Below, piece after piece: positions 1 through 64,000 of a stretch of 64,000 nt of DNA (its first letter is position 1; each line of letters starts with the position of its first letter). The stretch comes from an uncultured Elusimicrobia bacterium (GTDB lineage Bacteria > Elusimicrobiota > Elusimicrobia > Elusimicrobiales > UBA9959), in assembly GCA_903867985.1 (NCBI GenBank), contig CAIPTO010000106.1:30373-94372 (forward strand), given 5' to 3'. The position numbers were made by a program, and so were the translations under genes. The notes beneath the pieces are model-generated. The model worked only from the letters and a program-made list of their open reading frames with translations, did not search any database and was not told where the DNA came from.

Positions 1-1944
1 TACGGTTTTGTGCAGTTCCTGGACTCGCGCTGCTTCCCGCCGAAGGAGATGGGGCCTGGCATAGATCCTTTCATCTGGCGCCAGGCCTTTGGCCCCCGGA
101 TATTCTCCACCTATGGGAACCCTAATTTTTTCGGGAATTTCTTAGTCCTGATACTCCCGATAGTGGTCACGCAGTATCTCAAGAGTCGTTCTGTTTACCT
201 TATTCCGCTTATCTTGCTTGATCTCCTCTGCCTTTATGGTACCGACACTAAAGGCGCCTGGATAGGTTTTGGCATATCAACCTGCGTATTCGCGGCGATC
301 TACGTCTATTTCTTCACACAACTGGACCGCAAGAAACTTCTGAAGACCTTTTTAGCGCTCGCCGCCGCGGCTCTCGTGGCGGTGGCCTCGGTGCTGGTTT
401 ACGCGCTGCGAAGTCCGACCTCCGTCCCTTTCCGTATTGCGACCTGGATTTCCACCTGGGAAATGGTCGAGACACATCCTCTTATCGGCACCGGCGTGGG
501 CAGTTTTAAGGTTATCTACCCGACTTACCGCCGGCCTATCATCTTCCATCTTGAAGGGAAACACAACACGGAAACCGACCACGCCGAACAAGAGCACCTG
601 GAACAATTAATGGACAACGGCCTTATAGGCTTTGGCATCTACTTGTGGCTTATCATTTTCGTCACCTTGGTGGGGCTGCGGGGGCTTAATTCCATGACCG
701 AAACACTCAAGGGGAACCGCCCTCCGCCCGTAGCCTACGACCTTCTGGGATATCTGACCGCGCTCCTGGGCATGCTTTTTCATAATTTCACCGATGTCAG
801 CATGCGATTCGTATCCTCCGGCATCTTCCTGGGACTCTTGCCGGGGGTTATCGTGAACCTCGCCCGCGGTCAGGCTATCTGGGAACTCCATTATAAAGAG
901 GACAAATCCGAGAGCGCGCAAAAATCGGAAGGCGGTTCCGGTTTCTATGTCTATTCCCTCTGGGCGCTCAGGGCCGCCGCTACGGCCGGAGTTCTTTACC
1001 TCGCTTTCCTCCTGATACGGGAATTTTCGGAACTGCAGGGGCCTCTCAGCGGGTATGCCATGGGTGGGGAGATACTCCAGTGGTGGGTGTCCTGGCTCGC
1101 CATGCTGGCCATAACACTGGGCCTTGCCTACTCGTTCATCCACATCAATCTTAAAGGCTTGTCGCGCGCTGTTCCGTTGGTCGCTCTGGTCACGCTGCTG
1201 CCCGTTTATTATTTCTGGGGCTGGTTTAAAGGCGACGTCTATCACAATATGGCGATATTCTTTTCCAAGCAAGGCAAGTGGGAAGACGCCATAAGCTACT
1301 ATAAGCGCGTCAACCACTTTAACCCGTATTTTATAATGCCCTATTACTTTGTCGGCAATGTTTTCAACGACCGTTTTAATATGGAGCGGCAGTACCGTAA
1401 GGATTGGGGTGATGAAAACGAGATCCCGCGCACTGATTTCGACCGGGCCATGGCCGCGTATGAAACAGTGCGCTCTATCGCTCCCAACTATGTGCAGATG
1501 CATCATCAGGTGGGCACGCTTTACATGAAGATGCATGATTATTACATGAGCCAGGGCAAGCCCGATGAGGCCGCTCAATTCTTTGATAAAGCCATGGCCC
1601 GCCTGAACCTATACGAAAATATCGACCCTGTTTATGCCCCTAATTACTACAGGAAGGCGCAGATCTATGTCGCAAAGCGGGACTACCCCGCAGCGGAGCG
1701 GGAGTACCTTAATAACATAAACGCCTGGAAATGCTATCGTCCGGGACATCGGCATGAGACTCCTGAAGGTTACACCTATCTGGGCAATATCGAATACGCC
1801 CTTGGAAAATTTAAGGAAGCGTTTGACGCGTATGGCAAAGCGCTTTCCCTGAACCCTGAAGCCCAGCCGGCTAAAAATCAGTACGCGGTCCTTAAGCAGA
1901 AATTTGGCTTCAGCACCCGGGTGGAACCCGAAAAAGTCAAGTAG
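1..1944 (+). CDS. Wzy_C / O-antigen-ligase-like polytopic membrane protein with C-terminal TPR repeats (5' end cut by window edge)
   Basis: The frame is open to position 1; the GTG at 10 is only the first start-like codon. It has the motif STYGNPNFFGNFL plus many hydrophobic helices. The C-terminal ~250 aa is TPR-like (AISYYKRVNHFNP, AYGKALSLNPEA). It is a paralog of the next gene. Confidence 0.6.
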   Translation, partial: YGFVQFLDSRCFPPKEMGPGIDPFIWRQAFGPRIFSTYGNPNFFGNFLVLILPIVVTQYLKSRSVYLIPLILLDLLCLYGTDTKGAWIGFGISTCVFAAIYVYFFTQLDRKKLLKTFLALAAAALVAVASVLVYALRSPTSVPFRIATWISTWEMVETHPLIGTGVGSFKVIYPTYRRPIIFHLEGKHNTETDHAEQEHLEQLMDNGLIGFGIYLWLIIFVTLVGLRGLNSMTETLKGNRPPPVAYDLLGYLTALLGMLFHNFTDVSMRFVSSGIFLGLLPGVIVNLARGQAIWELHYKEDKSESAQKSEGGSGFYVYSLWALRAAATAGVLYLAFLLIREFSELQGPLSGYAMGGEILQWWVSWLAMLAITLGLAYSFIHINLKGLSRAVPLVALVTLLPVYYFWGWFKGDVYHNMAIFFSKQGKWEDAISYYKRVNHFNPYFIMPYYFVGNVFNDRFNMERQYRKDWGDENEIPRTDFDRAMAAYETVRSIAPNYVQMHHQVGTLYMKMHDYYMSQGKPDEAAQFFDKAMARLNLYENIDPVYAPNYYRKAQIYVAKRDYPAAEREYLNNINAWKCYRPGHRHETPEGYTYLGNIEYALGKFKEAFDAYGKALSLNPEAQPAKNQYAVLKQKFGFSTRVEPEKVK

Positions 1945-1947
1945 ATA

Positions 1948-4731
1948 ATGCCACAAAACCCTGAAAAAACCGAAACAATGGACAGGTATTTGCTCACAAT
2001 GTCCCTTGTGATTTCTTTTTTCGTTTCGCCTCTGCTGTTCTTCACCGATCTGACGCGCAATCCCTATTATCTGCAGATAACTCTTTTAAATATATCCCTC
2101 CTCTGCGGTGGCGCAGTGCTGATAGCGGCCGCGATCAGAAGGAAGGCCTGGAATTTCCCTCCAAATATCCTTTATGGTCCGCTAGCCGCGCTGCTTATTG
2201 CCATGGCGCTAAGTTTCGCGCGGGCTTACTTTGCGCATGCCGCTTTTTTTCGCCCCTCAATACTCAGTGAGTTTACCCGCGCCGGAATGTTTATGGTCGT
2301 AAATTGCGCGCTGGTATTCATGCTGACCCAGAAGGTTCCGTTCGACTCCGAGCCACAGCGCAAGTCGACATACGGCTGGATGGCTCTCATTCTGTTATGG
2401 GGGGGGCTATGGTTCCTGTTCCAGGACCTGAGAGCTCCGGTGGCCGGCGATAGCCTGATTTCCCGCTTCTGGGACCCCTATGGCGGATTTCTCTGGCTGG
2501 CCGGGGTGGCAACAGCCTGGTATCTGGTGCGATATTTTAACCAGGAGGATTTTCTGCATCTGGCCATGGCGGTTGGCGCAATAGCCTCCTGCTACGGCAT
2601 CCTGCAATATTTCCGCGTGGAACTGATCTGGGATAAAATATTGACACCCTACGGCAACCGCTCTGTGTCCACTTTCGGCAATCCTAATTTCATCTCCTCC
2701 TATGTCGTGATGCTCAGCCCTTTTGCGGCGTCTTACCTTATATCAGCCAGGAAAGCGTCACACCGGTTTTTTTATGGGTTCGTGTTCATCTCCTATCTGG
2801 CTATGTTGATGGCCAGTCTGACCAGGTCATCCTGGATAGGCGAGTTTGTCGCTTTTGCGTTTCTATTTCCTTTCCCCGCGGTAAGGCGGAAATTTTCCGA
2901 TAACAAAAACTTCCTTAATTCTTTTTTTGCCGCGGCCCTTATCCTGCTGGTACTCTGGCCAAGCCAGTCTCTTGTGCCTTCAGGCGGATTCTGGTATATA
3001 AGCTCCGGGATCTGTTTTCTGTTCTCTCTTGGCGCGGTGCGGCGGAAGTTTTGCGCGAATAAAAAGTTCCTGCTGCCATTGTTCGCGGCCGTAATTCTTC
3101 TGTTCGTGATTTGGCGTCCCGAACCTCTCAAGCCTTCGGGCGGATTTTGGGATCTCCGTTCAGCGCTTTTTGAAAGGGTTTCGGAGGGTTCTCCTAAAAT
3201 AAATTCTATAGACGCCCTTTCTTTATCCGTGCGCGGCGCAAACGTCTACTCTTCTTTTCATCAGCGTCTGCTTATTTGGACTTCGGCCTGGCAGATGGGG
3301 CTTGAAAGCCCGATGTTAGGCAAGGGTTGGGGACTCTTTGAAAACTTTTACCCTTTCTATCAGGTCGGTTTACTTTTAAATTTCGACAGCATAAGGAACC
3401 TGCGAACTCACGCCAATAACGCTCACAACGAAATCCTGGAGATGTTCTCTCAGACCGGTTTGGTGGGCCTGGGAGTATATGTCTGGCTATTCGCGGTTCT
3501 TTGCGCGGCCTTCTTCCGATATTACCGGCGCTCCGGCCCGGAAGAGCGTTTCTGGACTTTACCGTTCGCGGCGGCCCTTCTGGGGATGCTCGCGGACAAT
3601 ATGTTTAATGTATCGCTGCATTTCGCGGTTCCGGCGTTGCTTTTCTGGTGGCTTATCGGCGCGCTTTCCAAGAAACTTTCCGGATCGCGTGAAGCAGGCG
3701 GAATTTCGTGGACGAGACCCGCCGCCGGAGTTGCTGCCGCATGCCTGCTCCTGCTTTTTTGCGCGGGAGGCGTCTGGTGCTGGTCTGCGCAGTTCATGCG
3801 CGAGGTTCATTATTTCCGCGGGTTTAAAAGTATGCGCAGGAGCGATTTCAGCGGGGCGGCGGCTGAGTTGAGGAAAGCGTACGACAGTCATGGCCGCGAA
3901 GTGAATAATAACTACGAGCTGGCCAACGCCTATGTGCGGGCCGGAGACCTGAACTCCGCTAAATGGGCCTACGGCGAGGCTCTGAAATCCAACGCCGGAT
4001 ATGATGAGATATATTTCAACATGGCGATAGTGGAGAAGCGGCTTGGTGAGATGGACTCGGCGCTATCCCACCTGAAAGTTTCCGCGTTTATAAACCCTTT
4101 GAGCGCAGCCACATATAATGTGATGGCGGAGATATACGTGAAAGCCGGAGCCCGCTCCGCCCAAGAGGCAAAAGAGATTTTTGAGCCGGCCGCGAAGATA
4201 TTCCCCGGGGATTCCGCCATTTTAAATAACCTCGGATACTTCTACACCATGCTTAAGGATTACCGATCCGCAAAAGACATGTACGGGCGGGGTGTCCGGG
4301 CTAATCCCGGAGACTCGATGACGGCCCAGAACCTCATCGGGGTGGCCGCGCAACTTGGACTAAGGAACGACCCTGATGTGGTGTGGTTAAGGAAGTACCA
4401 GGAGGTCCAGGGGCTACTGGCAGCCAACGACGCTTCCGCTTCAGCCAGGGCTGCGGCGGATACGCTGATCGGGCTTGACCCTGAAAATATCAATTCTCTG
4501 GCTTTGCGGGCCAAACTGAATTTTAAGGCGGGCGATATGGAAAACGCGAAGCGGGATCTTATTAAGGTTCTGAACTATAAACCTGCTGACTCGGGCGCGC
4601 ACTATGGTCTGGCGGTGATATACGAGAAAGCGGGGGATTTTAAATCCGCCAGAAGAGAATGGGAGGCGCTGCTTCAGGCCGAGCCCGGCAATGCATCAGC
4701 CGCCGGGCATCTTAGCAACCTGCCGCGTTAG
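1948..4731 (+). CDS. Wzy_C / O-antigen-ligase-like membrane protein with long C-terminal TPR domain
   Basis: 927-aa ORF starting 4 nt after the previous stop. It has the motif VSTFGNPNFISSYVVM and more than 10 predicted TM helices. The loop HANNAHNEILEMFSQTGLVG is typical of O-antigen ligase-like proteins. The C-terminal ~330 aa consists of TPR repeats. Confidence 0.6.
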   Translation: MPQNPEKTETMDRYLLTMSLVISFFVSPLLFFTDLTRNPYYLQITLLNISLLCGGAVLIAAAIRRKAWNFPPNILYGPLAALLIAMALSFARAYFAHAAFFRPSILSEFTRAGMFMVVNCALVFMLTQKVPFDSEPQRKSTYGWMALILLWGGLWFLFQDLRAPVAGDSLISRFWDPYGGFLWLAGVATAWYLVRYFNQEDFLHLAMAVGAIASCYGILQYFRVELIWDKILTPYGNRSVSTFGNPNFISSYVVMLSPFAASYLISARKASHRFFYGFVFISYLAMLMASLTRSSWIGEFVAFAFLFPFPAVRRKFSDNKNFLNSFFAAALILLVLWPSQSLVPSGGFWYISSGICFLFSLGAVRRKFCANKKFLLPLFAAVILLFVIWRPEPLKPSGGFWDLRSALFERVSEGSPKINSIDALSLSVRGANVYSSFHQRLLIWTSAWQMGLESPMLGKGWGLFENFYPFYQVGLLLNFDSIRNLRTHANNAHNEILEMFSQTGLVGLGVYVWLFAVLCAAFFRYYRRSGPEERFWTLPFAAALLGMLADNMFNVSLHFAVPALLFWWLIGALSKKLSGSREAGGISWTRPAAGVAAACLLLLFCAGGVWCWSAQFMREVHYFRGFKSMRRSDFSGAAAELRKAYDSHGREVNNNYELANAYVRAGDLNSAKWAYGEALKSNAGYDEIYFNMAIVEKRLGEMDSALSHLKVSAFINPLSAATYNVMAEIYVKAGARSAQEAKEIFEPAAKIFPGDSAILNNLGYFYTMLKDYRSAKDMYGRGVRANPGDSMTAQNLIGVAAQLGLRNDPDVVWLRKYQEVQGLLAANDASASARAAADTLIGLDPENINSLALRAKLNFKAGDMENAKRDLIKVLNYKPADSGAHYGLAVIYEKAGDFKSARREWEALLQAEPGNASAAGHLSNLPR
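2866..3171 (+). repeat. In-frame tandem duplication (2 x 156 nt = 2 x 52 aa) inside the Wzy_C-TPR gene
   Basis: GCGGTAAGGCGGAAATTTTCC at 2878 matches GCGGTGCGGCGGAAGTTTTGC at 3034. The protein units are AVRRKFSDNKNFL...PSGGFWY and AVRRKFCANKKFL...PSGGFWD. Confidence 0.8.
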
Positions 4732-4754
4732 AAGAGCGGAAATGAGAGTCGTGG

Positions 4755-4798
4755 GTAATATTTGCGTAACAATCCCGTAATATTTAGGTAAATATAAA
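4755..4798 (+). promoter_or_regulatory. Four GTAAY motifs phased at exactly 11 bp, upstream of the OmpA-like gene and pilus cluster
   Basis: GTAAT at 4755, GTAAC at 4766, GTAAT at 4777 and GTAAA at 4788. The unit is roughly GTAAYAWTNNN, in an AT-rich intergenic region. Confidence 0.35.
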
Positions 4799-4953
4799 GA
4801 TGTTCAATATGAATGGATTTGAGCGTATGCGATTCAGGATTACGGATTTAAGCCGGTAAGTATAGGGTCTGGCATCCGGGAGTTTAATCTGCAGTTTAAG
4901 TGTTCGATGTTCAAACGCTGTATCCGTCGGTTTGCGTTATCGGGAGCAATACA

Positions 4954-6810
4954 ATGAAAAAAAATTCAATTTTCAGATTTAGAACCTCCGCGGCCATTGT
5001 CGCCGCATTCCTGTTGTTGGGAGGGAATCTTTCCCGGCTTAACGGCCAAGCGGGCTCCGACGCTGGCGGGCTTACCCGTTCCATGGAGCAGGCTATAAGG
5101 CTGTATCACGAGGGGAATGATAATGATGCTATGGACCGCTTTATGGATATTCTGGTAAGAGGCACGCCTTCTGAAAAATCCCTCGCTAACGATTATATTT
5201 CCAAGATCACATTACGCATGAATACCGGAGTAAAAACCGTCAAAGACCCGGGATTGGACGTCGGGACCATAAAAGAAGCGGGGGGGAGCATACAGGCGCC
5301 TGTCCAGACACAGCAGTCAGCCAGGCTTGATCAAACTCCCTCGGAGGAGGAGGCTTTAGCCCAGGACGAGCCTCAGGCCAGAAAGGAACGCGTCACCAGC
5401 CGAATAAACGAAAAGATGATAGAAATGCGGCGGACGATTCTTCTGGAACTGGATAAATCCAGCGCCGTCAAGATATACATGGGTGATTCTATGCCCAAAG
5501 CTATCACCATCAACTCCCAGTATTTTTTCACCAACGAAACCGTGTTCAAGGCGAATGCGGCCGCCGACCTCTCGAATCTGGCAGGACTAATTTTCACTCT
5601 CGGCAAGGCGAACATTCTGATCCTGCCTGAGGGTACGGTGGAAGCGGATGTAAAGATCCGGAGCATCAGGCAGGCTATAGCACTTAACTCTTATCTGGTT
5701 TCGAGGGGTATTTCGCAATCCCGCATTGATCTGAATCTGACGGGTGCGGATGTTAAATTCCCAAAAGAACTGACCAGTGTCAGCGGTATGGTGATCCTTT
5801 TTAACTACGACAGGGTCCCCAAACTTATGGAAAGCTCTGATGCGCAATCAAAAGGACCCAAGGTCTCCCTTGGCATCTATCCTACGGCCATATCCGTACA
5901 GAAGAACGAGGGCGCCCTTGTTGAATTTTCAGTGTTCGAATCTCCCGTCGGCAAACCCTCGTGGAAATTTGAGATATTCTCAGTGCAGCCGGATAATTCG
6001 ATCATTTCGCTGCAGAAAATGGAGGGGTATGGTCCGCAGTATAATCAGAGCTACTGGAACGGACGCAAGAATTTTTTCGGCACCGCCTACCCCTCCGGCA
6101 AATATCTGTTCTCGGTGACGGCGACGGACCCTGAGGGCCGCGAAACGAATCTTCGTAGGCTTTTGATCGTAAAACCCAGTCCGGAAGAACAAAAAGCTCT
6201 TCAGACAGAAAGGCCGGCGGCTAAATCCGCGGCGGCATCCAAACAGGCCGGCGCATCCGGCCAGGCCAAGGTGGTTAAGGGAAAGAAACTCCCTTTAAAT
6301 AAGGGAAAGGCGGCGTTCAAGGGCGGCGCATCCGGGCTTAAGGCGGGGGTTAAGGGTAAAGGCAAGCTGGCGCCACTGACTAAGAAAAAGCCAGCCGCAG
6401 CCCGTGTGCCTAAAAAAGTTTCCACGGCTTCCGCGGAAGAATCCGCGCCGAAGGATGAAACAGTCTCCCTTGAGGGGGGCGCGCAGGAGTCTCAGACTGA
6501 GTTCAGCGGCCAGGTCAGCTATAAAATATATTTTCGCGAGGAGACTGCCATAGTCACCGCTAATAGCGAAAAAAAACTCGCGCAAGTCGCGGAAACTATG
6601 GGTTATTATCCCATGGCCAAGATCAAGCTTATCGGTTACGCCTATTCAGGGGAGGCCAACTCCGAGACCATGGCTCAGAACCGGGTTAATTATGTTTCCA
6701 TGCGCCTTTCCAGTAAATATAAAATCGAAAAAGACCGCATGGATATTTCCACACAGATATCTGATGCGCCCAAAAGCATTGTGGAGATAAAAATGTTGGG
6801 AAAGGAATAA
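4954..6810 (+). CDS. Secreted protein with two OmpA-like (peptidoglycan-binding type) domains, an Ig-like (FlgD-Ig-like) middle domain and a Lys/Ala/Gly-rich linker
   Basis: ATG at 4954 is preceded by GGGAG, and the signal peptide is MKKNSIFRFRTSAAIVAAFLLLGG. The OmpA-like segments are FKANAAADLSNLAGLI...LNSYLVSRGISQSRIDL and IVTANSEKKLAQVAETM...QNRVNYVSMRLSSKYKI. The track start at 4900 lacks an RBS. Confidence 0.55.
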   Translation: MKKNSIFRFRTSAAIVAAFLLLGGNLSRLNGQAGSDAGGLTRSMEQAIRLYHEGNDNDAMDRFMDILVRGTPSEKSLANDYISKITLRMNTGVKTVKDPGLDVGTIKEAGGSIQAPVQTQQSARLDQTPSEEEALAQDEPQARKERVTSRINEKMIEMRRTILLELDKSSAVKIYMGDSMPKAITINSQYFFTNETVFKANAAADLSNLAGLIFTLGKANILILPEGTVEADVKIRSIRQAIALNSYLVSRGISQSRIDLNLTGADVKFPKELTSVSGMVILFNYDRVPKLMESSDAQSKGPKVSLGIYPTAISVQKNEGALVEFSVFESPVGKPSWKFEIFSVQPDNSIISLQKMEGYGPQYNQSYWNGRKNFFGTAYPSGKYLFSVTATDPEGRETNLRRLLIVKPSPEEQKALQTERPAAKSAAASKQAGASGQAKVVKGKKLPLNKGKAAFKGGASGLKAGVKGKGKLAPLTKKKPAAARVPKKVSTASAEESAPKDETVSLEGGAQESQTEFSGQVSYKIYFREETAIVTANSEKKLAQVAETMGYYPMAKIKLIGYAYSGEANSETMAQNRVNYVSMRLSSKYKIEKDRMDISTQISDAPKSIVEIKMLGKE

Positions 6811-6881
6811 TTTAATAATGGACAATTGCGGCGTTCGTCAATATAAGTTATATTATAAAGTCAAAATACTAGGCGACTTCT

Positions 6882-8453
6882 ATGGCTCACAGTTCTGCCG
6901 CTAAAAATTCGATCGGCCTTTATATCTCTCCCAAAGAGATCAGTATCGCCCAGACCAGGCTGGGGAAAAACGGGAGGGTGGACGCCGAACATCTGATTAC
7001 GATTCCCACCGCTTTTCAGGCGAGGGAGGGGCTTTTGCGCCCCTTGTCCCTCAATGCTGATTTCTTCAGTGAAAAAGCCTCTTGGATTACCGCCTTCAAG
7101 TCCGCCGTAAAGAATGTCAGTTGGAGCACTTCCAGCGTGGTCGTAACGCTCTCACCGCAGTTCGCGATCCTCCGCTATTTTGTCATGCCCTTTGTCGAGA
7201 GGCGTTTTTGGAATAAATCTATTCCGATCGAATCGAAAAAATACATTCCTGTTTCGTTCGACGAAATAGTCTATGATTTTGCGGCCTACCCGCTGGAGAG
7301 CGGCGCAAAGCTGGGCGTCCTTTTCGGCCTTACTCAGCGCAAGAGCGTGGAATTTATTGTAAACATCCTCAAGAGCTTAGACCTGCAGCTCACAGCCGTA
7401 GAGGTGACGCCTTGTTCCGTGGAGCGCGTTTTCGCTTTTATGGACCCTAAAGATCACGCTTCAAAGGGGTATATACATTTTTCGGGCGGCGCCAGTCTTA
7501 TGTTGTTCTCCAGCGGCGGCTACCCGGTGCTTTACCGGGAAGCCGACTATGAAGCGGCCAGCACCCTGTCGGAACGCAAGCGTCTGGATATAAAGGGCGC
7601 CGTGCAGTTTGTTGATCGCTACGTCGGAGGACAGGAGTATAAACGCCTGATGTTGAGCGGAGATGGCGCGGATGCGTGGAAAGCCGTGGCTGAGCAGGAA
7701 TCCCCGATGCCGGTTGAGATCTGGGATCCGGCCAAGGCGGCCGCGCTCAAAGGCAATGTCTCCGCCCCCTTTTTTTCCATGGGCGCCTCCATGCGCGGCC
7801 GGGTCGCGGAAAAGCTCGCACTGGATGTTTCCGGCATCAGCACGGCTGCCATGATCGAGAAACAGTTGCAGGACTACGTTTGGAACGTTGTTTTTGTACT
7901 GGGGGGGCTGCTGCTATTCCTGTCGGTACTGAGCCAGATACGGATCATGACGATGGAATCAAAAATTTCAGCGATCAACTCCCAGATGGAAAATGCCTCC
8001 GAGCTGGAGGGCAACGACGAAGAAGCTATAAGGGCCAAGATAGAAAAAATGCAGGCCAACGCGAAGATGCTGTCCGTTCTTGTCAACGATACCGATTCTC
8101 TGGCTCCCAAGCTTCAAGTCATCGCCGAGAAGATTCCGCGGGAACTCTGGCTGCAGGATCTTCAATACATGGGGCCTTTTGCGACTTCAGAACTTCAGAC
8201 TTCTGCGAAAGTGATGAAACTCAACGGGGAAACGAATCTCAGCGGTGACATGAAGCAGCGGGTAGTGGACAATTTTAACAAGGCTCTTAAGGATTCCGGG
8301 GAGTTCAAGATTTTCGGGCCTCCTAATGGCGGGATGTCATTCACCACAGAGAGTGAGACTCCGGGTGCATCCGGAGGCTATGGCACAGACCAGGAATCGG
8401 CTGTGAAATCCACCGGCTTTACTATATTATGCACGGCCAGGAGGAAAGGCTAA
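6882..8453 (+). CDS. PilM-like actin-fold assembly protein fused to a PilN-like TM/coiled-coil domain
   Basis: The N-terminal ~330 aa resembles PilM (IGLYISPKEISIAQTRLG...). A single TM helix follows (VWNVVFVLGGLLLFLSVLSQI). The C-terminal domain is coiled-coil plus alpha/beta, in PilN style (IPRELWLQDLQY). The gene sits first in the pilus cluster. Confidence 0.6.
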   Translation: MAHSSAAKNSIGLYISPKEISIAQTRLGKNGRVDAEHLITIPTAFQAREGLLRPLSLNADFFSEKASWITAFKSAVKNVSWSTSSVVVTLSPQFAILRYFVMPFVERRFWNKSIPIESKKYIPVSFDEIVYDFAAYPLESGAKLGVLFGLTQRKSVEFIVNILKSLDLQLTAVEVTPCSVERVFAFMDPKDHASKGYIHFSGGASLMLFSSGGYPVLYREADYEAASTLSERKRLDIKGAVQFVDRYVGGQEYKRLMLSGDGADAWKAVAEQESPMPVEIWDPAKAAALKGNVSAPFFSMGASMRGRVAEKLALDVSGISTAAMIEKQLQDYVWNVVFVLGGLLLFLSVLSQIRIMTMESKISAINSQMENASELEGNDEEAIRAKIEKMQANAKMLSVLVNDTDSLAPKLQVIAEKIPRELWLQDLQYMGPFATSELQTSAKVMKLNGETNLSGDMKQRVVDNFNKALKDSGEFKIFGPPNGGMSFTTESETPGASGGYGTDQESAVKSTGFTILCTARRKG

Positions 8454-9052
8454 TGCCGATCATAATGGCACTGGTCAATAAGGCAACTGCCTTTTTTAAG
8501 GATATGTACGACAATGTCCTTATAATCTACGCGGAAAAAGGCATAGAGCCTTTTAAGAAGCCGCTACTTTTTGCCTTCCCCGCTGTTCTTATACTCTATG
8601 TCTTCTTTTACGCGCCGTTGGCATCGAAGGTCAAGATCGATGCGAACCGGCTGAAAAAATCTCAGGCTATCGCGGCCCATTATGCCGATTACAACGATGC
8701 AAAGACTAAGCTGGCGGCATATCAGAAAAAGCTGCCGCTTATCAGGGACAAAGACGAGTGGCTCAACTATATGATGACTTCCACGGCTAAAGCCCACGAA
8801 ATATCTTTTGATTCCATAGCCGCGCAGACTGAAAGTGAAATAGGGAATTTCCTGCTTGTATCGCGTTTTGTGTCCGTTACAACCACATACGCCAAATTCG
8901 GCAAGTGGGTGGCTGATATAGAGAATTCTCCGATATTGCTCAAAGTGACCGATGTGAGTCTGAAAAAAGACGCTTCGCGCGCCGGGACGGTCAGAATCAA
9001 TATGAAATTATCCACCATTTTCTCCAAATTCGGCGCAGCGGGGGGGAAATGA
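8453..9052 (+). CDS. PilO-like pilus assembly protein
   Basis: ATG at 8453 overlaps the upstream TAA (TAATG) and has AGGAGGA 9 nt upstream. It has one TM helix, a coiled coil and an alpha/beta domain. It occupies the position after PilM/N. Confidence 0.5.
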   Translation: MPIIMALVNKATAFFKDMYDNVLIIYAEKGIEPFKKPLLFAFPAVLILYVFFYAPLASKVKIDANRLKKSQAIAAHYADYNDAKTKLAAYQKKLPLIRDKDEWLNYMMTSTAKAHEISFDSIAAQTESEIGNFLLVSRFVSVTTTYAKFGKWVADIENSPILLKVTDVSLKKDASRAGTVRINMKLSTIFSKFGAAGGK

Positions 9053-9053
9053 T

Positions 9054-9725
9054 ATGAAGAGTTTTGCCAGTATGATCGGCTGGCTCCTCCTGGCGGCAGT
9101 ACTGGCCGTACCCTCCTTCCTTTTTTATAACTGGTGGACGAGCAATAATAAGAATGAAGCGGAGGCTCAGGCCCCGGTCCAAAGAGTTTCCACGGCCACT
9201 GTTTTTGCCGACGCTCAGGATAAATCCGCAACGCGCCAGGCGAGTACGGCTCCCATCGCGGCTGAGGGCCCTGTTTTTAGTGTTGCGCCTATCCAGAGGG
9301 CCGATCAAGCCGTGTCTACTGCCTCCGCATATGGCGCGGCATCAACGGCTTCTGCTGTGGCTGTGCCTCAGGTGAAGAAGACTCCTCCCGCCGCCGTTAC
9401 AACACAGGCCGCGCATTGGTCATATTTTGATCCAAAATCAGATCGCGATCCCACCATGACCCCGGGGGACTACCAGGCGATACGGGAAAACGAGCAGCAA
9501 AAGCTTGAGAATGAACGTAAATATCAATTGGCAATACGTAAACAGCGGTATGACGACGGGGAAGGACGCATAAAATTGCAGGGCATAGTTGGCAACAGCG
9601 TAATAATTAACGGCGAGATGTATTCGGTCGGCGACACCGTGACCGGAGTCAAAATTATAAAGATCGGAGCCAATTATCTTATTGGGGAGCGCAACGGAAA
9701 GAGGTTTAAGAAGATTTTGAAGTGA
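9054..9725 (+). CDS. Membrane-anchored protein, possible PilP/GspC-like secretin adaptor
   Basis: It has an N-terminal TM anchor and an Ala/Ser/Thr/Pro/Gln-rich linker. The C-terminal beta domain is IKLQGIVGNSVIINGEMYSVGDTVTGVKIIKI. It lies between PilO-like and the secretin. The function is inferred from position only. Confidence 0.35.
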   Translation: MKSFASMIGWLLLAAVLAVPSFLFYNWWTSNNKNEAEAQAPVQRVSTATVFADAQDKSATRQASTAPIAAEGPVFSVAPIQRADQAVSTASAYGAASTASAVAVPQVKKTPPAAVTTQAAHWSYFDPKSDRDPTMTPGDYQAIRENEQQKLENERKYQLAIRKQRYDDGEGRIKLQGIVGNSVIINGEMYSVGDTVTGVKIIKIGANYLIGERNGKRFKKILK

Positions 9726-9850
9726 TTGATAACAGCTGTTCAGGTGTAAGGCCGGGAAGACTTGCAGGGGAGAAACATAAACGCGGACTGGCGACCTGCA
9801 ATTAAGACGGCCTGGATAGCCGTAAACAATATGCAAATAACGGAGGTTAT

Positions 9851-11590
9851 ATGAAAAAGCTTAGAATTTTACTGACTCTCTGTCTGCTGGCCGAACAGTG
9901 CGTTGTGCCGGTGGCGGTGGTCTTCGCGCAGGACTCCCAAACTCTGGAATCTGACAAGAATTTTACGCAGGATCTTCAGGGACCTTCCTCCGAGGATGGC
10001 GGACCCATACTGAATCACCCGGCCCAGGAGAATCCTCCACCCCAGACAATGCCTCAAGCCTCCACTCCCGGCGCTCCCATAGAATCCGTGCAGATCGGTG
10101 CTGTTCCCCGGGAGGCCCCAATGTACGAGGAGGCTGAAGCTATATCGCCTCTTGACCGCAAGATAGGCCCCATTAGACTTAAGGGAGCCCCCCTGTCTAC
10201 ATTCCTGGACGTGGTATCGGCGCAATCTAAGGTGAATTTCATCATCACCGAAGGTCTTGAAGCCAAAACTATCACCGTTTTTTTACGGAAGACTACTGTG
10301 CGCGAAGCTTTGGAACTTCTGCTGCGAGTCAAGGGGCTGACCTACCAGCGTATAGGCAAAAGTAACACCTATGTAGTCCAGAAACGTTCCGCCGACATGC
10401 CTAATCTGATCACCAAAATATATGTGCTGAATTATATCCCGCTGATCGCGATCGGCTCCGTGGGCGAGGACATGGCGGCCGTCACTTCCCAGGATGTGTC
10501 ATCCTCGGGCGGTTTGTCCTCGGGTGGTTCATCCTCTGGCGGATCGTCCTCGGGCGGCTCATCTTCCGGCGGCAGTCAGCAGAATACCGCCAAGGAAGAA
10601 GATAAGGGTATAGCAATCATGAGTATTATCAGAAGCGTCCTTTCAAAGAAGTACGGCAAGATGGCTAATGATCCCAGAACTAATACTCTCATAATTACCG
10701 ATGTGCCGGAAGTTTTTCCGCAAGTCGAGCAGATTATAGCCGAACTTGATAAAAAAGCTCCCCAGATACTCATAGAGGCTCAGATAGTAGAGATCAACAC
10801 GGATCGCCTTAACGAGCTTGGCATAGAATGGGGCGGCGCACGGGGCGAGATGGCGTATTTCGCCGGCCCCGCCCGCGTGACCGACTACGGCTTAAGACCC
10901 GGATTTTTTTCCGGCGACCAGTGGAAGAATTTCTTTCCGAAATCGGTTGAGACCGTGGGAACACCTCCCTCAGCCGGCAGCACGATCGACCCGGTATTCA
11001 GTACCGGGCAACTCAGTCCTAAAGGCGTATTCTACGGCATATTCAGTCTTGCGCAGCTGCAGGCCACCTTCCGGGCCCTTATTTCGCGGGGAGAGGCGCG
11101 GTACCTCGGCAAGCCCAGGATCGTAGCCATGAACAACAAGACTGCCGTTGTGACGGTTTCCAGAGATGCGGCCGTAGGGCAGAGCTCCCAGGTCTCCTCC
11201 GCCGGAGGCTCAACGGGGTCGTCCACGACCGGGGCGGAAAGACGCAGGGTAGGCTTGACCCTTAAGGTCACGCCGCAGGTCAACAAGGAAGGTTATATTA
11301 CGCTGGTTGTCATGCCCTCTTACTCCGACCTGGTCGCTTCCGCTGTCACAACCACAGGCTCCACGATATACGACCCGGTAAGCCGCGGCGCGTCCACTAT
11401 GGTCAGGGTAAAGAACGGACAAACCGTTGTGATCGGCGGCATGCTTTCTTCCACTGAGACCAAGAGCGTGAAAAAAGTGCCGTTGTTGGGTTATATTCCG
11501 ATCATAGGCTGGCTGTTCACCAGCGTCAGTTCCAGGCGCACGAATACCGATCTGGTGATTTTTGTGACACCTACTATTTTGGTAGACTAA
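9851..11590 (+). CDS. Secretin (PilQ/GspD family outer-membrane channel)
   Basis: It has a signal peptide and the secretin N-domain motif NTLIITDVPEVFPQVEQIIAELD. The C-terminal secretin core is VPLLGYIPIIGWLFTS...TDLVIFVTPTIL. Confidence 0.85.
   Translation: MKKLRILLTLCLLAEQCVVPVAVVFAQDSQTLESDKNFTQDLQGPSSEDGGPILNHPAQENPPPQTMPQASTPGAPIESVQIGAVPREAPMYEEAEAISPLDRKIGPIRLKGAPLSTFLDVVSAQSKVNFIITEGLEAKTITVFLRKTTVREALELLLRVKGLTYQRIGKSNTYVVQKRSADMPNLITKIYVLNYIPLIAIGSVGEDMAAVTSQDVSSSGGLSSGGSSSGGSSSGGSSSGGSQQNTAKEEDKGIAIMSIIRSVLSKKYGKMANDPRTNTLIITDVPEVFPQVEQIIAELDKKAPQILIEAQIVEINTDRLNELGIEWGGARGEMAYFAGPARVTDYGLRPGFFSGDQWKNFFPKSVETVGTPPSAGSTIDPVFSTGQLSPKGVFYGIFSLAQLQATFRALISRGEARYLGKPRIVAMNNKTAVVTVSRDAAVGQSSQVSSAGGSTGSSTTGAERRRVGLTLKVTPQVNKEGYITLVVMPSYSDLVASAVTTTGSTIYDPVSRGASTMVRVKNGQTVVIGGMLSSTETKSVKKVPLLGYIPIIGWLFTSVSSRRTNTDLVIFVTPTILVD
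10499..10573 (+). repeat. Five 15-nt in-frame repeats encoding (S/L)SSGG within the secretin
   Basis: The five units are tcatcctcgggcggt, ttgtcctcgggtggt, tcatcctctggcgga, tcgtcctcgggcggc and tcatcttccggcggc. Confidence 0.85.
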
Positions 11591-11596
11591 TAATGC

Positions 11597-11671
11597 AGTG
11601 ACGAGTGGATAGTGGCTGGTGGACAGTAGTGGATAGTTACAGAACGTAGATCTTTTATTCACTGACCAGTG
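11597..11671 (+). repeat. Heptad array (AGTGNNN)x5 starting 7 nt after the secretin stop, with a CACTG..CAGTG partner
   Basis: AGTG at 11597, 11604 and 11611, GGTG at 11618 and AGTA at 11625 give an exact 7-nt period. CACTGACCAGTG lies at 11660-11671. Confidence 0.6.
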
Positions 11672-11683
11672 TTATTTAATATT

Positions 11684-13429
11684 ATGGCTCGAAAAAGACT
11701 CGGCGAAATAATGGTGGAAGCGGGCTGGATAACCGAAGACCAGCTTGTTAAGGCGCTCAAATTCCAGCAGCAGAATCCGTGCCTTATCGGCGAAGCTATC
11801 GTAAAAATGCACTTTTCCAACGAGGAGAAGGTTGCGATGGCTCTGTCTAAACAATTAGGCGTCCCTTACGCTTCCAGAGAAAATCAGATACTTAACCCTG
11901 AAAAGGGCCAGACCCTTGAAAAGATGATATCTGAGAAATTCGCGCGAGAGCACGTGGTGATACCGCTTTTTATCGAGAACAATGTTCTGGCCGCCGCCAT
12001 GACGGATCCGGCCAACATCCTGCTTGTCGACAATATAAGGCTGGTCACCGGGATGGATGTGCAGCCTTTCATCGCCACTAAAGCGCAGATCCTTAAAGTG
12101 ATAGATTCTTTCTACCAGGGCGCCACCGACCTCATTGACAGGGTTATGGATGCTGCGGGCCAGAGCAAGGGAGAGACCTCCGACAGCGACGTTATTACTG
12201 CTGACGGAAAGCTTGACCTTGACAAGGTCATCATGGGGGAGTCCAAAGGCGCGCAATCTATAAAACTGGTCAACGCTATATTAAAACAGGCAATATCCGA
12301 ACGGAGCAGCGATATTCATCTCGAAAAATTTGATGAAAAAGTCTCTCTTCGATTCCGTATAGACGGTGTGCTCTACGAACGCAGCGCCCCTCCAGGCGAT
12401 CTGGTGGACGCCCTGATCTCCCGCGTTAAGATACTTTCAAAATTGGATGTTTCAGAGCGCCGGCTACCGCAGGACGGCAGTTATTCCATAAAATATCAGA
12501 ACCGGATCATTGAAATTCGCGTATCGGTCTGCCCGACTGTCTTCGGGGAAAAGATGGTTCAGCGTCTTCTCGATAAAGGCGCCGTGGAACTTAATATCGA
12601 AAAACTCGGCTTTGAACCCCGGCAAAGCGCCGACTTCCTGAAGGCTGCGTCCGCGCCGCACGGCCTTATCTTCCTCACCGGACCCACGGGCTCCGGTAAG
12701 ACTACTACTCTGAACTCTGTTCTCAATACCATAAAATCCCCGGAACTCAATATCATGACTCTGGAAGATCCCGTGGAAATAAAGATGGAGGGAATAAGTC
12801 AGGTACAAATAAAACCGCAGATCGGCCTTACTTTTGCCACAGGGCTGCGCTCTTTCCTGCGTCAGGACCCCGATGTCATCCTGGTCGGCGAGGTCCGCGA
12901 TGATGAAACAGCTGAAGCCTGTCTTAAAGCCGCCATGACAGGCCATCTTGTGCTTTCCACGCTGCATACCAATAGCGCTCTTGAGGCGATTCCCAGATTG
13001 ATCGACATGGGTATTGAAAACTACCTTTTAGCCAGCACGCTGCTCTGCCTGGCGGCCCAACGACTGGTGCGGCAGCTTTGCCCTGAATGCAAGCAGCCGT
13101 ACAGACCGCCTAAAGAGGAAATCGATCAGATGATGGCTGAATGTCTGCTGAACCCGCTCCCCGATCCTGCAAGGCTGATGTTCTACAAACCCAAAGGATG
13201 CCCCAAATGCTCAAATATGGGCTATAAGGGCCGCAAGGCCATCTATGAGGTCTATTTCAACACCGAGGAAATGAAGCGAATCATTTTCAAGGACGCTGAT
13301 ATCCACAAACTGGACGAAGCCGCAAGAAAAAGCGGAGCCTGGGGGCTCAGGGCCAGCGGTTGGCGCAAGGTTATTGCCGGTCTCACCTCCGTGGATGAGA
13401 TGCTTTCGGTAACGGTTACTGAACGCTGA
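11684..13429 (+). CDS. pilB: Type IV pilus / T2SS assembly ATPase (PilB/GspE family)
   Basis: Walker A is GPTGSGKTTT. The Asp/His boxes include LRQDPDVILVGEVRD and LVLSTLHTN. The Zn motif is CPECKQ...CPKC, and the N-terminus has a T2SSE_N/MshEN-like domain. ATG at 11684 is preferred to GTG at 11669. Confidence 0.9.
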   Translation: MARKRLGEIMVEAGWITEDQLVKALKFQQQNPCLIGEAIVKMHFSNEEKVAMALSKQLGVPYASRENQILNPEKGQTLEKMISEKFAREHVVIPLFIENNVLAAAMTDPANILLVDNIRLVTGMDVQPFIATKAQILKVIDSFYQGATDLIDRVMDAAGQSKGETSDSDVITADGKLDLDKVIMGESKGAQSIKLVNAILKQAISERSSDIHLEKFDEKVSLRFRIDGVLYERSAPPGDLVDALISRVKILSKLDVSERRLPQDGSYSIKYQNRIIEIRVSVCPTVFGEKMVQRLLDKGAVELNIEKLGFEPRQSADFLKAASAPHGLIFLTGPTGSGKTTTLNSVLNTIKSPELNIMTLEDPVEIKMEGISQVQIKPQIGLTFATGLRSFLRQDPDVILVGEVRDDETAEACLKAAMTGHLVLSTLHTNSALEAIPRLIDMGIENYLLASTLLCLAAQRLVRQLCPECKQPYRPPKEEIDQMMAECLLNPLPDPARLMFYKPKGCPKCSNMGYKGRKAIYEVYFNTEEMKRIIFKDADIHKLDEAARKSGAWGLRASGWRKVIAGLTSVDEMLSVTVTER

Positions 13430-13467
13430 TTGCTTTAATCGGTTGTTTTTGATTTAATAACCACACT

Positions 13468-14691
13468 ATGGCAAGATTCATATATACGGTTCAAGACGCT
13501 CAGGGCACGGTAACGACCGGCCACGTCAACGCCGACGACGAGGATCAGGCGATACAATCTCTTCAGACGAAGGGATTGTTCATACTTTCCATCCAATCCG
13601 AAGATGTTAAATCTTCGAGCATTCTCAACCTGCGAAAGTTCAATAAGGGCAAAATTTCCGGACGCGATCTGGTCTTCTTCGGAGAGCAGATGTCCACCCT
13701 TCTGGGAGGAGGTATTCCTCTTGTGCGCGCGCTTTCGCTTCTGGGCGAGCACTCTGAAAATAAAAATCTGGCCAATGTGCTGGGCCAGATCACCAAAGAA
13801 ATTTCCGCGGGCGGTACATTTCATAAAGCTCTTGAAAAACATCCGAAAGTCTTCGATGAGATCTGGACCTCCCTGGTGCAGGCGGGTGAAGTCTCCGGAC
13901 AGTTGCCAACTGTACTGCGGCAGATAACAGCCTATTGCGAATCTCAGGAAAACATAAAATCCAAGATCATAACCGCGTTGGCTTACCCAGCCGTACTGGC
14001 GGTTTCATCTATGGGCGTGTTGGCCTACTTTATAATCTACATCGTGCCGGTTTTTGCCGACATTTTTAAGGACTTTAATCTGACTCTGCCTTTCCTTACC
14101 CGCATGATCGTGCATATCTCCAATATTTTTGCCAAATACTTCGTCTTTATGCTGGTGACGGGGATAGGATGTTTTGTGTCGGCACGGGCCTATATCGCCA
14201 CGCCGCCGGGCCTGCTGACATGGAATCATGTGCAGTTTAAAGTCCCGGTTTTCGGGTCTCTGATAAAGAATATGCAGACTGAACGGCTGCTTACTACCAT
14301 GTCCACGCTGATCCGTTCGGGCGTCAGTATTCTTAACGCTGTTTCAGTGCTGGAGGGCGCCTTCAAAAAAAATCTCATTTACCAGAATGCGCTTAAGAAA
14401 GCCAAGAATGATATAGCCAGCGGACGCTCGATCTCCGAGTCTTTCAAGAAGACCGGGATTTTTCCCAGTCTGGTGACCGAGATGATGTGGATGGGAGAAG
14501 AGTCAGGAAAACTTCCTGATATCATAGTGGTGCTTTCCAAGTATTATCAGGAACAGATAGACCAGTGGATCAGACGGTTTTCTTCAATGATAGACCCGAT
14601 TCTCGTGGTTGGGATCGGCGCCGTTATCGGCGTTATCGTCACATCCATTTTTATGCCTATTTTCCAACTGTCACAAATCGGAGCGAAGTAG
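13468..14691 (+). CDS. pilC: Type IV pilus / T2SS inner-membrane platform protein (PilC/GspF family)
   Basis: 407 aa with the two-repeat GspF architecture. Motifs include FFGEQMSTLLGGGIPLVRAL and LSTLIRSGVSILNAL-like. It has 3 TM segments and follows the ATPase. Confidence 0.9.
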   Translation: MARFIYTVQDAQGTVTTGHVNADDEDQAIQSLQTKGLFILSIQSEDVKSSSILNLRKFNKGKISGRDLVFFGEQMSTLLGGGIPLVRALSLLGEHSENKNLANVLGQITKEISAGGTFHKALEKHPKVFDEIWTSLVQAGEVSGQLPTVLRQITAYCESQENIKSKIITALAYPAVLAVSSMGVLAYFIIYIVPVFADIFKDFNLTLPFLTRMIVHISNIFAKYFVFMLVTGIGCFVSARAYIATPPGLLTWNHVQFKVPVFGSLIKNMQTERLLTTMSTLIRSGVSILNAVSVLEGAFKKNLIYQNALKKAKNDIASGRSISESFKKTGIFPSLVTEMMWMGEESGKLPDIIVVLSKYYQEQIDQWIRRFSSMIDPILVVGIGAVIGVIVTSIFMPIFQLSQIGAK

Positions 14692-14758
14692 GATACCGAC
14701 TCAAGTGGCTATGTGTTGCGCTGTCAATACGTCCAGGCACCGGGGTTGCGGGAGAGCT

Positions 14759-15238
14759 ATGAATAACAACAAAAAAGGCTTTACCCTTATTGAACTCGTG
14801 ATCGTTACCGTTATTATGGGAATCCTGGCATCCATGGGGCTTCCTTATTATTTGAAGACGGTTGAAGTTTCAAAGGCCAGCGACGCCTTATCGATCGGTC
14901 ATCTACTCGGCAATTCCTACCGGATGTACCTTGTGGATAATCCGAGCTTGCCTTTAACCGGCTCTATCACCAATGCGTGCAACACCGGCGCCTGCGACAC
15001 ATCCGCGACAGACGCCTGCAGGCTGGTAAGATGTAATTATGTGGCCAGGCAGGATTGGGACTCCAGCTCTTACAGCTATTCTATCGGCGCAGCCGCTGAC
15101 ATCGCGGCCACCGTTTCACGAAAGACCGGCGCAAGCCCCGGCACAAATAATACTCCTTACAACGGCTGGGGGTATACTTTCAGTACCACGGGCGGCTGTG
15201 CGGTTGTCGGCGAAGCTCCGTCCTGCCCTGGTTTCTAG
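14759..15238 (+). CDS. Prepilin-type N-terminal cleavage/methylation domain protein (probable major pilin/pseudopilin)
   Basis: MNNNKKG/FTLIELVIVTVIMGILA is the canonical G-FTLIE class III signal. GGGAGAG lies upstream of the ATG at 14759. The track start at 14609 overlaps pilC and is rejected. Confidence 0.8.
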   Translation: MNNNKKGFTLIELVIVTVIMGILASMGLPYYLKTVEVSKASDALSIGHLLGNSYRMYLVDNPSLPLTGSITNACNTGACDTSATDACRLVRCNYVARQDWDSSSYSYSIGAAADIAATVSRKTGASPGTNNTPYNGWGYTFSTTGGCAVVGEAPSCPGF

Positions 15239-15277
15239 GCGTGCCCCTTTTTTGTGAATTTAACGACAGACTGGAAT

Positions 15278-15739
15278 ATGTTCAAGGCTCGTACAAAAAG
15301 GCCCGGCCAAACTTTAATCGAGGTCGCTATTGCCACCATGATAGCGGCCATGACCACTGTCGCCGTATTTTCAGTTATTCTTTCAAGCTTCGTCTCCCAG
15401 AAGAAAGCCGATAAGAAGGAGCTGGCCGCGATGGTGCTAAAAGAGGCGCAGCAAACCCTGCAGACTTTTGTCAGCGCTGTGCCAAACGAAGTTAATTATT
15501 CCCCTAACATGGGTGGATGGTGGGCGGCGGATTCTCTATCCCCCGCCTGGGCCCTACGCGCCGGGCAGCATGACATTTCATCGCTTATGCTCTCCGAACT
15601 ACGGACGGACCCCGCTGTGCCATGCGTTTGGGGGAGTTCTTGTTATTTTGTGTACACCGTAACGGACACCGACTGCGGCTTTGGAGTCGGGAGCAACGCC
15701 TGCAAGACGGTGAGTTTTGATATGAAGTACGCGGATTAA
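15278..15739 (+). CDS. Prepilin-type minor pilin/pseudopilin
   Basis: It has ...KRPG/QTLIEVAIATMIAAMTTVAVF with Glu at +5. The start is ambiguous between ATG 15278 and GTG 15254. Confidence 0.65.
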   Translation: MFKARTKRPGQTLIEVAIATMIAAMTTVAVFSVILSSFVSQKKADKKELAAMVLKEAQQTLQTFVSAVPNEVNYSPNMGGWWAADSLSPAWALRAGQHDISSLMLSELRTDPAVPCVWGSSCYFVYTVTDTDCGFGVGSNACKTVSFDMKYAD

Positions 15740-15741
15740 AC

Positions 15742-16461
15742 ATGCCATTTAAATTTCGAAAAGGGTTCACGCTGGCGGAACTTGTCATTGCGACACTTAT
15801 TTTTGGTTTCATGATAATTTCTCTGGCTCTTATCTATTCCTCTGCCAATAACCATCTGTTCCATAACTACCGCATGAATACTTTTAAGTCCAACGCCTCA
15901 ATAGCGATGAAGACCATTACTTCCAAACTGCAGGAAGCCAATAGGATAGACGCGCCCGGATTTGACGCCTCTGGGGCCATTCTTGCTTTTGCCGTTAATG
16001 TCGACCAGCTGAGTGGTTGCTATCCTGTGAATCCCGCTGAGCCGGTCAGGTGGCATTATTTTTGTCACTCCTCGGCAGTTACTTCCGAATGCCCTTCAGG
16101 GAGCTGCCTGTATTACCACACGGACACTATTGTTGTCCCGTCGGGCAACAACTGCCCCAGCGGTCCGTCAGTATGGACAACTACAGACTACCCGGTTTTA
16201 GCTTGTGGGGGAGCCTACGGCACCGTAACGCTGCTGTCTTCTGACATCTTCCCCAAAACCGCCCCCGAGTTGTTCTCCCGCCGCAGTATCGACGGCATCG
16301 CCGGCAGCGCCCTCGTTAATATCAGCTTGCGCGTACGCTGGGACCCGGTCACCAATAACACCACAGGCCGTGATTTCCGGACCACGGATAAGCTTATTGA
16401 TACCACACTTAATACTACTGTCAGAGTGAATCGTGCCGGTCTGTCCGGGTCGGGTTTTTAG
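15742..16461 (+). CDS. Prepilin-type minor pilin/pseudopilin
   Basis: MPFKFRKG/FTLAELVIATLIFGFMI. Confidence 0.7.
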   Translation: MPFKFRKGFTLAELVIATLIFGFMIISLALIYSSANNHLFHNYRMNTFKSNASIAMKTITSKLQEANRIDAPGFDASGAILAFAVNVDQLSGCYPVNPAEPVRWHYFCHSSAVTSECPSGSCLYYHTDTIVVPSGNNCPSGPSVWTTTDYPVLACGGAYGTVTLLSSDIFPKTAPELFSRRSIDGIAGSALVNISLRVRWDPVTNNTTGRDFRTTDKLIDTTLNTTVRVNRAGLSGSGF

Positions 16462-16473
16462 GAAAAGTATTTT

Positions 16474-16770
16474 ATGAAATCACGGTCATATTGGAAAAAA
16501 GGCGCGATACTCCTGCAGACCCTTGTGATGTCCGTCATTCTTTCCATGATATCGGTGATGGTTCTCAAATGGATCATGGCCAGATACATCATCGTGGCCC
16601 GCATACAGCAAAGCGCCAAAAATACAGGCAATGCTCAGGGCTATGCCGCGCTGAACGTCAAAACCTGGACCACGCCCGCAAACGCGACCACGACCATGGA
16701 CCTCAAATCGGTTTCATTTCAGCAGGTCTCCACAGGAAAATTCACGACCACGGTAACCGACGAGTATTAG
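16474..16770 (+). CDS. Small pilin-like protein lacking Glu+5 (PilX/GspK-style minor component?)
   Basis: MKSRSYWKKG/AILLQTLVMSVILSMISVMVL has a hydrophobic N-terminal helix with Gln instead of Glu. It is the last small gene of the pilin row. Confidence 0.4.
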   Translation: MKSRSYWKKGAILLQTLVMSVILSMISVMVLKWIMARYIIVARIQQSAKNTGNAQGYAALNVKTWTTPANATTTMDLKSVSFQQVSTGKFTTTVTDEY

Positions 16771-16861
16771 CCGGGCCGTCCGGCAGCGATGCGCGGTCCG
16801 GCTTGTTCATATGGGCCGGGAAAAACTGTCAGGACGCATTTTTATCCGCCTCACTTACAAC

Positions 16862-17770
16862 ATGTCCGCCACGCTTATATTGATCCTGTGCTCAGCCCTG
16901 AATCTGGCGGCCGCGGAACCGGCTGCCGTTCACTCCTCCACCGTCTGGCACGTAAAAAATTCTCCGCATTTCGAGATATACCACGAATCCAACTGGTCGC
17001 CGGGCTCCATATCGCTTGAACTTGAGCGTCTTTATGGCAAGCTTCGCCTCAGCGTTTCGATGTTCGCGCCCTGGATGGTAAAAGAAAAAACTAAAATATA
17101 CATCTACAAGGATCAGGACTCCTATCTAAAGGGGGAGTTCAATCCGCCCAAGTGGTCAAAGGGCCTGGCGTATTTTTCCCAAAAAACGGTGGTAATCTTC
17201 GATTCAGGAGATATGCTCAAACTGCGCGCAGCCGCGTCGCATGAACTTTCTCACCTGTATTTTGAAAGTTTTTATGGAGAATACCTGAAATATCCGCCTC
17301 AGTGGCTCAACGAGGGTCTGGCCGTTCTTATGGAGGATATGTCATATCAGGATGAGGGACCATGGACTCAGGCCCTTAAATATTTTCCCAGGGAAAATGT
17401 GCTGCCGCTGAATGATTTTTTCAGGATCAGAATAGCCCAATTGAGTTCCGACGAACAGATCGGATATTGGTACCTGGAGTCTTTCGGAGTTGTTTCGTAT
17501 CTTTTCAGGCCCCGCACCCGGTTGCAGTTCGTAAATTTATGTTCTCTGTTGCGGAAAGGCGAACCCCTGGAATCAGCGCTGTGGAAATCATACCGGCTGA
17601 GCGGATCGGCCGGCATGGATCGTTCCTGGCGGGAATGGCTCAGAACTTATGAAAACAAGAATAATCGGGCTTTTTCAGCCAGTTATCCTACAGATAACTT
17701 TAATTTTAAAAAGATAGAATTTTCCACCTTCACGCTAACCAATTTTAACTCCGCCCGCCCCCGCCGCTGA
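16862..17770 (+). CDS. Secreted MA-clan zinc metallopeptidase-like protein (Peptidase_MA_2-like)
   Basis: The signal peptide is MSATLILILCSALNLAAA. HELSH (SHELSHLYFE) is followed by WLNEGLAVLMED, which would supply the third ligand Glu. ATG at 16862 is preferred to the track start at 16811. Confidence 0.55.
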   Translation: MSATLILILCSALNLAAAEPAAVHSSTVWHVKNSPHFEIYHESNWSPGSISLELERLYGKLRLSVSMFAPWMVKEKTKIYIYKDQDSYLKGEFNPPKWSKGLAYFSQKTVVIFDSGDMLKLRAAASHELSHLYFESFYGEYLKYPPQWLNEGLAVLMEDMSYQDEGPWTQALKYFPRENVLPLNDFFRIRIAQLSSDEQIGYWYLESFGVVSYLFRPRTRLQFVNLCSLLRKGEPLESALWKSYRLSGSAGMDRSWREWLRTYENKNNRAFSASYPTDNFNFKKIEFSTFTLTNFNSARPRR

Positions 17771-17809
17771 CCGGGCAAAGCCCCACAGCCAAAAATAAGA
17801 CCGCAGTTA

Positions 17810-17876
17810 GCCTCCCGAACGTGCGGTCCGCTATGTTGGCGGAAAGTTGGAACCGCAGCTTGGGGGTTAACCTGAA
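17810..17876 (+). repeat. Half copy (3' module) of the ~190-nt structured repeat, directly abutting copy A
   Basis: GCCTCCCGAACGTGCGGTCCGCTATGTTGGCGGAAAGTTGG...GGTTAACCTGAA aligns with 17994-18054 of copy A. Confidence 0.6.
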
Positions 17877-18056
17877 TCCTGCAGTTCAAGGTATATCCCA
17901 TTGATAAAATCAGGGAACAGAATTATTCTGCAGGATTCCCCGCAAAGCGGGCGGAGGGACCAGCGCTATGCGCGCCTGGCCCGACGAGGTGTATGCCTCC
18001 CGAATGGGCGCCCGCTATGCGGGCGGAAAACTTCAACTGAAGTTTTCAGGTTAATC
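17867..18056 (+). repeat. ~190-nt structured repeat, copy A (candidate ncRNA or MITE-like element)
   Basis: Termini TTAACCTGAA (17867-17876) and TTCAGGTTAA (18045-18054) are complementary. The inner stem is ATCCTGCAG/CTGCAGGAT. There are several GC hairpins with TAT loops. It is about 80 percent identical by eye to the reverse complement of 43301-43487. Confidence 0.7.
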
Positions 18057-20867
18057 CTTACTTTTTGTTCCCAGGTGTTCTTTAAGGTAAAAGCCGGTGT
18101 GAGAGCCGGGCACTTTGACGATGCCCGGCGTATCGCCGGCGTAAATGAGTTCTCCGCCGGCAGAGCCCCCGTCGGCGCCAAGTTCGATTATCCAGTCAGA
18201 AGATGCTATTACGTCAAGATTATGCTCTATGACCAGAACAGTGTTTCCTTGGTCGGCAAGCCGGTGAAGTACTTTCAGCAGTTTTTCCACATCGGCGAAA
18301 TGGAGACCGGTCGTGGGCTCGTCGAGGATGAAAAGCGTACGGCCGGTAGAGCGCTTTGCCAACTGCCCAGCCAGCTTCATGCGCTGTGCTTCTCCTCCCG
18401 AAAGAGTTGTGGCGCTTTGGCCGAGTTTTATGTAGCCCAGTCCCACTTCACGCATGGTTAAAAGCACTTTGGCTATCTGCGGTATCTCTGAGAAATGGAC
18501 GGAAGCCTCGTCGGCCGACATATCCAGGACCTCCGCGATGTTTTTTCCTTTGAATTTAACTTCCAGCGTGTCCTCGTTGAAGCGAAGCCCGTGGCATTCC
18601 TCGCATTTGACATAGATGTCGGGGAGGAACTGCATCTGGATCTTTATAGTCCCGTCGCCCTGACAGGTCTCGCAGCGTCCGCCCTTAACATTAAAAGAAA
18701 AGCGGCCCGGCTCATAGCCTCGGCGCTTGGCTTCAGGGAGGCGGGAGAAGATATCCCGGATGCAGTTGAAGACTCCGGTGTAGGTGGCTGGGTTAGAACG
18801 GGGCGTTCGGCCTATCGGCGACTGGTCGACTATGATGACCTTATCTATATTCTCTTCGCCTTTCATGCTTTTGAAGCGCCCGGGGTTTTCTTTGGAGTTG
18901 TAAAGTTTTTTGGACAGCGCTTTGTATATGATCTCGTATAGCAGGGTGGATTTCCCGGAACCGGACACGCCGCACAGCGTTACAAAAAGGCCGAGGGGAA
19001 TCTTGATGTCTATACCCTTCAGATTAAACTGTTCCGCTTTTATGAATTCCAGCCAGCCTTTATCCGGCTTGCGCAGCGGATGGCTGATAGAGACTTTCTT
19101 GTCGCCCCGCAGGAAAGCGCCTGTTATGGATTTCTTATTCCTGAGTATAGAGGCGAGATTCCCCTGAGCGATGACATGACCGCCGGCAAGTCCGGCGCCC
19201 GGTCCGAGATCCACGATGTGATCCGCGTTGCGGATGACTGCCTCATCATGCTCCACAACAATAAGAGTGTTGCCCAGATCGCGCAGCGACTTGAGAGTTG
19301 TTATAAGTTTGGCGTTATCACGCTGGTGCAACCCGATGGTGGGTTCGTCCAGCACGTAGAGCACGCCGGTCAGGCCGCTGCCTATCTGGGTGGCCAGCTG
19401 TATACGCTGCGCTTCGCCCCCGGATAGAGTTTCCGAGCGGCGGTCAAGCGAAATGTAACCCAGGCCGACATTTGTAAGAAAACTTAAGCGGGCATTTATT
19501 TCTTTGAGTATCAGTCTGGCGATAACGCGGTCTTTTTCACTCAGCGATAATCCGGATATAAACTCCTTAATCTCTGAAATGGGCAGGCTGGAGACCTGGA
19601 CGATGTTTTGACTCCCCACCAGTACATGCAGACCCTCGGGCTTCAGGCGCTGGCCTTTGCAGATACCGCAGGTTACTTCATGCATAAATTTGCGGTAGAT
19701 CTCTTCCTTGACGAAATCAGATTCCGTTTCCGTATACCGGCGCTTGAGGTTTGTAACTACGCCTTCAAACTCCCCGCCCGGTTCGCCGCGCAGGATTATA
19801 TCGCGGGCTTCCTTCGTCAAGTCACGCCAGGGCTTATCCAGGGAAATATTATTTCTTCCGGCCGCATCAATTATCATTTCCATGTAATAGCCAGACCAGG
19901 AGTTCTTCCAGCGGTGAGTGCGGGTAGTGACCGGGTTTGACCAGGCTTCGATCGCCCCGCCGTTGATGGATTTTGAGATGTCGGGGACGACCAGATCCGT
20001 ATCTATTTCAATTTTAACTCCGAGGCCGCCGCATTCCGGGCAGGCGCCGAAAGGGGAATTGAAGGAGAAGAGCCGGGGCTCCAATTCGGGAAAGCTGATG
20101 CCGCACGACGGACAGGCATTCTTCTCGCTGTAAAGGGCGGGGGCTTTGCCCGTGGCGCCGGATTCCACCGCAACCAGCCCGCGCCCCTGGGCCAGGGCCA
20201 GTTCCACAGTTTCCGTGAGCCGCTCTTTTTCACCGTCTCCGGCGGTCATCTCATCCACGAATAGTTCTATATTGTGCTTTACATAACGGTCTAGTTTCGG
20301 AACCGAGTCCAGGTCGAAAATTTTCCCGTCTACGCGGATTTTAATAAATCCGTTTTTTTTAAACTTAGCGAATAATTCCTCATAGGTGCCTTTGCGGCCG
20401 CTGATCAGCGGAGCGAGAATCTTTATTTTTTTACCTGAATATCGCGAGGATATCTCCGCGACTATACCTTGTGCAGACCAGGCCTTTATCGGGCGTCCGC
20501 ATTGCGGACAGAACGGCGATCCGACTTTGGCGTAGAGGAGGCGCAGATAGTCGTAAATCTCGGTAACCGTACCCACGGTGGAACGCGGATTTTTTGAGGG
20601 AGTGTGCTGCTGGATGGCGATGGCAGGCGAAAGGCCCTCTATGGATTCCACGTCAGGCTTTTCCATCTGCTCTAAGAATTGTCTGGCGTAGGCTGACAGA
20701 CTTTCCATGTAGCGGCGCTGTCCTTCAGCGTAGATAGTGTCGAAAGCAAGGCTGGATTTGCCCGATCCCGAGAGTCCGGTCAGCACCACCAGTTTATTCT
20801 TGGGCAACTCTATGGTTATATTTTTAAGGTTGTGCGCTTTCGCGCCGGTTATTTTGATCTTATCCAT
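18051..20867 (-). CDS. uvrA: Excinuclease ABC subunit A
   Basis: 938 aa with two ABC ATPase modules (GLSGSGKSSLAFDT, GVSGSGKSTLL, LSGGEAQR x2) and zinc-finger cysteines. Confidence 0.97.
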   Translation of the reverse strand: MDKIKITGAKAHNLKNITIELPKNKLVVLTGLSGSGKSSLAFDTIYAEGQRRYMESLSAYARQFLEQMEKPDVESIEGLSPAIAIQQHTPSKNPRSTVGTVTEIYDYLRLLYAKVGSPFCPQCGRPIKAWSAQGIVAEISSRYSGKKIKILAPLISGRKGTYEELFAKFKKNGFIKIRVDGKIFDLDSVPKLDRYVKHNIELFVDEMTAGDGEKERLTETVELALAQGRGLVAVESGATGKAPALYSEKNACPSCGISFPELEPRLFSFNSPFGACPECGGLGVKIEIDTDLVVPDISKSINGGAIEAWSNPVTTRTHRWKNSWSGYYMEMIIDAAGRNNISLDKPWRDLTKEARDIILRGEPGGEFEGVVTNLKRRYTETESDFVKEEIYRKFMHEVTCGICKGQRLKPEGLHVLVGSQNIVQVSSLPISEIKEFISGLSLSEKDRVIARLILKEINARLSFLTNVGLGYISLDRRSETLSGGEAQRIQLATQIGSGLTGVLYVLDEPTIGLHQRDNAKLITTLKSLRDLGNTLIVVEHDEAVIRNADHIVDLGPGAGLAGGHVIAQGNLASILRNKKSITGAFLRGDKKVSISHPLRKPDKGWLEFIKAEQFNLKGIDIKIPLGLFVTLCGVSGSGKSTLLYEIIYKALSKKLYNSKENPGRFKSMKGEENIDKVIIVDQSPIGRTPRSNPATYTGVFNCIRDIFSRLPEAKRRGYEPGRFSFNVKGGRCETCQGDGTIKIQMQFLPDIYVKCEECHGLRFNEDTLEVKFKGKNIAEVLDMSADEASVHFSEIPQIAKVLLTMREVGLGYIKLGQSATTLSGGEAQRMKLAGQLAKRSTGRTLFILDEPTTGLHFADVEKLLKVLHRLADQGNTVLVIEHNLDVIASSDWIIELGADGGSAGGELIYAGDTPGIVKVPGSHTGFYLKEHLGTKSKD

Positions 20868-20871
20868 AAGT

Positions 20872-20961
20872 GCAGAAGCAGAGGGGGGGCGAGAAGGGCA
20901 GAGTGAAATGTGAATTTCCTCACTCTCTACCCTAACCCCTAGACCCTGAACCCTCCCTATC
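20872..20961 (-). repeat. Heptad inverted-repeat element, (AGGGTNN)n type, spanning the nadB stop and the nadB-uvrA spacer
   Basis: On the + strand, CTACCCT, AACCCCT, AGACCCT and GAACCCT lie at 20927-20954 with an exact 7-nt period. The core hairpin is AGAGTGA 20900-20906 / TCACTCT 20920-20926. A purine-rich partner arm lies at 20872-20906. Confidence 0.65.
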
Positions 20962-22554
20962 GTATCTGTCCGCTTTCGTGTTCGCAGTGTAAGTTTCTTC
21001 AGTTTGCGGATAGTTGATGTTAAAATGCAGCCCGCGGGATTCCTTACGCTCCGCCGCGGAGCGTATAATGGTTTCTGCCAGACAGGCTATGTTGCGCAAT
21101 TCCAGCAGGTCCCGAGTTAGCAGGAAATCCCAGTAATATTTGGCGATTTCATCCGTTATGATTTTTATGCGGGCTTTGGCGCGCTCCAGGCGCTTATCGC
21201 TGCGAACGATGCCCACATAATTCCACATTAGCGTGCGGACCTCATCCCAGTTATGGGTTATCATTACTGCCTCGTCCGAATGCCGCGCGTTGCCGTAATT
21301 CCACACCTCAGCCCTGGCTGGACTTTTCGCTGTTTTCTTTCCCAAGTTTCCGCATATCGAGTCCGCGGCGCGCCGGGCGAAGACGCATGCTTCAAGGAGG
21401 GAATTTGAAGCCAGACGGTTCGCCCCGTGCAGGCCCGTGTGGGCCACTTCACCCACGGCGTACAGCCCGGGCATGGCGGTCCGTCCCCATTCGTCGGTTT
21501 CTATTCCTCCGCAGAAGAAGTGCGCGGCGGGCACTACGGGTATCGGGTCCCTGGTAATGTCGATGCCGAAGGAAAGACATTTTTTATAAATATTAGGAAA
21601 ACGCTTCTTTACAAACGCGGCCGGCCGGGCAGTGATGTCAAGATACACGCATTCCGCTCCGCTCTTTTTAAGTTCGTTGTCTATCGCGCGGGCCACGATA
21701 TCCCGCGGCGCCAGTTCTTTCCTGACATCGTAGGCCGCCATGAAAGGTTTGCCTTCGGGGTTGCGCAGGATCGCGCCTTCACCGCGCACAGCTTCCGATA
21801 TAAGGAAGGATTTAGCCTTGGGATGGTAAAGGCAGGTCGGGTGGAACTGGACGAATTCCATATTTATAAGCCGGAGCCCCGCCCGATAGGCCATAGCCAT
21901 CCCATCCCCGGTTGCGGTGTCCGGGTTGGAGGTGTAAAGATAGACTTTACCGGCCCCGCCCGAGGCCAGCACCGTTGCCGAAGCCAGGAAGCTGTGTATG
22001 ATGCCAGTATGCTCTTCCAGCGCGTAAGTTCCCCTGGCAACGTTGCGCTCCGGCCTGACCCCGGCCGGACGGGAGTCCAGTATCAGGTCCACTGCGGCGT
22101 GATCCTCGTAAAAACGGATTTTTTTATTCGCCCGGCATACCCGCAGCAGGGTTGATTCGATCTCGTGCCCGGTGGAGTCGGCGGCATGGAGTATACGCCG
22201 TCTGGAATGTCCGCCTTCCAGGCCGAGTTCAAAATCTGAGCCGTTCTTGGTAAAACACACTCCTAATTCCACCAGTTCCTTCACTCTTTCGGGGCCTTCG
22301 CGCACGGCAATTTCCACTATGTGAAGGTCGGCCAGGCCGGAACCGGTTTTTAAGGTGTCGTTGATATGAAGAATTGCGGCATCATCTTTGCCGGTTACGG
22401 CCGCGATCCCTCCTTGGGCAAGATCGGTGTTGGATACCTGGGCCCCGCGTTTCGAGACAAGGCTTACCGTGCCCGAGCGGGAAAGCCTATGGGCTGTCAG
22501 CAGGCCGGCCAGACCGGTTCCGATAACCAGAAAATCCGATTTATAAATGGACAT
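20932..22554 (-). CDS. nadB: L-aspartate oxidase
   Basis: The N-terminal FAD motif is DFLVIGTGLAGL. Flavoprotein motifs of the succinate dehydrogenase/fumarate reductase family include HPTCLYHP, RGEGAILRN and GLYAVGEVAHTGLHGANRLASNSLLE. Confidence 0.92.
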   Translation of the reverse strand: MSIYKSDFLVIGTGLAGLLTAHRLSRSGTVSLVSKRGAQVSNTDLAQGGIAAVTGKDDAAILHINDTLKTGSGLADLHIVEIAVREGPERVKELVELGVCFTKNGSDFELGLEGGHSRRRILHAADSTGHEIESTLLRVCRANKKIRFYEDHAAVDLILDSRPAGVRPERNVARGTYALEEHTGIIHSFLASATVLASGGAGKVYLYTSNPDTATGDGMAMAYRAGLRLINMEFVQFHPTCLYHPKAKSFLISEAVRGEGAILRNPEGKPFMAAYDVRKELAPRDIVARAIDNELKKSGAECVYLDITARPAAFVKKRFPNIYKKCLSFGIDITRDPIPVVPAAHFFCGGIETDEWGRTAMPGLYAVGEVAHTGLHGANRLASNSLLEACVFARRAADSICGNLGKKTAKSPARAEVWNYGNARHSDEAVMITHNWDEVRTLMWNYVGIVRSDKRLERAKARIKIITDEIAKYYWDFLLTRDLLELRNIACLAETIIRSAAERKESRGLHFNINYPQTEETYTANTKADRYDREGSGSRG

Positions 22555-22797
22555 TTCTCTTTTCTTATCCGTTTGAAAGTTTTAGAATATAGATAAGGCG
22601 AATGTAATATATATATATTTTACAATACTTGCCCCGCCCTTTTGGCCGCGTGATAAAGGATTCAGGAATTGGATATAAATCAAGCGCAAAGCCTGCTTAG
22701 CCAAAAAGGCGTGGTTTGCCTATGATCCGTCTCGGAGACGGCGTTTCTCAAGCGGCCGATACTGTGACCGCCGTGCGTAAGTGATGTAAATATCGAA

Positions 22798-23835
22798 ATG
22801 ACTAACTGGAAGAAAAAAATATTCATCTACGCCCCGATAGCGCTTTCGCTGGTCATACTGACGTCTCTTGTTTACCCCAATTTAGCCCCGCTGGCCGCAA
22901 CCCTTAAGACGGCGCATCCCGGTTTTATTTGTGTAGCGCTTATCTTCTCATTCATGAGCTACCTTTTTATGGGCTTTTCGCTCTGGGAGGTTCTGAGGAT
23001 ACTCGGCCACAGACTGCCCTTCTGGGAAACGGCCGGGGTTGCTTTCGTTTCCACAACGGTGAATTATTTCGTATCTTCCGGCGGCGTCAGCGGTTTCGCC
23101 ACCCGCGCGCATCTGCTGAGTAAGCGCAAAATACCCTATGGCATCAGTGTTACGTCTTCGGTGGTTATAAGCGTTTTCATCTATCTGGTCCTGTCCATTA
23201 TTATCGTGGAGGGGATGTTCCTGCAGCTGCTTAAAACCGAGCAATTCGGCACAAAGTTTTTTGAGGGAATCGCGGGCGTTCTGTTCGTTCTGTCCTTTGC
23301 CTTCGTCCTCGTCCTGATGTTTTTTCACCACGAGCTGCGTTCGGCCTGGGCGCGCAAAATTTACCACGCTGTTAATCACCTGCTGTTTTTCTTTTCAAAA
23401 AAAGAGATACCTGAGGAAACTTTTAAGGAATTCGAGTCCCAGCTCTCTACCGGAATACAGACCATACATTCCCGCAAATATGAATTGCCGTTGGTCCTGG
23501 GATATGTCTGTCTGGACTGGATAAGCAATATTTTCATACTGAATTTCGCCTTCCGCGCGGTAGGCGTGAACATGGGTTCTACAAAGCTTGTCATCGGTTT
23601 CGCGTTCGGCCAGCTTATGACGGTAATCCCGCTGCTGCCGGGCGGACTCGGCGCCATGGAAGCCGCCATGACGGCGGTTTACTCTCAAATGGGAGTATCC
23701 GTTGGCCAGGCTCTGGCGGCCACGCTCATCTTCAGGTTTCTTTATTACCTTGTCCCGTCTTTCGCCAGCATATTCGTTTATTGGGGGCTCAAAATGTCGG
23801 AGTTTAGACATCACGGCCGCCACGCCGGCGACTGA
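22798..23835 (+). CDS. Polytopic membrane protein, UPF0104 / lysyl-PG-synthase-TM-region-like (flippase-like)
   Basis: About 8 TM helices, with the motif PLLPGGLGAMEAAMTAVY typical of this family. Confidence 0.5.
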   Translation: MTNWKKKIFIYAPIALSLVILTSLVYPNLAPLAATLKTAHPGFICVALIFSFMSYLFMGFSLWEVLRILGHRLPFWETAGVAFVSTTVNYFVSSGGVSGFATRAHLLSKRKIPYGISVTSSVVISVFIYLVLSIIIVEGMFLQLLKTEQFGTKFFEGIAGVLFVLSFAFVLVLMFFHHELRSAWARKIYHAVNHLLFFFSKKEIPEETFKEFESQLSTGIQTIHSRKYELPLVLGYVCLDWISNIFILNFAFRAVGVNMGSTKLVIGFAFGQLMTVIPLLPGGLGAMEAAMTAVYSQMGVSVGQALAATLIFRFLYYLVPSFASIFVYWGLKMSEFRHHGRHAGD

Positions 23836-23857
23836 GCCAGAGGTTCGAACTTAATAT

Positions 23858-24388
23858 ATGAAGGAAAAGTTCATGCAATTTGTACCACAGGTCGCGCCGG
23901 ACGCCTGGGTGCATTCCTCCGCTTCGGTGATAGGCCGGGTCAGGCTGGATGCATTTGTTTCGGTATGGCCCGGAGCCGTAGTGAGGGGGGACGTGGATGG
24001 CATAGAGGTAGGGGAAGCCTGTAATATACAGGATTTGGCCGTTCTTCATCCCAATCGCGCCAAGCCGGTAATACTCGGCAGGGGCGTGACCGTCGGGCAC
24101 GGCGCGGTAATACACGGCTCGCGCGTGGGCGACCATTGCCTGATAGGCATGGGCGCTATAGTTATCGATTCTCAGATAGGGGAGTTCTCTCTGATCGGCG
24201 CCGGCGCTGTGGTAACCCCCGGCTCGGTGATCCCGCCAGGCAGCATGGTGCTCGGGATGCCGGGAAAAGTAGTTCGACCGTTAAAAAAAGAGGAAAAGGC
24301 CTCCTTAATAAGATCTAAGGAAGATTACATAAAACTAGCGCGGCAATACAGAAAGCAGGGTAAAACCCCGCAGCCCGGGCAATCTTAG
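23858..24388 (+). CDS. Gamma-carbonic-anhydrase-like / hexapeptide-repeat (LbH) protein
   Basis: Left-handed beta-helix hexapeptide repeats run throughout (VIGRVRLDAFVSVWPGAVVRGD..., IGMGAIVIDSQIGEFSLIGAGAVV). It resembles the YrdA/PaaY family. An alternative start is at 23873. Confidence 0.8.
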   Translation: MKEKFMQFVPQVAPDAWVHSSASVIGRVRLDAFVSVWPGAVVRGDVDGIEVGEACNIQDLAVLHPNRAKPVILGRGVTVGHGAVIHGSRVGDHCLIGMGAIVIDSQIGEFSLIGAGAVVTPGSVIPPGSMVLGMPGKVVRPLKKEEKASLIRSKEDYIKLARQYRKQGKTPQPGQS

Positions 24389-24397
24389 GAATAACAG

Positions 24398-24802
24398 ATG
24401 GTGCAAACAGACAAGACCAGGATACTTATCATTGAGGACAGTAAGAACACTTCAGGTGTTCTCAAGGAAGTGCTTGAGAGCGAAGGGTATATAGTGTGCC
24501 TGGCCGGCGACGGGGTGTCCGGAATAGCCATGGCCCGCCGCGAAAGGCCCGACCTTATACTGCTGGATCTGCTGCTCCCTAAGCTTAACGGCTATGAAGT
24601 CTGCAATAATTTAAAGCGCGATAACCTGACGCGGCATATCCCGATTCTTATCATCTCAACTATGGACAGCCCTGAAAGTTTAGAAAAGATAAAATTATGC
24701 GGCGCCCAGAATTTCATGAAAAAACCGTACAATCTGGACAACCTCCTGAGTGAGATAAAGCGTCTGCTAACCTTGCCCAGAGCCTTCGGTTCAGCGGATT
24801 AG
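24398..24802 (+). CDS. Single-domain response regulator (CheY-like receiver)
   Basis: RILIIEDS, the phospho-acceptor context DLILLDLLLPKLNG and ILIIST...K are present. There is no output domain. Confidence 0.85.
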   Translation: MVQTDKTRILIIEDSKNTSGVLKEVLESEGYIVCLAGDGVSGIAMARRERPDLILLDLLLPKLNGYEVCNNLKRDNLTRHIPILIISTMDSPESLEKIKLCGAQNFMKKPYNLDNLLSEIKRLLTLPRAFGSAD

Positions 24803-24814
24803 GCGGCAGGATCC

Positions 24815-25582
24815 ATGTCCGACTCACGGATTGTTTATTTCGGCGCCAAAAGCGCGGCTAAGTCCGGGGTTAGGAGTATTTATAAAAAGCTTTTTAAGGC
24901 ATTAGGTCCGCAGGGGTGGTGGCCGGTTACCGAAGTCCACGGACGGCTGCCGGTCTACCGGCCGCTATTTTACGGGCCGCATACCTGCAGGGCAATGTTC
25001 GAGATTTGTGCCGGTGCTATCCTGACCCAGAATACAGCCTGGGGAAACGCCTTGACCGCGCTCACCGGTCTTAACGGGGCGGGGGTGATGTCACCGTTAA
25101 AATTATCCGCCCTGCCGTCAGCCGAACTTTGCAGGCTCATACGATCATCCGGATTCTATAGACAGAAAGCTGAAAGGCTGAAAATTTTTTCCCGGTATAT
25201 AATTTCCAGACATCCGGAAGGCCTGGAGAAATGGTTTTTGGACGCCACTCCGGACGGGTTGCGGGCTGAACTGCTTACTATAAAGGGAATCGGCCCGGAA
25301 ACCGCTGATTCAATGGTCCTTTACGCCGGGGGAAAGGCTAAATTCGTGGTGGATGCCTATACTCACAGGGTGTTCGGGCGTCTGGGGTTTATTCCCGGGA
25401 CTTATGCCGGCCTTCAGGAGGGCTTTGAGACAGCTTTGCCGCGCGATCACAGGGTTTATAACGAGTATCACGCGCTCATAGTTGCGCTAGGCAAGAATTA
25501 CTGCCGAAAAAACAAGCCGGTTTGCGCGCAATGCCCCCTGAAAAGCGCGTGTTCAACGGGACGAATAGCGAAAAAGGGTTAA
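24815..25582 (+). CDS. HhH-GPD superfamily DNA glycosylase (endonuclease III-related) with Fe-S cluster loop
   Basis: The helix-hairpin-helix is LLTIKGIGPETADSMVLY. The C-terminal motif is CxxxxxxCxxCxxxxxC (CRKNKPVCAQCPLKSAC). Confidence 0.75.
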   Translation: MSDSRIVYFGAKSAAKSGVRSIYKKLFKALGPQGWWPVTEVHGRLPVYRPLFYGPHTCRAMFEICAGAILTQNTAWGNALTALTGLNGAGVMSPLKLSALPSAELCRLIRSSGFYRQKAERLKIFSRYIISRHPEGLEKWFLDATPDGLRAELLTIKGIGPETADSMVLYAGGKAKFVVDAYTHRVFGRLGFIPGTYAGLQEGFETALPRDHRVYNEYHALIVALGKNYCRKNKPVCAQCPLKSACSTGRIAKKG

Positions 25583-25673
25583 AGGAACCGCCATTCAGAA
25601 ACGTGCTTATTTAATACTGATTCTCCGGTACCCCGATCCTCAGTTAAAATACGAAGACTAAAGAGAAACATAT

Positions 25674-26741
25674 ATGATAATAGAAGAACTGGAAAAAGCA
25701 GCAGATTTTTTGGAAGACGGGAAGTCGGACGCCGCTTTTAAAGCCCTAAAAAATATAGGCCTGGCCAAAGGCTTCGAAGGCCGCTGGTATTACCTGTATG
25801 GGGAAGCATGGCGGCTTAAAGGTATATTTGATAAGGCTATCACCGCTTACGAGTCTGCCATGACGCACGGCCTGCCCGCCGCCGAGTTCTTCTGCCAGGT
25901 CCTGATCAAGACCGCCGCCTGCCACAGGGCGTTAGGTCATGAAAAACAAGCATTTGCTTTCGCAACCGCAGGTCTAAAAGCCGCATCCAAGGCCCCGGCC
26001 CTGAAGCCTGAGGCCGAGCTGGAGCTGGCTATGGCTTACCGCCTGAAAGGAAATTTTAAAAAAGCTTCTGCGATGCTCGGCCGCATTCTGCGCGCCTATT
26101 TGAAAGAGGATGATTACGGCGCGGCAGCCTTTATCCTATGGGCGCTTGGAGGTATATACAGGCTTGAAGGCCGGTACGCGCTTTCAATAGAATCCTTTCA
26201 GTTGTCCGGCGCTTACGCGGGCAGGGATAACGATAAATCAGCCGAGGGTTACGCCCTGTTCGGGTTAGGCGGTGTGCTGCGAGTGGCGGGTTTTATGAAC
26301 CCGGCGCGAACGGCTTATGAAGAGGCACGCAAGCTCTTCCGAAATACCGAAGACGCTTTTGCCAGGGCCTACGCGGAATGCGGCCTGGCCAATGTCCTGC
26401 GGCAGCAAGGCGAACTGAACACCGCATTCGACGGCTATCAACGGGCGCATAGGATGTATTCGGAAATTGGTGATAAGCCCGACCTTGGTTTCGTGGAATG
26501 GGGGCTTGGGGAAGTCTATAAAAAGCAAGGTGAGTTTAAGAACGCAATGGTCTGCTTTAAGAACGCTTTACGCCTGTTTAAGGGGAACGCGGAGCCGCGG
26601 GGGGAAATATTGAGCGGGCTTTCGATGGCAAATGTATATTATCTGGAAGGCCATGTCGCCGAGGCGGATAAAATGTATTTTGCCGCCGTAGCCAAAGCTA
26701 AAAAACACGGCCTTCACACATATCTTGAAACCTTCACTTAA
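25674..26741 (+). CDS. TPR repeat protein
   Basis: It has repeated 34-aa TPR-like units, for example AYEEARKLFRNTED, AFDGYQRAHRMYSEIGD and AMVCFKNALRLFKG. Confidence 0.6.
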   Translation: MIIEELEKAADFLEDGKSDAAFKALKNIGLAKGFEGRWYYLYGEAWRLKGIFDKAITAYESAMTHGLPAAEFFCQVLIKTAACHRALGHEKQAFAFATAGLKAASKAPALKPEAELELAMAYRLKGNFKKASAMLGRILRAYLKEDDYGAAAFILWALGGIYRLEGRYALSIESFQLSGAYAGRDNDKSAEGYALFGLGGVLRVAGFMNPARTAYEEARKLFRNTEDAFARAYAECGLANVLRQQGELNTAFDGYQRAHRMYSEIGDKPDLGFVEWGLGEVYKKQGEFKNAMVCFKNALRLFKGNAEPRGEILSGLSMANVYYLEGHVAEADKMYFAAVAKAKKHGLHTYLETFT

Positions 26742-26809
26742 AAAAGGCTTACAAACGCGTAATTGCCTTGGTCTAGTGGCATAATTCCCACATTCAATAA
26801 AGCGAGATA

Positions 26810-28666
26810 ATGAGAAATACGACTCTTTTCCTGGCGATAATTTTCAGCTTTTCGTCCGTTTCTTATGCCGGCTTAAGCATAGGGCTGCCTGGCGCAATAA
26901 AAAAACAGGTGCGCAGACTGGATAAAAAAGTGCTGTCTGCCCTAAAAAGGAACGGCGCGCCAACGTCCTTGTCCGCCCAGGCAGGCAATGCCGCGGCTGA
27001 AATAACATGGACATCCGTGTCAGGCGCCTCCTCGTATAATTTGTATTGGGGCAACACTCCGCAGCAGGCAACGGGGACCGGGAACAAGGCGTCCCTGGTA
27101 ACCAGTCCATACTATCTGACGGGGTTGGCGAACGAAGTGACTTATTATTTTGCAATTTCTTCGGTGGCGGACGATGTGGAATCAAATCTCACACCAGTCG
27201 CACATATGAGCCCTTCGTTTTTGCTGCCATTGCGGCCCGAAGGCGTTGCCGGCGTCAGCGGAATCGGGGAAGTTACCCTGATCTGGAATTCAGTTCCGGG
27301 GGCCGCCTTTTACAATATATACTGGGGCGCCGCGTCAGGGGTGACAAGCGCGTCAACGAAAATCAGCAGCGCAAGCGCCCCTTACGCGCACACCGTATCG
27401 GCATACGGGCAGACATATTATTACAGGGTATCCGCCCTGAACGCCGCGGGCGAGTCGCTTTTGAGCGCGGAGACGCGCGGCCGGTCAATAGGCGTTAACG
27501 ACTTGAACTGGTCTGACAAAAACCGGCGTATTTTAAACCAGTTGGTAACAGATTATGGCTTTGGCGGGCAGCATTATAGTATCGAAAAACCCCCGTATGC
27601 CGTTCTTGACTGGGATCAGACATGCGCCTATTTAGACGTGGAAGAAGCCATGATGCGGTATCAGTTGTTTCATCTTGTATACAAACTTACAAAAGATGAG
27701 TTCAGGGATTTGCTGAAAGACAGCATCAACGGAATAACCCAATTATCGCAAGGCTATCAAAATGTGCGGCTTACCGATATCAATCGGGATCTTATAGCTG
27801 ACTATGATTTTCTATATGATAATTTCTCCGGATTTAACGGCGCGATGACTATTGAAGAAATACGGGAGACGCTTCAGTATAAGGATTTTATCGCAAAGAT
27901 CCCCTTTTTATATGCCGGATATTGCGAAACGCCTGGAATCGGAGCCGACTACGGCTATCCCTGGGTCCTTTATCTGTTCGAGGGGTTTACGACAGATGAA
28001 GTAAAAGTCCTGGCCAGAGAAGTCATCGCATACGAACTCGGCAACAGTATCAGCGAACAAACACTGCAGTCGCCCGCGAACTTGCCCACTAACGCCGGAG
28101 CTGTCAGCTATTCCTATAAAACAGGATTACGCGTTTTCCCGGAGATGCAAAAACTTATTTCCACGTTTAAAACCCATGGGATCGACGTTTTTATCGTGTC
28201 GGCGAGCTATAAACCCGTAGTTGAGGCGTTTTCCGGGATAGGCGCCTACGGGTATAATATATCAGCCGAAAAGATAGTCGCGATGGAGCTGGCTACCGGA
28301 AGCGATGGCAAAATTCTTCCCGGGTATAAAGCGGGATGGGTTAAAACATTCAGGCAGGGAAAGGTTGACGCTGTTAATATGGCAATCAAGACGGGACTTG
28401 GCAAAAACTGGGATCCATTATTTTCCGCCGGAGACAGTGACGGAGATTATGAAATGTTGACAGGCTTTCCGGATATGAAGTTATCATTGGTCTGGAACCG
28501 GGTAAAAGGCGGGGATATTGGGAAACTTTGCAGACTGGCTGTAGATGAGGCCTCCGGCGTTACGCCGAGATATATTCTTCAGGGGCGTAATGAAAACACC
28601 GGCGCGGTCATCCCGTCCATGGAATCTATTCTTTTCGGAAAGACCGAACCGCAGCTGCTGTATTGA
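26810..28666 (+). CDS. Secreted protein: two FN3-like domains plus a HAD-superfamily (subfamily IB-like) hydrolase domain
   Basis: It has a signal peptide and two units of the type AEITWTSVSGASSYNLYWG...YYFAISS / VTLIWNSVPGAAFYNIYWG...YYYRVSA. HAD motif I is DWDQT (DxDxT) and the C-terminal motif is GDSDGDYEML. Confidence 0.55.
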   Translation: MRNTTLFLAIIFSFSSVSYAGLSIGLPGAIKKQVRRLDKKVLSALKRNGAPTSLSAQAGNAAAEITWTSVSGASSYNLYWGNTPQQATGTGNKASLVTSPYYLTGLANEVTYYFAISSVADDVESNLTPVAHMSPSFLLPLRPEGVAGVSGIGEVTLIWNSVPGAAFYNIYWGAASGVTSASTKISSASAPYAHTVSAYGQTYYYRVSALNAAGESLLSAETRGRSIGVNDLNWSDKNRRILNQLVTDYGFGGQHYSIEKPPYAVLDWDQTCAYLDVEEAMMRYQLFHLVYKLTKDEFRDLLKDSINGITQLSQGYQNVRLTDINRDLIADYDFLYDNFSGFNGAMTIEEIRETLQYKDFIAKIPFLYAGYCETPGIGADYGYPWVLYLFEGFTTDEVKVLAREVIAYELGNSISEQTLQSPANLPTNAGAVSYSYKTGLRVFPEMQKLISTFKTHGIDVFIVSASYKPVVEAFSGIGAYGYNISAEKIVAMELATGSDGKILPGYKAGWVKTFRQGKVDAVNMAIKTGLGKNWDPLFSAGDSDGDYEMLTGFPDMKLSLVWNRVKGGDIGKLCRLAVDEASGVTPRYILQGRNENTGAVIPSMESILFGKTEPQLLY

Positions 28667-28726
28667 AATCAGCTTTAATATTCCCCTAGGTAAATTCCGG
28701 ATAAACTTTCCACTAAAGTAGGGTAG

Positions 28727-28757
28727 AAATCATGAAAACAGGCGTTTTGATTTTATT
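28727..28757 (+). terminator. Hairpin plus T-tract between the convergent FN3-HAD gene and the mini-pilin gene
   Basis: AAATCA-tg-AAAAC aggc GTTTTGATTT is followed by TATT. It lies 60 nt after the stop at 28666. Confidence 0.5.
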
Positions 28758-28769
28758 GCCTAAGCATGG

Positions 28770-28955
28770 TTACCGGGTGGGGGACCCAAGAGTTTGGGCC
28801 GCGTTGCCAATAAGAGCCTGTATCTGTGAAAATAGCTGGGGGATGTATCTCTTTAGGGCCATTCCGGCAATTAGCACTACTCCCGTTGTGACGGCCAACA
28901 TTAGCAGATATTCAACCGTGTTTTGGCCTTTCCGGCACTTAAATATTTTATTCAT
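28770..28955 (-). CDS. Small Flp-like / class III signal peptide pilin-like protein
   Basis: 61 aa. MNKIFKCRKG/QNTVEYLLMLAVTTGVVLIAG matches the G-xxxxEY Flp/class III signal pattern. AAGGAA lies 7 nt upstream of the ATG. The gene starts 40 nt downstream of the lptB stop on the same strand. Confidence 0.5.
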   Translation of the reverse strand: MNKIFKCRKGQNTVEYLLMLAVTTGVVLIAGMALKRYIPQLFSQIQALIGNAAQTLGSPTR

Positions 28956-28995
28956 TTATAGTTTCCTTACCGATGTGATAAGCCGGAAACCGGCA

Positions 28996-29715
28996 TTACA
29001 TTTTAAAATCCCAGCCAAGGTAGAATTCCCGCGCTTTGGGGTCGTTCAACAGCACTTCCGCCGTTCCTTCTATCAATATCCGGCCCTCGTATATGAGGTA
29101 AGAACGATCCGTTATTGAAAGGGTTTCCCGGACATTATGGTCCGTTATCAACACGCCGATACCCTTGTCCTTAAGGTGCCGTATAATATTTTTCAACTCG
29201 CTCACCGTTATCGGGTCTATTCCGACAAAAGGTTCATCCAGCAGTATTATCCTCGGTTCGTTTATCATGACCCTGGCTACTTCCAGCCTACGCTTTTCTC
29301 CGCCGGAAAGCGTCCAGGCTTTTTGTTTTTTCAGCTTCATCAGGCCAAATTCAGTTAAAAGGGAATCTACGCGGCTGGTGAGCGCGGCTTTATCGCTGGT
29401 GGTCCGTTCAAGTATCGCCACTAGGTTATCCTCGACGGTGAGGCCGCGAAACACCGTGGGTTCCTGCGCCAGATAACCGATGCCGCCCCTGGCCCGCAGA
29501 TACATCGGCATACCGGAGACATCCTTCCCGTCAATGAAAACTTTCCCTGAATCGGGCTCAAGAAAGCCGACCAGCATGTGAAAAGTCGTGGTCTTTCCGG
29601 CCCCGTTCGGGCCCAGCAGGCCGCAGACTTCCCCGGATTTTATGTCCAGACTTATCCCGTTCACGACTTGCCTGCGGTTAAAGCTTTTTTCCAGCAGTTC
29701 GGATTTGAGTCTCAT
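28996..29715 (-). CDS. lptB: LPS export ABC transporter ATP-binding protein
   Basis: GLLGPNGAGKTT, LSGGEKRRLEVAR, ILLDEPFVGIDP and the C-terminal LptB-style tail are present. It follows lptC-lptA. The start at 29715 is preferred (purine-rich, weakly SD-like GGGGAA upstream); the alternative is 29748. Confidence 0.9.
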   Translation of the reverse strand: MRLKSELLEKSFNRRQVVNGISLDIKSGEVCGLLGPNGAGKTTTFHMLVGFLEPDSGKVFIDGKDVSGMPMYLRARGGIGYLAQEPTVFRGLTVEDNLVAILERTTSDKAALTSRVDSLLTEFGLMKLKKQKAWTLSGGEKRRLEVARVMINEPRIILLDEPFVGIDPITVSELKNIIRHLKDKGIGVLITDHNVRETLSITDRSYLIYEGRILIEGTAEVLLNDPKAREFYLGWDFKM

Positions 29716-29794
29716 GATATTCCCCATTCCAGGTTCAATGTTGAACATTTAAGGCCGGATATTTGCGAAAACCCTGCGTCAGATATCGCCCTCT

Positions 29795-30475
29795 TCAGTT
29801 CCCGCGCGGCTTTTCCCCTGATTTTACCCAGCCGGCGACATTGTTGTAGAGTTTTACGTCTCCGGTATCCTTAAAATATTTCATCTTTTCGCCGGTCATG
29901 GCAAAGTCGCGTCCATCCCTGATGCCAACCGCCACCGGCGTGGATCCGTAGATCAGAAAAGATCGTTCAGCGTCGCTGTAGAATCCGTTGGCCGAGAAAA
30001 TCTCCATATTTTCCGTTTGCAGATAGAAATTCCCGAGAAAATCCATAACGGCCTTTGTGTTGTCGGAGTTGATGCGGTCGCAGCGCCCCCTCAGGATCTT
30101 CCCATCGGGAGAAAGATATTTCATCTTTATCAATTCCGTGCCCCGGAAAAGTTCAGCCTGTTCAAAGTTTTCGCGATATGTTCCGTTATCGCAGTAAAGC
30201 TCGATATTGGACCCGTCCAGAAATTTGCGCAGACAGTAGACGGAGCCTTTGACGGTCCAGGTCCGGGGCTTGCGGTCGTATACTGCGTGGTCAGCCTTAA
30301 GGTTATATGCCGCGTTACGGAAAGATACGGCCCCTTCGAATATTTCCCGGTCATTGGCGCGATCCATCGTCCATTTGTCGCTTTTTACCACCGATCCTCT
30401 CATGAAATCATCCCTCTGGCCCGCCGAAAGGGGGGTGATGATTGCCAGCATAGCCGAAAAGATGAACCTGCTCAT
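29795..30475 (-). CDS. lptA: OstA-like periplasmic LPS transport protein (LptA-like)
   Basis: It has a signal peptide, an all-beta OstA_N-like repeat pattern and a position between lptC and lptB. Confidence 0.6.
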   Translation of the reverse strand: MSRFIFSAMLAIITPLSAGQRDDFMRGSVVKSDKWTMDRANDREIFEGAVSFRNAAYNLKADHAVYDRKPRTWTVKGSVYCLRKFLDGSNIELYCDNGTYRENFEQAELFRGTELIKMKYLSPDGKILRGRCDRINSDNTKAVMDFLGNFYLQTENMEIFSANGFYSDAERSFLIYGSTPVAVGIRDGRDFAMTGEKMKYFKDTGDVKLYNNVAGWVKSGEKPRGN

Positions 30476-30969
30476 TTCCCTCCCAGCGTGGTGGTTTCCT
30501 GTTGTGTTATCGCTATCTCGGACAGATCCGGGTTCGCGGTAAATCCGCGTCCCTGAGTGACGGTGTTGCCTTTAAATATAGTTACCGCATCGTCGGTCCA
30601 TATTTTATTCTTTTCGGAACTAAAAAAAAGTCTCGTGGTCAGCAGCAACATGCCGTCGGTATTTGACTCCACCCGTACATTCTTCTCAAGCTGGGCGTCC
30701 TTTTTGATCATATTCAGAAACCCGGTTTCAGATTTGAGTTTTGAGGTGAGCTTATTATCTTTAAATAAATCCATTTTCGGACTATAAAAATATATCCTGG
30801 TTTCGCCTTCTTCAAAACGCGCCGTCTTAGAAACCAGGGTCCATTGCAGCTGATTGTCATTCACCTGAGAAAATCTCACGCCGGTCATTAAGCTCGCTCC
30901 CTCCCTAACGGTCGGAACGCCTGAGGGCGCTTGTGAGCAGGCCGTGAGAACCATATGCAGTATCAGCAC
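30472..30969 (-). CDS. lptC: LptC-like LPS export component
   Basis: It has a short N-terminal anchor (MLILHMVLTAC), a beta-jellyroll-like sequence and a 4-nt overlap with lptA. It has a GTG start. Confidence 0.55.
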   Translation of the reverse strand: MLILHMVLTACSQAPSGVPTVREGASLMTGVRFSQVNDNQLQWTLVSKTARFEEGETRIYFYSPKMDLFKDNKLTSKLKSETGFLNMIKKDAQLEKNVRVESNTDGMLLLTTRLFFSSEKNKIWTDDAVTIFKGNTVTQGRGFTANPDLSEIAITQQETTTLGGK

Positions 30970-30983
30970 TGATATTAAAAGCT

Positions 30984-32015
30984 TCAGATGAGGCCCTCTT
31001 TTAAAAGATCTTTTTCATCTATGATCCCGACAGGACGCAAGGTCTTGCGGTCTATGACCGGCATGTTATCTATTTTCCTGGCCGAGATCAGTCTGGCGGC
31101 GTCTATTGCCATAGTGTGGGGGTAAACGCAAATCGGCTTAATGGTCATAAGCTCGTCTATCGGTGATGAAAGGGCGGCTTTGCCGCGCTCGAGGCTCCTG
31201 CGGAGGTCTCCGTCGGTAAAATAACCGGCGAGACGCCCCCGCTTGTCGATGACAGATACGGCGCCGGTTTTGGTGCCGGTCATTACGGTCAGAGCGGCTT
31301 TAAGTGTTGAACCGGAGCGAACGACGGGGTTTTCGCGGCCCTTATGCATCAGATCGGATACGCGCAGATTTAAAAGCTTCCCCAGATTTCCGCCGGGATG
31401 CAACCTGGCAAAATTAGAGTCGTCAAATCCTTTCACGCGCATCAATGTAACAGCCATGGCGTCGCCCACCGCCAGCATGGCCGCAGTGGAAGAGGTTGGT
31501 ACTATATTGTACGGGCAGGCTTCATTCCGGATATTGAGCCGGAGAACGATGTCCGAATATCGCGCGAGTTTGGAATCCGGATTATTGGTCAGGGAAATTA
31601 TTTTCAGGCCCTCTTTTGCCAGCAGGGGGAGGAGCCTGGTCGTCTCTTCCGTTTCGCCGGAGTAGGAGAGCGCCAGAATGATGTCCTCTTTGGCGATCAA
31701 GCCCATGTCTCCGTGCAGGGATTCTACCGGGTGAATATATACGCTGGGTGTGCCGGTGGATGAAAGCGTGGACGCGATCTTCCTGGCGATAATGCCGGAT
31801 TTACCTACGCCGAGCACCACCACCTTCCCCCGTGCAGCCAGAAGCAGGCGGGCGGCGCAGACAAAGTCTTTGCCGATGCCGGCCGCGACAAGCCTGAGCG
31901 CTCCCGCCTCCTGCGTCACTACCGACCGGGCGGCCTTAAGGAGAAACGCGTCCGTAGGTTTGCGCGGTCTCATCGTGCGGATACTCGCCCGTCCGGATAA
32001 AAAAGACGGGGTCAT
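30984..32015 (-). CDS. kdsD: Arabinose-5-phosphate isomerase (SIS + tandem CBS; KdsD/KpsF)
   Basis: The SIS motif is VVVLGVGKSGIIARKIASTLSSTGTPS, and two CBS domains follow. The ATG at 32015 overlaps the upstream ORF stop by 4 nt. The longer track ORF to 32219 is rejected. Confidence 0.85.
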   Translation of the reverse strand: MTPSFLSGRASIRTMRPRKPTDAFLLKAARSVVTQEAGALRLVAAGIGKDFVCAARLLLAARGKVVVLGVGKSGIIARKIASTLSSTGTPSVYIHPVESLHGDMGLIAKEDIILALSYSGETEETTRLLPLLAKEGLKIISLTNNPDSKLARYSDIVLRLNIRNEACPYNIVPTSSTAAMLAVGDAMAVTLMRVKGFDDSNFARLHPGGNLGKLLNLRVSDLMHKGRENPVVRSGSTLKAALTVMTGTKTGAVSVIDKRGRLAGYFTDGDLRRSLERGKAALSSPIDELMTIKPICVYPHTMAIDAARLISARKIDNMPVIDRKTLRPVGIIDEKDLLKEGLI

Positions 32016-32275
32016 GGCGCGGGAACCTTGTGCGGGTTCAGCCAGGGTGTCATCTCGGACGGAATCTTGCGCTGGTTGTATGGGGGCGGCAGTTTGTGGA
32101 GAAGCCAGCTTACAGTAAAAAAGAGCACGGTGACCGAGATATATATCCAGGAAAGGGTTTTTAAATGCCATTTCCAGTCCGGGAACCATACCGGCGGTAA
32201 AGTGAGGTCCCGGCCGCATTTTTTGCAGAGTTTAAGCGTGATCTTGTTTTCCTGTCCGCAGTTTAAGCATTTCAT
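32012..32275 (-). CDS. Small zinc-ribbon membrane protein of unknown function
   Basis: MKCLNCGQENKITLKLCKKCGRDL is a CxxC...CxxC motif and is followed by one TM helix (LSWIYISVTVLFFTVSWLL). AGGA lies 7 nt upstream. The gene sits 9 nt after the kdsA stop and overlaps the kdsD start by 4 nt. Confidence 0.5.
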   Translation of the reverse strand: MKCLNCGQENKITLKLCKKCGRDLTLPPVWFPDWKWHLKTLSWIYISVTVLFFTVSWLLHKLPPPYNQRKIPSEMTPWLNPHKVPAP

Positions 32276-32284
32276 ATTCTTGTC

Positions 32285-33139
32285 CTAAAGGCTCCGTAGC
32301 GCTTTGTTGTTTGCAAGTTTCATGGCCAGTCCATCTATCTGGTTCAGCATATCCACGGCATCCGGAATCCTACGGAGTTGAAGGGAATTGGGTCCGTCGG
32401 AAAATGCTTTAGCCGGATCGGGATGGGCCTCAAAAAATATACCGGCTATCTTAAGCGCCGCGGCCGCCCTGGCCAGCGGTAGAGCAAATTTCACGTCGCC
32501 GCCGGTGCTTTTACCCAGGGCGCCCGGCTTCTGCACTGAATGGGTGCAATCGAAGATTACCGGGTAGCCGAAATTTTTCATGATCTCCATGCCGCGCATG
32601 TCCACTACAAGATTATTGTATCCGAACGAGGAACCGCGCTCGGTCAGAAGTATCCGCTTATTGCCGCGTGATTCTATCTTTGAAATAATGTTGCCCATAT
32701 CCCAGGGAGCCAGAAATTGTCCTTTCTTGACATTTACGGCGCACCCGGTGTCGGCGCAGGCGAAGAGAAGGTCTGTTTGCCGGCACAGAAAGGCCGGAAT
32801 CTGCAGGATATCCGCAACTTCCGCCACGCGGGCAGCCTGCGATGGTTCGTGTACGTCTATCAGCACTGGTACATCAAGGCGGTTTTTCAGGTCTTTTAGA
32901 AAATCAAGAGCGGTTTCCATCGGAATGCCGCGGAAAGAAGAATGAGATGTGCGGTTGGCTTTATCGAACGAGGCTTTGAGTACAAAAGAGGTGCCGAGTT
33001 TTTCAAACATCCCCTTCATTTTTACGGCTTGAGCGGCGTAAGTCTTCACGGATTCAATTACGCAGGGGCCGGCTATATAAACAATGGGCGCGTTATTTGA
33101 GAACACCGCAGTTTTTATTTTTACGCTGGTCTGCGTCAT
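32285..33139 (-). CDS. kdsA: 2-dehydro-3-deoxyphosphooctonate aldolase (KDO-8-P synthase)
   Basis: The KdsA pattern runs the full length (IAGPCVIES, KASFDKANRTS, DVHE, LQIPAFLCRQTDL, TERG, DCTHSVQ). Confidence 0.93.
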   Translation of the reverse strand: MTQTSVKIKTAVFSNNAPIVYIAGPCVIESVKTYAAQAVKMKGMFEKLGTSFVLKASFDKANRTSHSSFRGIPMETALDFLKDLKNRLDVPVLIDVHEPSQAARVAEVADILQIPAFLCRQTDLLFACADTGCAVNVKKGQFLAPWDMGNIISKIESRGNKRILLTERGSSFGYNNLVVDMRGMEIMKNFGYPVIFDCTHSVQKPGALGKSTGGDVKFALPLARAAAALKIAGIFFEAHPDPAKAFSDGPNSLQLRRIPDAVDMLNQIDGLAMKLANNKALRSL

Positions 33140-34755
33140 AGTATGAATGCCTCCCTGGCCGCCGGAGCCCCGTGCTTGAGGGCTGCGGCTACAAATCCCC
33201 GGAAGAGCGGGTGAGGCGTAAGGGGGCGGGATTTAAGCTCAGGATGAAACTGCACGCCCATGAACCACGGGTGGCCTCTCAGCTCCACGATCTCAGGAAG
33301 GCCCTTTTCCCTGTAGAAACCGCTGACCGTCATGCCTTTTTTCTCATATGCTTTGAGGTAGCGGGTATTAAATTCGTAACGATGGCGGTGCCGCTCGGAT
33401 ATGAGCGTTCCGCCGTACATGAGCGCGGCGAGTGACCCTGGTTTAAGCCGGCAGGGATAAGCTCCGAGGCGCATGGTTCCGCCTTTTTCCTTCACGCCTT
33501 TTTGTTCGGCCAGGAGATCAACCACCGGGAACTTCGACTTGGGGGCGAATTCCGTGGAGTTGGCTTTTTTATAGCCCAAGACGTCGCGGGCGAACTCTAT
33601 GACCGCGCATTGCATACCCAGGCAGATGCCCAGGAAAGGAACACCCTTCTCCCTGGCATAGCGCACTACGCTTATCTTGCCTTCTATTCCCCGGTCACCG
33701 AAGCCGCCGGGCACGATTATTCCGGAAGCCTTGGATAGACGCTCCATGCAATCCTTATCTTCTACATCCACAAAATCCAGATCCATGCGGACCCCGTTGG
33801 CGATAGCTCCGTGGTGGATGGCCTCTACAAGTGATTTATAGGAATCTTTAAGTTTGGTGTATTTTCCGGCTATGGCGATGCGCACGCCCTGCGCCTTCTC
33901 CGCGGTTTTCAGTTTTTCCACGAAAGAGTTCCATTCTTCAAAGTCCCATTTCTTGCTCCTCATACGAAGCAGCATCATGATCTGTTCGTCTATCCCCTGT
34001 TTCTTTAAAACATTGGGGACGGCGTAAATTGAGAAGGTGTTTGGCGCCTCTATCACGGCCTCGTCGGGCACGCTGGTAAAAAGAGCTATTTTATTGCGTA
34101 TTTCTTTGCCAAGGGGTTTTTCCGTGCGGCAGACAATAATGTCCGGGTCTATTCCTATCTCGCGCAGCTTGTTGACCGAATGCTGGGTGGGCTTGGTCTT
34201 AAGCTCGTCGCTGGCCGAAAGATATGGAACCAGCGTCACATGTATATATATCACATCGGTTCGCGTCCTGTCGGGCCGCATCTGTCTGGCGGCCTCCAGG
34301 AACGGGAGGCTCTCGATGTCGCCAACGGTGCCGCCGATTTCCACAATGGTGATATCGAATCCCTCTCCGGCCTTATAGAACCTTTTTTTTATCTCGTCGG
34401 TGATATGCGGAATGACTTGGACGGTCTGGCCCAGATAAAGACCTGAACGCTCCTTTGCTATCACGGTCTGATATATCTGCCCGGCAGTCATATTGTTGTC
34501 GCGACGGGTGTCTATCTCGAGAAAACGCTCGTAATAACCCAGATCCAGATCGGTTTCGGCTCCGTCGTCAGTTACAAAGACTTCGCCATGCTGGAATGGA
34601 GCCATGGTTCCCGCGTCCACGTTGATATAGGGATCGCATTTTACAATGTTGACTGACAACCCGTGGGCTTTTAAAAGGCGCCCCACGGAAGCGGCCGTTA
34701 TCCCTTTACCCAGCGAACTAACCACACCGCCGGTCACAAATATATATCTGGTCAT
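33136..34755 (-). CDS. pyrG: CTP synthase
   Basis: MTRYIFVTGGVVSSLGKG is present. The glutamine amidotransferase domain has GICLGMQ and HRHRYEFN. Confidence 0.97.
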   Translation of the reverse strand: MTRYIFVTGGVVSSLGKGITAASVGRLLKAHGLSVNIVKCDPYINVDAGTMAPFQHGEVFVTDDGAETDLDLGYYERFLEIDTRRDNNMTAGQIYQTVIAKERSGLYLGQTVQVIPHITDEIKKRFYKAGEGFDITIVEIGGTVGDIESLPFLEAARQMRPDRTRTDVIYIHVTLVPYLSASDELKTKPTQHSVNKLREIGIDPDIIVCRTEKPLGKEIRNKIALFTSVPDEAVIEAPNTFSIYAVPNVLKKQGIDEQIMMLLRMRSKKWDFEEWNSFVEKLKTAEKAQGVRIAIAGKYTKLKDSYKSLVEAIHHGAIANGVRMDLDFVDVEDKDCMERLSKASGIIVPGGFGDRGIEGKISVVRYAREKGVPFLGICLGMQCAVIEFARDVLGYKKANSTEFAPKSKFPVVDLLAEQKGVKEKGGTMRLGAYPCRLKPGSLAALMYGGTLISERHRHRYEFNTRYLKAYEKKGMTVSGFYREKGLPEIVELRGHPWFMGVQFHPELKSRPLTPHPLFRGFVAAALKHGAPAAREAFIL

Positions 34756-34780
34756 TGGAATGCCCTTATTGCAAGTTCAA

Positions 34781-34848
34781 AGGATTAAATACAGAGGATT
34801 AAGAACTGATCTTTCGCCGACCGCTTAATCCTTACGACTTATCGCTTA
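34781..34848 (-). repeat. Heptad inverted-repeat element, TAAG type, in the kdsB-pyrG spacer
   Basis: On the + strand, CCGCTTA, ATCCTTA, CGACTTA and TCGCTTA lie at 34821-34848 with an exact 7-nt period. The last TTA is the kdsB stop codon. The partner units are AAAGGATTAAATAC and AGAGGATTAAGAAC at 34779-34806. The 9-bp stem is AGGATTAAG/CTTAATCCT. Confidence 0.7.
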
Positions 34849-35580
34849 ATTCCCGTTTTTGATAAACTTTTCGGCCGCCTTCAGGTCCGCCGGCGTATCT
34901 ATGGCCGGTCCCAGAATCTTCACGCTTGCCACGCCTATCGTCATTCCGCATTCAAGAGCGCGGAGCTGTTCCAGCCGCTCCAAAAGTTCAAGCGGGCTCG
35001 GTTTAAGACGCACAAAGCGCTCCAGCGATGAGCGCTTGTATATGTAAAAACCGCAATGCTTATACCACGGAGATTTTTTCAGGCCTGAAAGCGGATGGTG
35101 GAAGGGTATGGGGGAGCGGGAGAAGTAAAGCGCCCGGCCATCCCGATTCATTGCGACTTTGACGCAGTTGGGGTTGGCTATATCAGTTTTGTCCATTATT
35201 GGCGCGCAGGCGGTTCCGATGTCGAAACCCGCGCGCATTTGCTTAAAAGCCGCCAGCAGCGTTTCTGCGCGCATGAACGGCTCATCGCCCTGGAAATTGA
35301 TTATAAATTTCTTTTTGGAGCCTTTGGACGCCTCGTAAACGCGGTCCGTGCCGGAAACGCATCTGGCACTGGTCATAACGGCATCGGCGCCGATGCTTTT
35401 CGCGAATTCCAGCACTCGCCTGTCCTCGGTAGCGATGAGTACCGGACCAAGGCCCGATTTGACCGCGGCTTCGTGGCACCACTGAAGCACGGCCTTGCCG
35501 CGGATCTTCGCCAGAACTTTGCCGGGAAAGCGCTGCGAATTATAGCGGGCTGGAATGACTATTAAACAGTTTTTGTCCAT
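34846..35580 (-). CDS. kdsB: 3-deoxy-manno-octulosonate cytidylyltransferase (CMP-KDO synthetase)
   Basis: VIPARYNSQRFPGK and NFQGDEP motifs. Confidence 0.9.
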   Translation of the reverse strand: MDKNCLIVIPARYNSQRFPGKVLAKIRGKAVLQWCHEAAVKSGLGPVLIATEDRRVLEFAKSIGADAVMTSARCVSGTDRVYEASKGSKKKFIINFQGDEPFMRAETLLAAFKQMRAGFDIGTACAPIMDKTDIANPNCVKVAMNRDGRALYFSRSPIPFHHPLSGLKKSPWYKHCGFYIYKRSSLERFVRLKPSPLELLERLEQLRALECGMTIGVASVKILGPAIDTPADLKAAEKFIKNGN

Positions 35581-36578
35581 GATTTTATGTTTTCCAGAAG
35601 CTCTTCCTTCCTTACGGAGGCGGTGCCGAGCTTCGCTACTACGATGCCTGCCGCGAAGTTGGATATTAAGGCCGCTTCTTCCAGCGTCGCGCCTGCGGCT
35701 GAAGCCAGGGCCAGCGTTGAGATGACCGTATCGCCCGCGCCGGTCACATCGTACACTTCCCGGGCTTTGGTGGGGATGTGCAGAGTTTTCATGCGGCCGC
35801 CGGTATTATTAAAAAGCGTCATGCCGTGTTCGCCTTGGGTTACGAGCAGCGACCGGCAATTAAGCGTCCTGATTATTTTTTTACCCAGTTCTTCTACCGC
35901 GGCCTGACCCTCTTTTTGTATCAGGCGCATCCCCTGGTATGCTTCCATTGTGTTCGGCGTCAGACAGGTTACTCTTTTATAGCGGGCGAAGTGCTCTATT
36001 TTTGGATCCACGAAAACCGGTACGCCTTGCCTGATAGCCAGCTTTATTGCAGCCTCGATGATATGCGGCGTAAGCAGGCCTTTGCCGTAATCCGACAATA
36101 TCAGGGCGCCGGCTCCGGCTTCAAGCTGCGCGTCCAGCGCGGCCAGTACGGATTTCTGCAGAGAGGGAGTGATCTTGAGTACGGGTTCGCGGTCAAAGCG
36201 CACCACCTGCTGGTGTTCGGCTATGACGCGGGTCTTTTCGATGGTGAAGGTGGGGGGGTGGGCGATAAGGGAACCGGTATCAACGCCTTTTGCTGAAAGG
36301 ATTTCTGCAAGTTCTTTCGCGGCTGCGTCCCGGCCGGTTATGGATATCAGGGCGGGCCGGGCGCCTAACGCGGCGAGATTAGCCGCCACATTCCCGGAAC
36401 CTCCGGCAACGGTATGTTGCTCCCGCACTTTCACTATGGGAACGGGCGCTTCAGGAGAGATCCGTCGTACAGTGCCCATGATATACCGGTCAAGCATTAC
36501 ATCACCCAGGACCGCTACGCGCTTTGAGCTGAAATTGTCAATTATCCCGCGGAGTCTGCCGAAAGCCATGTTATCCAT
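35562..36578 (-). CDS. hldA: D-glycero-beta-D-manno-heptose-7-phosphate kinase (RfaE domain I type, PfkB family; kinase domain only)
   Basis: PfkB motifs include VLGDVMLDRY...GGSGNVA and DVTGAGDT. At 338 aa it has no adenylyltransferase domain. Confidence 0.8.
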   Translation of the reverse strand: MDNMAFGRLRGIIDNFSSKRVAVLGDVMLDRYIMGTVRRISPEAPVPIVKVREQHTVAGGSGNVAANLAALGARPALISITGRDAAAKELAEILSAKGVDTGSLIAHPPTFTIEKTRVIAEHQQVVRFDREPVLKITPSLQKSVLAALDAQLEAGAGALILSDYGKGLLTPHIIEAAIKLAIRQGVPVFVDPKIEHFARYKRVTCLTPNTMEAYQGMRLIQKEGQAAVEELGKKIIRTLNCRSLLVTQGEHGMTLFNNTGGRMKTLHIPTKAREVYDVTGAGDTVISTLALASAAGATLEEAALISNFAAGIVVAKLGTASVRKEELLENIKSWTKTV

Positions 36579-36801
36579 GTCTTAATTATACTAAAAATAC
36601 ATATCCTGATATAACGCGGTGCTGGTAATGTTTTCGGGTAACGGGCCGAGGGTGGAGCGAAGCGGCAAATTTTATCGCATTCAAAGAACGTTCGGGTGGA
36701 TTTCTTCGGAATTTTTATTTATCGGCATTTGCTAGAATATTGGAGTTATGGCGCTTGTCCGGTGTATTTTTGCCTGAATTGAAAACATTACTGCTTAACT
36801 T

Positions 36802-39024
36802 ATGACAATGAACGGCATGTTTCCAGTCTCCCGAAAAATTGAATGGACTGATGCGTGGGGCGGGATGGCGGCAATGTTGGTGGCGCTGCCCTCCGCCATC
36901 GCGTTCGGCGTCGCCATGTACGCCCCGCTCGGTCCCGGGTTTGCCGGAGCCGGCGCGCTTGTGGGGATTATCGGAACCGTGGCCATAGGCCTGCTTGCCC
37001 CGGGGTTTGGAGGCGCTCCGCGCCTTATCTCCGCTCCCTGCGCTCCGGCGGCTGCTGTTATGGCGGCGCTGTGCGTCCGCTTGCTGGACGGAGGCGCGCC
37101 CACTGAACGGATTGTCGTTTCCCTTGCCGTGGTCGGACTGCTTTCAGGCGTTCTGCAGGCGCTTTACGGCGCGCTCGGCGGCGGGCGTCTTATCAAATAC
37201 ATCCCTTATCCCGTGGTAACGGGGTACATGAGCGGCGTAGGTTTGCTGATAATATTAAAACAGGCCGGGCCCTTTCTCGGACTTGAGAAGGGTACTTCCC
37301 CGCTTGCGGGAATGTTTTCTCCTAACGCCTGGCAATGGCCGGCGGTTTTGGTCGCGCTCGTAACAGCCGGCGTGATGGTTGCCGCTCCGCGGCTTACAAA
37401 ACGGATCCCGGCGGCCATACTGGGCCTCGTGGCCGGAATTGCGGCGCACCTCGCTGCGGGGGTTGTCAGACCCCAGTTACTGACGCTGGAGGCTAACCGG
37501 TTTATTATTGGCGCCATTTCCACCAGCCCGGGAGTTGTCGTAAAAGGCATTGTTTCCAATTTCAACGCACTGCGCCTTATGGGTATGCATGACGTATACA
37601 TGCTTATCGGTCCGGCGCTCACGTTGTCGGTTCTTCTTTCCATAGATACGCTTAAAACCTGTGTGGTAACCGACTCCATTGTGCGCGCCCGACACGATTC
37701 CAACCAGGAATTAAAGGGGCAGGGTGCGGGCAACATGGTATCTGCTTTGATCGGCGGTATGCCGGGCGCCGGCACCATGGGAGCCACTTTGGTGAGTCTA
37801 GCAAGCGGCGGCAAAACCCGACGCGCAGGTCTGCTGGAAGGCGCGTTTGCCCTTATAGCGGCGCTTGTTCTGGGAAGCGCCATCGGGCGTATACCTCTTG
37901 CGGCACTGGCGGGGATACTGGTAGTGGTCGGATTGCGGATGATAGACCGCTCCAGCGTGCGTCTGGCGCTGCGCGGTTCCACCGTTCTGGATTTTGCAGT
38001 TATCGTATCGGTCGCGGGTACGGCGCTTGCGGCAGATCTTATTTCGGCCGCCGGTGTGGGCATTGCCCTCTCAATTCTCCTTTTTATACGCGAGCAAATG
38101 CGCAGCAGCGTGGTCCGGCGCAAAGTGACGGGCGCGGAGATTTACTCAACACAACAACGCCTGCCTGGAGAGCGCGCGGCGCTGGCGGAGCGCGGCGTGG
38201 AAACGCTTGTGGTTGAACTCCAGGGGAGTCTGTTCTTCGGCACCACCGACCAGCTATTCTCAGAAATAGAGAGCGATATGCGCTCATGCCGGCGCCTGAT
38301 CCTGGATATGCGCCGCGTGACTTCCGTGGATTTTACCGCAGTGCATATGCTGGAACAGGCAGGGGAAATGATGGGGGAGCGCGGCGGATCGCTTGTTTTT
38401 TCTCATTTACCCCCGAGTCTGCCCACCGGGCAGGATCTACGCGCTTATTTCGAACAGCTGGGTCTGACTCATCACGATGGAAGGGGACGTATCTTTGAAA
38501 CGCTTCATGACGCGCTTGAGTGGGCGGAGGACTGCGCCATAGAAGAGGCTGGTATCGAACGCCCGGGCGCGGGGGAACTGCTGGATCTTTCGCAGATAGA
38601 TTTTTTACTGGAGATAGATCCCGCCTCTTTGGCGGCGCTCCGCGTGGCTTTCGAAGAGCGCCGCGTGGACGCCGGCAAACCGATATTTAGTCGTAAGGGC
38701 CAGGGTGATGAGCTTTTTGTAATTCGCCGCGGGCGTGTCAGGATAATACTGCCGCTGAAAGATACTCATCGCCAGCATCATCTTGCCGTATTCGGCCCCG
38801 GAGATTTCTTCGGCGAGGTGGGGTTTTTGGCCCGCATGCCGCGGACGGCTGACGCGATCGCCCTGACAGATACGGACCTTTATGTGATAAGCCGGGCCGC
38901 TTTCGATGTCATATCCCGCCGCAATCCAACCGTTACGATGGCGCTATTTCAGCGACTTGCAAGCGTAGAGGCGTTGCGTTTACGGGACGCTGACAGCGAA
39001 CTGCGCCGCCTTCAGGACAGCTGA
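36802..39024 (+). CDS. SulP-family anion transporter with C-terminal STAS and cyclic-nucleotide-binding domains
   Basis: The polytopic SulP core includes LVALPSAIAFG and GQGAGNMVSALIGGMPG. The STAS region is LVVELQGSLFFGT. The CAP_ED-like domain is GDELFVIRRGRVRI...GDFFGEVGFL...RTADA. Confidence 0.85.
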   Translation: MTMNGMFPVSRKIEWTDAWGGMAAMLVALPSAIAFGVAMYAPLGPGFAGAGALVGIIGTVAIGLLAPGFGGAPRLISAPCAPAAAVMAALCVRLLDGGAPTERIVVSLAVVGLLSGVLQALYGALGGGRLIKYIPYPVVTGYMSGVGLLIILKQAGPFLGLEKGTSPLAGMFSPNAWQWPAVLVALVTAGVMVAAPRLTKRIPAAILGLVAGIAAHLAAGVVRPQLLTLEANRFIIGAISTSPGVVVKGIVSNFNALRLMGMHDVYMLIGPALTLSVLLSIDTLKTCVVTDSIVRARHDSNQELKGQGAGNMVSALIGGMPGAGTMGATLVSLASGGKTRRAGLLEGAFALIAALVLGSAIGRIPLAALAGILVVVGLRMIDRSSVRLALRGSTVLDFAVIVSVAGTALAADLISAAGVGIALSILLFIREQMRSSVVRRKVTGAEIYSTQQRLPGERAALAERGVETLVVELQGSLFFGTTDQLFSEIESDMRSCRRLILDMRRVTSVDFTAVHMLEQAGEMMGERGGSLVFSHLPPSLPTGQDLRAYFEQLGLTHHDGRGRIFETLHDALEWAEDCAIEEAGIERPGAGELLDLSQIDFLLEIDPASLAALRVAFEERRVDAGKPIFSRKGQGDELFVIRRGRVRIILPLKDTHRQHHLAVFGPGDFFGEVGFLARMPRTADAIALTDTDLYVISRAAFDVISRRNPTVTMALFQRLASVEALRLRDADSELRRLQDS

Positions 39025-39051
39025 GTGTTGCTGCCTGTTTTTTGCGGAAAG

Positions 39052-39879
39052 TCAGTTCATGCGGCGCTTTACAAGTTTGGCGGTTACGGAACCGATGAAG
39101 ATCTCGGCTTTTAAAATGAGCGGCAGACGCAGTTCGTCGTCCGTTATCCAGACAAGCATTTTCTTTCCTTGTTTGGCCACGAAGAGACCGTCATCCCCCA
39201 GCTGTGGCTCCACCAGAACGCATTTGAACTTGCCGTAGGCGGTAGATTCCTTTTCACGCTTCCTGAATTTAACATCCATGCGCCAGTTTCGCTTGGTATT
39301 GATCAGTATCTCCTGGCTGGTGCCGGACCTTAAGTCCATTGTGCGAACCAGGTAGAGGGCTGAGAGGACATCGTTGACCGGCCCGTCCAACGTCCCTTCC
39401 ACGGGTGCGGCAATTTTAGATTTACCCATTTTCTCGCCGTGAAAAGTCTTGGTTGTGTTATCAAAGATCACCCATTCATCAAAGAAGTGATGTCCTTCCC
39501 GGATACTTTTGCGATAGCCGAAGGAATACAGGTCCCGGATATCCATCCATGACTCATTGATATCATTTACTGTGTAAAAATTATTTATAAAGGCCGCAGA
39601 CTTTGCGCCTGAAATTATATGATAGGCCGTCCGGCCGTCTATCATTACAATTTTATCTATCTGCAGGTAGGCGGAGCCGACGTTTATAAGGCCCCAATAG
39701 ATTTCGTATTCAAGACGCTCGTTGTGCCAGCCATCGCGCACGACCGTGGTATCCACGGCGATAGCAGGCTCAAGGGCTGTATAAGGATGAACAAGAACCG
39801 CCTGTTTCTCAAGGGCAGAAAGTGAAACGGCGCAAATCGTCAATAGCGCTCCGGCGAAAAGCGCATTCTTAAAAACCAT
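39052..39879 (-). CDS. DUF3108-like secreted protein
   Basis: It has a signal peptide. LEYEIYWGLINVGSAYLQ and an overall beta-rich pattern resemble DUF3108. Confidence 0.5.
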   Translation of the reverse strand: MVFKNALFAGALLTICAVSLSALEKQAVLVHPYTALEPAIAVDTTVVRDGWHNERLEYEIYWGLINVGSAYLQIDKIVMIDGRTAYHIISGAKSAAFINNFYTVNDINESWMDIRDLYSFGYRKSIREGHHFFDEWVIFDNTTKTFHGEKMGKSKIAAPVEGTLDGPVNDVLSALYLVRTMDLRSGTSQEILINTKRNWRMDVKFRKREKESTAYGKFKCVLVEPQLGDDGLFVAKQGKKMLVWITDDELRLPLILKAEIFIGSVTAKLVKRRMN

Positions 39880-40420
39880 ATTTTATCCGCGCCCAGACGA
39901 TGGCCGCCACGGCGGCCATCCCGGTGAAGCCGCGCCATTCCTTATTCTTCAGGAAGACTTCCAGGGATAACGAGTTCCGGTCAAAAAAATCCGGGATGGC
40001 GCGGAGCCGGGGCAGCATGGAGTTAACCCGCTTTATGTACTCAGCATACTGCGCGCCGTATTCGCCGCGCAGAAAATCCTCCTCGGCGCGTATCTGTACT
40101 TTGTAGATAAGGGTGAAGGAGATGGTCGTTATCAGCCATACAATCCCCGTACGCAGAAGATCATGGGGATTTGAAAGGGCGATGAGGAGGCCGAGCACCA
40201 TTACCGCGGTGCCCAGATAAAGGGGGTTGCGGACCGCGGCGTAGGGGCCGGTGACCGTGAGCGTTTTGGACTTTACTATCGCCGCCGAGGCCAGCACGCG
40301 GATGAGCTGCCCCAGGAGCATTACTGCCATGCCGGCCGTGAAAAGGGACCAGCTATCCGGCCTTGCCAGCATTATCACCGCTACAGCTACGATCTGTGAA
40401 ACGAGTATTCTTTTTTTCAT
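39869..40420 (-). CDS. ICMT / phospholipid-methyltransferase-family membrane methyltransferase
   Basis: It has 4-5 TM helices and the family motifs GPYAAVRNPLYLG and EEDFLRGEYGAQYAEYIKRV. Confidence 0.55.
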   Translation of the reverse strand: MKKRILVSQIVAVAVIMLARPDSWSLFTAGMAVMLLGQLIRVLASAAIVKSKTLTVTGPYAAVRNPLYLGTAVMVLGLLIALSNPHDLLRTGIVWLITTISFTLIYKVQIRAEEDFLRGEYGAQYAEYIKRVNSMLPRLRAIPDFFDRNSLSLEVFLKNKEWRGFTGMAAVAAIVWARIKYGF

Positions 40421-40461
40421 GATTATCCTTTGCTGAAAATATCAGCCGCGTCAGGCGCGAA

Positions 40462-41082
40462 TCACTTCCGTGCTCTGCTGATCCAACGCGCTGCGGCTAA
40501 AATGCCGGATTTTATCACGCGTCCTCCGGCAAGATCGTGTTTTTTGCGCAACTCGCTAAAACCGTGGCCTGTTGTAACCAGTATGGACGAGAGACCCAGC
40601 GCGTCCGCAAGTCTCATGTCGGATTCTTTGTCGCCTATAACGATGGACCGCGCAAGGTCCACTTGCTGGTGCTTCAACGCCTCTTTTATAAGGCCGGTGG
40701 CGGGTTTGCGGCAAGCGCAGCCCGCGGTCGGCAGATGGGGACAGAAATACACTCCGTCAAGTTCCACGCCTTTTGCGCGCAGATCTTTAACGAGTTTCAT
40801 GTTAATCGCCTTCGATCTGGCCATGGTCATATACCCCCTGCCGACCGCCGCCTGGTTCGTAACCACTATCAGCCGGTAACCGAGGCGGGCGAGGAGGAGC
40901 AGGGCTTTAAAGGCGCCCGCGTAGAATTTGAGACCTTGCGGATCGGTAAGATAGAACCCGGGGCGGTCGTGGATGATGGTTCCATCCCTGTCGAGAAACA
41001 CCGCGGGGCGTTTAGCGTTATCCTTGTTTTTTCGCAAATAAGCAATCATAGATCGTGCAGTTTTACCGTTGAATTTTGGCAA
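40462..41082 (-). CDS. gmhB: D,D-heptose 1,7-bisphosphate phosphatase (HAD-IIIA)
   Basis: FLDRDGTII, VVTNQ, the zinc loop CPHLPTAGCACRKP and VIGDKESD are present. Confidence 0.8.
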   Translation of the reverse strand: MPKFNGKTARSMIAYLRKNKDNAKRPAVFLDRDGTIIHDRPGFYLTDPQGLKFYAGAFKALLLLARLGYRLIVVTNQAAVGRGYMTMARSKAINMKLVKDLRAKGVELDGVYFCPHLPTAGCACRKPATGLIKEALKHQQVDLARSIVIGDKESDMRLADALGLSSILVTTGHGFSELRKKHDLAGGRVIKSGILAAARWISRARK

Positions 41083-41086
41083 ACCT

Positions 41087-42184
41087 TCAGTTCTCGGTTT
41101 TGCACCTTCGTGGCGCTATTATCTCCATCAGGCGCGCGCGGCCATCGCGCGGAAAGACGATCTTTACCGAGAGGATGAACACGTCTCCATTGATGACCTG
41201 CGCCCAGTCAGCCGGGAAGCGCACGAAATCCTTGTATGTGGTTATAACCGGCATATCTTCGCGCGTGGCCTGTACGGCCGCCAACTCCTCTCGCGTGAAG
41301 CGGTGGTGGTCGGGGTAGCGCCAGATCTGGGCCGGAACGGCCTTAAGGCCCGCCAGAGTGTCCTCAAAGGATTTCGGATCCCCTATGCCGGAAAGCGCCG
41401 TCACTTTCCTATCCCGGAATTCGGAGAGGGGAACCTTTTCATTTTTAAGTGCGTCGACAAAAGTTTCGGGAGAATGCATGCTCTCTATAACGACCGCGGA
41501 AGCGTTCAGCTTTTTTATTTCGTCCTTGATCGTCTCCACGCCTGCCTGGCAAGCGTGCTCGCAATGTGACAGTATGACTGCATCCGCCCTATCCAGGCCT
41601 ATGGAGGTTTCGCGCAGATCCCCCAGCGGGATCAGCTCGTCTTTATGAAAGGGCGCGGTGGCGTTGACCATGACGATGTTTTTGTCACGGCGCAGCCTGA
41701 AGAACTGATACCCATCGTCCATCAGGAGAAGATCGCTCTTGAATTTTTCCAGCGCCGCGAGCCCGGCCTGGTAGCGGTCTGAGGAGACCAGGACCGGAAT
41801 GCCGTGATCTCTTAACATCTCAAAGATCATGACGGCTTCGTCGCCGGCTTCGTCGGCGGAAAAGGATTCGCCGTCGGCCAGGATAGTCAGTTTTTTGCCG
41901 GGGGCTTTGCGTTTATACCCCCGGATAAGGATGGCGGGATTATAGCCTTCTTTTTTGAGCTCCATGGCGGCCATGACAACTGTTGAAGTTTTACCCGTCC
42001 CCCCGGCTGAAAGATTGCCGAAGCAAATCACCGGAACCGGAAGCTTGTAGCTTTTAAACAGGCCGGCCGAGTAAAGCGCCCGGCGCAGCGATATCGCCCC
42101 GATATAAACGAGGGACATAGCGCGCAGGAGCAGCCGCCCCGACGCCTTTTTTCTGAGACCGTCCCTGATTTTTTTTGCATCCAT
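41087..42184 (-). CDS. lpxK: Tetraacyldisaccharide 4'-kinase
   Basis: The P-loop is GNLSAGGTGKTSTV, with RGYKRK and DDGYQ motifs. Confidence 0.85.
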   Translation of the reverse strand: MDAKKIRDGLRKKASGRLLLRAMSLVYIGAISLRRALYSAGLFKSYKLPVPVICFGNLSAGGTGKTSTVVMAAMELKKEGYNPAILIRGYKRKAPGKKLTILADGESFSADEAGDEAVMIFEMLRDHGIPVLVSSDRYQAGLAALEKFKSDLLLMDDGYQFFRLRRDKNIVMVNATAPFHKDELIPLGDLRETSIGLDRADAVILSHCEHACQAGVETIKDEIKKLNASAVVIESMHSPETFVDALKNEKVPLSEFRDRKVTALSGIGDPKSFEDTLAGLKAVPAQIWRYPDHHRFTREELAAVQATREDMPVITTYKDFVRFPADWAQVINGDVFILSVKIVFPRDGRARLMEIIAPRRCKTEN

Positions 42185-42188
42185 AATA

Positions 42189-43274
42189 TTACGCGATCCC
42201 TAGTCCGAGTTCGCCGGCCATAGCGACAAGTTTAGCAAATACTGCTTCCGGAGAAAGTTCTTGAAGGCATTTTACGCCGCCTTTTGACGTCGGCCGCATC
42301 GTAAAAGGCGCGGAATTCACTGTGCCAGGACATTCGTTTTTCTGGCAGGCGATGCAGGCGAAGGCGTCATTTCTTATGATCTGATGTTTCGGGTCGTTCG
42401 GCGGTGTCCAGCTTTCAGGCCGGCTTGAACCATAGATCCCAAGCGTTGGCACTCCGGACGCTTGCGCGATATGTTTGGCGCCGTTGCAATTAGAAATCAG
42501 GAGCGCCGACTGCTGAAGCAACGCCGATAGCCTGGAGAGATCGGAGGTTTCGGGTGCGAGGAAGACGGCCGGATGATCGGCGGCCCGGACGATGTCTTCG
42601 GCAAGTGATTTTTCGCCCGGCCCCCATAGAACAAGCACAGCGGCCTTTGTCTTTCGGACTATAAGCCCGGCCAGGCGGGCATAATGTTCCGCTGGCCATA
42701 GGCGGGTCATCCGCCTGGAAGCCGGGGAAAAAAAGATCAGTTTGCTCCTGAGGCCGGTATCGGGGACAAGCTTCGTCACCTCGCCGGCGGCCCAGGCCAA
42801 GTCGTCGGTCGCCGGATAGAATTTAGGATATGGATAAAAGATATTTCCGAGGCCGAGCTGGCTCAGGAGGTCGATCTTAAAAAAAGGATTGTACTCGCGC
42901 TGACCCGGCCGCAACTCCAGTTTAAGGTTGTAGGCCCAGGCCGAGTGGGTGTATGCCGGGCCGGCTTTTACCTTAGCACCGCTCATAACCGTAACGAGAG
43001 CTGATCGGGGATTGGACATCAGATCAATTACAAGATCGTATCGGCGTCGCCTCACCTCTAAAAGCCATTTAACCGGTTTTTTCGCGTCATAAACCAGCAC
43101 TTCGTCAACGGCGGGGTTGCGCGCTAGGGCCTGATCAGATGGCTGCTGAGTAAGGAAATCCAGTTTCGCGCGCGGGAAATTGATCTTTAAAACTTCCGCC
43201 GCGGAGGAACTCAAAAGCACGTCGCCTATCTGGCGGAACTGTATCAAAAGTATTTTACCGGGATTGAGATTCAT
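42189..43274 (-). CDS. Glycosyltransferase family 9 (LPS heptosyltransferase-like)
   Basis: The GT9 N-terminus is KILLIQFRQIGDVLLSS and the C-terminal motif is ISNCNGAKHIAQASGVPTLGIYG. Confidence 0.8.
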   Translation of the reverse strand: MNLNPGKILLIQFRQIGDVLLSSSAAEVLKINFPRAKLDFLTQQPSDQALARNPAVDEVLVYDAKKPVKWLLEVRRRRYDLVIDLMSNPRSALVTVMSGAKVKAGPAYTHSAWAYNLKLELRPGQREYNPFFKIDLLSQLGLGNIFYPYPKFYPATDDLAWAAGEVTKLVPDTGLRSKLIFFSPASRRMTRLWPAEHYARLAGLIVRKTKAAVLVLWGPGEKSLAEDIVRAADHPAVFLAPETSDLSRLSALLQQSALLISNCNGAKHIAQASGVPTLGIYGSSRPESWTPPNDPKHQIIRNDAFACIACQKNECPGTVNSAPFTMRPTSKGGVKCLQELSPEAVFAKLVAMAGELGLGIA

Positions 43275-43300
43275 ATTTTTTCATCGCGTTTTTCGGAATG

Positions 43301-43487
43301 ATTAACCTGAAAGTTGCAGGTGCGACTTTCCGCCTGTATAGCAGGCGCCCGATCGGGAGGCATACATCTTCTCGGATACATCGCGCATAGCGCTTGATCC
43401 TCGACCCGCTGCTGCGGGGAATCCTGCAGAATAATTCTGTTACTCGATTTTATCAATGAGATATACCTTAATCTGCAGGATTCAGGC
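43301..43487 (-). repeat. ~190-nt structured repeat, copy B (inverted relative to copy A)
   Basis: The reverse complement aligns with 17870-18056. The element begins directly after the deacetylase TAG stop (43487-43489) and ends 27 nt before the GT9 ATG. It is therefore co-oriented with the flanking - strand genes. Confidence 0.7.
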
Positions 43488-44305
43488 TAAAACAGTCTTG
43501 ACGCTCCCCGCTCAAGATGAAGTCTTAGATCCAGATTACCCTCGCCGCGTTTTATAAAAAGGCGGTCAATGGGACCGGAATCCGGGTTCCATGGCCAGGG
43601 CGTTTTGCCCTGCTTAAAACTGAAATCCAGAACATAGCCGGCCTTTAGCGCGCTGGCCCGTACCGCAGGCGAATAAGCGCCCGCCCCGTAAGGGTAGGCG
43701 AAAGCGGACATTTCCGCTCCGAGCGCGGCCTCAAGTTGTTTTTTTGATTCCGTTAATTCCCATGCCGCGTCTTCCAGGGTGAGCTTTTCAAGATTGGGGT
43801 GGTTCATGGTGTGAGATCCGAATTCTATGACCCCGCTTTCCCGCATTTCCCTGAGCATCGCCAGGTCGGCCATGTTGACCCACGGTTCGGTTTTAGGGTT
43901 GTGCCAGAGATTGACTTTGCCGATGGTGTTGTAAACCACAAAAATATTTCCTTTGGCGCCGAGCTCGCGCAGTATTTTGTAAGCATGCGAGTAGTTGTTC
44001 TCATAGCCGTCGTCGAAAGTGATGAGCACCGCTTTCTCGGGGAGTGGTTTTTCGCCTCTATGGGCTTTAAGGAGATCCGAAAACAGTACCGTCACGTAGC
44101 CATGGGCGTTCAGCCAGGCGACCTGAGAACGGAATTTTTCAGGGGTAACCCACAGGTCTTTCAGCTTTGAACCGGCGGGAGGGGTCCCGATCTTATGATA
44201 CACCAAAACCCGGAGGCCCGGGGTCGTGCGTCGCCACCAGGCCCAACGGGCGCTGACAAGCGCCGCTCCCAAAAAAGCTGCAGAGGCAAGAAATTCTTTA
44301 GTCAT
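43487..44305 (-). CDS. Polysaccharide deacetylase (CE4 / NodB-type) with N-terminal membrane anchor
   Basis: VLITFDDGYENNY, GSHTMNHPNL and AFAYPYG are present. The ATG at 44305 has GGAG 5 nt upstream, whereas the track start at 44326 is TTG. Confidence 0.8.
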   Translation of the reverse strand: MTKEFLASAAFLGAALVSARWAWWRRTTPGLRVLVYHKIGTPPAGSKLKDLWVTPEKFRSQVAWLNAHGYVTVLFSDLLKAHRGEKPLPEKAVLITFDDGYENNYSHAYKILRELGAKGNIFVVYNTIGKVNLWHNPKTEPWVNMADLAMLREMRESGVIEFGSHTMNHPNLEKLTLEDAAWELTESKKQLEAALGAEMSAFAYPYGAGAYSPAVRASALKAGYVLDFSFKQGKTPWPWNPDSGPIDRLFIKRGEGNLDLRLHLERGASRLF

Positions 44306-44343
44306 GATTGCTCCGTAATTATTCAAGTTGCACGATCTGTTGA

Positions 44344-45873
44344 TTAACCCTGTCCGAGCAGTATATTTTTTCCCTTAATATTCGCTTTATCCAGAATCTG
44401 CTTAGCCGCCGCCAGAACTTTATCGGGGGTGATCATGCGCATGCAGAGAAAATGACCGCGCGGACATTTCTTTGAGCCGTGGAGGGCGCAGGGCCGGCAG
44501 GAGAGTTCTTCTTCCAACACCAGATTATTATTACCATAGGGGAAAAAGCCAAGCTCCCGTGTGGTCGGACCGAAAATAGCCGCCACCGGTACTCCGAAAG
44601 CGACCGCGATGTGCATGGGTCCTGAGTCGTTGGTTATAAACAGCTTAAGGCTCTCTATCAGCGCCATCAGGTCATCCATCCCTGTTTTGCCGGTGAGATT
44701 AAGCACCGAGCCGGGCGCGGCTTTTTCAATTTCAGCATTCCACGCCACCTCGTTCTTGCCGCCTACCAGCAGCACTTTTGTATCGTATGCCCGCGCCAGC
44801 TCAGTTATTAGACGGGCCCAATACTCGCGGGGCCAGCGCTTTGTCGGCCACACCGAACCGGGGTTGGCCCCGATAAATATGGTTTCGTTCACTCCCAGGT
44901 CCTTCAATGCGCCGATTTTCCCGCGGAGCGCGGGGAAGGAGGGATCTGTATCTCCCGAAAGCGGAAGTATCAGGGTCAGATTGCGTTCAATGTCATGTAT
45001 AAGCCAGGAAAACGGGACTTTATGGGTGAACAGGAAGCTTCCAGCGCTTGAATCGAAGCCTATGCGGATCGGAATGCCGGCAAGGCGTGCCATCAGGGCG
45101 CTGCGCAGAGATCTGTGAGGAACTATCACAATATCGAAACGGCGCTGCTTCAACTCTTTTAGAAGACGAAAAAATTCTCCAAAAAATGAATGAGAGGTTT
45201 TTTTATTGTCAGTAATAACCTCTGAGGCCAGCCCTGACGAGGCGAAGATTTGCGCCGTTTCAGGCCGGGTGAGCACCGTTACATCCGTGTCCGGCAGAAC
45301 TTTTTTTATCTTCTCCAGCAGTGGCAGAGTGAGGACGGCGTCTCCAAGAAAGGCGGTTTGAAGCAGGGCCAGGCGCTTGGGCCCCTTCTTAAGCGCGGCG
45401 GTGCTATTTTGAAGGATCCAGTCGCCGACCAGGGGTTCCCGGTAAACAACCGGCACATCTATGGCCTCAAGCGATTCGAGATACCTTTCCAGCGTGTGTT
45501 TCTCCAGGGCCGGGCTGGGTATGCGGAAATTTACGAAAAGCCGGCGGGCCAGAGAATCCTTACGATATCGCGCCTTACGTTTAATGCCGGAAAAAACTGA
45601 AAGCAGGCGGCTGCGCAGGTTGGCGTGCAGGTCGATGAGGATATCGTAACGCCCCTTCTTTATCGCCCTGAGCGCGGACGCGAAATCGGTGAACGCCAGG
45701 ATATCCGAGATGAATGGATTTTTAGCAGCGGCCTCGGCAAATTGGGGCTTTACCAGCATGGTGATGCGCGCGCCGGGCCAGCGGCGCCTGAGATTACGCA
45801 GAACCGGTGCCGTCAGTATTATGTCGCCAAGCGACGACATCCTGATTACAAGTATACGCGGCGCTATTTCCAT
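44344..45873 (-). CDS. GT9 heptosyltransferase-like protein with a duplicated N-terminal half-domain
   Basis: RILVIRMSSLGDIILTAPVLRNLRRRWP (aa ~6) and RLALLQTAFLGDAVLTLPLLEKIKKVLP (aa ~180) each start a GT9 N-domain. There is a single C-domain (ITNDSGPMHIAVAFGVPVAAIFG). ATG at 45873 is preferred to CTG at 45924. Confidence 0.75.
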   Translation of the reverse strand: MEIAPRILVIRMSSLGDIILTAPVLRNLRRRWPGARITMLVKPQFAEAAAKNPFISDILAFTDFASALRAIKKGRYDILIDLHANLRSRLLSVFSGIKRKARYRKDSLARRLFVNFRIPSPALEKHTLERYLESLEAIDVPVVYREPLVGDWILQNSTAALKKGPKRLALLQTAFLGDAVLTLPLLEKIKKVLPDTDVTVLTRPETAQIFASSGLASEVITDNKKTSHSFFGEFFRLLKELKQRRFDIVIVPHRSLRSALMARLAGIPIRIGFDSSAGSFLFTHKVPFSWLIHDIERNLTLILPLSGDTDPSFPALRGKIGALKDLGVNETIFIGANPGSVWPTKRWPREYWARLITELARAYDTKVLLVGGKNEVAWNAEIEKAAPGSVLNLTGKTGMDDLMALIESLKLFITNDSGPMHIAVAFGVPVAAIFGPTTRELGFFPYGNNNLVLEEELSCRPCALHGSKKCPRGHFLCMRMITPDKVLAAAKQILDKANIKGKNILLGQG

Positions 45874-46141
45874 ATTTAATCCAAAAATTATATCATTTAA
45901 GACAGTGCTGTAGCACGGCAGCAAACAGCGCCGCCGCGGAAAGCTGTGACGCGCCTTTGCCGCGAATGCTCTTTCAGGTTTCCAAGGGTTTCTGGCTGGT
46001 GAATATTGTTGATTTCCGCTCCGGAGTAGCCCACTTCGGCATAAAGGAAAGCCATCACCTTATCTGGTCACGCTTCTGGGCGGCCGCCTTATTTTGCGTC
46101 TTGTCGCAGGCATCCGCAACAAAGATTTAATTTAAATTCTA

Positions 46142-46169
46142 TTGACAATTAACGACCAGTCTATATAAT
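46142..46169 (+). promoter_or_regulatory. Near-consensus sigma70-type promoter placed for a leaderless transcript
   Basis: TTGACA (46142-46147), a 16-nt spacer and TATAAT (46164-46169). The ATG of the next gene is at 46175, 6 nt after the -10 element. Confidence 0.5.
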
Positions 46170-46174
46170 ATAGT

Positions 46175-46711
46175 ATGGCCAAGTGGAAAAGATCAGCCGT
46201 TTGCGGGTTAGTCTGCCTTGTGGCTATAGTCTCATACAGAGTAGCCGGAGCCATCCTCACATCCCCCATCTACCGCATCCTTGTGAACGAACAGACCACT
46301 ATCGGCAATACCGCGGCTAAAACGGGGGGGGCTTATTCTCTTCTCGGCAGCACAGGGCAACTTGGCTACGGAGCCATAGGGAGCTCACGCTACTCGGTCA
46401 CCTGGGGCTCTGTAAATTCCGCTCCGTCGCCCCGCGATAACGTGAACGCCTCCCATGTTTATCCCAATCCCTGCAACCTGCGGGAAGGCTGTGTCGCAGT
46501 GACTTTTACCCGCCTTACGTTCAAAGCGACGATACGCATTTACACTATTTCGGGTGAGCTGGTGCGCACAATAGAAAAGAACAGCAACTTCGACAATGTG
46601 CTTTGGGATCTGAAAAATGGCAGCGGGCGTCAGGTGGCCAGCGGTTTATATATCTATTTCAACCAAGGCGGCGGCACCTCCAAAAAAGGGAAACTGGTCA
46701 TAGTCAGATAG
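46175..46711 (+). CDS. Small secreted protein with C-terminal beta-sandwich resembling a T9SS type-A sorting / FlgD-Ig-like domain
   Basis: The signal/anchor is MAKWKRSAVCGLVCLVAIVS. The C-terminus is VYPNPCNL...IRIYTISGELVRTIEKN...WDLKNGSGRQVASGLYIY. Confidence 0.45.
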   Translation: MAKWKRSAVCGLVCLVAIVSYRVAGAILTSPIYRILVNEQTTIGNTAAKTGGAYSLLGSTGQLGYGAIGSSRYSVTWGSVNSAPSPRDNVNASHVYPNPCNLREGCVAVTFTRLTFKATIRIYTISGELVRTIEKNSNFDNVLWDLKNGSGRQVASGLYIYFNQGGGTSKKGKLVIVR

Positions 46712-46772
46712 TTTTATTGAACTTAGCAACCCATAGCCTTGCAGTTATGAATCCGATTACGGGAGAAAGTAT

Positions 46773-49700
46773 ATGAGAATGTTCAGGAACACGATCGTGA
46801 CGCTCGGACTGTTGGGCGTTTTTAATTTTTGCGCAATGGCGGGAGAAATAAAACCCGGCTCAGTGCCCGGCTCCCTCAATTACCAGGGCCGCCTTGAAAG
46901 GGATAACGCGCCCGTCAGCGGGCCGGTTTATCTGACTTTCAGGATCTATAATGTTGCGACCGGTGGCGATCCGGCCGCGTGCGGAAATTCGGGAGCGCCC
47001 TGCCGATGGGCCAGCGCCGAAGCCGTGGTCAACGCCGTGCAGGGCATTTTTAACGCGTCAATAACCCCACCTTGGAGTGTTTTCGCGAACGGCGAGGCGC
47101 TTTATCTTGAGGTGCAGGTTGAAAGCGACGTTCTGTCTCCCAGAGAGCCGCTGAACAGCGTGGCTTACGCCATGGTGGCAAAGAAGCTGGAGGACGGAGC
47201 TTCGATTTCGGTTACCACGCTTACCACCACCGGTAATGTCGGTTTAGGCACCAGCTCTACCGCGAACAGGCTATCCGTAAGCGGGATAATAAAACTTGTC
47301 GGCACTTCCGACGGGATCTGTTTCTCGAATAACACATGCATGTACACAGCGGGAGTCGGCACCGCGGTCGGCGGCGTTACCAGCCCTGTGGAGAGCATTC
47401 TGGAATCCGACACCGCGCTGGCCGGCGGTGAAATGATATTTAAGACTTCAACTGTGGAGAGAATGCGCATAAAGGATGCTTCTAAAAACGGCAGAATAGG
47501 CATAGGCCCGCTTGCTCTGACTGATCCGCTCGGGACCGTGGATATAGACGGGTCGCTCTATGTGGGAAGCCAGGGCATCTATGATAGGACAGGCGGATCG
47601 GTGACCGTAAAGGGGCTTTATGTTCCGGACGGCGGAATAACCGGCGCTAACTCGGAGTATTTATTGCTGGGCAGTGAAAATGACGTGATAGCGCTTGTGA
47701 GCGGCGGCGCCGAGCGGCTACGCGTGCATTCGAACGGAAATGTCGGCATAGGACTTTCAAATCCCTCGGATAATCTTGAGGTGGCGGGCGATATAGCCTC
47801 AAATACCGGCGTCAGGGGCGGAAGAGTTTCGATGGGAGATTATTCGACCTGGACCAACCTTGCGAACGAGGTGCGATCCGAAACCGGATACCATCTTCTT
47901 CTTCAGCAGACCAATAATTATAATGTAGGCATAGGCACCAATGCTCCTACTGAAAAACTCCATGTGCGCGGCAACATTAAGGCTGATTACGGGGTTATCG
48001 CTGCCACCGCCGCCTTCTCGGATTCAGTTCGGGTTGATGACGAGGGGAATTTCACGGCCAACTCCGGCCACGGGAATATGGTCTATCTTTCATCAACCGT
48101 AGTATACGGCACCCTGCTGGTGACCGGTGGCGTGGGCTCGGAAAAGGGCCTCCCCGCTTACCTCACAGACAATAATATCTTAACCGGACAGAACACTTTC
48201 ACGGGTCTGGTAACGGTTTCCACCAGCATGATCGTTTCCAACCGCGTCGGCGTGGGAGTCAGCGATTTCGATTTCCCTGCCTCCAAATATCTTCAGATAG
48301 GAGACGATAAACCGGAGTTCTCAGGTGATGACGCCGCGGCCTACCTGGTGTCCGGGAGCGCGGCTAACTCAAAAGTCTCTTTTTATCGCGGAGCTGTGGA
48401 GGCCGCCCGCATCCAGACCAACAGCGGCAATAACCTAGCGTTGGTGATAAATAATTCCACCAAGTCGGTTGTTGACAGCACCTATTACCGCATATACAAC
48501 AGCGTAGTTCTTATCTCAACCGGCAGTAGTTCCGTAAGCGCGACCACGCCGGCCGTTTATGTGAGCTCCTCGCTGGGCAATATAGGTATGGGCACCTCCA
48601 TCCTGGATCCGAATCATCGCCTTACCGTCGCCGGCAATATACGGATTTCCGGGCCCACCACCAACGGCCTTATTTTCGCGGATGGCACGACTATGTGGAC
48701 CGCCAATGTCGGTTCTGTGGGCTCAGTTTCCAGTAACGATGACGCGGTGGTGCGGGCCGATGCCAATTCCGACGGCATAGGCAATGTCGTGCTGCGCGTC
48801 GGAAGCGTGGACGGACTTCTGCTTAACTCCGGCGGCAATATCGGCATCGGCACATTAACGCCTTTGAGCAGGTTGGATGTCGCCGGCGATCTTAATATCA
48901 GCGCCGGTGGAATTCTGCTGACCGCAGGCACGGAAAGGATCTCAGCCGGCGGGGTTTTAACAAACACGACCTGGCACGGCAATACGGTGGATGTAATTTA
49001 TGGCGGCACCAATTCCGACACGGCCCTCTCGGGAAGCTCAATAATGGTTTCAGACGGGGCAAGTATAGTGCAAGGGAACAAAGGCACAGCAACCACGGTT
49101 TTGCATGGCAACGACGCCGGAATTCCCACTTACGCAGCCGTGGCGCTTGGGGCTGCCGGAGATGTGAGCGGTACTTTGACCGTGGCCAACGGCGGAACGG
49201 GACTCGCCTCGGGTCTTGCCGGCGGTCTCCCCTATTATTCCGCGACCAACGAGATGACTTCCATGTCCGCTGGCAGCATTGGTCAGCCGCTTCTTTCCAA
49301 CAACACCGGTGCCCCATACTGGGGAACCCTGAGCGCATCATATGGCGGAACAGGGCTGACTGCCGGCACTGCCGGCGGTCTTCCATATTTTTCCGCGACT
49401 AACGCTATGGCCTCTACGTCGGCCGGTACCGCCGGTCGGGCTCTTCTTTCAGGCGGCACAGGCGCTCCGACCTGGGGACAGGTTTCGCTCACCGCCGCCG
49501 TAAGCGGCACCCTGCCGATAACAAACGGCGGTACCAATTCCGCAACCGCCCTCTCGGGAAGTTCGATCATGGTTTCAAACGGTACCAATATTTTACAGGG
49601 ATCGGCTGGTACAGTGACCACGGTGCTGCATGGCAACGCGTCAGGCACTCCGTCCTACTCAGCGGTGTCGCTTACGGCGGATGTAAGCGGCATTTTGCCC

Positions 49701-50372
49701 GCAACCAACGGCGGCACCGAGAACGGGTTTGTCAAATTCAGCGGCCCGGCCTCAACGGCTAAAACATTTACTCTGCCGAACCAAACAGCCATCATCCTGA
49801 CTGATATTGCAACAGTGACGGTGGCCCAGGGCGGAACCGGATTGAATGTGGGTGTTGCCGGTGGTTTTCCTTATTATTCCGCGACTAACGCTATGACATC
49901 AATGTCGGCCGGTACTGCCGGCCAGGCGCTTCTTTCCGGCGGCACAGGCGCTCCGACTTGGGGGACCTTAAGCGCTTCATACGGGGGCACTGGACAAACC
50001 AGTTATGCCGTGGGTGATATCCTTTACGCTTCAGGGACCGGAACATTATCAAAATTGGCTGACATTGCAACGGGCAATGCCTTGATTTCCGGCGGCGCTA
50101 ATACCGCGCCTTCATATGGAAAGATAGGCCTGACTACGCATGTAAGCGGTACCCTGCCGATAGGCAGCGGCGGTACCAACAGCACCTCCTTTACTGCCAG
50201 CCAGGTTATACGCATGAATTCCGGCGGCACAGCCCTTGAAAGCCAGGCCGGCGCTTCCGGGACATATAGCGTTGCGCGCACGACCACAACAACCGGAACC
50301 CCATGCAATGATTGGACTTTCGCTAACGGCGTACTTACAGGTGTTTCAGGTGATAAGGCATGCAATCCTTAA
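46773..50372 (+). CDS. Large secreted fibre-like repeat protein (phage tail-fibre-like motifs)
   Basis: It has a signal peptide. The N-terminal domain is LNYQGRLERDNAPVSGPVYLTFRIYN...LSPREPLNSVAYA. About 7 GN(V/I)G(I/L)GT...L.V.G units follow. The C-terminal third is built of nested units with NGGTG/YGGTG/GGTNS motifs. Confidence 0.5.
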   Translation: MRMFRNTIVTLGLLGVFNFCAMAGEIKPGSVPGSLNYQGRLERDNAPVSGPVYLTFRIYNVATGGDPAACGNSGAPCRWASAEAVVNAVQGIFNASITPPWSVFANGEALYLEVQVESDVLSPREPLNSVAYAMVAKKLEDGASISVTTLTTTGNVGLGTSSTANRLSVSGIIKLVGTSDGICFSNNTCMYTAGVGTAVGGVTSPVESILESDTALAGGEMIFKTSTVERMRIKDASKNGRIGIGPLALTDPLGTVDIDGSLYVGSQGIYDRTGGSVTVKGLYVPDGGITGANSEYLLLGSENDVIALVSGGAERLRVHSNGNVGIGLSNPSDNLEVAGDIASNTGVRGGRVSMGDYSTWTNLANEVRSETGYHLLLQQTNNYNVGIGTNAPTEKLHVRGNIKADYGVIAATAAFSDSVRVDDEGNFTANSGHGNMVYLSSTVVYGTLLVTGGVGSEKGLPAYLTDNNILTGQNTFTGLVTVSTSMIVSNRVGVGVSDFDFPASKYLQIGDDKPEFSGDDAAAYLVSGSAANSKVSFYRGAVEAARIQTNSGNNLALVINNSTKSVVDSTYYRIYNSVVLISTGSSSVSATTPAVYVSSSLGNIGMGTSILDPNHRLTVAGNIRISGPTTNGLIFADGTTMWTANVGSVGSVSSNDDAVVRADANSDGIGNVVLRVGSVDGLLLNSGGNIGIGTLTPLSRLDVAGDLNISAGGILLTAGTERISAGGVLTNTTWHGNTVDVIYGGTNSDTALSGSSIMVSDGASIVQGNKGTATTVLHGNDAGIPTYAAVALGAAGDVSGTLTVANGGTGLASGLAGGLPYYSATNEMTSMSAGSIGQPLLSNNTGAPYWGTLSASYGGTGLTAGTAGGLPYFSATNAMASTSAGTAGRALLSGGTGAPTWGQVSLTAAVSGTLPITNGGTNSATALSGSSIMVSNGTNILQGSAGTVTTVLHGNASGTPSYSAVSLTADVSGILPATNGGTENGFVKFSGPASTAKTFTLPNQTAIILTDIATVTVAQGGTGLNVGVAGGFPYYSATNAMTSMSAGTAGQALLSGGTGAPTWGTLSASYGGTGQTSYAVGDILYASGTGTLSKLADIATGNALISGGANTAPSYGKIGLTTHVSGTLPIGSGGTNSTSFTASQVIRMNSGGTALESQAGASGTYSVARTTTTTGTPCNDWTFANGVLTGVSGDKACNP

Positions 50373-50390
50373 ACCTGTGGCATCCTGCTT

Positions 50391-51674
50391 TTAGCGGGAG
50401 GGGAACTGAGAGGTTATTTCTTTCAATGTTAGCGCGGTGGCGCCCTTTAGCGCTTCAAGGGCAGCTTTGGCGGCGATTCCGGCTTCCTTAAGGGCAGCGG
50501 GATCTTTTAGAAGTGAAATTGTTTTATCGGCAAGTTCATCGGCGGTACATACCATGAAGCCGCCGTTCCTATTCATAAGAGCCTGGGCGCCTTCCTGAGT
50601 ATGCTTTATATTCGGGCCGAAAAGCACAGGTTTCGCGAGCGCGGCAGGCTCAAGCACATTGTGCCCGCCCGTATCGTCCAGCGTGCCTCCCACGAACACA
50701 ACATCGGAGTAGGAATAAATATCAGCCAAGCGGCCGAACTCATTAACCAACAGGCAGTCAGGGCCCGGCCGGGCGTGCGCGCGCTGGGACCAAAGCGGGG
50801 CTATCAAGCCTTTGTTCCGGATCCTGGATGCGGTTTCTGAAGCTGTTTCCGGATGCCTGGGGGCTATTATCATCCGGGTATCCGGGAGAGCCTCTTTGAT
50901 CTTAATGAACGCCTCCAATATCACGTTTTCTTCAGCCGGGTGAGTGCTTCCGGCGCAGAATATTTTTTTATCCTTCCAGCCTGCCGCCTCAATAAACTCC
51001 ATAATCGCAGCGCGGCCCTGCGGCTGCAGATCCACCAGATCGTGTTTTATGTTGCCCGTAAGCGTCAGCTTTTCCGCCCCGCCCAGCAGGAGATCGTATC
51101 GTTCCAAGTCGCCGCGGCTCTGCGCGGCTATCTTGCAGATATTGGCGAACATGAGGCGCGAGAGAGGTGAAAACAGCCGGTAAAAGCCCAGGGTGCGCGC
51201 TGAGATACGCGCGTTTATTATCATAACATTGACTCCTGCTTTGCCTGCCGCGTAAAGCAGGTTGGGCCAGAGCTCGGTCTCGGCTATCAGCAGCAACTCC
51301 GGACGCGCCGCGGCTATAAAACGTCTCATAAGGGGATAGAAATCCAACGGAAGCAGGAAAGCGTGAGTCGTCAGCCTGAGGGCTTCCGCCCGTCCTGAGG
51401 AGGTGGAAGTAGTGATCATTATCGGCCTTGACGGGCAGCGCTCACGCATTAAAGGCAGGATCTTGCGGAGCGCCTTAACCTCACCTACCGATGCTGCGTG
51501 AAACCAGAGCGGGCGCTCGGAGAAAGAGGGCACGGTGATGGCGAAGCGTTCTCTAAGCTCCGCCAACAGGTTATTCAGCAGGCTGCGCCGGGGGGAAAAC
51601 AAGAAAAAAACCAGATAGAGCGCCGCGATAAACGGCGCAAGGAGATTGTAAAGAATTAACAATAAAAAGCCCAT
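50391..51674 (-). CDS. waaA: 3-deoxy-D-manno-octulosonic acid (KDO) transferase
   Basis: LWFHAASVGEV, ETELWPNL and GGTLDDTGGHNVLEPA motifs. Confidence 0.9.
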   Translation of the reverse strand: MGFLLLILYNLLAPFIAALYLVFFLFSPRRSLLNNLLAELRERFAITVPSFSERPLWFHAASVGEVKALRKILPLMRERCPSRPIMITTSTSSGRAEALRLTTHAFLLPLDFYPLMRRFIAAARPELLLIAETELWPNLLYAAGKAGVNVMIINARISARTLGFYRLFSPLSRLMFANICKIAAQSRGDLERYDLLLGGAEKLTLTGNIKHDLVDLQPQGRAAIMEFIEAAGWKDKKIFCAGSTHPAEENVILEAFIKIKEALPDTRMIIAPRHPETASETASRIRNKGLIAPLWSQRAHARPGPDCLLVNEFGRLADIYSYSDVVFVGGTLDDTGGHNVLEPAALAKPVLFGPNIKHTQEGAQALMNRNGGFMVCTADELADKTISLLKDPAALKEAGIAAKAALEALKGATALTLKEITSQFPSR

Positions 51675-51699
51675 AGTTCAGGGAGTAATGATCAAGGAT

Positions 51700-51793
51700 T
51701 AAGCACTAAGGATTAAGTGATAAGAATTAATTTTTTTACCTATGTCTTACGACTTACAGCTTACACCTTATAATTTATCCTTATCACTTAATC
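51700..51793 (-). repeat. Heptad inverted-repeat element, TAAG type, filling the DUF374-waaA spacer
   Basis: On the + strand, TAAG lies at 51700, 51707, 51714 and 51721 (TAAT at 51728). CTTA lies at 51746, 51753, 51760, 51767, 51780 and 51787. The 14-nt perfect complement is 51711-51724 / 51780-51793, which overlaps the TGA stop at 51784-51786. Confidence 0.75.
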
Positions 51794-52413
51794 AGTTCCA
51801 GAGCTTCAGCCCCAAGCGAGTTTAAAGCCTGCTCCAGTTCTTCGGCCTTGGCCGGTATGGAATCAGTTTCGGAAACGCTGATAGGGTCGCCATAGACGAT
51901 CGCGGCTTTGCCGAAGGGCAGTGGGAATTCAAAATTATCCCAGGAATTAAAAGTGATCTTGCGCGAGAGTCCTACTCCGGTAGGCAGTATTTTCATGCCG
52001 GTCCTCTGAGCCAGATAGATGACGCCCTGCTGGACTTTTCCCTTAGGCCCCTTTGGGCCATCGGGCGTAATTGCCACCGGGAAACCGGCGGCCGCGCGCT
52101 CTATGAGCTCCATGAGGGATTGGGAGGCGCCTCGGCTGGTGGAACCTCTGACGGTATTGTGCCCGAACTTGCGCAGCACTCTGGCCATGTATTCTCCATC
52201 AGTGCTTTTACTGACCAGCGCTGATATGCCCATGCCGCGGTGAGAATAAAGCATGAAGGCCAGTTGTGAATGCCAAAGGGTGTATATGAAGTCGGCGTTC
52301 TCCGGCCTGTTTTCCCATCTTAACCGCGTGGTAGCGCCTGTGAATAATATATATAGATACGCCAGGAACGGCAGAATGGAATGCAGGGGGCTTGAGTGCG
52401 TAGACTCATTCAT
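51784..52413 (-). CDS. DUF374 / lysophospholipid-acyltransferase-like protein
   Basis: LWHSQL, SKSTDGEYMARV, VRGSTSRG and ITPDGPKGP are present. The ATG at 52413 overlaps the upstream gene by 8 nt. The longer track ORF is rejected. Confidence 0.7.
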   Translation of the reverse strand: MNESTHSSPLHSILPFLAYLYILFTGATTRLRWENRPENADFIYTLWHSQLAFMLYSHRGMGISALVSKSTDGEYMARVLRKFGHNTVRGSTSRGASQSLMELIERAAAGFPVAITPDGPKGPKGKVQQGVIYLAQRTGMKILPTGVGLSRKITFNSWDNFEFPLPFGKAAIVYGDPISVSETDSIPAKAEELEQALNSLGAEALELIK

Positions 52414-53083
52414 CTTGTTTGATTGCCTGCGCCGGCGTTGGCGTAGCCTTGCCGGCTGCAGCGGAACCCACACCCGGCTTCTTCTTTTTCTTGGCCAGCC
52501 AGGGTATGCTGAAGACAAGTGAATATTTTGGGCTGAGTGAACCGCAGTTCAGGCTGACCCCGACATGCCCGGCATTAAGGCGGCTTAGTATCGCCGCAAG
52601 CGTATCCGGATCTGACTGGTAAATCGGTTCATTTTCCGTCTCTGGTTTTGGGCAGGCGTATATATAGCGCGGGTCGCCGAGATCCAGCCCTTCGGCGGAG
52701 ACTTCCTGGGCGATAAGTTCGGACACCACTTTAAGACCTGTTTCCGCGAATACAAGCGCGGCAGTTTCGGCGAGCCTGAAAAGCTCCGGGTCGGTTATGG
52801 CATTCAGCTTCTCTTCGAAGGCCGCCCCGAGCGTTATGATCCCGACAGTTCCGGCCCCGCCGTTCGTGAGCCCGTCCTTTTTAGCCAGGTCGTCCTCCGG
52901 TGTCAGGAGGTCGAACATCGTGGAGGGTTCCAGGGCCGCGGCGATGGAGGCTACGTATTCCTTGGCGCTTTCCTGATCGGCCAGGCCCAGAGCGAACAGG
53001 TCTATCTTGCGCTTTTTAGCCTTGCGCAATATATCGTAGGTGTATATCGGTATCTTGAACTTCTTGATTTTTCTCACGGTCAC
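52406..53083 (-). CDS. Hypothetical protein with basic N-terminus and poly-Lys tail
   Basis: 225-aa ORF lying 9 nt after the secF stop and overlapping the DUF374 start. It contains AKKKKKPG near the C-terminus. I recognise no family. Confidence 0.5.
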   Translation of the reverse strand: MTVRKIKKFKIPIYTYDILRKAKKRKIDLFALGLADQESAKEYVASIAAALEPSTMFDLLTPEDDLAKKDGLTNGGAGTVGIITLGAAFEEKLNAITDPELFRLAETAALVFAETGLKVVSELIAQEVSAEGLDLGDPRYIYACPKPETENEPIYQSDPDTLAAILSRLNAGHVGVSLNCGSLSPKYSLVFSIPWLAKKKKKPGVGSAAAGKATPTPAQAIKQDE

Positions 53084-53092
53084 TCCAAACCG

Positions 53093-53980
53093 CTATTTAT
53101 TCCTACGCTCCCACTGATATACCATCGGGGTGCAAAGTGCGATCGTCGAATAGACGCCGGTAATAGTGCCAATGAGCATTGCAAAGGCAAAGTTGTTGAT
53201 AGCGCGGCCGCCGAGAAGATAGAGCACCAGCACGGTTATAAAGACGGTAAAGGTCGTTATTATGGTGCGGGATAGACATTCATTTACGCTGAAGTTGATC
53301 AATTCTCCGAGCTGCATTTTCGGATAATTCCTCATATTCTCGCGCATGCGGTCAAAAATGACGATCGTGTCATTGATGGAGTAGCCCGCTATGGTAAGGA
53401 AAGCCGCGACTATCACCAGGTCTATCTCACGGTTCGTAAGCGACATGGCTGTAAGCGCGACAAAAACATCATGCAGCAGACCTATTACGCCGGCTGCGCC
53501 CCATATCGGATTGGAAAACCGGAACGCCACGTAAATAATTATGCCGAACATCGACAATACTATAGCGAAGAGAGCTTTCTTAGCCAGGTCTCTTCCCACT
53601 ACGGGGCCGACATAGTCGCGCTTTTCCTCCGTAAACGAGGCCCCTTGTATTGTTTTCAGGGCGGCGATTATCTGATTGGCTTTTTCGTTGACGTTTTCCT
53701 GCGTGCCTTTTACTTTGATCGCATAGGCGTTTTCACCGGAGAAACCCTGTATGCTGGTTTCCACTTTCGCCGCGTCCAGGGCGGACCTGAGCGCGCCTAT
53801 TTCGACGGGCTTGTCGAACTTTACCTGCATCAGAGTGCCGCCAGTGAAGTCAAGCCCCAGGTTTATCCCCTTCACGGAAAGGGAAACGATGCCCGCCAGC
53901 ACTACTATCCCGGAAATAGCAAAGAACACATGGCGTAGTTTTATGAAGTTGATGTTGGTCTTGTGGAGTATCCTTATCAT
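53093..53980 (-). CDS. secF: Protein translocase subunit SecF
   Basis: LGLDFTGG, SINDTIVIFDRMREN and 6 TM helices are present. It overlaps secD by 4 nt. Confidence 0.93.
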   Translation of the reverse strand: MIRILHKTNINFIKLRHVFFAISGIVVLAGIVSLSVKGINLGLDFTGGTLMQVKFDKPVEIGALRSALDAAKVETSIQGFSGENAYAIKVKGTQENVNEKANQIIAALKTIQGASFTEEKRDYVGPVVGRDLAKKALFAIVLSMFGIIIYVAFRFSNPIWGAAGVIGLLHDVFVALTAMSLTNREIDLVIVAAFLTIAGYSINDTIVIFDRMRENMRNYPKMQLGELINFSVNECLSRTIITTFTVFITVLVLYLLGGRAINNFAFAMLIGTITGVYSTIALCTPMVYQWERRNK

Positions 53981-55413
53981 ATGCTGAGCTCCTTGGGATT
54001 GGATGTGAGCAAGAATTCATATATGGCCCTGGTCACAAACACCGACGTGAACATACCTATCAAAAGACCTATGGTCAGCGTAACGGCGAAGCCTTTTACG
54101 GGACCTGAACCGAACTGGAACAGGAACACCGCCGCTATCCAGGTGGTAACGTTGGAGTCCAGAATGGCGCTCCAGGCCTTGTCGTAACCCGTGGGGATTA
54201 TCATCGCCACGGGCTTGGAGAGAGCCATTTCCTCGCGCATGCGCTCCAATATCAGCACGTTCGCGTCTATAGCCATAGCAAGGGACAATATCATGCCGGC
54301 GATGCCGGGGAGGGTCAGCGTGGCCGAGAAGTAGCTCATCGCGGCCAGCAGCAGCACGAAGTTGAGGAACAAGGCGATGTCCGCTATAAAACCGCCGCCT
54401 TTGTAATAGACAATCATAAAGAGTACGACCAGCAGGAACGCGATGCCCATGGCGCTTACGCCCTTCTTAATGGAGTCCTCCCCGAGACCGGGGCCGACCA
54501 CGCGTTTCTCAATGATCCGGACCGGGGCGGGCAAGGCTCCGGCGCGCAGGATGATCGAAAGGTTCCGTGCTTCTTCCATGGTGAATGAACCTTCTATCAC
54601 TCCGCTTCCGCCGCCTATGCGCGATTTAATGACGGGCGCCGAATGCACCACGCCGTCCAGAACGATGGCCAGGTATTTGCCTATATTCTCGCCTGTGTAG
54701 CGCTCGAATATTTTCCCGCCTTCCTTATTGAACGTGAAAGAAATATTTGGATAGCCGAACTGGCTGTCGGTGGATACCTTGGCATTCTCCAGGTAGGCGC
54801 CGGTAATCCCCACGGAGGAAGATAATACGTAGTATTTGGCCCTGGAGCTTTCTTCTCCGGAGGATGCCTTAAAGAGCGCGGTGTTCTTAGGCATGAGTTT
54901 GGCTATCTCGGGCACAAGTTTTCCGTCCTTGTCGAAGGGGGAATCGGTGAGATCCGATATCTTGGACAGGGCCTTTTCGGCTTCCGGGCTTGTGTCCACA
55001 AGGCGGAATTCCAGCAGGGCCGTTTTACCTATAAGATTTTCAGCCTCTTCAGTGTTAGAGATGCCGGGCAGGTCTACCGAAATCCAGCGTTCGCCCTGGC
55101 GTGAGATCGGCGTTTCGCCCACACCATACTGATCTATCCTGTTGCGGATAATCTCTATCGCACGGGTAATAGCGTCGTTGAGTTTCTCCTTCTTGTCCAA
55201 CTTTTCCACTTCGAGCTCAAGGAGCATATGGGTGCCGCCGCGCAAATCCAAGCCGAGGTTTAACATGCGCTTTGGACGTTCGCGAACGGCTTCCAGCTTC
55301 GCTCTTTCATCAGCCGGCTTGGTGTACCATTCAACCGAGGGGTACAACAGCCACACCGACAGAATCGTTAGTCCCAGCGTAAGGCCGAGTTTCCAGTGCG
55401 TTGTTTTTTTCAT
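53977..55413 (-). CDS. secD: Protein translocase subunit SecD
   Basis: LNLGLDLRGG, LPGIAGMILSLAMAIDANVLILERMREE and a periplasmic P1 domain are present. Confidence 0.93.
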   Translation of the reverse strand: MKKTTHWKLGLTLGLTILSVWLLYPSVEWYTKPADERAKLEAVRERPKRMLNLGLDLRGGTHMLLELEVEKLDKKEKLNDAITRAIEIIRNRIDQYGVGETPISRQGERWISVDLPGISNTEEAENLIGKTALLEFRLVDTSPEAEKALSKISDLTDSPFDKDGKLVPEIAKLMPKNTALFKASSGEESSRAKYYVLSSSVGITGAYLENAKVSTDSQFGYPNISFTFNKEGGKIFERYTGENIGKYLAIVLDGVVHSAPVIKSRIGGGSGVIEGSFTMEEARNLSIILRAGALPAPVRIIEKRVVGPGLGEDSIKKGVSAMGIAFLLVVLFMIVYYKGGGFIADIALFLNFVLLLAAMSYFSATLTLPGIAGMILSLAMAIDANVLILERMREEMALSKPVAMIIPTGYDKAWSAILDSNVTTWIAAVFLFQFGSGPVKGFAVTLTIGLLIGMFTSVFVTRAIYEFLLTSNPKELSI

Positions 55414-55428
55414 TTTGGAGGCTCCTGA

Positions 55429-55698
55429 TTATTTAACCGGGTTAACGAGACCGGCGACCGCGGATCTGACAATAGTAACTTTTACGCTTTTGGCTATTTC
55501 AACTTCCAGCTCATCGCCGTTTAATCCGGTTATAACGCCCACAATGCCGCCGTTGGTCAGAATTTTATCCCCCGACTTAAGGGCTTCGATCATATTCTTT
55601 CTGTCTTTCATCTGCTTCTGCTGCGGACGTATGACGAAAAAGTAAAAGATACCCATTATTATGATTATTGGAATAAATTGAGTGAGTTGGTTGTTCAT
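55429..55698 (-). CDS. yajC: Preprotein translocase subunit YajC
   Basis: IIIIMGIFYFFVIRPQQKQMK and GGIVGVITGL are present. GGAGGAA lies upstream of the ATG at 55698. Confidence 0.85.
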   Translation of the reverse strand: MNNQLTQFIPIIIIMGIFYFFVIRPQQKQMKDRKNMIEALKSGDKILTNGGIVGVITGLNGDELEVEIAKSVKVTIVRSAVAGLVNPVK

Positions 55699-55843
55699 TG
55701 TTCCTCCGTAATTAATATATATCCGTACTAATTCTACCAAATTTTAACGGCAAATGTTCGCCTGTGCCGCATGGGCTCTTCAGGTTACAAGTTGACGGTT
55801 GTCAGGCGCGGCTTTTAACTGTCCGCCGTCAACCCGGTTTTAT

Positions 55844-57019
<1,176 letters not shown>

Positions 57020-57057
57020 TTATGCTAATTATTGCTGATTCCTGCCCCGCTGTCGTA

Positions 57058-58116
57058 CTAGCTTATAAACATCGCGTCGCCATAGGAATAGAACCTGTAT
57101 TTTTTATCCACGGCCTCTTTATATGCATTAAAAAGAAGGTTCCGGCCTGCGAACGCGGCGGTCATGTAGAGCGGCGCGGAAGAGGGCACGTGCAGATTAG
57201 TGAGGAAAGCACCCGCGATTTTAAACCTGTAGCCCGGATAGATGAAGAGTCCGGCTTGCCCCTCACCCGGCAGGAGCCTCCCGGACTCGTCCGAAAAAGT
57301 TTCCAAAGTCCTCATGGACGAAGTTCCAACTGCTATTATCCTGCGTCCTCTTCCCTTTGCGGAATTGAGGGCGTCAGCAGTTTCGGCTGACAGAGAGCAC
57401 TCCTCGGCAAGCATCACGTGCGCCGCCGGATCTTCGCCGCGTACGGGCTTAAACGTGCCCCAACCTATATGCAGAGTTACGTAGCGCACCTCAACGCCTT
57501 TCGCTCGTATCGCACTCAGCAGTTCAGGTGTAAAGTGGAAGCCGGCTGTCGGAGCGGCGATGGATCCTGGAACCGCGGCAAAAACTGTCTGGTAACGGGA
57601 GTCGTCAGGAGTTTCGCTTTCCCCTGCCTCGTTCTTTTTTCTTGCTTTAAGGATGTACTGAGGCAGCGGGACTTCGGCGTTATACTCCAGGTAAGCCTGG
57701 TCGAGAGGGCAAGAAAGAGTGAACAGAAAACTGCCATCCGGATTTTGACGCAAACAGACGGCTTTTGCCCCGCCTCTGCAGATAAGCGTCTGGCCGGGCT
57801 GGATCTTGCGGGCCAGCGCGCTCCATGTTTTCAGGTCCGCGCTTTCCGGCTTGATCAGCAGCAGTTCAGACTTGCCTCCCGTGGGTTTCAGGGCGGGCAG
57901 TTTAGCCTTCCAGACCTTGCTGCGGTTAAGTACCAGGATATCTCCGGGCAACAGGAGGTCCGGCAAGTCGCTAAAAACTTTGTGCTCTGTATTTTTGCCG
58001 GCGCGGTTAATGATTATAAGCCTGGAAGAGTCCCTCGGTTCAGCCGGTCTGGCCGCTATGAGGGGGTCAATGTACAAACTGTCAAATTCTGTAAGGGCGG
58101 CCTCAGTCATTAACAT
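57058..58116 (-). CDS. queA: S-adenosylmethionine:tRNA ribosyltransferase-isomerase
   Basis: PRDSSRL, GSIAAPTAGFHFT, VTLHIGWGTF and AVGTSSMRTLE are present. Confidence 0.95.
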   Translation of the reverse strand: MLMTEAALTEFDSLYIDPLIAARPAEPRDSSRLIIINRAGKNTEHKVFSDLPDLLLPGDILVLNRSKVWKAKLPALKPTGGKSELLLIKPESADLKTWSALARKIQPGQTLICRGGAKAVCLRQNPDGSFLFTLSCPLDQAYLEYNAEVPLPQYILKARKKNEAGESETPDDSRYQTVFAAVPGSIAAPTAGFHFTPELLSAIRAKGVEVRYVTLHIGWGTFKPVRGEDPAAHVMLAEECSLSAETADALNSAKGRGRRIIAVGTSSMRTLETFSDESGRLLPGEGQAGLFIYPGYRFKIAGAFLTNLHVPSSAPLYMTAAFAGRNLLFNAYKEAVDKKYRFYSYGDAMFIS

Positions 58117-59242
58117 CCCCTATTGATGTTCCGGGGTAATACTGGCGGAGTATTTTTTTATAGTTCTTTCCGTTCAGAGCCATGTGCTTGGCGCCTTCTT
58201 GACACATCCCCACGCCGTGCCCCCAGCCCCGGCCGTAGAATTCATAGCCGCCGCTGCCAGGGGTAATCCGCGTGATAAAAGTGCTTTTTATATCATAGGT
58301 GCCGAAATTTTTGCGCAATTCCGCAGCTGCCGCGGTGAACGAGCCGGCGTCGGTCGCGAATTTCAGTTTCAGGGCGCGGCCGGAACGGTCGCGCTCGGAT
58401 ATTCTAACTCCCTTTATTTTCAGGGCGGAGGAGCCTTTTTTCTGGATAAAAGAGAGAAGATCCCGGGCCGTAGCGTAATACTCCCAGCTGGAATGGATAG
58501 AGTCGGAGCAAAAAGGGTCTCTGACGCCGTAAAGAGGTTTTATTACGTCTTCGCCCCACGCGGAACTTGCGCTGGCCGTGTGGCCTCCGCAGCAGGCGTG
58601 AAAAAAAGCGGTTATAAGCTTTTCCTTATACTTCAGCACTTCGCCGCGGGTGGATCTGACCGCGTCGATGATGCGGGAATTCATTCCGGAGGCGCCGTTG
58701 TAGACCTGTGTTTCCACTCCGTCCGTTATATCGTAGTCCTTCTTCGGATCGATGTTTTTTAGCGCGTAAGTGCGCGAGGCAACGGCTTGAGCCTTCAGGG
58801 CTTCCAGCGGCCAATCCGGACTCATTTCCACGGGCAGTACTCCGCAGAGATAATCTTCGACGGAGAGATGTTCTATAACCTCCAGTTTCTCGGCGGCGGT
58901 CGTCTTCATGTATAGATCGCCTTTATAAAAGTGTCCGTTGATTTTAACGCAGTCGCCGCCATCCGCGGCCAACAGCTTAACAGGCGACTCCAGCGTCTCG
59001 CCGGCCACGGCGAGATGCGTGGGATTGACGTATTTGACTTCGTATATGGACCTTTCCAGCAACATATATTTTTGCCCGGTCTTAACCTCCAGCGCGTAAA
59101 CTTTGGCTGAGGTGACGAGTTTGAATTGATTGGTATTGCGGGAGATAGCGACCCGGATAACGGAGGGGATTTCCTCTCCGGAGCCGGCTGCGGAGTTGAG
59201 GGGAGCGAACGATAACATTGCGCAAAGAAAGAGTCGTATCAT
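58103..59242 (-). CDS. SpoIID/LytB-domain protein
   Basis: It has a signal peptide, AQAVASRTYAL, FHACCGGHTAS and GHGVGMCQEGA. Confidence 0.8.
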   Translation of the reverse strand: MIRLFLCAMLSFAPLNSAAGSGEEIPSVIRVAISRNTNQFKLVTSAKVYALEVKTGQKYMLLERSIYEVKYVNPTHLAVAGETLESPVKLLAADGGDCVKINGHFYKGDLYMKTTAAEKLEVIEHLSVEDYLCGVLPVEMSPDWPLEALKAQAVASRTYALKNIDPKKDYDITDGVETQVYNGASGMNSRIIDAVRSTRGEVLKYKEKLITAFFHACCGGHTASASSAWGEDVIKPLYGVRDPFCSDSIHSSWEYYATARDLLSFIQKKGSSALKIKGVRISERDRSGRALKLKFATDAGSFTAAAAELRKNFGTYDIKSTFITRITPGSGGYEFYGRGWGHGVGMCQEGAKHMALNGKNYKKILRQYYPGTSIGDVND

Positions 59243-59267
59243 AAGAAGCAGGGCAGGGGATCGCGCT

Positions 59268-60293
59268 CTATAGGAACTTCTCCTGCACCGGAGCTTTAAG
59301 ACCGAGATGAAGATAGGCTTTCCCGGTCAGGATCCTGCCCCGGGTGGTGCGTTGTATAAATCCGGACTGCATAAGGAATGGTTCTATCACATCGGTAAGC
59401 GTGTCAATTTCTTCAGACACCGCAACCGCAAGGGTCTCCACGCCCACGGGGCCGCCGCCGAATTTCTCCGCTATGGTTCGCAGCAGTCTGCGGTCCAGAC
59501 TGTCCAGCCCTTCTTTGTCTATCTCCAGCGAATTCATGGCTTCCAGCGTTACGGCCGGAGTTATTATTCCTTTTGCCCGGACCTGCGCAAAGTCGCGTAC
59601 GCGCTTAAGCAGGCGGTTGGCAATTCTTGGGGTACCTCGGGAACGCGCCGCGATATGGGCTAATCCCTCCCTTGTAGCCTCTGTCTTGAGGATCCGGGCC
59701 GATCGCTCCAGTATCTGTTCTATCTCGGCGCTGCCGTAAAATCCCAGGTTGAAAACGATGCCAAACCGGTCCCGCAGGGGGCCGGTAAGCAAGCCGCTTC
59801 TGGTTGTCGCGCCCACCAGCGTGAATTTGGGGACCGCCAGTCTGAGCGTGGTGGCGCCGGGACCCGCGCCGGTGCTGATAAAAAAAAGAAAATCTTCCAT
59901 GACGGGGTACAAGGCCTCTTCCACGGAGGCGTTAAGACGATGTATCTCGTCAATAAAAAGAATGTCGCCCTCCTGCAGCTCGGTGGTAAGCATCGCCGCC
60001 AAATCTCCCGGCTTTCCCAGGACGGGGCCGGAAGTGACTTTTATGTTTACCCCCATTTCTTTTGCGAGGATATAGCTAAGCGTGGTTTTGCCGAGACCAG
60101 GGGGGGAATAAAACAGACAGTGATCAAGCGCTTCTTTGCGGCCCTTGGCGGCCTCTATGAAAACCCGAAGATTTTCTTTCAATTTTTCCTGTCCGACGAA
60201 TTCATCAAGGCTGGAAGGGCGCAGGGCGCTGTCCATGTATCTGGCGTCGTCGCCGGTCGCTTTCGCGGAAAGTAAGTTTTCTTTTTCGGGCAT
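59268..60293 (-). CDS. ruvB: Holliday junction branch migration helicase RuvB
   Basis: [20 protein letters not shown] and the RuvB winged-helix C-terminus are present. Confidence 0.97.
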
Positions 60294-60329
60294 AATCAGT
60301 GTTTGGCTGCGGGTCGTTGAGCGGTTGTC

Positions 60330-60947
60330 TTACTTAGGCGAAAGTCTTTTGAGGGTGCGTTTCAAAAGTTCTTCCGCGCTCTCTGTCGCAGAGCGCTCCT
60401 CAGCGGCGGCCGCTTCCAGGGCGATTTTGGCCTCTCCGGCCCTGAACCCGAGACTGGCTAGAGCGTTGAGAACCTGGGCGTATACGCCTTGCGCGGTGAA
60501 GATCCCCAGCCGGGCTGAGCCGGCGGTCTGGAAATCAGGCATCTTATCTTTAAGAGCGGCGATAAGCTTATCGGCTGTCTTTGCCGTGAAACCAAAGATG
60601 GAAGTGAGAAGCTTGGGGTCGTTATTTATAACAGCCTGCCTGAAGTCCGGCAGGGATTTAAGGGCCTTGTTGAGATAGTCCAGCGCTTTCTTGGCGCCCG
60701 TATTGGGCACGGCATCGCGGAAAAGATCGAAGAGATTTTTTTCTTCCTTAGTCATAAAACCGTAAAGAGCCGTCCCGCCGTACATGCTGATAGACTCAGC
60801 CACCAACACAAACGCTTCGCTGCCTTCAGGACCGAGATTTCGCAGGGAGGTCTCGCAGAGAAAAACCTCGTAACCGACCCCGCCAGCTTCTATAACGGCG
60901 CCATCATCCGTTTTAAGCGCCACAGAACCGCGCAGGGATGCGATCAT
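60330..60947 (-). CDS. ruvA: Holliday junction DNA-binding protein RuvA
   Basis: MIASLRGSV...GGVGYEV is present together with HhH motifs. The ATG at 60947 overlaps the ruvC stop by 4 nt. Confidence 0.9.
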   Translation of the reverse strand: MIASLRGSVALKTDDGAVIEAGGVGYEVFLCETSLRNLGPEGSEAFVLVAESISMYGGTALYGFMTKEEKNLFDLFRDAVPNTGAKKALDYLNKALKSLPDFRQAVINNDPKLLTSIFGFTAKTADKLIAALKDKMPDFQTAGSARLGIFTAQGVYAQVLNALASLGFRAGEAKIALEAAAAEERSATESAEELLKRTLKRLSPK

Positions 60948-61444
60948 GCGGCCCTCGCCAGCGCCGCTTTGAAAGGCGCCACGCGTATGTGACAAATAGC
61001 GGCGGCCATAGCGTCCGCTATATCGTCGGGGCGGGGGGGGGCTTCAAGGTTAAGCGTCATTTGCACTATTCTCTGGATCTGTGACTTTTCCGCGCTGCCG
61101 TTCCCGCTGACCGTCTTTTTTATGGTCTTGGGGTTATACGAACTTATCTTACGCGAGAGTTTTTCGCAAGCCAGCAATATGACACCGCGGGCGTGGGTGG
61201 TGTTTGCCTGCGTCTCGGCTCTCTTAGAGAAAAAAACTTCCTCTATCGCCACTTCGTCGGGATTGTTCTCTTTTATCACGTCGCTTAAAGCGTCGTAAAT
61301 TTCCGCCAGGCGTTTTTCGAGGCGAAGTCCTTTCTCAGTGTGAATGAGCCCCGACGCCAGCAGGCGCGGAGATTCCGAAGGGGCGCTTTCCAGCACTGCC
61401 CAGCCGGTACGGTCGAGTCCGGGGTCGATGCCCAATATTCTCAT
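60944..61444 (-). CDS. ruvC: Crossover junction endodeoxyribonuclease RuvC
   Basis: MRILGIDPGLDRTGWAV and DIADAMAAAICH. Confidence 0.93.
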   Translation of the reverse strand: MRILGIDPGLDRTGWAVLESAPSESPRLLASGLIHTEKGLRLEKRLAEIYDALSDVIKENNPDEVAIEEVFFSKRAETQANTTHARGVILLACEKLSRKISSYNPKTIKKTVSGNGSAEKSQIQRIVQMTLNLEAPPRPDDIADAMAAAICHIRVAPFKAALARAA

Positions 61445-61459
61445 AAAAGATTTTATGTC

Positions 61460-61540
61460 AGGGTATAGAGGGGTGAGGGTCCAGGGTTTAGGAACCCTGT
61501 ATTTGCCGCGCTATACCCTCCACCCTGATCCCTATACCCC
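61460..61540 (-). repeat. Heptad inverted-repeat element, AGGGT type, in the yebC-ruvC spacer
   Basis: On the + strand, ATACCCT, CCACCCT, GATCCCT and ATACCCC lie at 61513-61540 with an exact 7-nt period. The G-rich partner is 61460-61493. Nested stems are GGGTATAG (61461-68) / CTATACCC (61532-39) and CAGGGTT (61482-88) / AACCCTG (61493-99). Confidence 0.7.
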
Positions 61541-61544
61541 GGTT

Positions 61545-62297
61545 TTATTCCAACTTGGATAGAATGGAGTCCGGAATGTCAAAATTGGAATGGACCTTCT
61601 GAACATCATCATGGTCCTCGAGATTGCTCATCAGGTTGACAACCTGCTGCGCCTTATCTTCTCCCACTTTGACTTCGTTTTTTGCGAGCATGGTCAACTC
61701 AGCCAGTACGATGGGGATCTTGCGCTCTTCCAGTTTTTTCTTTACGGACTCAAAGTCCGCCGGGGCGGTGATTATCTCATACTCGTCGGATTCGGGTTGC
61801 GACTTGAAATCTTCGGCGCCGATATCGAGGGCCAGCGTCATCAGTTCATCTTCCTTGGCATCGGCTTTTTTTACTGAGATATATCCTTTCGGCTCGAACA
61901 TCCAGGCCACGCTGCCGGTGCTGGCTATATTGCCGCCGGAAACCTCAAAGATCTTTCGTATTTCGCTGAAAACCCGGTTTCGATTGTCGGTGGTGACTTC
62001 CACAAGAACGGCGATGCCGCCCGGGCCGTAGCCCTCATACATTATTTCCTCGTAAGTTACGCCGGGCAATTGGCCGGTTCCCCGCATTATGGCGCGTTTT
62101 ATATTATCAACGGGCATATTGGCCTCTTTGGCGTCTTCCATAGCTTTGCGGAGGCGGGGATTTTCGTCAGGTTTACCGCCGCCTATCTTAGCGGCCATGG
62201 CGATTTCTTTTATGATCCTCGTGAAGACTTTGCCTTTCTTCGCGTCCGTAATGGCTTTTTTGTGTTTTATTCCTGCCCAGTGAGAGTGTCCACCCAT
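61545..62297 (-). CDS. yebC: YebC/PmpR-family transcriptional regulator
   Basis: MGGHSHWAGIKHKKA... and the full-length family pattern are present. Confidence 0.93.
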   Translation of the reverse strand: MGGHSHWAGIKHKKAITDAKKGKVFTRIIKEIAMAAKIGGGKPDENPRLRKAMEDAKEANMPVDNIKRAIMRGTGQLPGVTYEEIMYEGYGPGGIAVLVEVTTDNRNRVFSEIRKIFEVSGGNIASTGSVAWMFEPKGYISVKKADAKEDELMTLALDIGAEDFKSQPESDEYEIITAPADFESVKKKLEERKIPIVLAELTMLAKNEVKVGEDKAQQVVNLMSNLEDHDDVQKVHSNFDIPDSILSKLE

Positions 62298-62573
62298 AAT
62301 CGGCTCCTTTGCCTCCAGAGGGCTGGAGGATCAGAGGACTGGAGGATCGGCCGCAGCGGTTTACATCCTGCTGGTCCAAAATGCTGATAATCCTCAGTCG
62401 TCTCTATCACATCGTTGAAATTCAACTTTTGCACGCGACTCAGTAAATAAATTCTATAATAATATGCGGTCTTTCACAAGACCCGCGGATGGCTTATTAG
62501 TGATCAGCGGCAAGTGTTAAGGCAACCGAAGCATTATCGATGTCCGCGACTAGCCGCTAAACATTTGATTTAT

Positions 62574-62647
62574 GCCCCCTTAGCTCAACTGGATAGAGCA
62601 ACTGCCTTCGGAGCAGTAGGTTAGAGGTTCGAACCCTCTAGGGGGCA
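62574..62647 (+). tRNA. tRNA-Arg (anticodon UCG)
   Basis: Manual cloverleaf. The acceptor is GCCCCCT/AGGGGGC and the D arm is GCTC/GAGC. The anticodon stem is ACTGC/GCAGT with loop CTTCGGA. The T arm is AGAGG-TTCGAAC-CCTCT and the discriminator is A. No CCA is encoded. Confidence 0.9.
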
Positions 62648-62683
62648 CAAAATTTAGGTCATTGCAACTAGATGCAATAACCT

Positions 62684-62787
62684 GCCATTCGCCGTTTGCC
62701 ATAGGCCGTACGCAGAAAGCCCATGCAGAAGGCTCATAAGGGAATCTCTTTAAAAGTTTATGGCTAATGGCATAAGGCAAATGGCGG
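62684..62787 (+). repeat. Heptad inverted-repeat element, GCCRT type, between tRNA-Arg and the next gene
   Basis: GCCAT at 62684, GCCGT at 62691, GCCAT at 62698 and GCCGT at 62705 have a 7-nt period. The inverted partners are ATGGC at 62760, ATGGC at 62767, AAGGC at 62774 and ATGGC at 62781. Confidence 0.7.
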
Positions 62788-62856
62788 ACGTTTACTGTCA
62801 TAATTTCGTAATCTATTCTTAACGTTCCTGAAAGACGGATATAAGACACTATATAT

Positions 62857-64000
62857 ATGGCATCAGGCAAATACATTATAAGCGTGAGTAAACCGCTTTC
62901 AATACAATTCCTTTCGTACGTCCTGGCAGGCATATTGCTGGGAGTGTTTTCCGCATCTGCAGCGGCCGGCCAGCGCAAGGCGTCAGTCAGGCTTTCCCCA
63001 TTGTCCGATTCGCTCCGGAAAACTGGAAAGGTCCCCGATTCTGCGGCCCGTGACACCTTCCGTGCCTTCGCAAAAAAAACAGGGACGAATGCCTGGCGCG
63101 TGAGATATAGCCCGAAAACCGCTCTGCCGGAAGCCCTTGTCGGCGCAAAAACTTCAGGATATGCCGGAACCCCGGCACAAGCCGCCATCGCTTTTTTGAA
63201 TGACAATAAGGACCTGCTTAAAATTGATGTCGATCAGCTGCGCCAGGCTTATTCCAAAGTTTTTATGGGCGTCACGCATATCCAGTACGAACAGGTCTAT
63301 AACTCGATACCGGTAGAATTCGCCTACGTCAGGGTGCATGTCGGGCCCTCAGGGGAGGTGACCGGTTACCAGGCAAAATTCGAGCCTGATATCAATGTCC
63401 GTCTCTCTCCCGCATTCCCCGCCTCTTCCGCGGAAAATACCGTGCTATCCGATCTGGGTTTTTCGGCGCGGGTAACAGATAAGACTTTGGTCCTTTTTCC
63501 GGACCAGGCGGCAGACGGCGCATTAAAACTGGCATGGAAGGTGCGCGCCCGGGCCGCCAATACCGCAAGCGGCGTCTGGGTATATTATGTCGGCGCCGAG
63601 GACGGCAAGATACTTTTCAGCTACAATGACCTGCGCTACGCCTGCCCCGATAACACCAAATCCACGGGCACCGTGAAGGGGTCGGTCTATCCCATCTCAC
63701 CGGTGCCGACTGACACCAGTCGCACCATAACGCGTGAATCCTGGACTCAGCCCACGCCCAATACACCTATCGACAATCAATACGTATGGGTCACCGGCGA
63801 TCTGAATTTACCCACAAAGGCTACTACTGCGGCCGGAGAATATTGCAATGCGACCGCAGGCAAGGTGTTCGCTTCGCTTAAGGGACCGTATTTTTCCGTG
63901 GTCAACTTTCGCGGCCCAAGCGCCCATTTTGATAACGGCGGCGGAACATGGCGCTCTGTTTCTACCGCCGTGACCAGCCCGATTCCTTACGCCAATTCAA
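62857..64000 (+). CDS. Secreted protein, N-terminus resembling a thermolysin-type propeptide (FTP + PepSY-like); 3' end beyond the window
   Basis: It is not in the ORF track because it has no stop in the window. I translated it by hand from the ATG at 62857 with no stop to 64000. The signal/anchor is LSIQFLSYVLAGILLGVFSASAAAG. The FTP-like segment is VTHIQYEQVYNSIPVEFAYVRVHV. The PepSY-like segment is LVLFPDQAADGALKLAWKVRA...VWVYYVGAEDGKILFSYN. Confidence 0.5.
   Translation, partial: MASGKYIISVSKPLSIQFLSYVLAGILLGVFSASAAAGQRKASVRLSPLSDSLRKTGKVPDSAARDTFRAFAKKTGTNAWRVRYSPKTALPEALVGAKTSGYAGTPAQAAIAFLNDNKDLLKIDVDQLRQAYSKVFMGVTHIQYEQVYNSIPVEFAYVRVHVGPSGEVTGYQAKFEPDINVRLSPAFPASSAENTVLSDLGFSARVTDKTLVLFPDQAADGALKLAWKVRARAANTASGVWVYYVGAEDGKILFSYNDLRYACPDNTKSTGTVKGSVYPISPVPTDTSRTITRESWTQPTPNTPIDNQYVWVTGDLNLPTKATTAAGEYCNATAGKVFASLKGPYFSVVNFRGPSAHFDNGGGTWRSVSTAVTSPIPYANS

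What the first reader, a model, noticed from the sequence alone, without database searches (positions are those of the whole stretch)
51675..51793. Spacer built from two opposed arrays of 7-nt repeats, (TAAGNNN)5 and (NNNCTTA)7, starting at a stop codon
The whole 109-nt DUF374-waaA spacer is periodic. On the + strand, TAAG sits at 51700/07/14/21 (TAAT at 51728). After an A/T-rich 11-nt centre, CTTA sits at 51746/53/60/67, then 51780/87. The arms are mutually complementary, with a perfect 14-mer at 51711-51724 versus 51780-51793. The distal arm runs through the TGA stop of the upstream gene. Seven is not a codon multiple, so this is not coding repetition. TAA every 7 nt places stops in all three frames on both strands. 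The same hairpin-of-heptads architecture recurs with different 4-5 nt cores at 34781-34848, 20872-20961, 61460-61540, 62684-62787 and 11597-11671. Each of these begins at or within a few nt of the upstream stop or RNA gene. I know of heptamer STRR repeats in cyanobacteria. HutP-type oligomeric proteins read triplets spaced 7 nt apart. I do not recognise this inverted, stop-anchored layout as a described element class.
Basis: seen in the sequence. Interest (0 to 1): 0.72.

Follow-up and report, generated by a model that had tools for sequence, protein, structure and literature searches.

The report
Inverted heptamer-repeat hairpin between two genes
The spacer between two cell-envelope genes of an uncultured Elusimicrobiota bacterium really is built from two opposed arrays of 7-base repeats, but this is a local example of the intergenic heptamer repeats already reported in many bacteria (including as inverted pairs in Xanthomonas), whose function is still unknown.

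Summary
The 109-nt DUF374-waaA spacer consists of a (NNNTAAG)n array and a complementary (CTTANNN)n array on the transcribed (-) strand. A 17-bp stem contains the TGA stop. Period 7 is the only enriched short period in this window's intergenic DNA (z=6.4; z=4.7 without this spacer). Five further sites have the same layout with other cores.

The claim of a new class is not supported. Intergenic tandem heptamers are reported as the most abundant short-period repeat in prokaryotes. In Xanthomonas, degenerate (GGGANTN)n arrays occur as convergent inverted pairs about 28 nt behind the upstream ORF, and their length varies between relatives. This is a new member of that kind in Elusimicrobiota, with several non-G-rich cores.

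Comparison with relatives shows fast turnover. Arrays differ by 14- and 21-nt indels. The core differs at the same junction in related species. More distant relatives have tight junctions or plain hairpins there. One distant relative carries two homologous copies at different loci.

There is no canonical terminator, promoter or Rfam match. Evidence for an RNA-level role is inconclusive. My best reading is a slippage-driven heptamer palindrome that acts at most as a generic stem-loop next to the stop codon.

The parts
51784..52518 (-). DUF374 gene (upstream cistron). It ends ATT AAG TGA TAA.
   Evidence: ORF list; Pfam PF04028, E=2.4e-25.
50391..51674 (-). waaA, Kdo transferase (downstream cistron).
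   Evidence: Pfam PF04413, E=1.3e-47. The ATGGGC start is conserved in relatives.
51745..51793 (-). Sense-strand 5' array (NNNTAAG), about 8 units: GATTAAG TGATAAG GATAAAT TATAAGG TGTAAGC TGTAAGT CGTAAGA CATAGGT. It reads as CTTA repeats on the + strand. It overlaps the last 3 codons and the TGA stop of DUF374.
51731..51744 (-). A/T-rich centre between the two arrays.
51682..51730 (-). Sense-strand 3' array (CTTANNN), about 6-7 units. It reads as TAAG repeats on the + strand and ends about 8 nt before the waaA ATG.
   Evidence: TRF period 7, 7 copies.
51777..51793 (-). 5' strand of the 17-bp stem. It contains the TGA TAA stops and pairs with 51711-51727.
   Evidence: RNA fold, -28.5 kcal/mol, z=-1.97; inverted repeat I1.
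51711..51727 (-). 3' strand of the 17-bp stem.
34781..34848 (-). Second TAAG/CTTA-type heptad hairpin, in the kdsB-pyrG spacer. The kdsB TAA stop lies in the first heptad.
61460..61540 (-). AGGG/CCCT-type heptad hairpin filling the yebC-ruvC spacer.
20872..20961 (-). AGGG/CCCT-type heptad hairpin in the nadB-uvrA spacer. Its 5' arm overlaps the last ~30 nt of nadB.
11597..11671 (+). AGTG(G)/CACT-type heptad hairpin between the genes at 9851-11590 and 11669-13429.
62684..62787 (+). GCCR/YGGC-type heptad hairpin, 36 nt downstream of tRNA-Arg. Here the pyrimidine-rich arm comes first.

Best explanation
Identity. The spacer is a degenerate inverted pair of heptanucleotide repeat arrays, a 'heptad palindrome'. 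It is one of about 6-7 such elements in this 64-kb window of an Elusimicrobiota genome. It belongs to the known, functionally unexplained population of intergenic heptamer simple-sequence repeats. Its closest described counterpart is the convergent (GGGANTN)n pairs of Xanthomonas.

Origin and turnover (inferred from comparisons).
- The element grew inside a formerly tight DUF374-waaA junction.
- It expands and contracts in 7-nt steps by replication slippage.
- Units are homogenised within and between arms around a lineage 'master' heptad, GATTAAG here. The clade-wide pattern is roughly NNARGGN.
- The core can drift at a fixed locus.
- Whole hairpins are occasionally copied to other loci.

Consequence (inferred, not shown). 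The element lies inside a co-directional gene pair and has no promoter or terminator of its own. It is therefore probably transcribed with the operon. It would then fold into a stem-loop whose base contains the upstream stop codon. It would behave as a generic stop-proximal hairpin. By analogy with REP elements within 15 nt of a stop codon, it could protect the upstream 3' end, or impede termination and uncouple translation of the two genes. It would not act as a sequence-specific signal.
For: Architecture and significance.

Period specificity: inverted pairs of 4-mer arrays across 1.53 Mb of window plus loci number 18 at period 7 (two of them, in L036, look like GC-rich chance matches inside genes), against 0-4 at periods 5, 6 and 8-11. 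They occur in Elusimicrobiota, Nitrospirota, Acidobacteriota and Thermodesulfobacteriota.

Position: arrays start 0-25 nt after an upstream stop in co-directional gene pairs.

Derived state: relatives at 59-74% waaA identity have junctions of -1 to 7 nt (L003, L005, L006/7). L004/L088 carries an ordinary hairpin at the same place.

Slippage-type turnover: gaps of 21 and 14 nt occur between window, L001 and L081 in the focal array (A1). At the tRNA-Arg site the window has 4 heptads and L081 has 2.

Core drift at one locus: yebC-ruvC carries AGGG/CCCT in window and L081 but TTAAGGA/CTTAATC in L082. The two unit types differ at only 2 of 7 positions, and intermediate units are present.

Master heptad: GATTAAG makes up 16 of 49 units across six TAAG-type elements.

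Inter-locus copying: L008 elements at 2025 and 9076 agree at 22 of 24 variable positions.

No canonical terminator or promoter in the spacer. No Rfam family.

Literature: heptamers dominate prokaryotic intergenic repeats and a polymerase-slippage idea has been proposed. Xanthomonas inverted pairs near ORF 3' ends vary between species. REPs less than 16 nt from a stop stall ribosomes (citing Liang et al. 2015).
Against: - Pure local slippage does not predict the same master heptad at many loci, in species 86-91% identical, and in a relative with only 49% waaA identity. It also does not predict near-identical copies at two loci. Some copying process or sequence preference is acting that I cannot name.
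- Nothing here explains why the period is 7.
- The RNA-level role is not established. In the window the sense strand folds better than the antisense at 7 of 7 sites, and 15 control spacers show a mean difference of about 0. In relatives only 3 of 8 elements show this bias.
- Spacer sequence identity to relatives (0.52-0.90) is not clearly above that of 4-fold degenerate sites (0.69-0.80) or of a non-heptad spacer (0.84). Selection on the element is therefore not demonstrated.
- The focal fold is only marginally better than shuffles (z=-1.97). Only 17 bp pair well, and five inner heptads have no partner.
- No expression data are available.
Confidence: 0.6

Rival explanations
1. A dispersed, mobile palindromic element family (REP-, BIME- or MITE-like). 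It would insert next to stop codons and be mobilised in trans. The heptad periodicity would be a property of the element's arms.
For: - L008 carries two homologous copies at different loci, with 22 of 24 variable positions identical and unrelated flanks.
- L082 has a TAAG/CTTA hairpin in the queA-tgt spacer, where the window has a 56-nt non-periodic spacer.
- Non-orthologous TAAG-type elements share exact 14-16-mers and the same master heptad.
- Two loops share the 11-mer AGATCTTTTAT.
- The niche, just after stops in co-directional pairs, is that of REPs.
Against: - The two TAAG-type copies within the window share only 11-mers, and lengths range from about 65 to 120 nt.
- Identity between non-orthologous TAAG elements is about 70-75%. 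That is barely above the ~68% expected from a fixed 4-of-7 core.
- I saw no defined termini, no target-site duplications and no GTAG/CGTC head.
- The core change at yebC-ruvC is explained by a two-substitution drift with intermediate units.
- No transposase was identified, though the full genome was not available.
Confidence: 0.2
2. A selected RNA regulatory hairpin with a specific job. Candidates are an mRNA 3'-end stabiliser or processing site between DUF374 and waaA, or a device in which the ribosome terminating on the stop codon inside the stem remodels the structure and sets waaA translation.
For: - The stop codon lies inside the 17-bp stem.
- Stems start 0-15 nt after stops at the five mRNA sites.
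- In the window the sense strand folds better at 7 of 7 sites, with 36 versus 13 G-U pairs, unlike control spacers.
- Relatives lacking heptads often have an ordinary hairpin in the same spacer: L004/L088 at DUF374-waaA, and L083/L085 at queA-tgt.
- REP precedent.
Against: - The strand bias fails in relatives, 3 of 8.
- L081 has replaced the centre and most of the 3' arm while waaA stays 91% identical.
- Many relatives have no spacer at all.
- The waaA start codon is not in the stem.
- There is no U-tract.
- Sequence conservation is no greater than for other spacers.
Confidence: 0.25
3. A multivalent binding array for an oligomeric nucleic-acid-binding protein that reads a short motif every 7 nt. 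This could be a HutP-, TRAP- or CsrA-sponge-like protein on RNA, or a DNA-binding protein.
For: - Strict 7-nt spacing of a 4-nt core with free intervening bases.
- The purine-strand units in this clade loosely share NNARGGN.
- Single, unpaired arrays directly upstream of start codons occur in Nitrospirota loci.
- Authors working on Nostoc and Beggiatoaceae have speculated about binding proteins.
Against: - Cores differ between sites in one genome (TAAG, AGGG, AGTG, GCCA) and between phyla.
- The arrays come as complementary pairs that would sequester the motif.
- Array lengths and units vary freely between close relatives.
- No candidate protein was identified.
- HutP's UAG motif is not the core here.
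Confidence: 0.1
4. A non-B DNA element: a G-quadruplex/i-motif or a cruciform acting on replication or transcription, as proposed for the Xanthomonas and Nostoc G-rich heptamers.
For: - The sites at 61460 and 20872 carry four or more G3 tracts at 7-nt spacing, like the GGGAATC repeats that form G4 in vitro.
- The polarity (purine-rich arm 5' on both strands) is a strand-symmetric property. That fits a DNA-level feature.
Against: - The focal element and the 34781, 11597 and 62684 sites have no G-tracts yet share the same architecture. G4 therefore cannot be the unifying principle.
- The tRNA-Arg site has the opposite polarity, as do several elements in other phyla.
Confidence: 0.07

Closest known systems
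Xanthomonas GGGAATC / heterogeneous (GGGANTN)n intergenic heptamer repeats (Rehm et al. 2015, PMC4692102)
   Same: - A heptad with a conserved core and variable positions.
- About 90% intergenic, mostly between co-directional genes.
- Close to the 3' end of the upstream ORF (mean 28 nt).
- 70-75 cases per genome are convergent inverted pairs able to form stem-loops.
- Same loci but different lengths and sequences in related species.
- Function unknown.
   Different: - The core here is A/T-rich TAAG, with no G4 potential.
- Several different cores coexist in one genome.
- The phylum is different (Elusimicrobiota).
- The arrays fill the whole short spacer and overlap the stop codon.
Intergenic tandem heptamer repeats / heptanucleotide long SSRs of prokaryotes (Mrazek et al. 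2007, as cited in PMC4679880; SPADE survey, PMC6344855)
   Same: Period 7, intergenic, enriched over other periods, and found across phyla. A polymerase-slippage origin has been proposed. [quoted passage not shown]
   Different: Those surveys score near-perfect direct tandem arrays. Here the units are degenerate (68% matches) and organised as complementary inverted pairs.
Cyanobacterial STRR heptamers and Beggiatoaceae TAACTGA repeats (PMC4679880; Nostoc preprint 10.1101/2022.06.06.494920)
   Same: Short tandem heptamers in intergenic DNA next to start or stop codons. TAA-containing units give stops in all frames. A role in translation has been proposed but not shown.
   Different: Those are direct repeats of one defined heptamer, predicted to be unstructured. 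They are not complementary two-armed arrays with variable positions.
REP/BIME elements of Enterobacteria and Pseudomonas (PMC3733652; PMC12306157, citing Liang et al. 2015)
   Same: Dispersed imperfect palindromes in intergenic DNA just after stop codons. They are transcribed within operons. Copies within 15 nt of a stop codon stall ribosomes, and REPs protect mRNA 3' ends.
   Different: REPs are 20-40 nt, have a conserved GTAG/CGTC head, have no 7-nt periodicity, and are linked to RAYT transposases. None of these features was seen here.

Membership tests
Intergenic heptanucleotide SSR (prokaryotic tandem heptamers) | Head-to-tail units of 7 nt | tested here: met
   TRF reports period 7, 7.0 copies, 68% matches at 51682-51730. 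TAAG occurs 4 times and CTTA 4 times at exact 7-nt spacing.
Intergenic heptanucleotide SSR (prokaryotic tandem heptamers) | Longer or more frequent than chance, and specific to period 7 | tested here: met
   8 loci against 1.2 in shuffles; 4 against 0 for chains of >=4 copies. Periods 5, 6 and 8-12 give 0-3 loci. Intergenic z=6.4.
Intergenic heptanucleotide SSR (prokaryotic tandem heptamers) | Copy number changes in unit steps between relatives | tested here: met
   21-nt and 14-nt gaps in the focal array (A1). 4 versus 2 heptads at the tRNA-Arg site. A 6-nt gap is also present.
Xanthomonas-type heterogeneous heptamer inverted pairs | Conserved core plus variable positions within each unit | tested here: met
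   NNNTAAG / CTTANNN units.
Xanthomonas-type heterogeneous heptamer inverted pairs | Two arrays in convergent (inverted) orientation close together | tested here: met
   Arms 22 nt at 91% complementary. 18 paired arrays at period 7 in 1.53 Mb against 0-4 at other periods.
Xanthomonas-type heterogeneous heptamer inverted pairs | Intergenic, adjacent to the 3' end of the upstream ORF | tested here: met
   The array overlaps the DUF374 stop. Other sites start 0-25 nt from a stop.
Xanthomonas-type heterogeneous heptamer inverted pairs | G3 tracts able to form a G-quadruplex | tested here: not met
   The focal core is TAAG, with no G-tracts. G-tracts are present only at 61460 and 20872.
Xanthomonas-type heterogeneous heptamer inverted pairs | Hundreds of copies per genome | not testable with these tools
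   Only 64 kb of this genome is held, with 6-7 elements in it. Same-species contigs had no DNA on file.
Cyanobacterial STRR | Tandem copies of STRR1-3 heptamers (CCCCAGT, TTGGTCA, CAACAGT; recalled from memory) in heterocystous cyanobacteria | tested here: not met
   The units here are GATTAAG and variants, and the organism is Elusimicrobiota. An ACTGTTG array, STRR3-like, was seen only in a Terriglobia locus, L065.
REP/BIME | 20-40-nt imperfect palindrome with a conserved GTAG or CGTC head, in many near-identical copies | tested here: not met
   The element is about 110 nt with no conserved head. Copies in the window share only 11-mers.
REP/BIME | Associated RAYT (Y1) transposase in the genome | not testable with these tools
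   The full genome is not available.
MITE | Defined terminal inverted repeats, target-site duplication, near-identical copies | tested here: inconclusive
   There are no defined ends or duplications in the window elements. However, L008 has two homologous copies at different loci.
Intrinsic (Rho-independent) terminator | G+C-rich stem followed by a U-tract | tested here: not met
   No terminator-like site in 51675-51793 on either strand. The stem is A/U-rich and is followed by CUUAGUGC...
HutP/TRAP-type protein-binding triplet array | One fixed triplet (UAG for HutP) at regular spacing, read by a cognate oligomeric protein | tested here: not met
   The core is UAAG here and AGGG, AGUG or GCCR elsewhere in the same genome. 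The arrays are self-complementary. Whether a cognate protein exists could not be tested.
Any Rfam RNA family | Covariance-model match at or above the gathering score | tested here: not met
   Only tRNA-Arg in the window. The focal region gives only sub-threshold chance hits to plant miRNA hairpins.

The most novel reading that the evidence does not exclude
Heptad palindromes are a cross-phylum class of self-renewing elements next to stop codons. Each lineage would maintain its own master heptads (about NNARGGN in Elusimicrobiales) through an active, sequence-aware copying or homogenising process. The 7-nt period would reflect a conserved molecular ruler in the replisome or in the terminating ribosome. 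The elements would tune termination and re-initiation at operon junctions. The present data show cross-phylum occurrence, shared master heptads over deep divergence, core replacement at fixed junctions, and inter-locus copies. None of these is explained by plain slippage.
Probability: 0.15. Interest if true: 0.7.

Novelty: new member of a known kind. Interest (0 to 1): 0.36.

Why it matters
Intergenic heptamer repeats are reported as the most abundant short-period repeat in prokaryotic genomes, and no function or cause for the period of 7 is known.

This locus adds three points.
- The inverted-pair, stop-proximal architecture described for G-rich repeats in Xanthomonas also exists with A/T-rich and other cores. 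G-quadruplex formation therefore cannot be the unifying principle.
- The architecture occurs in at least four further phyla, known mostly from metagenomes.
- At a fixed gene junction, the arrays appear, change core, change length in 7-nt steps and disappear over short evolutionary distances.

The practical consequence is for annotation. Such spacers should be labelled as heptamer SSR palindromes. They should not be called terminators, sRNAs or new element classes.

Tried and rejected
1. Shine-Dalgarno link. Genes behind heptad hairpins lack an SD near the ATG, and the purine arms look SD-like (UAAGGA, GGAGGG, AGGUGA). However, only about 12 of 49 genes in the window have an SD with dG <= -5. 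The association is not significant, and heptads in other phyla are not SD-like.

2. RNA-level strand asymmetry. It holds at 7 of 7 sites in the window and is better than in control spacers. It fails in relatives, 3 of 8. I treat it as inconclusive.

3. 'Purine arm first' polarity. This is a strand-symmetric property, so it says nothing about transcription direction. The tRNA-Arg site and several elements in other phyla have the opposite polarity.

4. Conserved loop motif. AGATCTTTTAT is shared by two loops and GATCT occurs in several others. It is absent from the focal loop and GATCTTTT is common in coding DNA. It remains unexplained.

5. Purifying selection on the spacers. Their identity to relatives is not clearly above 4-fold-site identity or a non-heptad spacer.

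6. More sequence from the same species. The look-up of encoding contigs returned gene maps but no DNA. L091 matches the window for only 1.4 kb.

7. Canonical terminator, promoter or Rfam family in the spacer: none.

8. Mrazek 2007 could not be read directly. It is cited only through two papers that summarise it.
Full report
**What is there.**
The window comes from an Elusimicrobiota MAG. The nearest waaA relatives in the species-representative genome collection are Elusimicrobiota/Elusimicrobiales MAGs, at 92% amino-acid identity for L001 and 71-74% for L002-L005.

Both genes flanking the finding are on the - strand. DUF374 lies at 51784-52518 and Kdo transferase waaA at 50391-51674. They sit inside a long co-directional run: yebC-ruvCAB-spoIID-queA-tgt-yajC-secDF-hyp-DUF374-waaA. 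The 109-nt spacer is 51675-51783.

Read on the sense strand, the gene ends ...ATT AAG TGA TAA. The sequence then continues as GATTAAG TGATAAG GATAAAT TATAAGG TGTAAGC TGTAAGT CGTAAGA CATAGGT. An A-rich centre follows, then CTTATCA CTTAATC CTTAGTG CTTAATC CTTGATC ATTACTC, and then 8 nt to the ATG. The best RNA structure is a 17-bp stem, 51777-51793 with 51711-51727. This stem contains the stop codons. Five inner heptads are left unpaired. The energy is -28.5 kcal/mol, z=-1.97 against shuffles.

**Is it more than chance?**
- 4-mer chains at exact spacing 7 with >=3 copies occur at 8 loci in the window. Periods 5, 6 and 8-12 give 0-3 loci and composition-preserving block shuffles give 1.2.
- Chains with >=4 copies occur at 4 loci, against 0 in 60 shuffles.
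- Over all intergenic DNA of the window (3.3 kb), the self-match excess at period 7 is z=6.4. It is z=4.7 after removing the focal spacer. Period 14 also stands out, as does period 13 (z=4.8), for which I have no tested explanation. Periods 2-6 and 9-12 do not, and period 8 is weak (z=2.4).
- The element is not an assembly artefact. Three assemblies have the identical 109-nt spacer length, and other metagenomes carry related versions.

**Relatives.**
I fetched waaA loci from genomes (L001-L080) and tgt loci from metagenomes (L081-L092).

At the DUF374-waaA junction:
- L001 and L081 are about 87% nucleotide-identical to the window and about 91% to each other. Both keep a TAAG/CTTA hairpin.
- L001 lacks 21 nt (3 units) of the 3' arm and 6 nt of the 5' arm.
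- L081 lacks 14 nt. Its centre and most of its 3' arm are replaced by unrelated sequence.
- L082 has a 267-nt spacer with a CAGGT/ACCTG heptad hairpin just before the ATG.
- L004/L088 has an ordinary hairpin followed by a T-run.
- L083-L085 are non-periodic.
- L003, L005 and L006/7 have junctions of -1 to 7 nt.

At the yebC-ruvC junction:
- The window and L081 carry AGGG/CCCT units.
- L082 (92% YebC identity) carries TTAAGGA/CTTAATC units.
- L083/84 carry a different hairpin.
- L086, L087 and L090 have spacers of only 10-16 nt.
- In alignment, the two unit types differ at two of seven positions (ATAGGGA versus TTAAGGA), and L082 contains intermediate units. In-situ concerted change is therefore a sufficient explanation.

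At other junctions:
- At the tRNA-Arg site the window has four GCCR units in the first arm and L081 has two.
- L082 also has a TAAG/CTTA hairpin in the queA-tgt spacer, where the window has a non-periodic 56-nt spacer.

Across six TAAG-type elements, GATTAAG is the dominant unit, 16 of 49. L008 is a distant Elusimicrobiota relative with 49% waaA identity. It carries AAGG/CCTT and CCCTATA arrays of the same general type. Its two AAGG/CCTT hairpins, at 2025 and 9076, agree at 22 of 24 variable positions despite unrelated flanks. Whole elements can therefore be copied between loci.

**Beyond the phylum.**
In 1.53 Mb of window plus fetched loci, inverted pairs of 4-mer arrays number 18 at period 7, against 0, 4, 2, 3, 0 and 1 at periods 5, 6, 8, 9, 10 and 11. 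Two of the 18 (in L036) look like GC-rich chance matches inside genes. The remainder are in Elusimicrobiota, Nitrospirota (L034, L055), Acidobacteriota (L039, L065) and Thermodesulfobacteriota (L054, three). Using a crude ORF call, most arrays start 0-25 nt after an upstream stop in co-directional gene pairs.

**What is known.**
- Mrazek et al. 2007 found heptanucleotide repeats to be the most abundant long-SSR class in most prokaryotic genomes. They proposed that about 7 nt interacting with the DNA polymerase favours slippage. I know this only through the summary in PMC4679880 and the discussion in PMC4692102.
- The SPADE survey of 7006 genomes states that tandem heptamers are the most abundant intergenic periodic repeat. 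[quoted passage not shown]
- Rehm et al. 2015 describe about 186 GGGAATC-type arrays per Xanthomonas genome. The arrays are often heterogeneous (GGGANTN)n and 89-93% are intergenic. They lie a mean 28 nt from the upstream ORF and 160 nt from the downstream one. In 70-75 cases they form convergent inverted pairs with stem-loop potential. Most are transcribed and sit at the same loci in two species with extensive length and sequence variation. No function was found. That is the architecture seen here.
- Direct TAACTGA repeats in Beggiatoaceae and direct heptamers in Nostoc have been proposed, without proof, to affect translation.

**Mechanism.**
Shown here:
- period-7 specificity;
- complementary arms;
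- indels in 7-nt multiples;
- core differences at orthologous junctions;
- absence of the element from more distant relatives;
- inter-locus copies in L008;
- no canonical terminator or promoter;
- no Rfam family.

Inferred:
- The element is a derived expansion inside a formerly tight, probably translationally coupled junction.
- It is generated and remodelled by slippage, with homogenisation between units and arms.
- It is transcribed with the operon.
- It folds into a hairpin whose base the terminating ribosome must melt.
- By analogy with REP elements fewer than 16 nt from a stop codon, which stall ribosomes and lower upstream expression (Liang et al. 2015, as summarised in PMC12306157), it may damp DUF374 termination, uncouple waaA translation, or protect the upstream 3' end.

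I could not establish an RNA-level role. The sense strand folds better than the antisense at 7 of 7 window sites (36 versus 13 G-U pairs), unlike 15 control spacers. Only 3 of 8 elements in relatives show this bias. Spacer identity to relatives is 0.85, 0.52 and 0.90. That is not clearly above 4-fold-site identity (0.69-0.80) or a non-heptad spacer (0.84).

**Rivals.**
- Mobile REP- or MITE-like family (0.2). The L008 duplicate, the extra element in L082 and the shared 14-16-mers favour it. The lack of defined ends, the lack of near-identical copies in the window and the low excess identity argue against it.
- Specifically selected regulatory hairpin (0.25). This is not exclusive of the main reading.
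- Periodic protein-binding array (0.1). Multiple cores within one genome and self-complementary arms weaken it.
- G4 or cruciform DNA (0.07). G4 cannot apply to the focal TAAG element.

**Verdict.**
The interpretation as an undescribed class is not supported. This is a new member of a known but unexplained kind: the intergenic heptamer SSR in its inverted-pair form. It comes from a new phylum and has non-G-rich cores.

Three points may be worth following up:
- G4 cannot be the common denominator of this architecture.
- The same architecture appears in several phyla known mainly from metagenomes.
- Master heptads persist over deep divergence while individual loci turn over quickly, which plain slippage does not explain.

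**Limits.**
- Only 64 kb of the genome is available.
- ORF calls in other loci are crude.
- Alignments of repeats inflate identity.
- There are no expression data.
- Mrazek 2007 and Liang 2015 are cited second-hand.

Noticed in passing
window 17871-18050 (+) and 43275-43455 (-): A ~180-nt non-coding repeat is present twice in inverted orientation in two intergenic regions, at about 85% identity. It is strongly structured (the 43275-43486 spacer folds at about -79 kcal/mol). It has no Rfam match. It could be an sRNA gene family or a small mobile element.
   Followed up: partly
L008 2025-2111 and 9076-9174: Two homologous AAGG/CCTT heptad hairpins sit at different loci of one distant Elusimicrobiota genome, each starting at a stop codon. 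22 of 24 variable positions are identical. About 10 nt of the preceding coding sequence is also similar (GCCGCYCCCG).
   Followed up: partly
window 11648 and L082 4937: The loops of two unrelated heptad hairpins share the 11-mer AGATCTTTTAT. Several other loops contain GATCT (34781 site, L083, L088). The focal loop does not.
   Followed up: partly
L081 4058-4339 (next to tRNA-Arg at 4342-4416): Relative to the window, about 280 nt are inserted directly after tRNA-Arg. The insert is flanked by a duplicated tRNA 3' end (GAACCCTCTAGGGGGCACAATTT). This looks like the remnant of an element integrated at the tRNA.
   Followed up: no
L082 about 3335-3834: Three tandem copies of a ~241-nt unit lie between tRNA-Arg and yebC. 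A related inverted copy lies near 6448.
   Followed up: no
window 62316-62348: A 16-nt tandem repeat, CAGAGGACTGGAGGAT x2, lies in the region upstream of yebC (TRF score 59).
   Followed up: no
window 26810-28666: This is a 618-aa protein. Its C-terminal ~63% is 60-74% identical to ~420-aa HAD-family/'phosphoserine phosphatase' proteins, and the few that carry a source name are from Bacteroidota. Full-length relatives are rare. It may be a fusion or a horizontal acquisition.
   Followed up: no
window, all gene starts: Shine-Dalgarno use appears weak. Only about 12 of 49 starts pair with the anti-SD at dG <= -5 kcal/mol.
   Followed up: partly
L019 6349, L026 6418, L060 2764, L070 6410, L055 6304 (Nitrospirota waaA neighbourhoods): Single, unpaired heptad arrays fill the short spacer between a stop codon and the next ATG at what looks like the same gene junction in several Nitrospirota. 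The core differs in each genome (GAAG, GACA, AGTGCGG, GAATGC, CAAAT).
   Followed up: partly
L091 1-8683: This metagenome contig is 100% identical to the window over 1.4 kb (56834-58228) and then has no similarity. It is either a rearranged strain or a chimeric assembly.
   Followed up: no
window 10499-10572: A 15/30-nt tandem repeat (TCCTCGGGCGGTTCG-like, 2.5-4.7 copies) lies inside the ORF 9851-11590. It is in frame and probably encodes a repetitive peptide segment.
   Followed up: no
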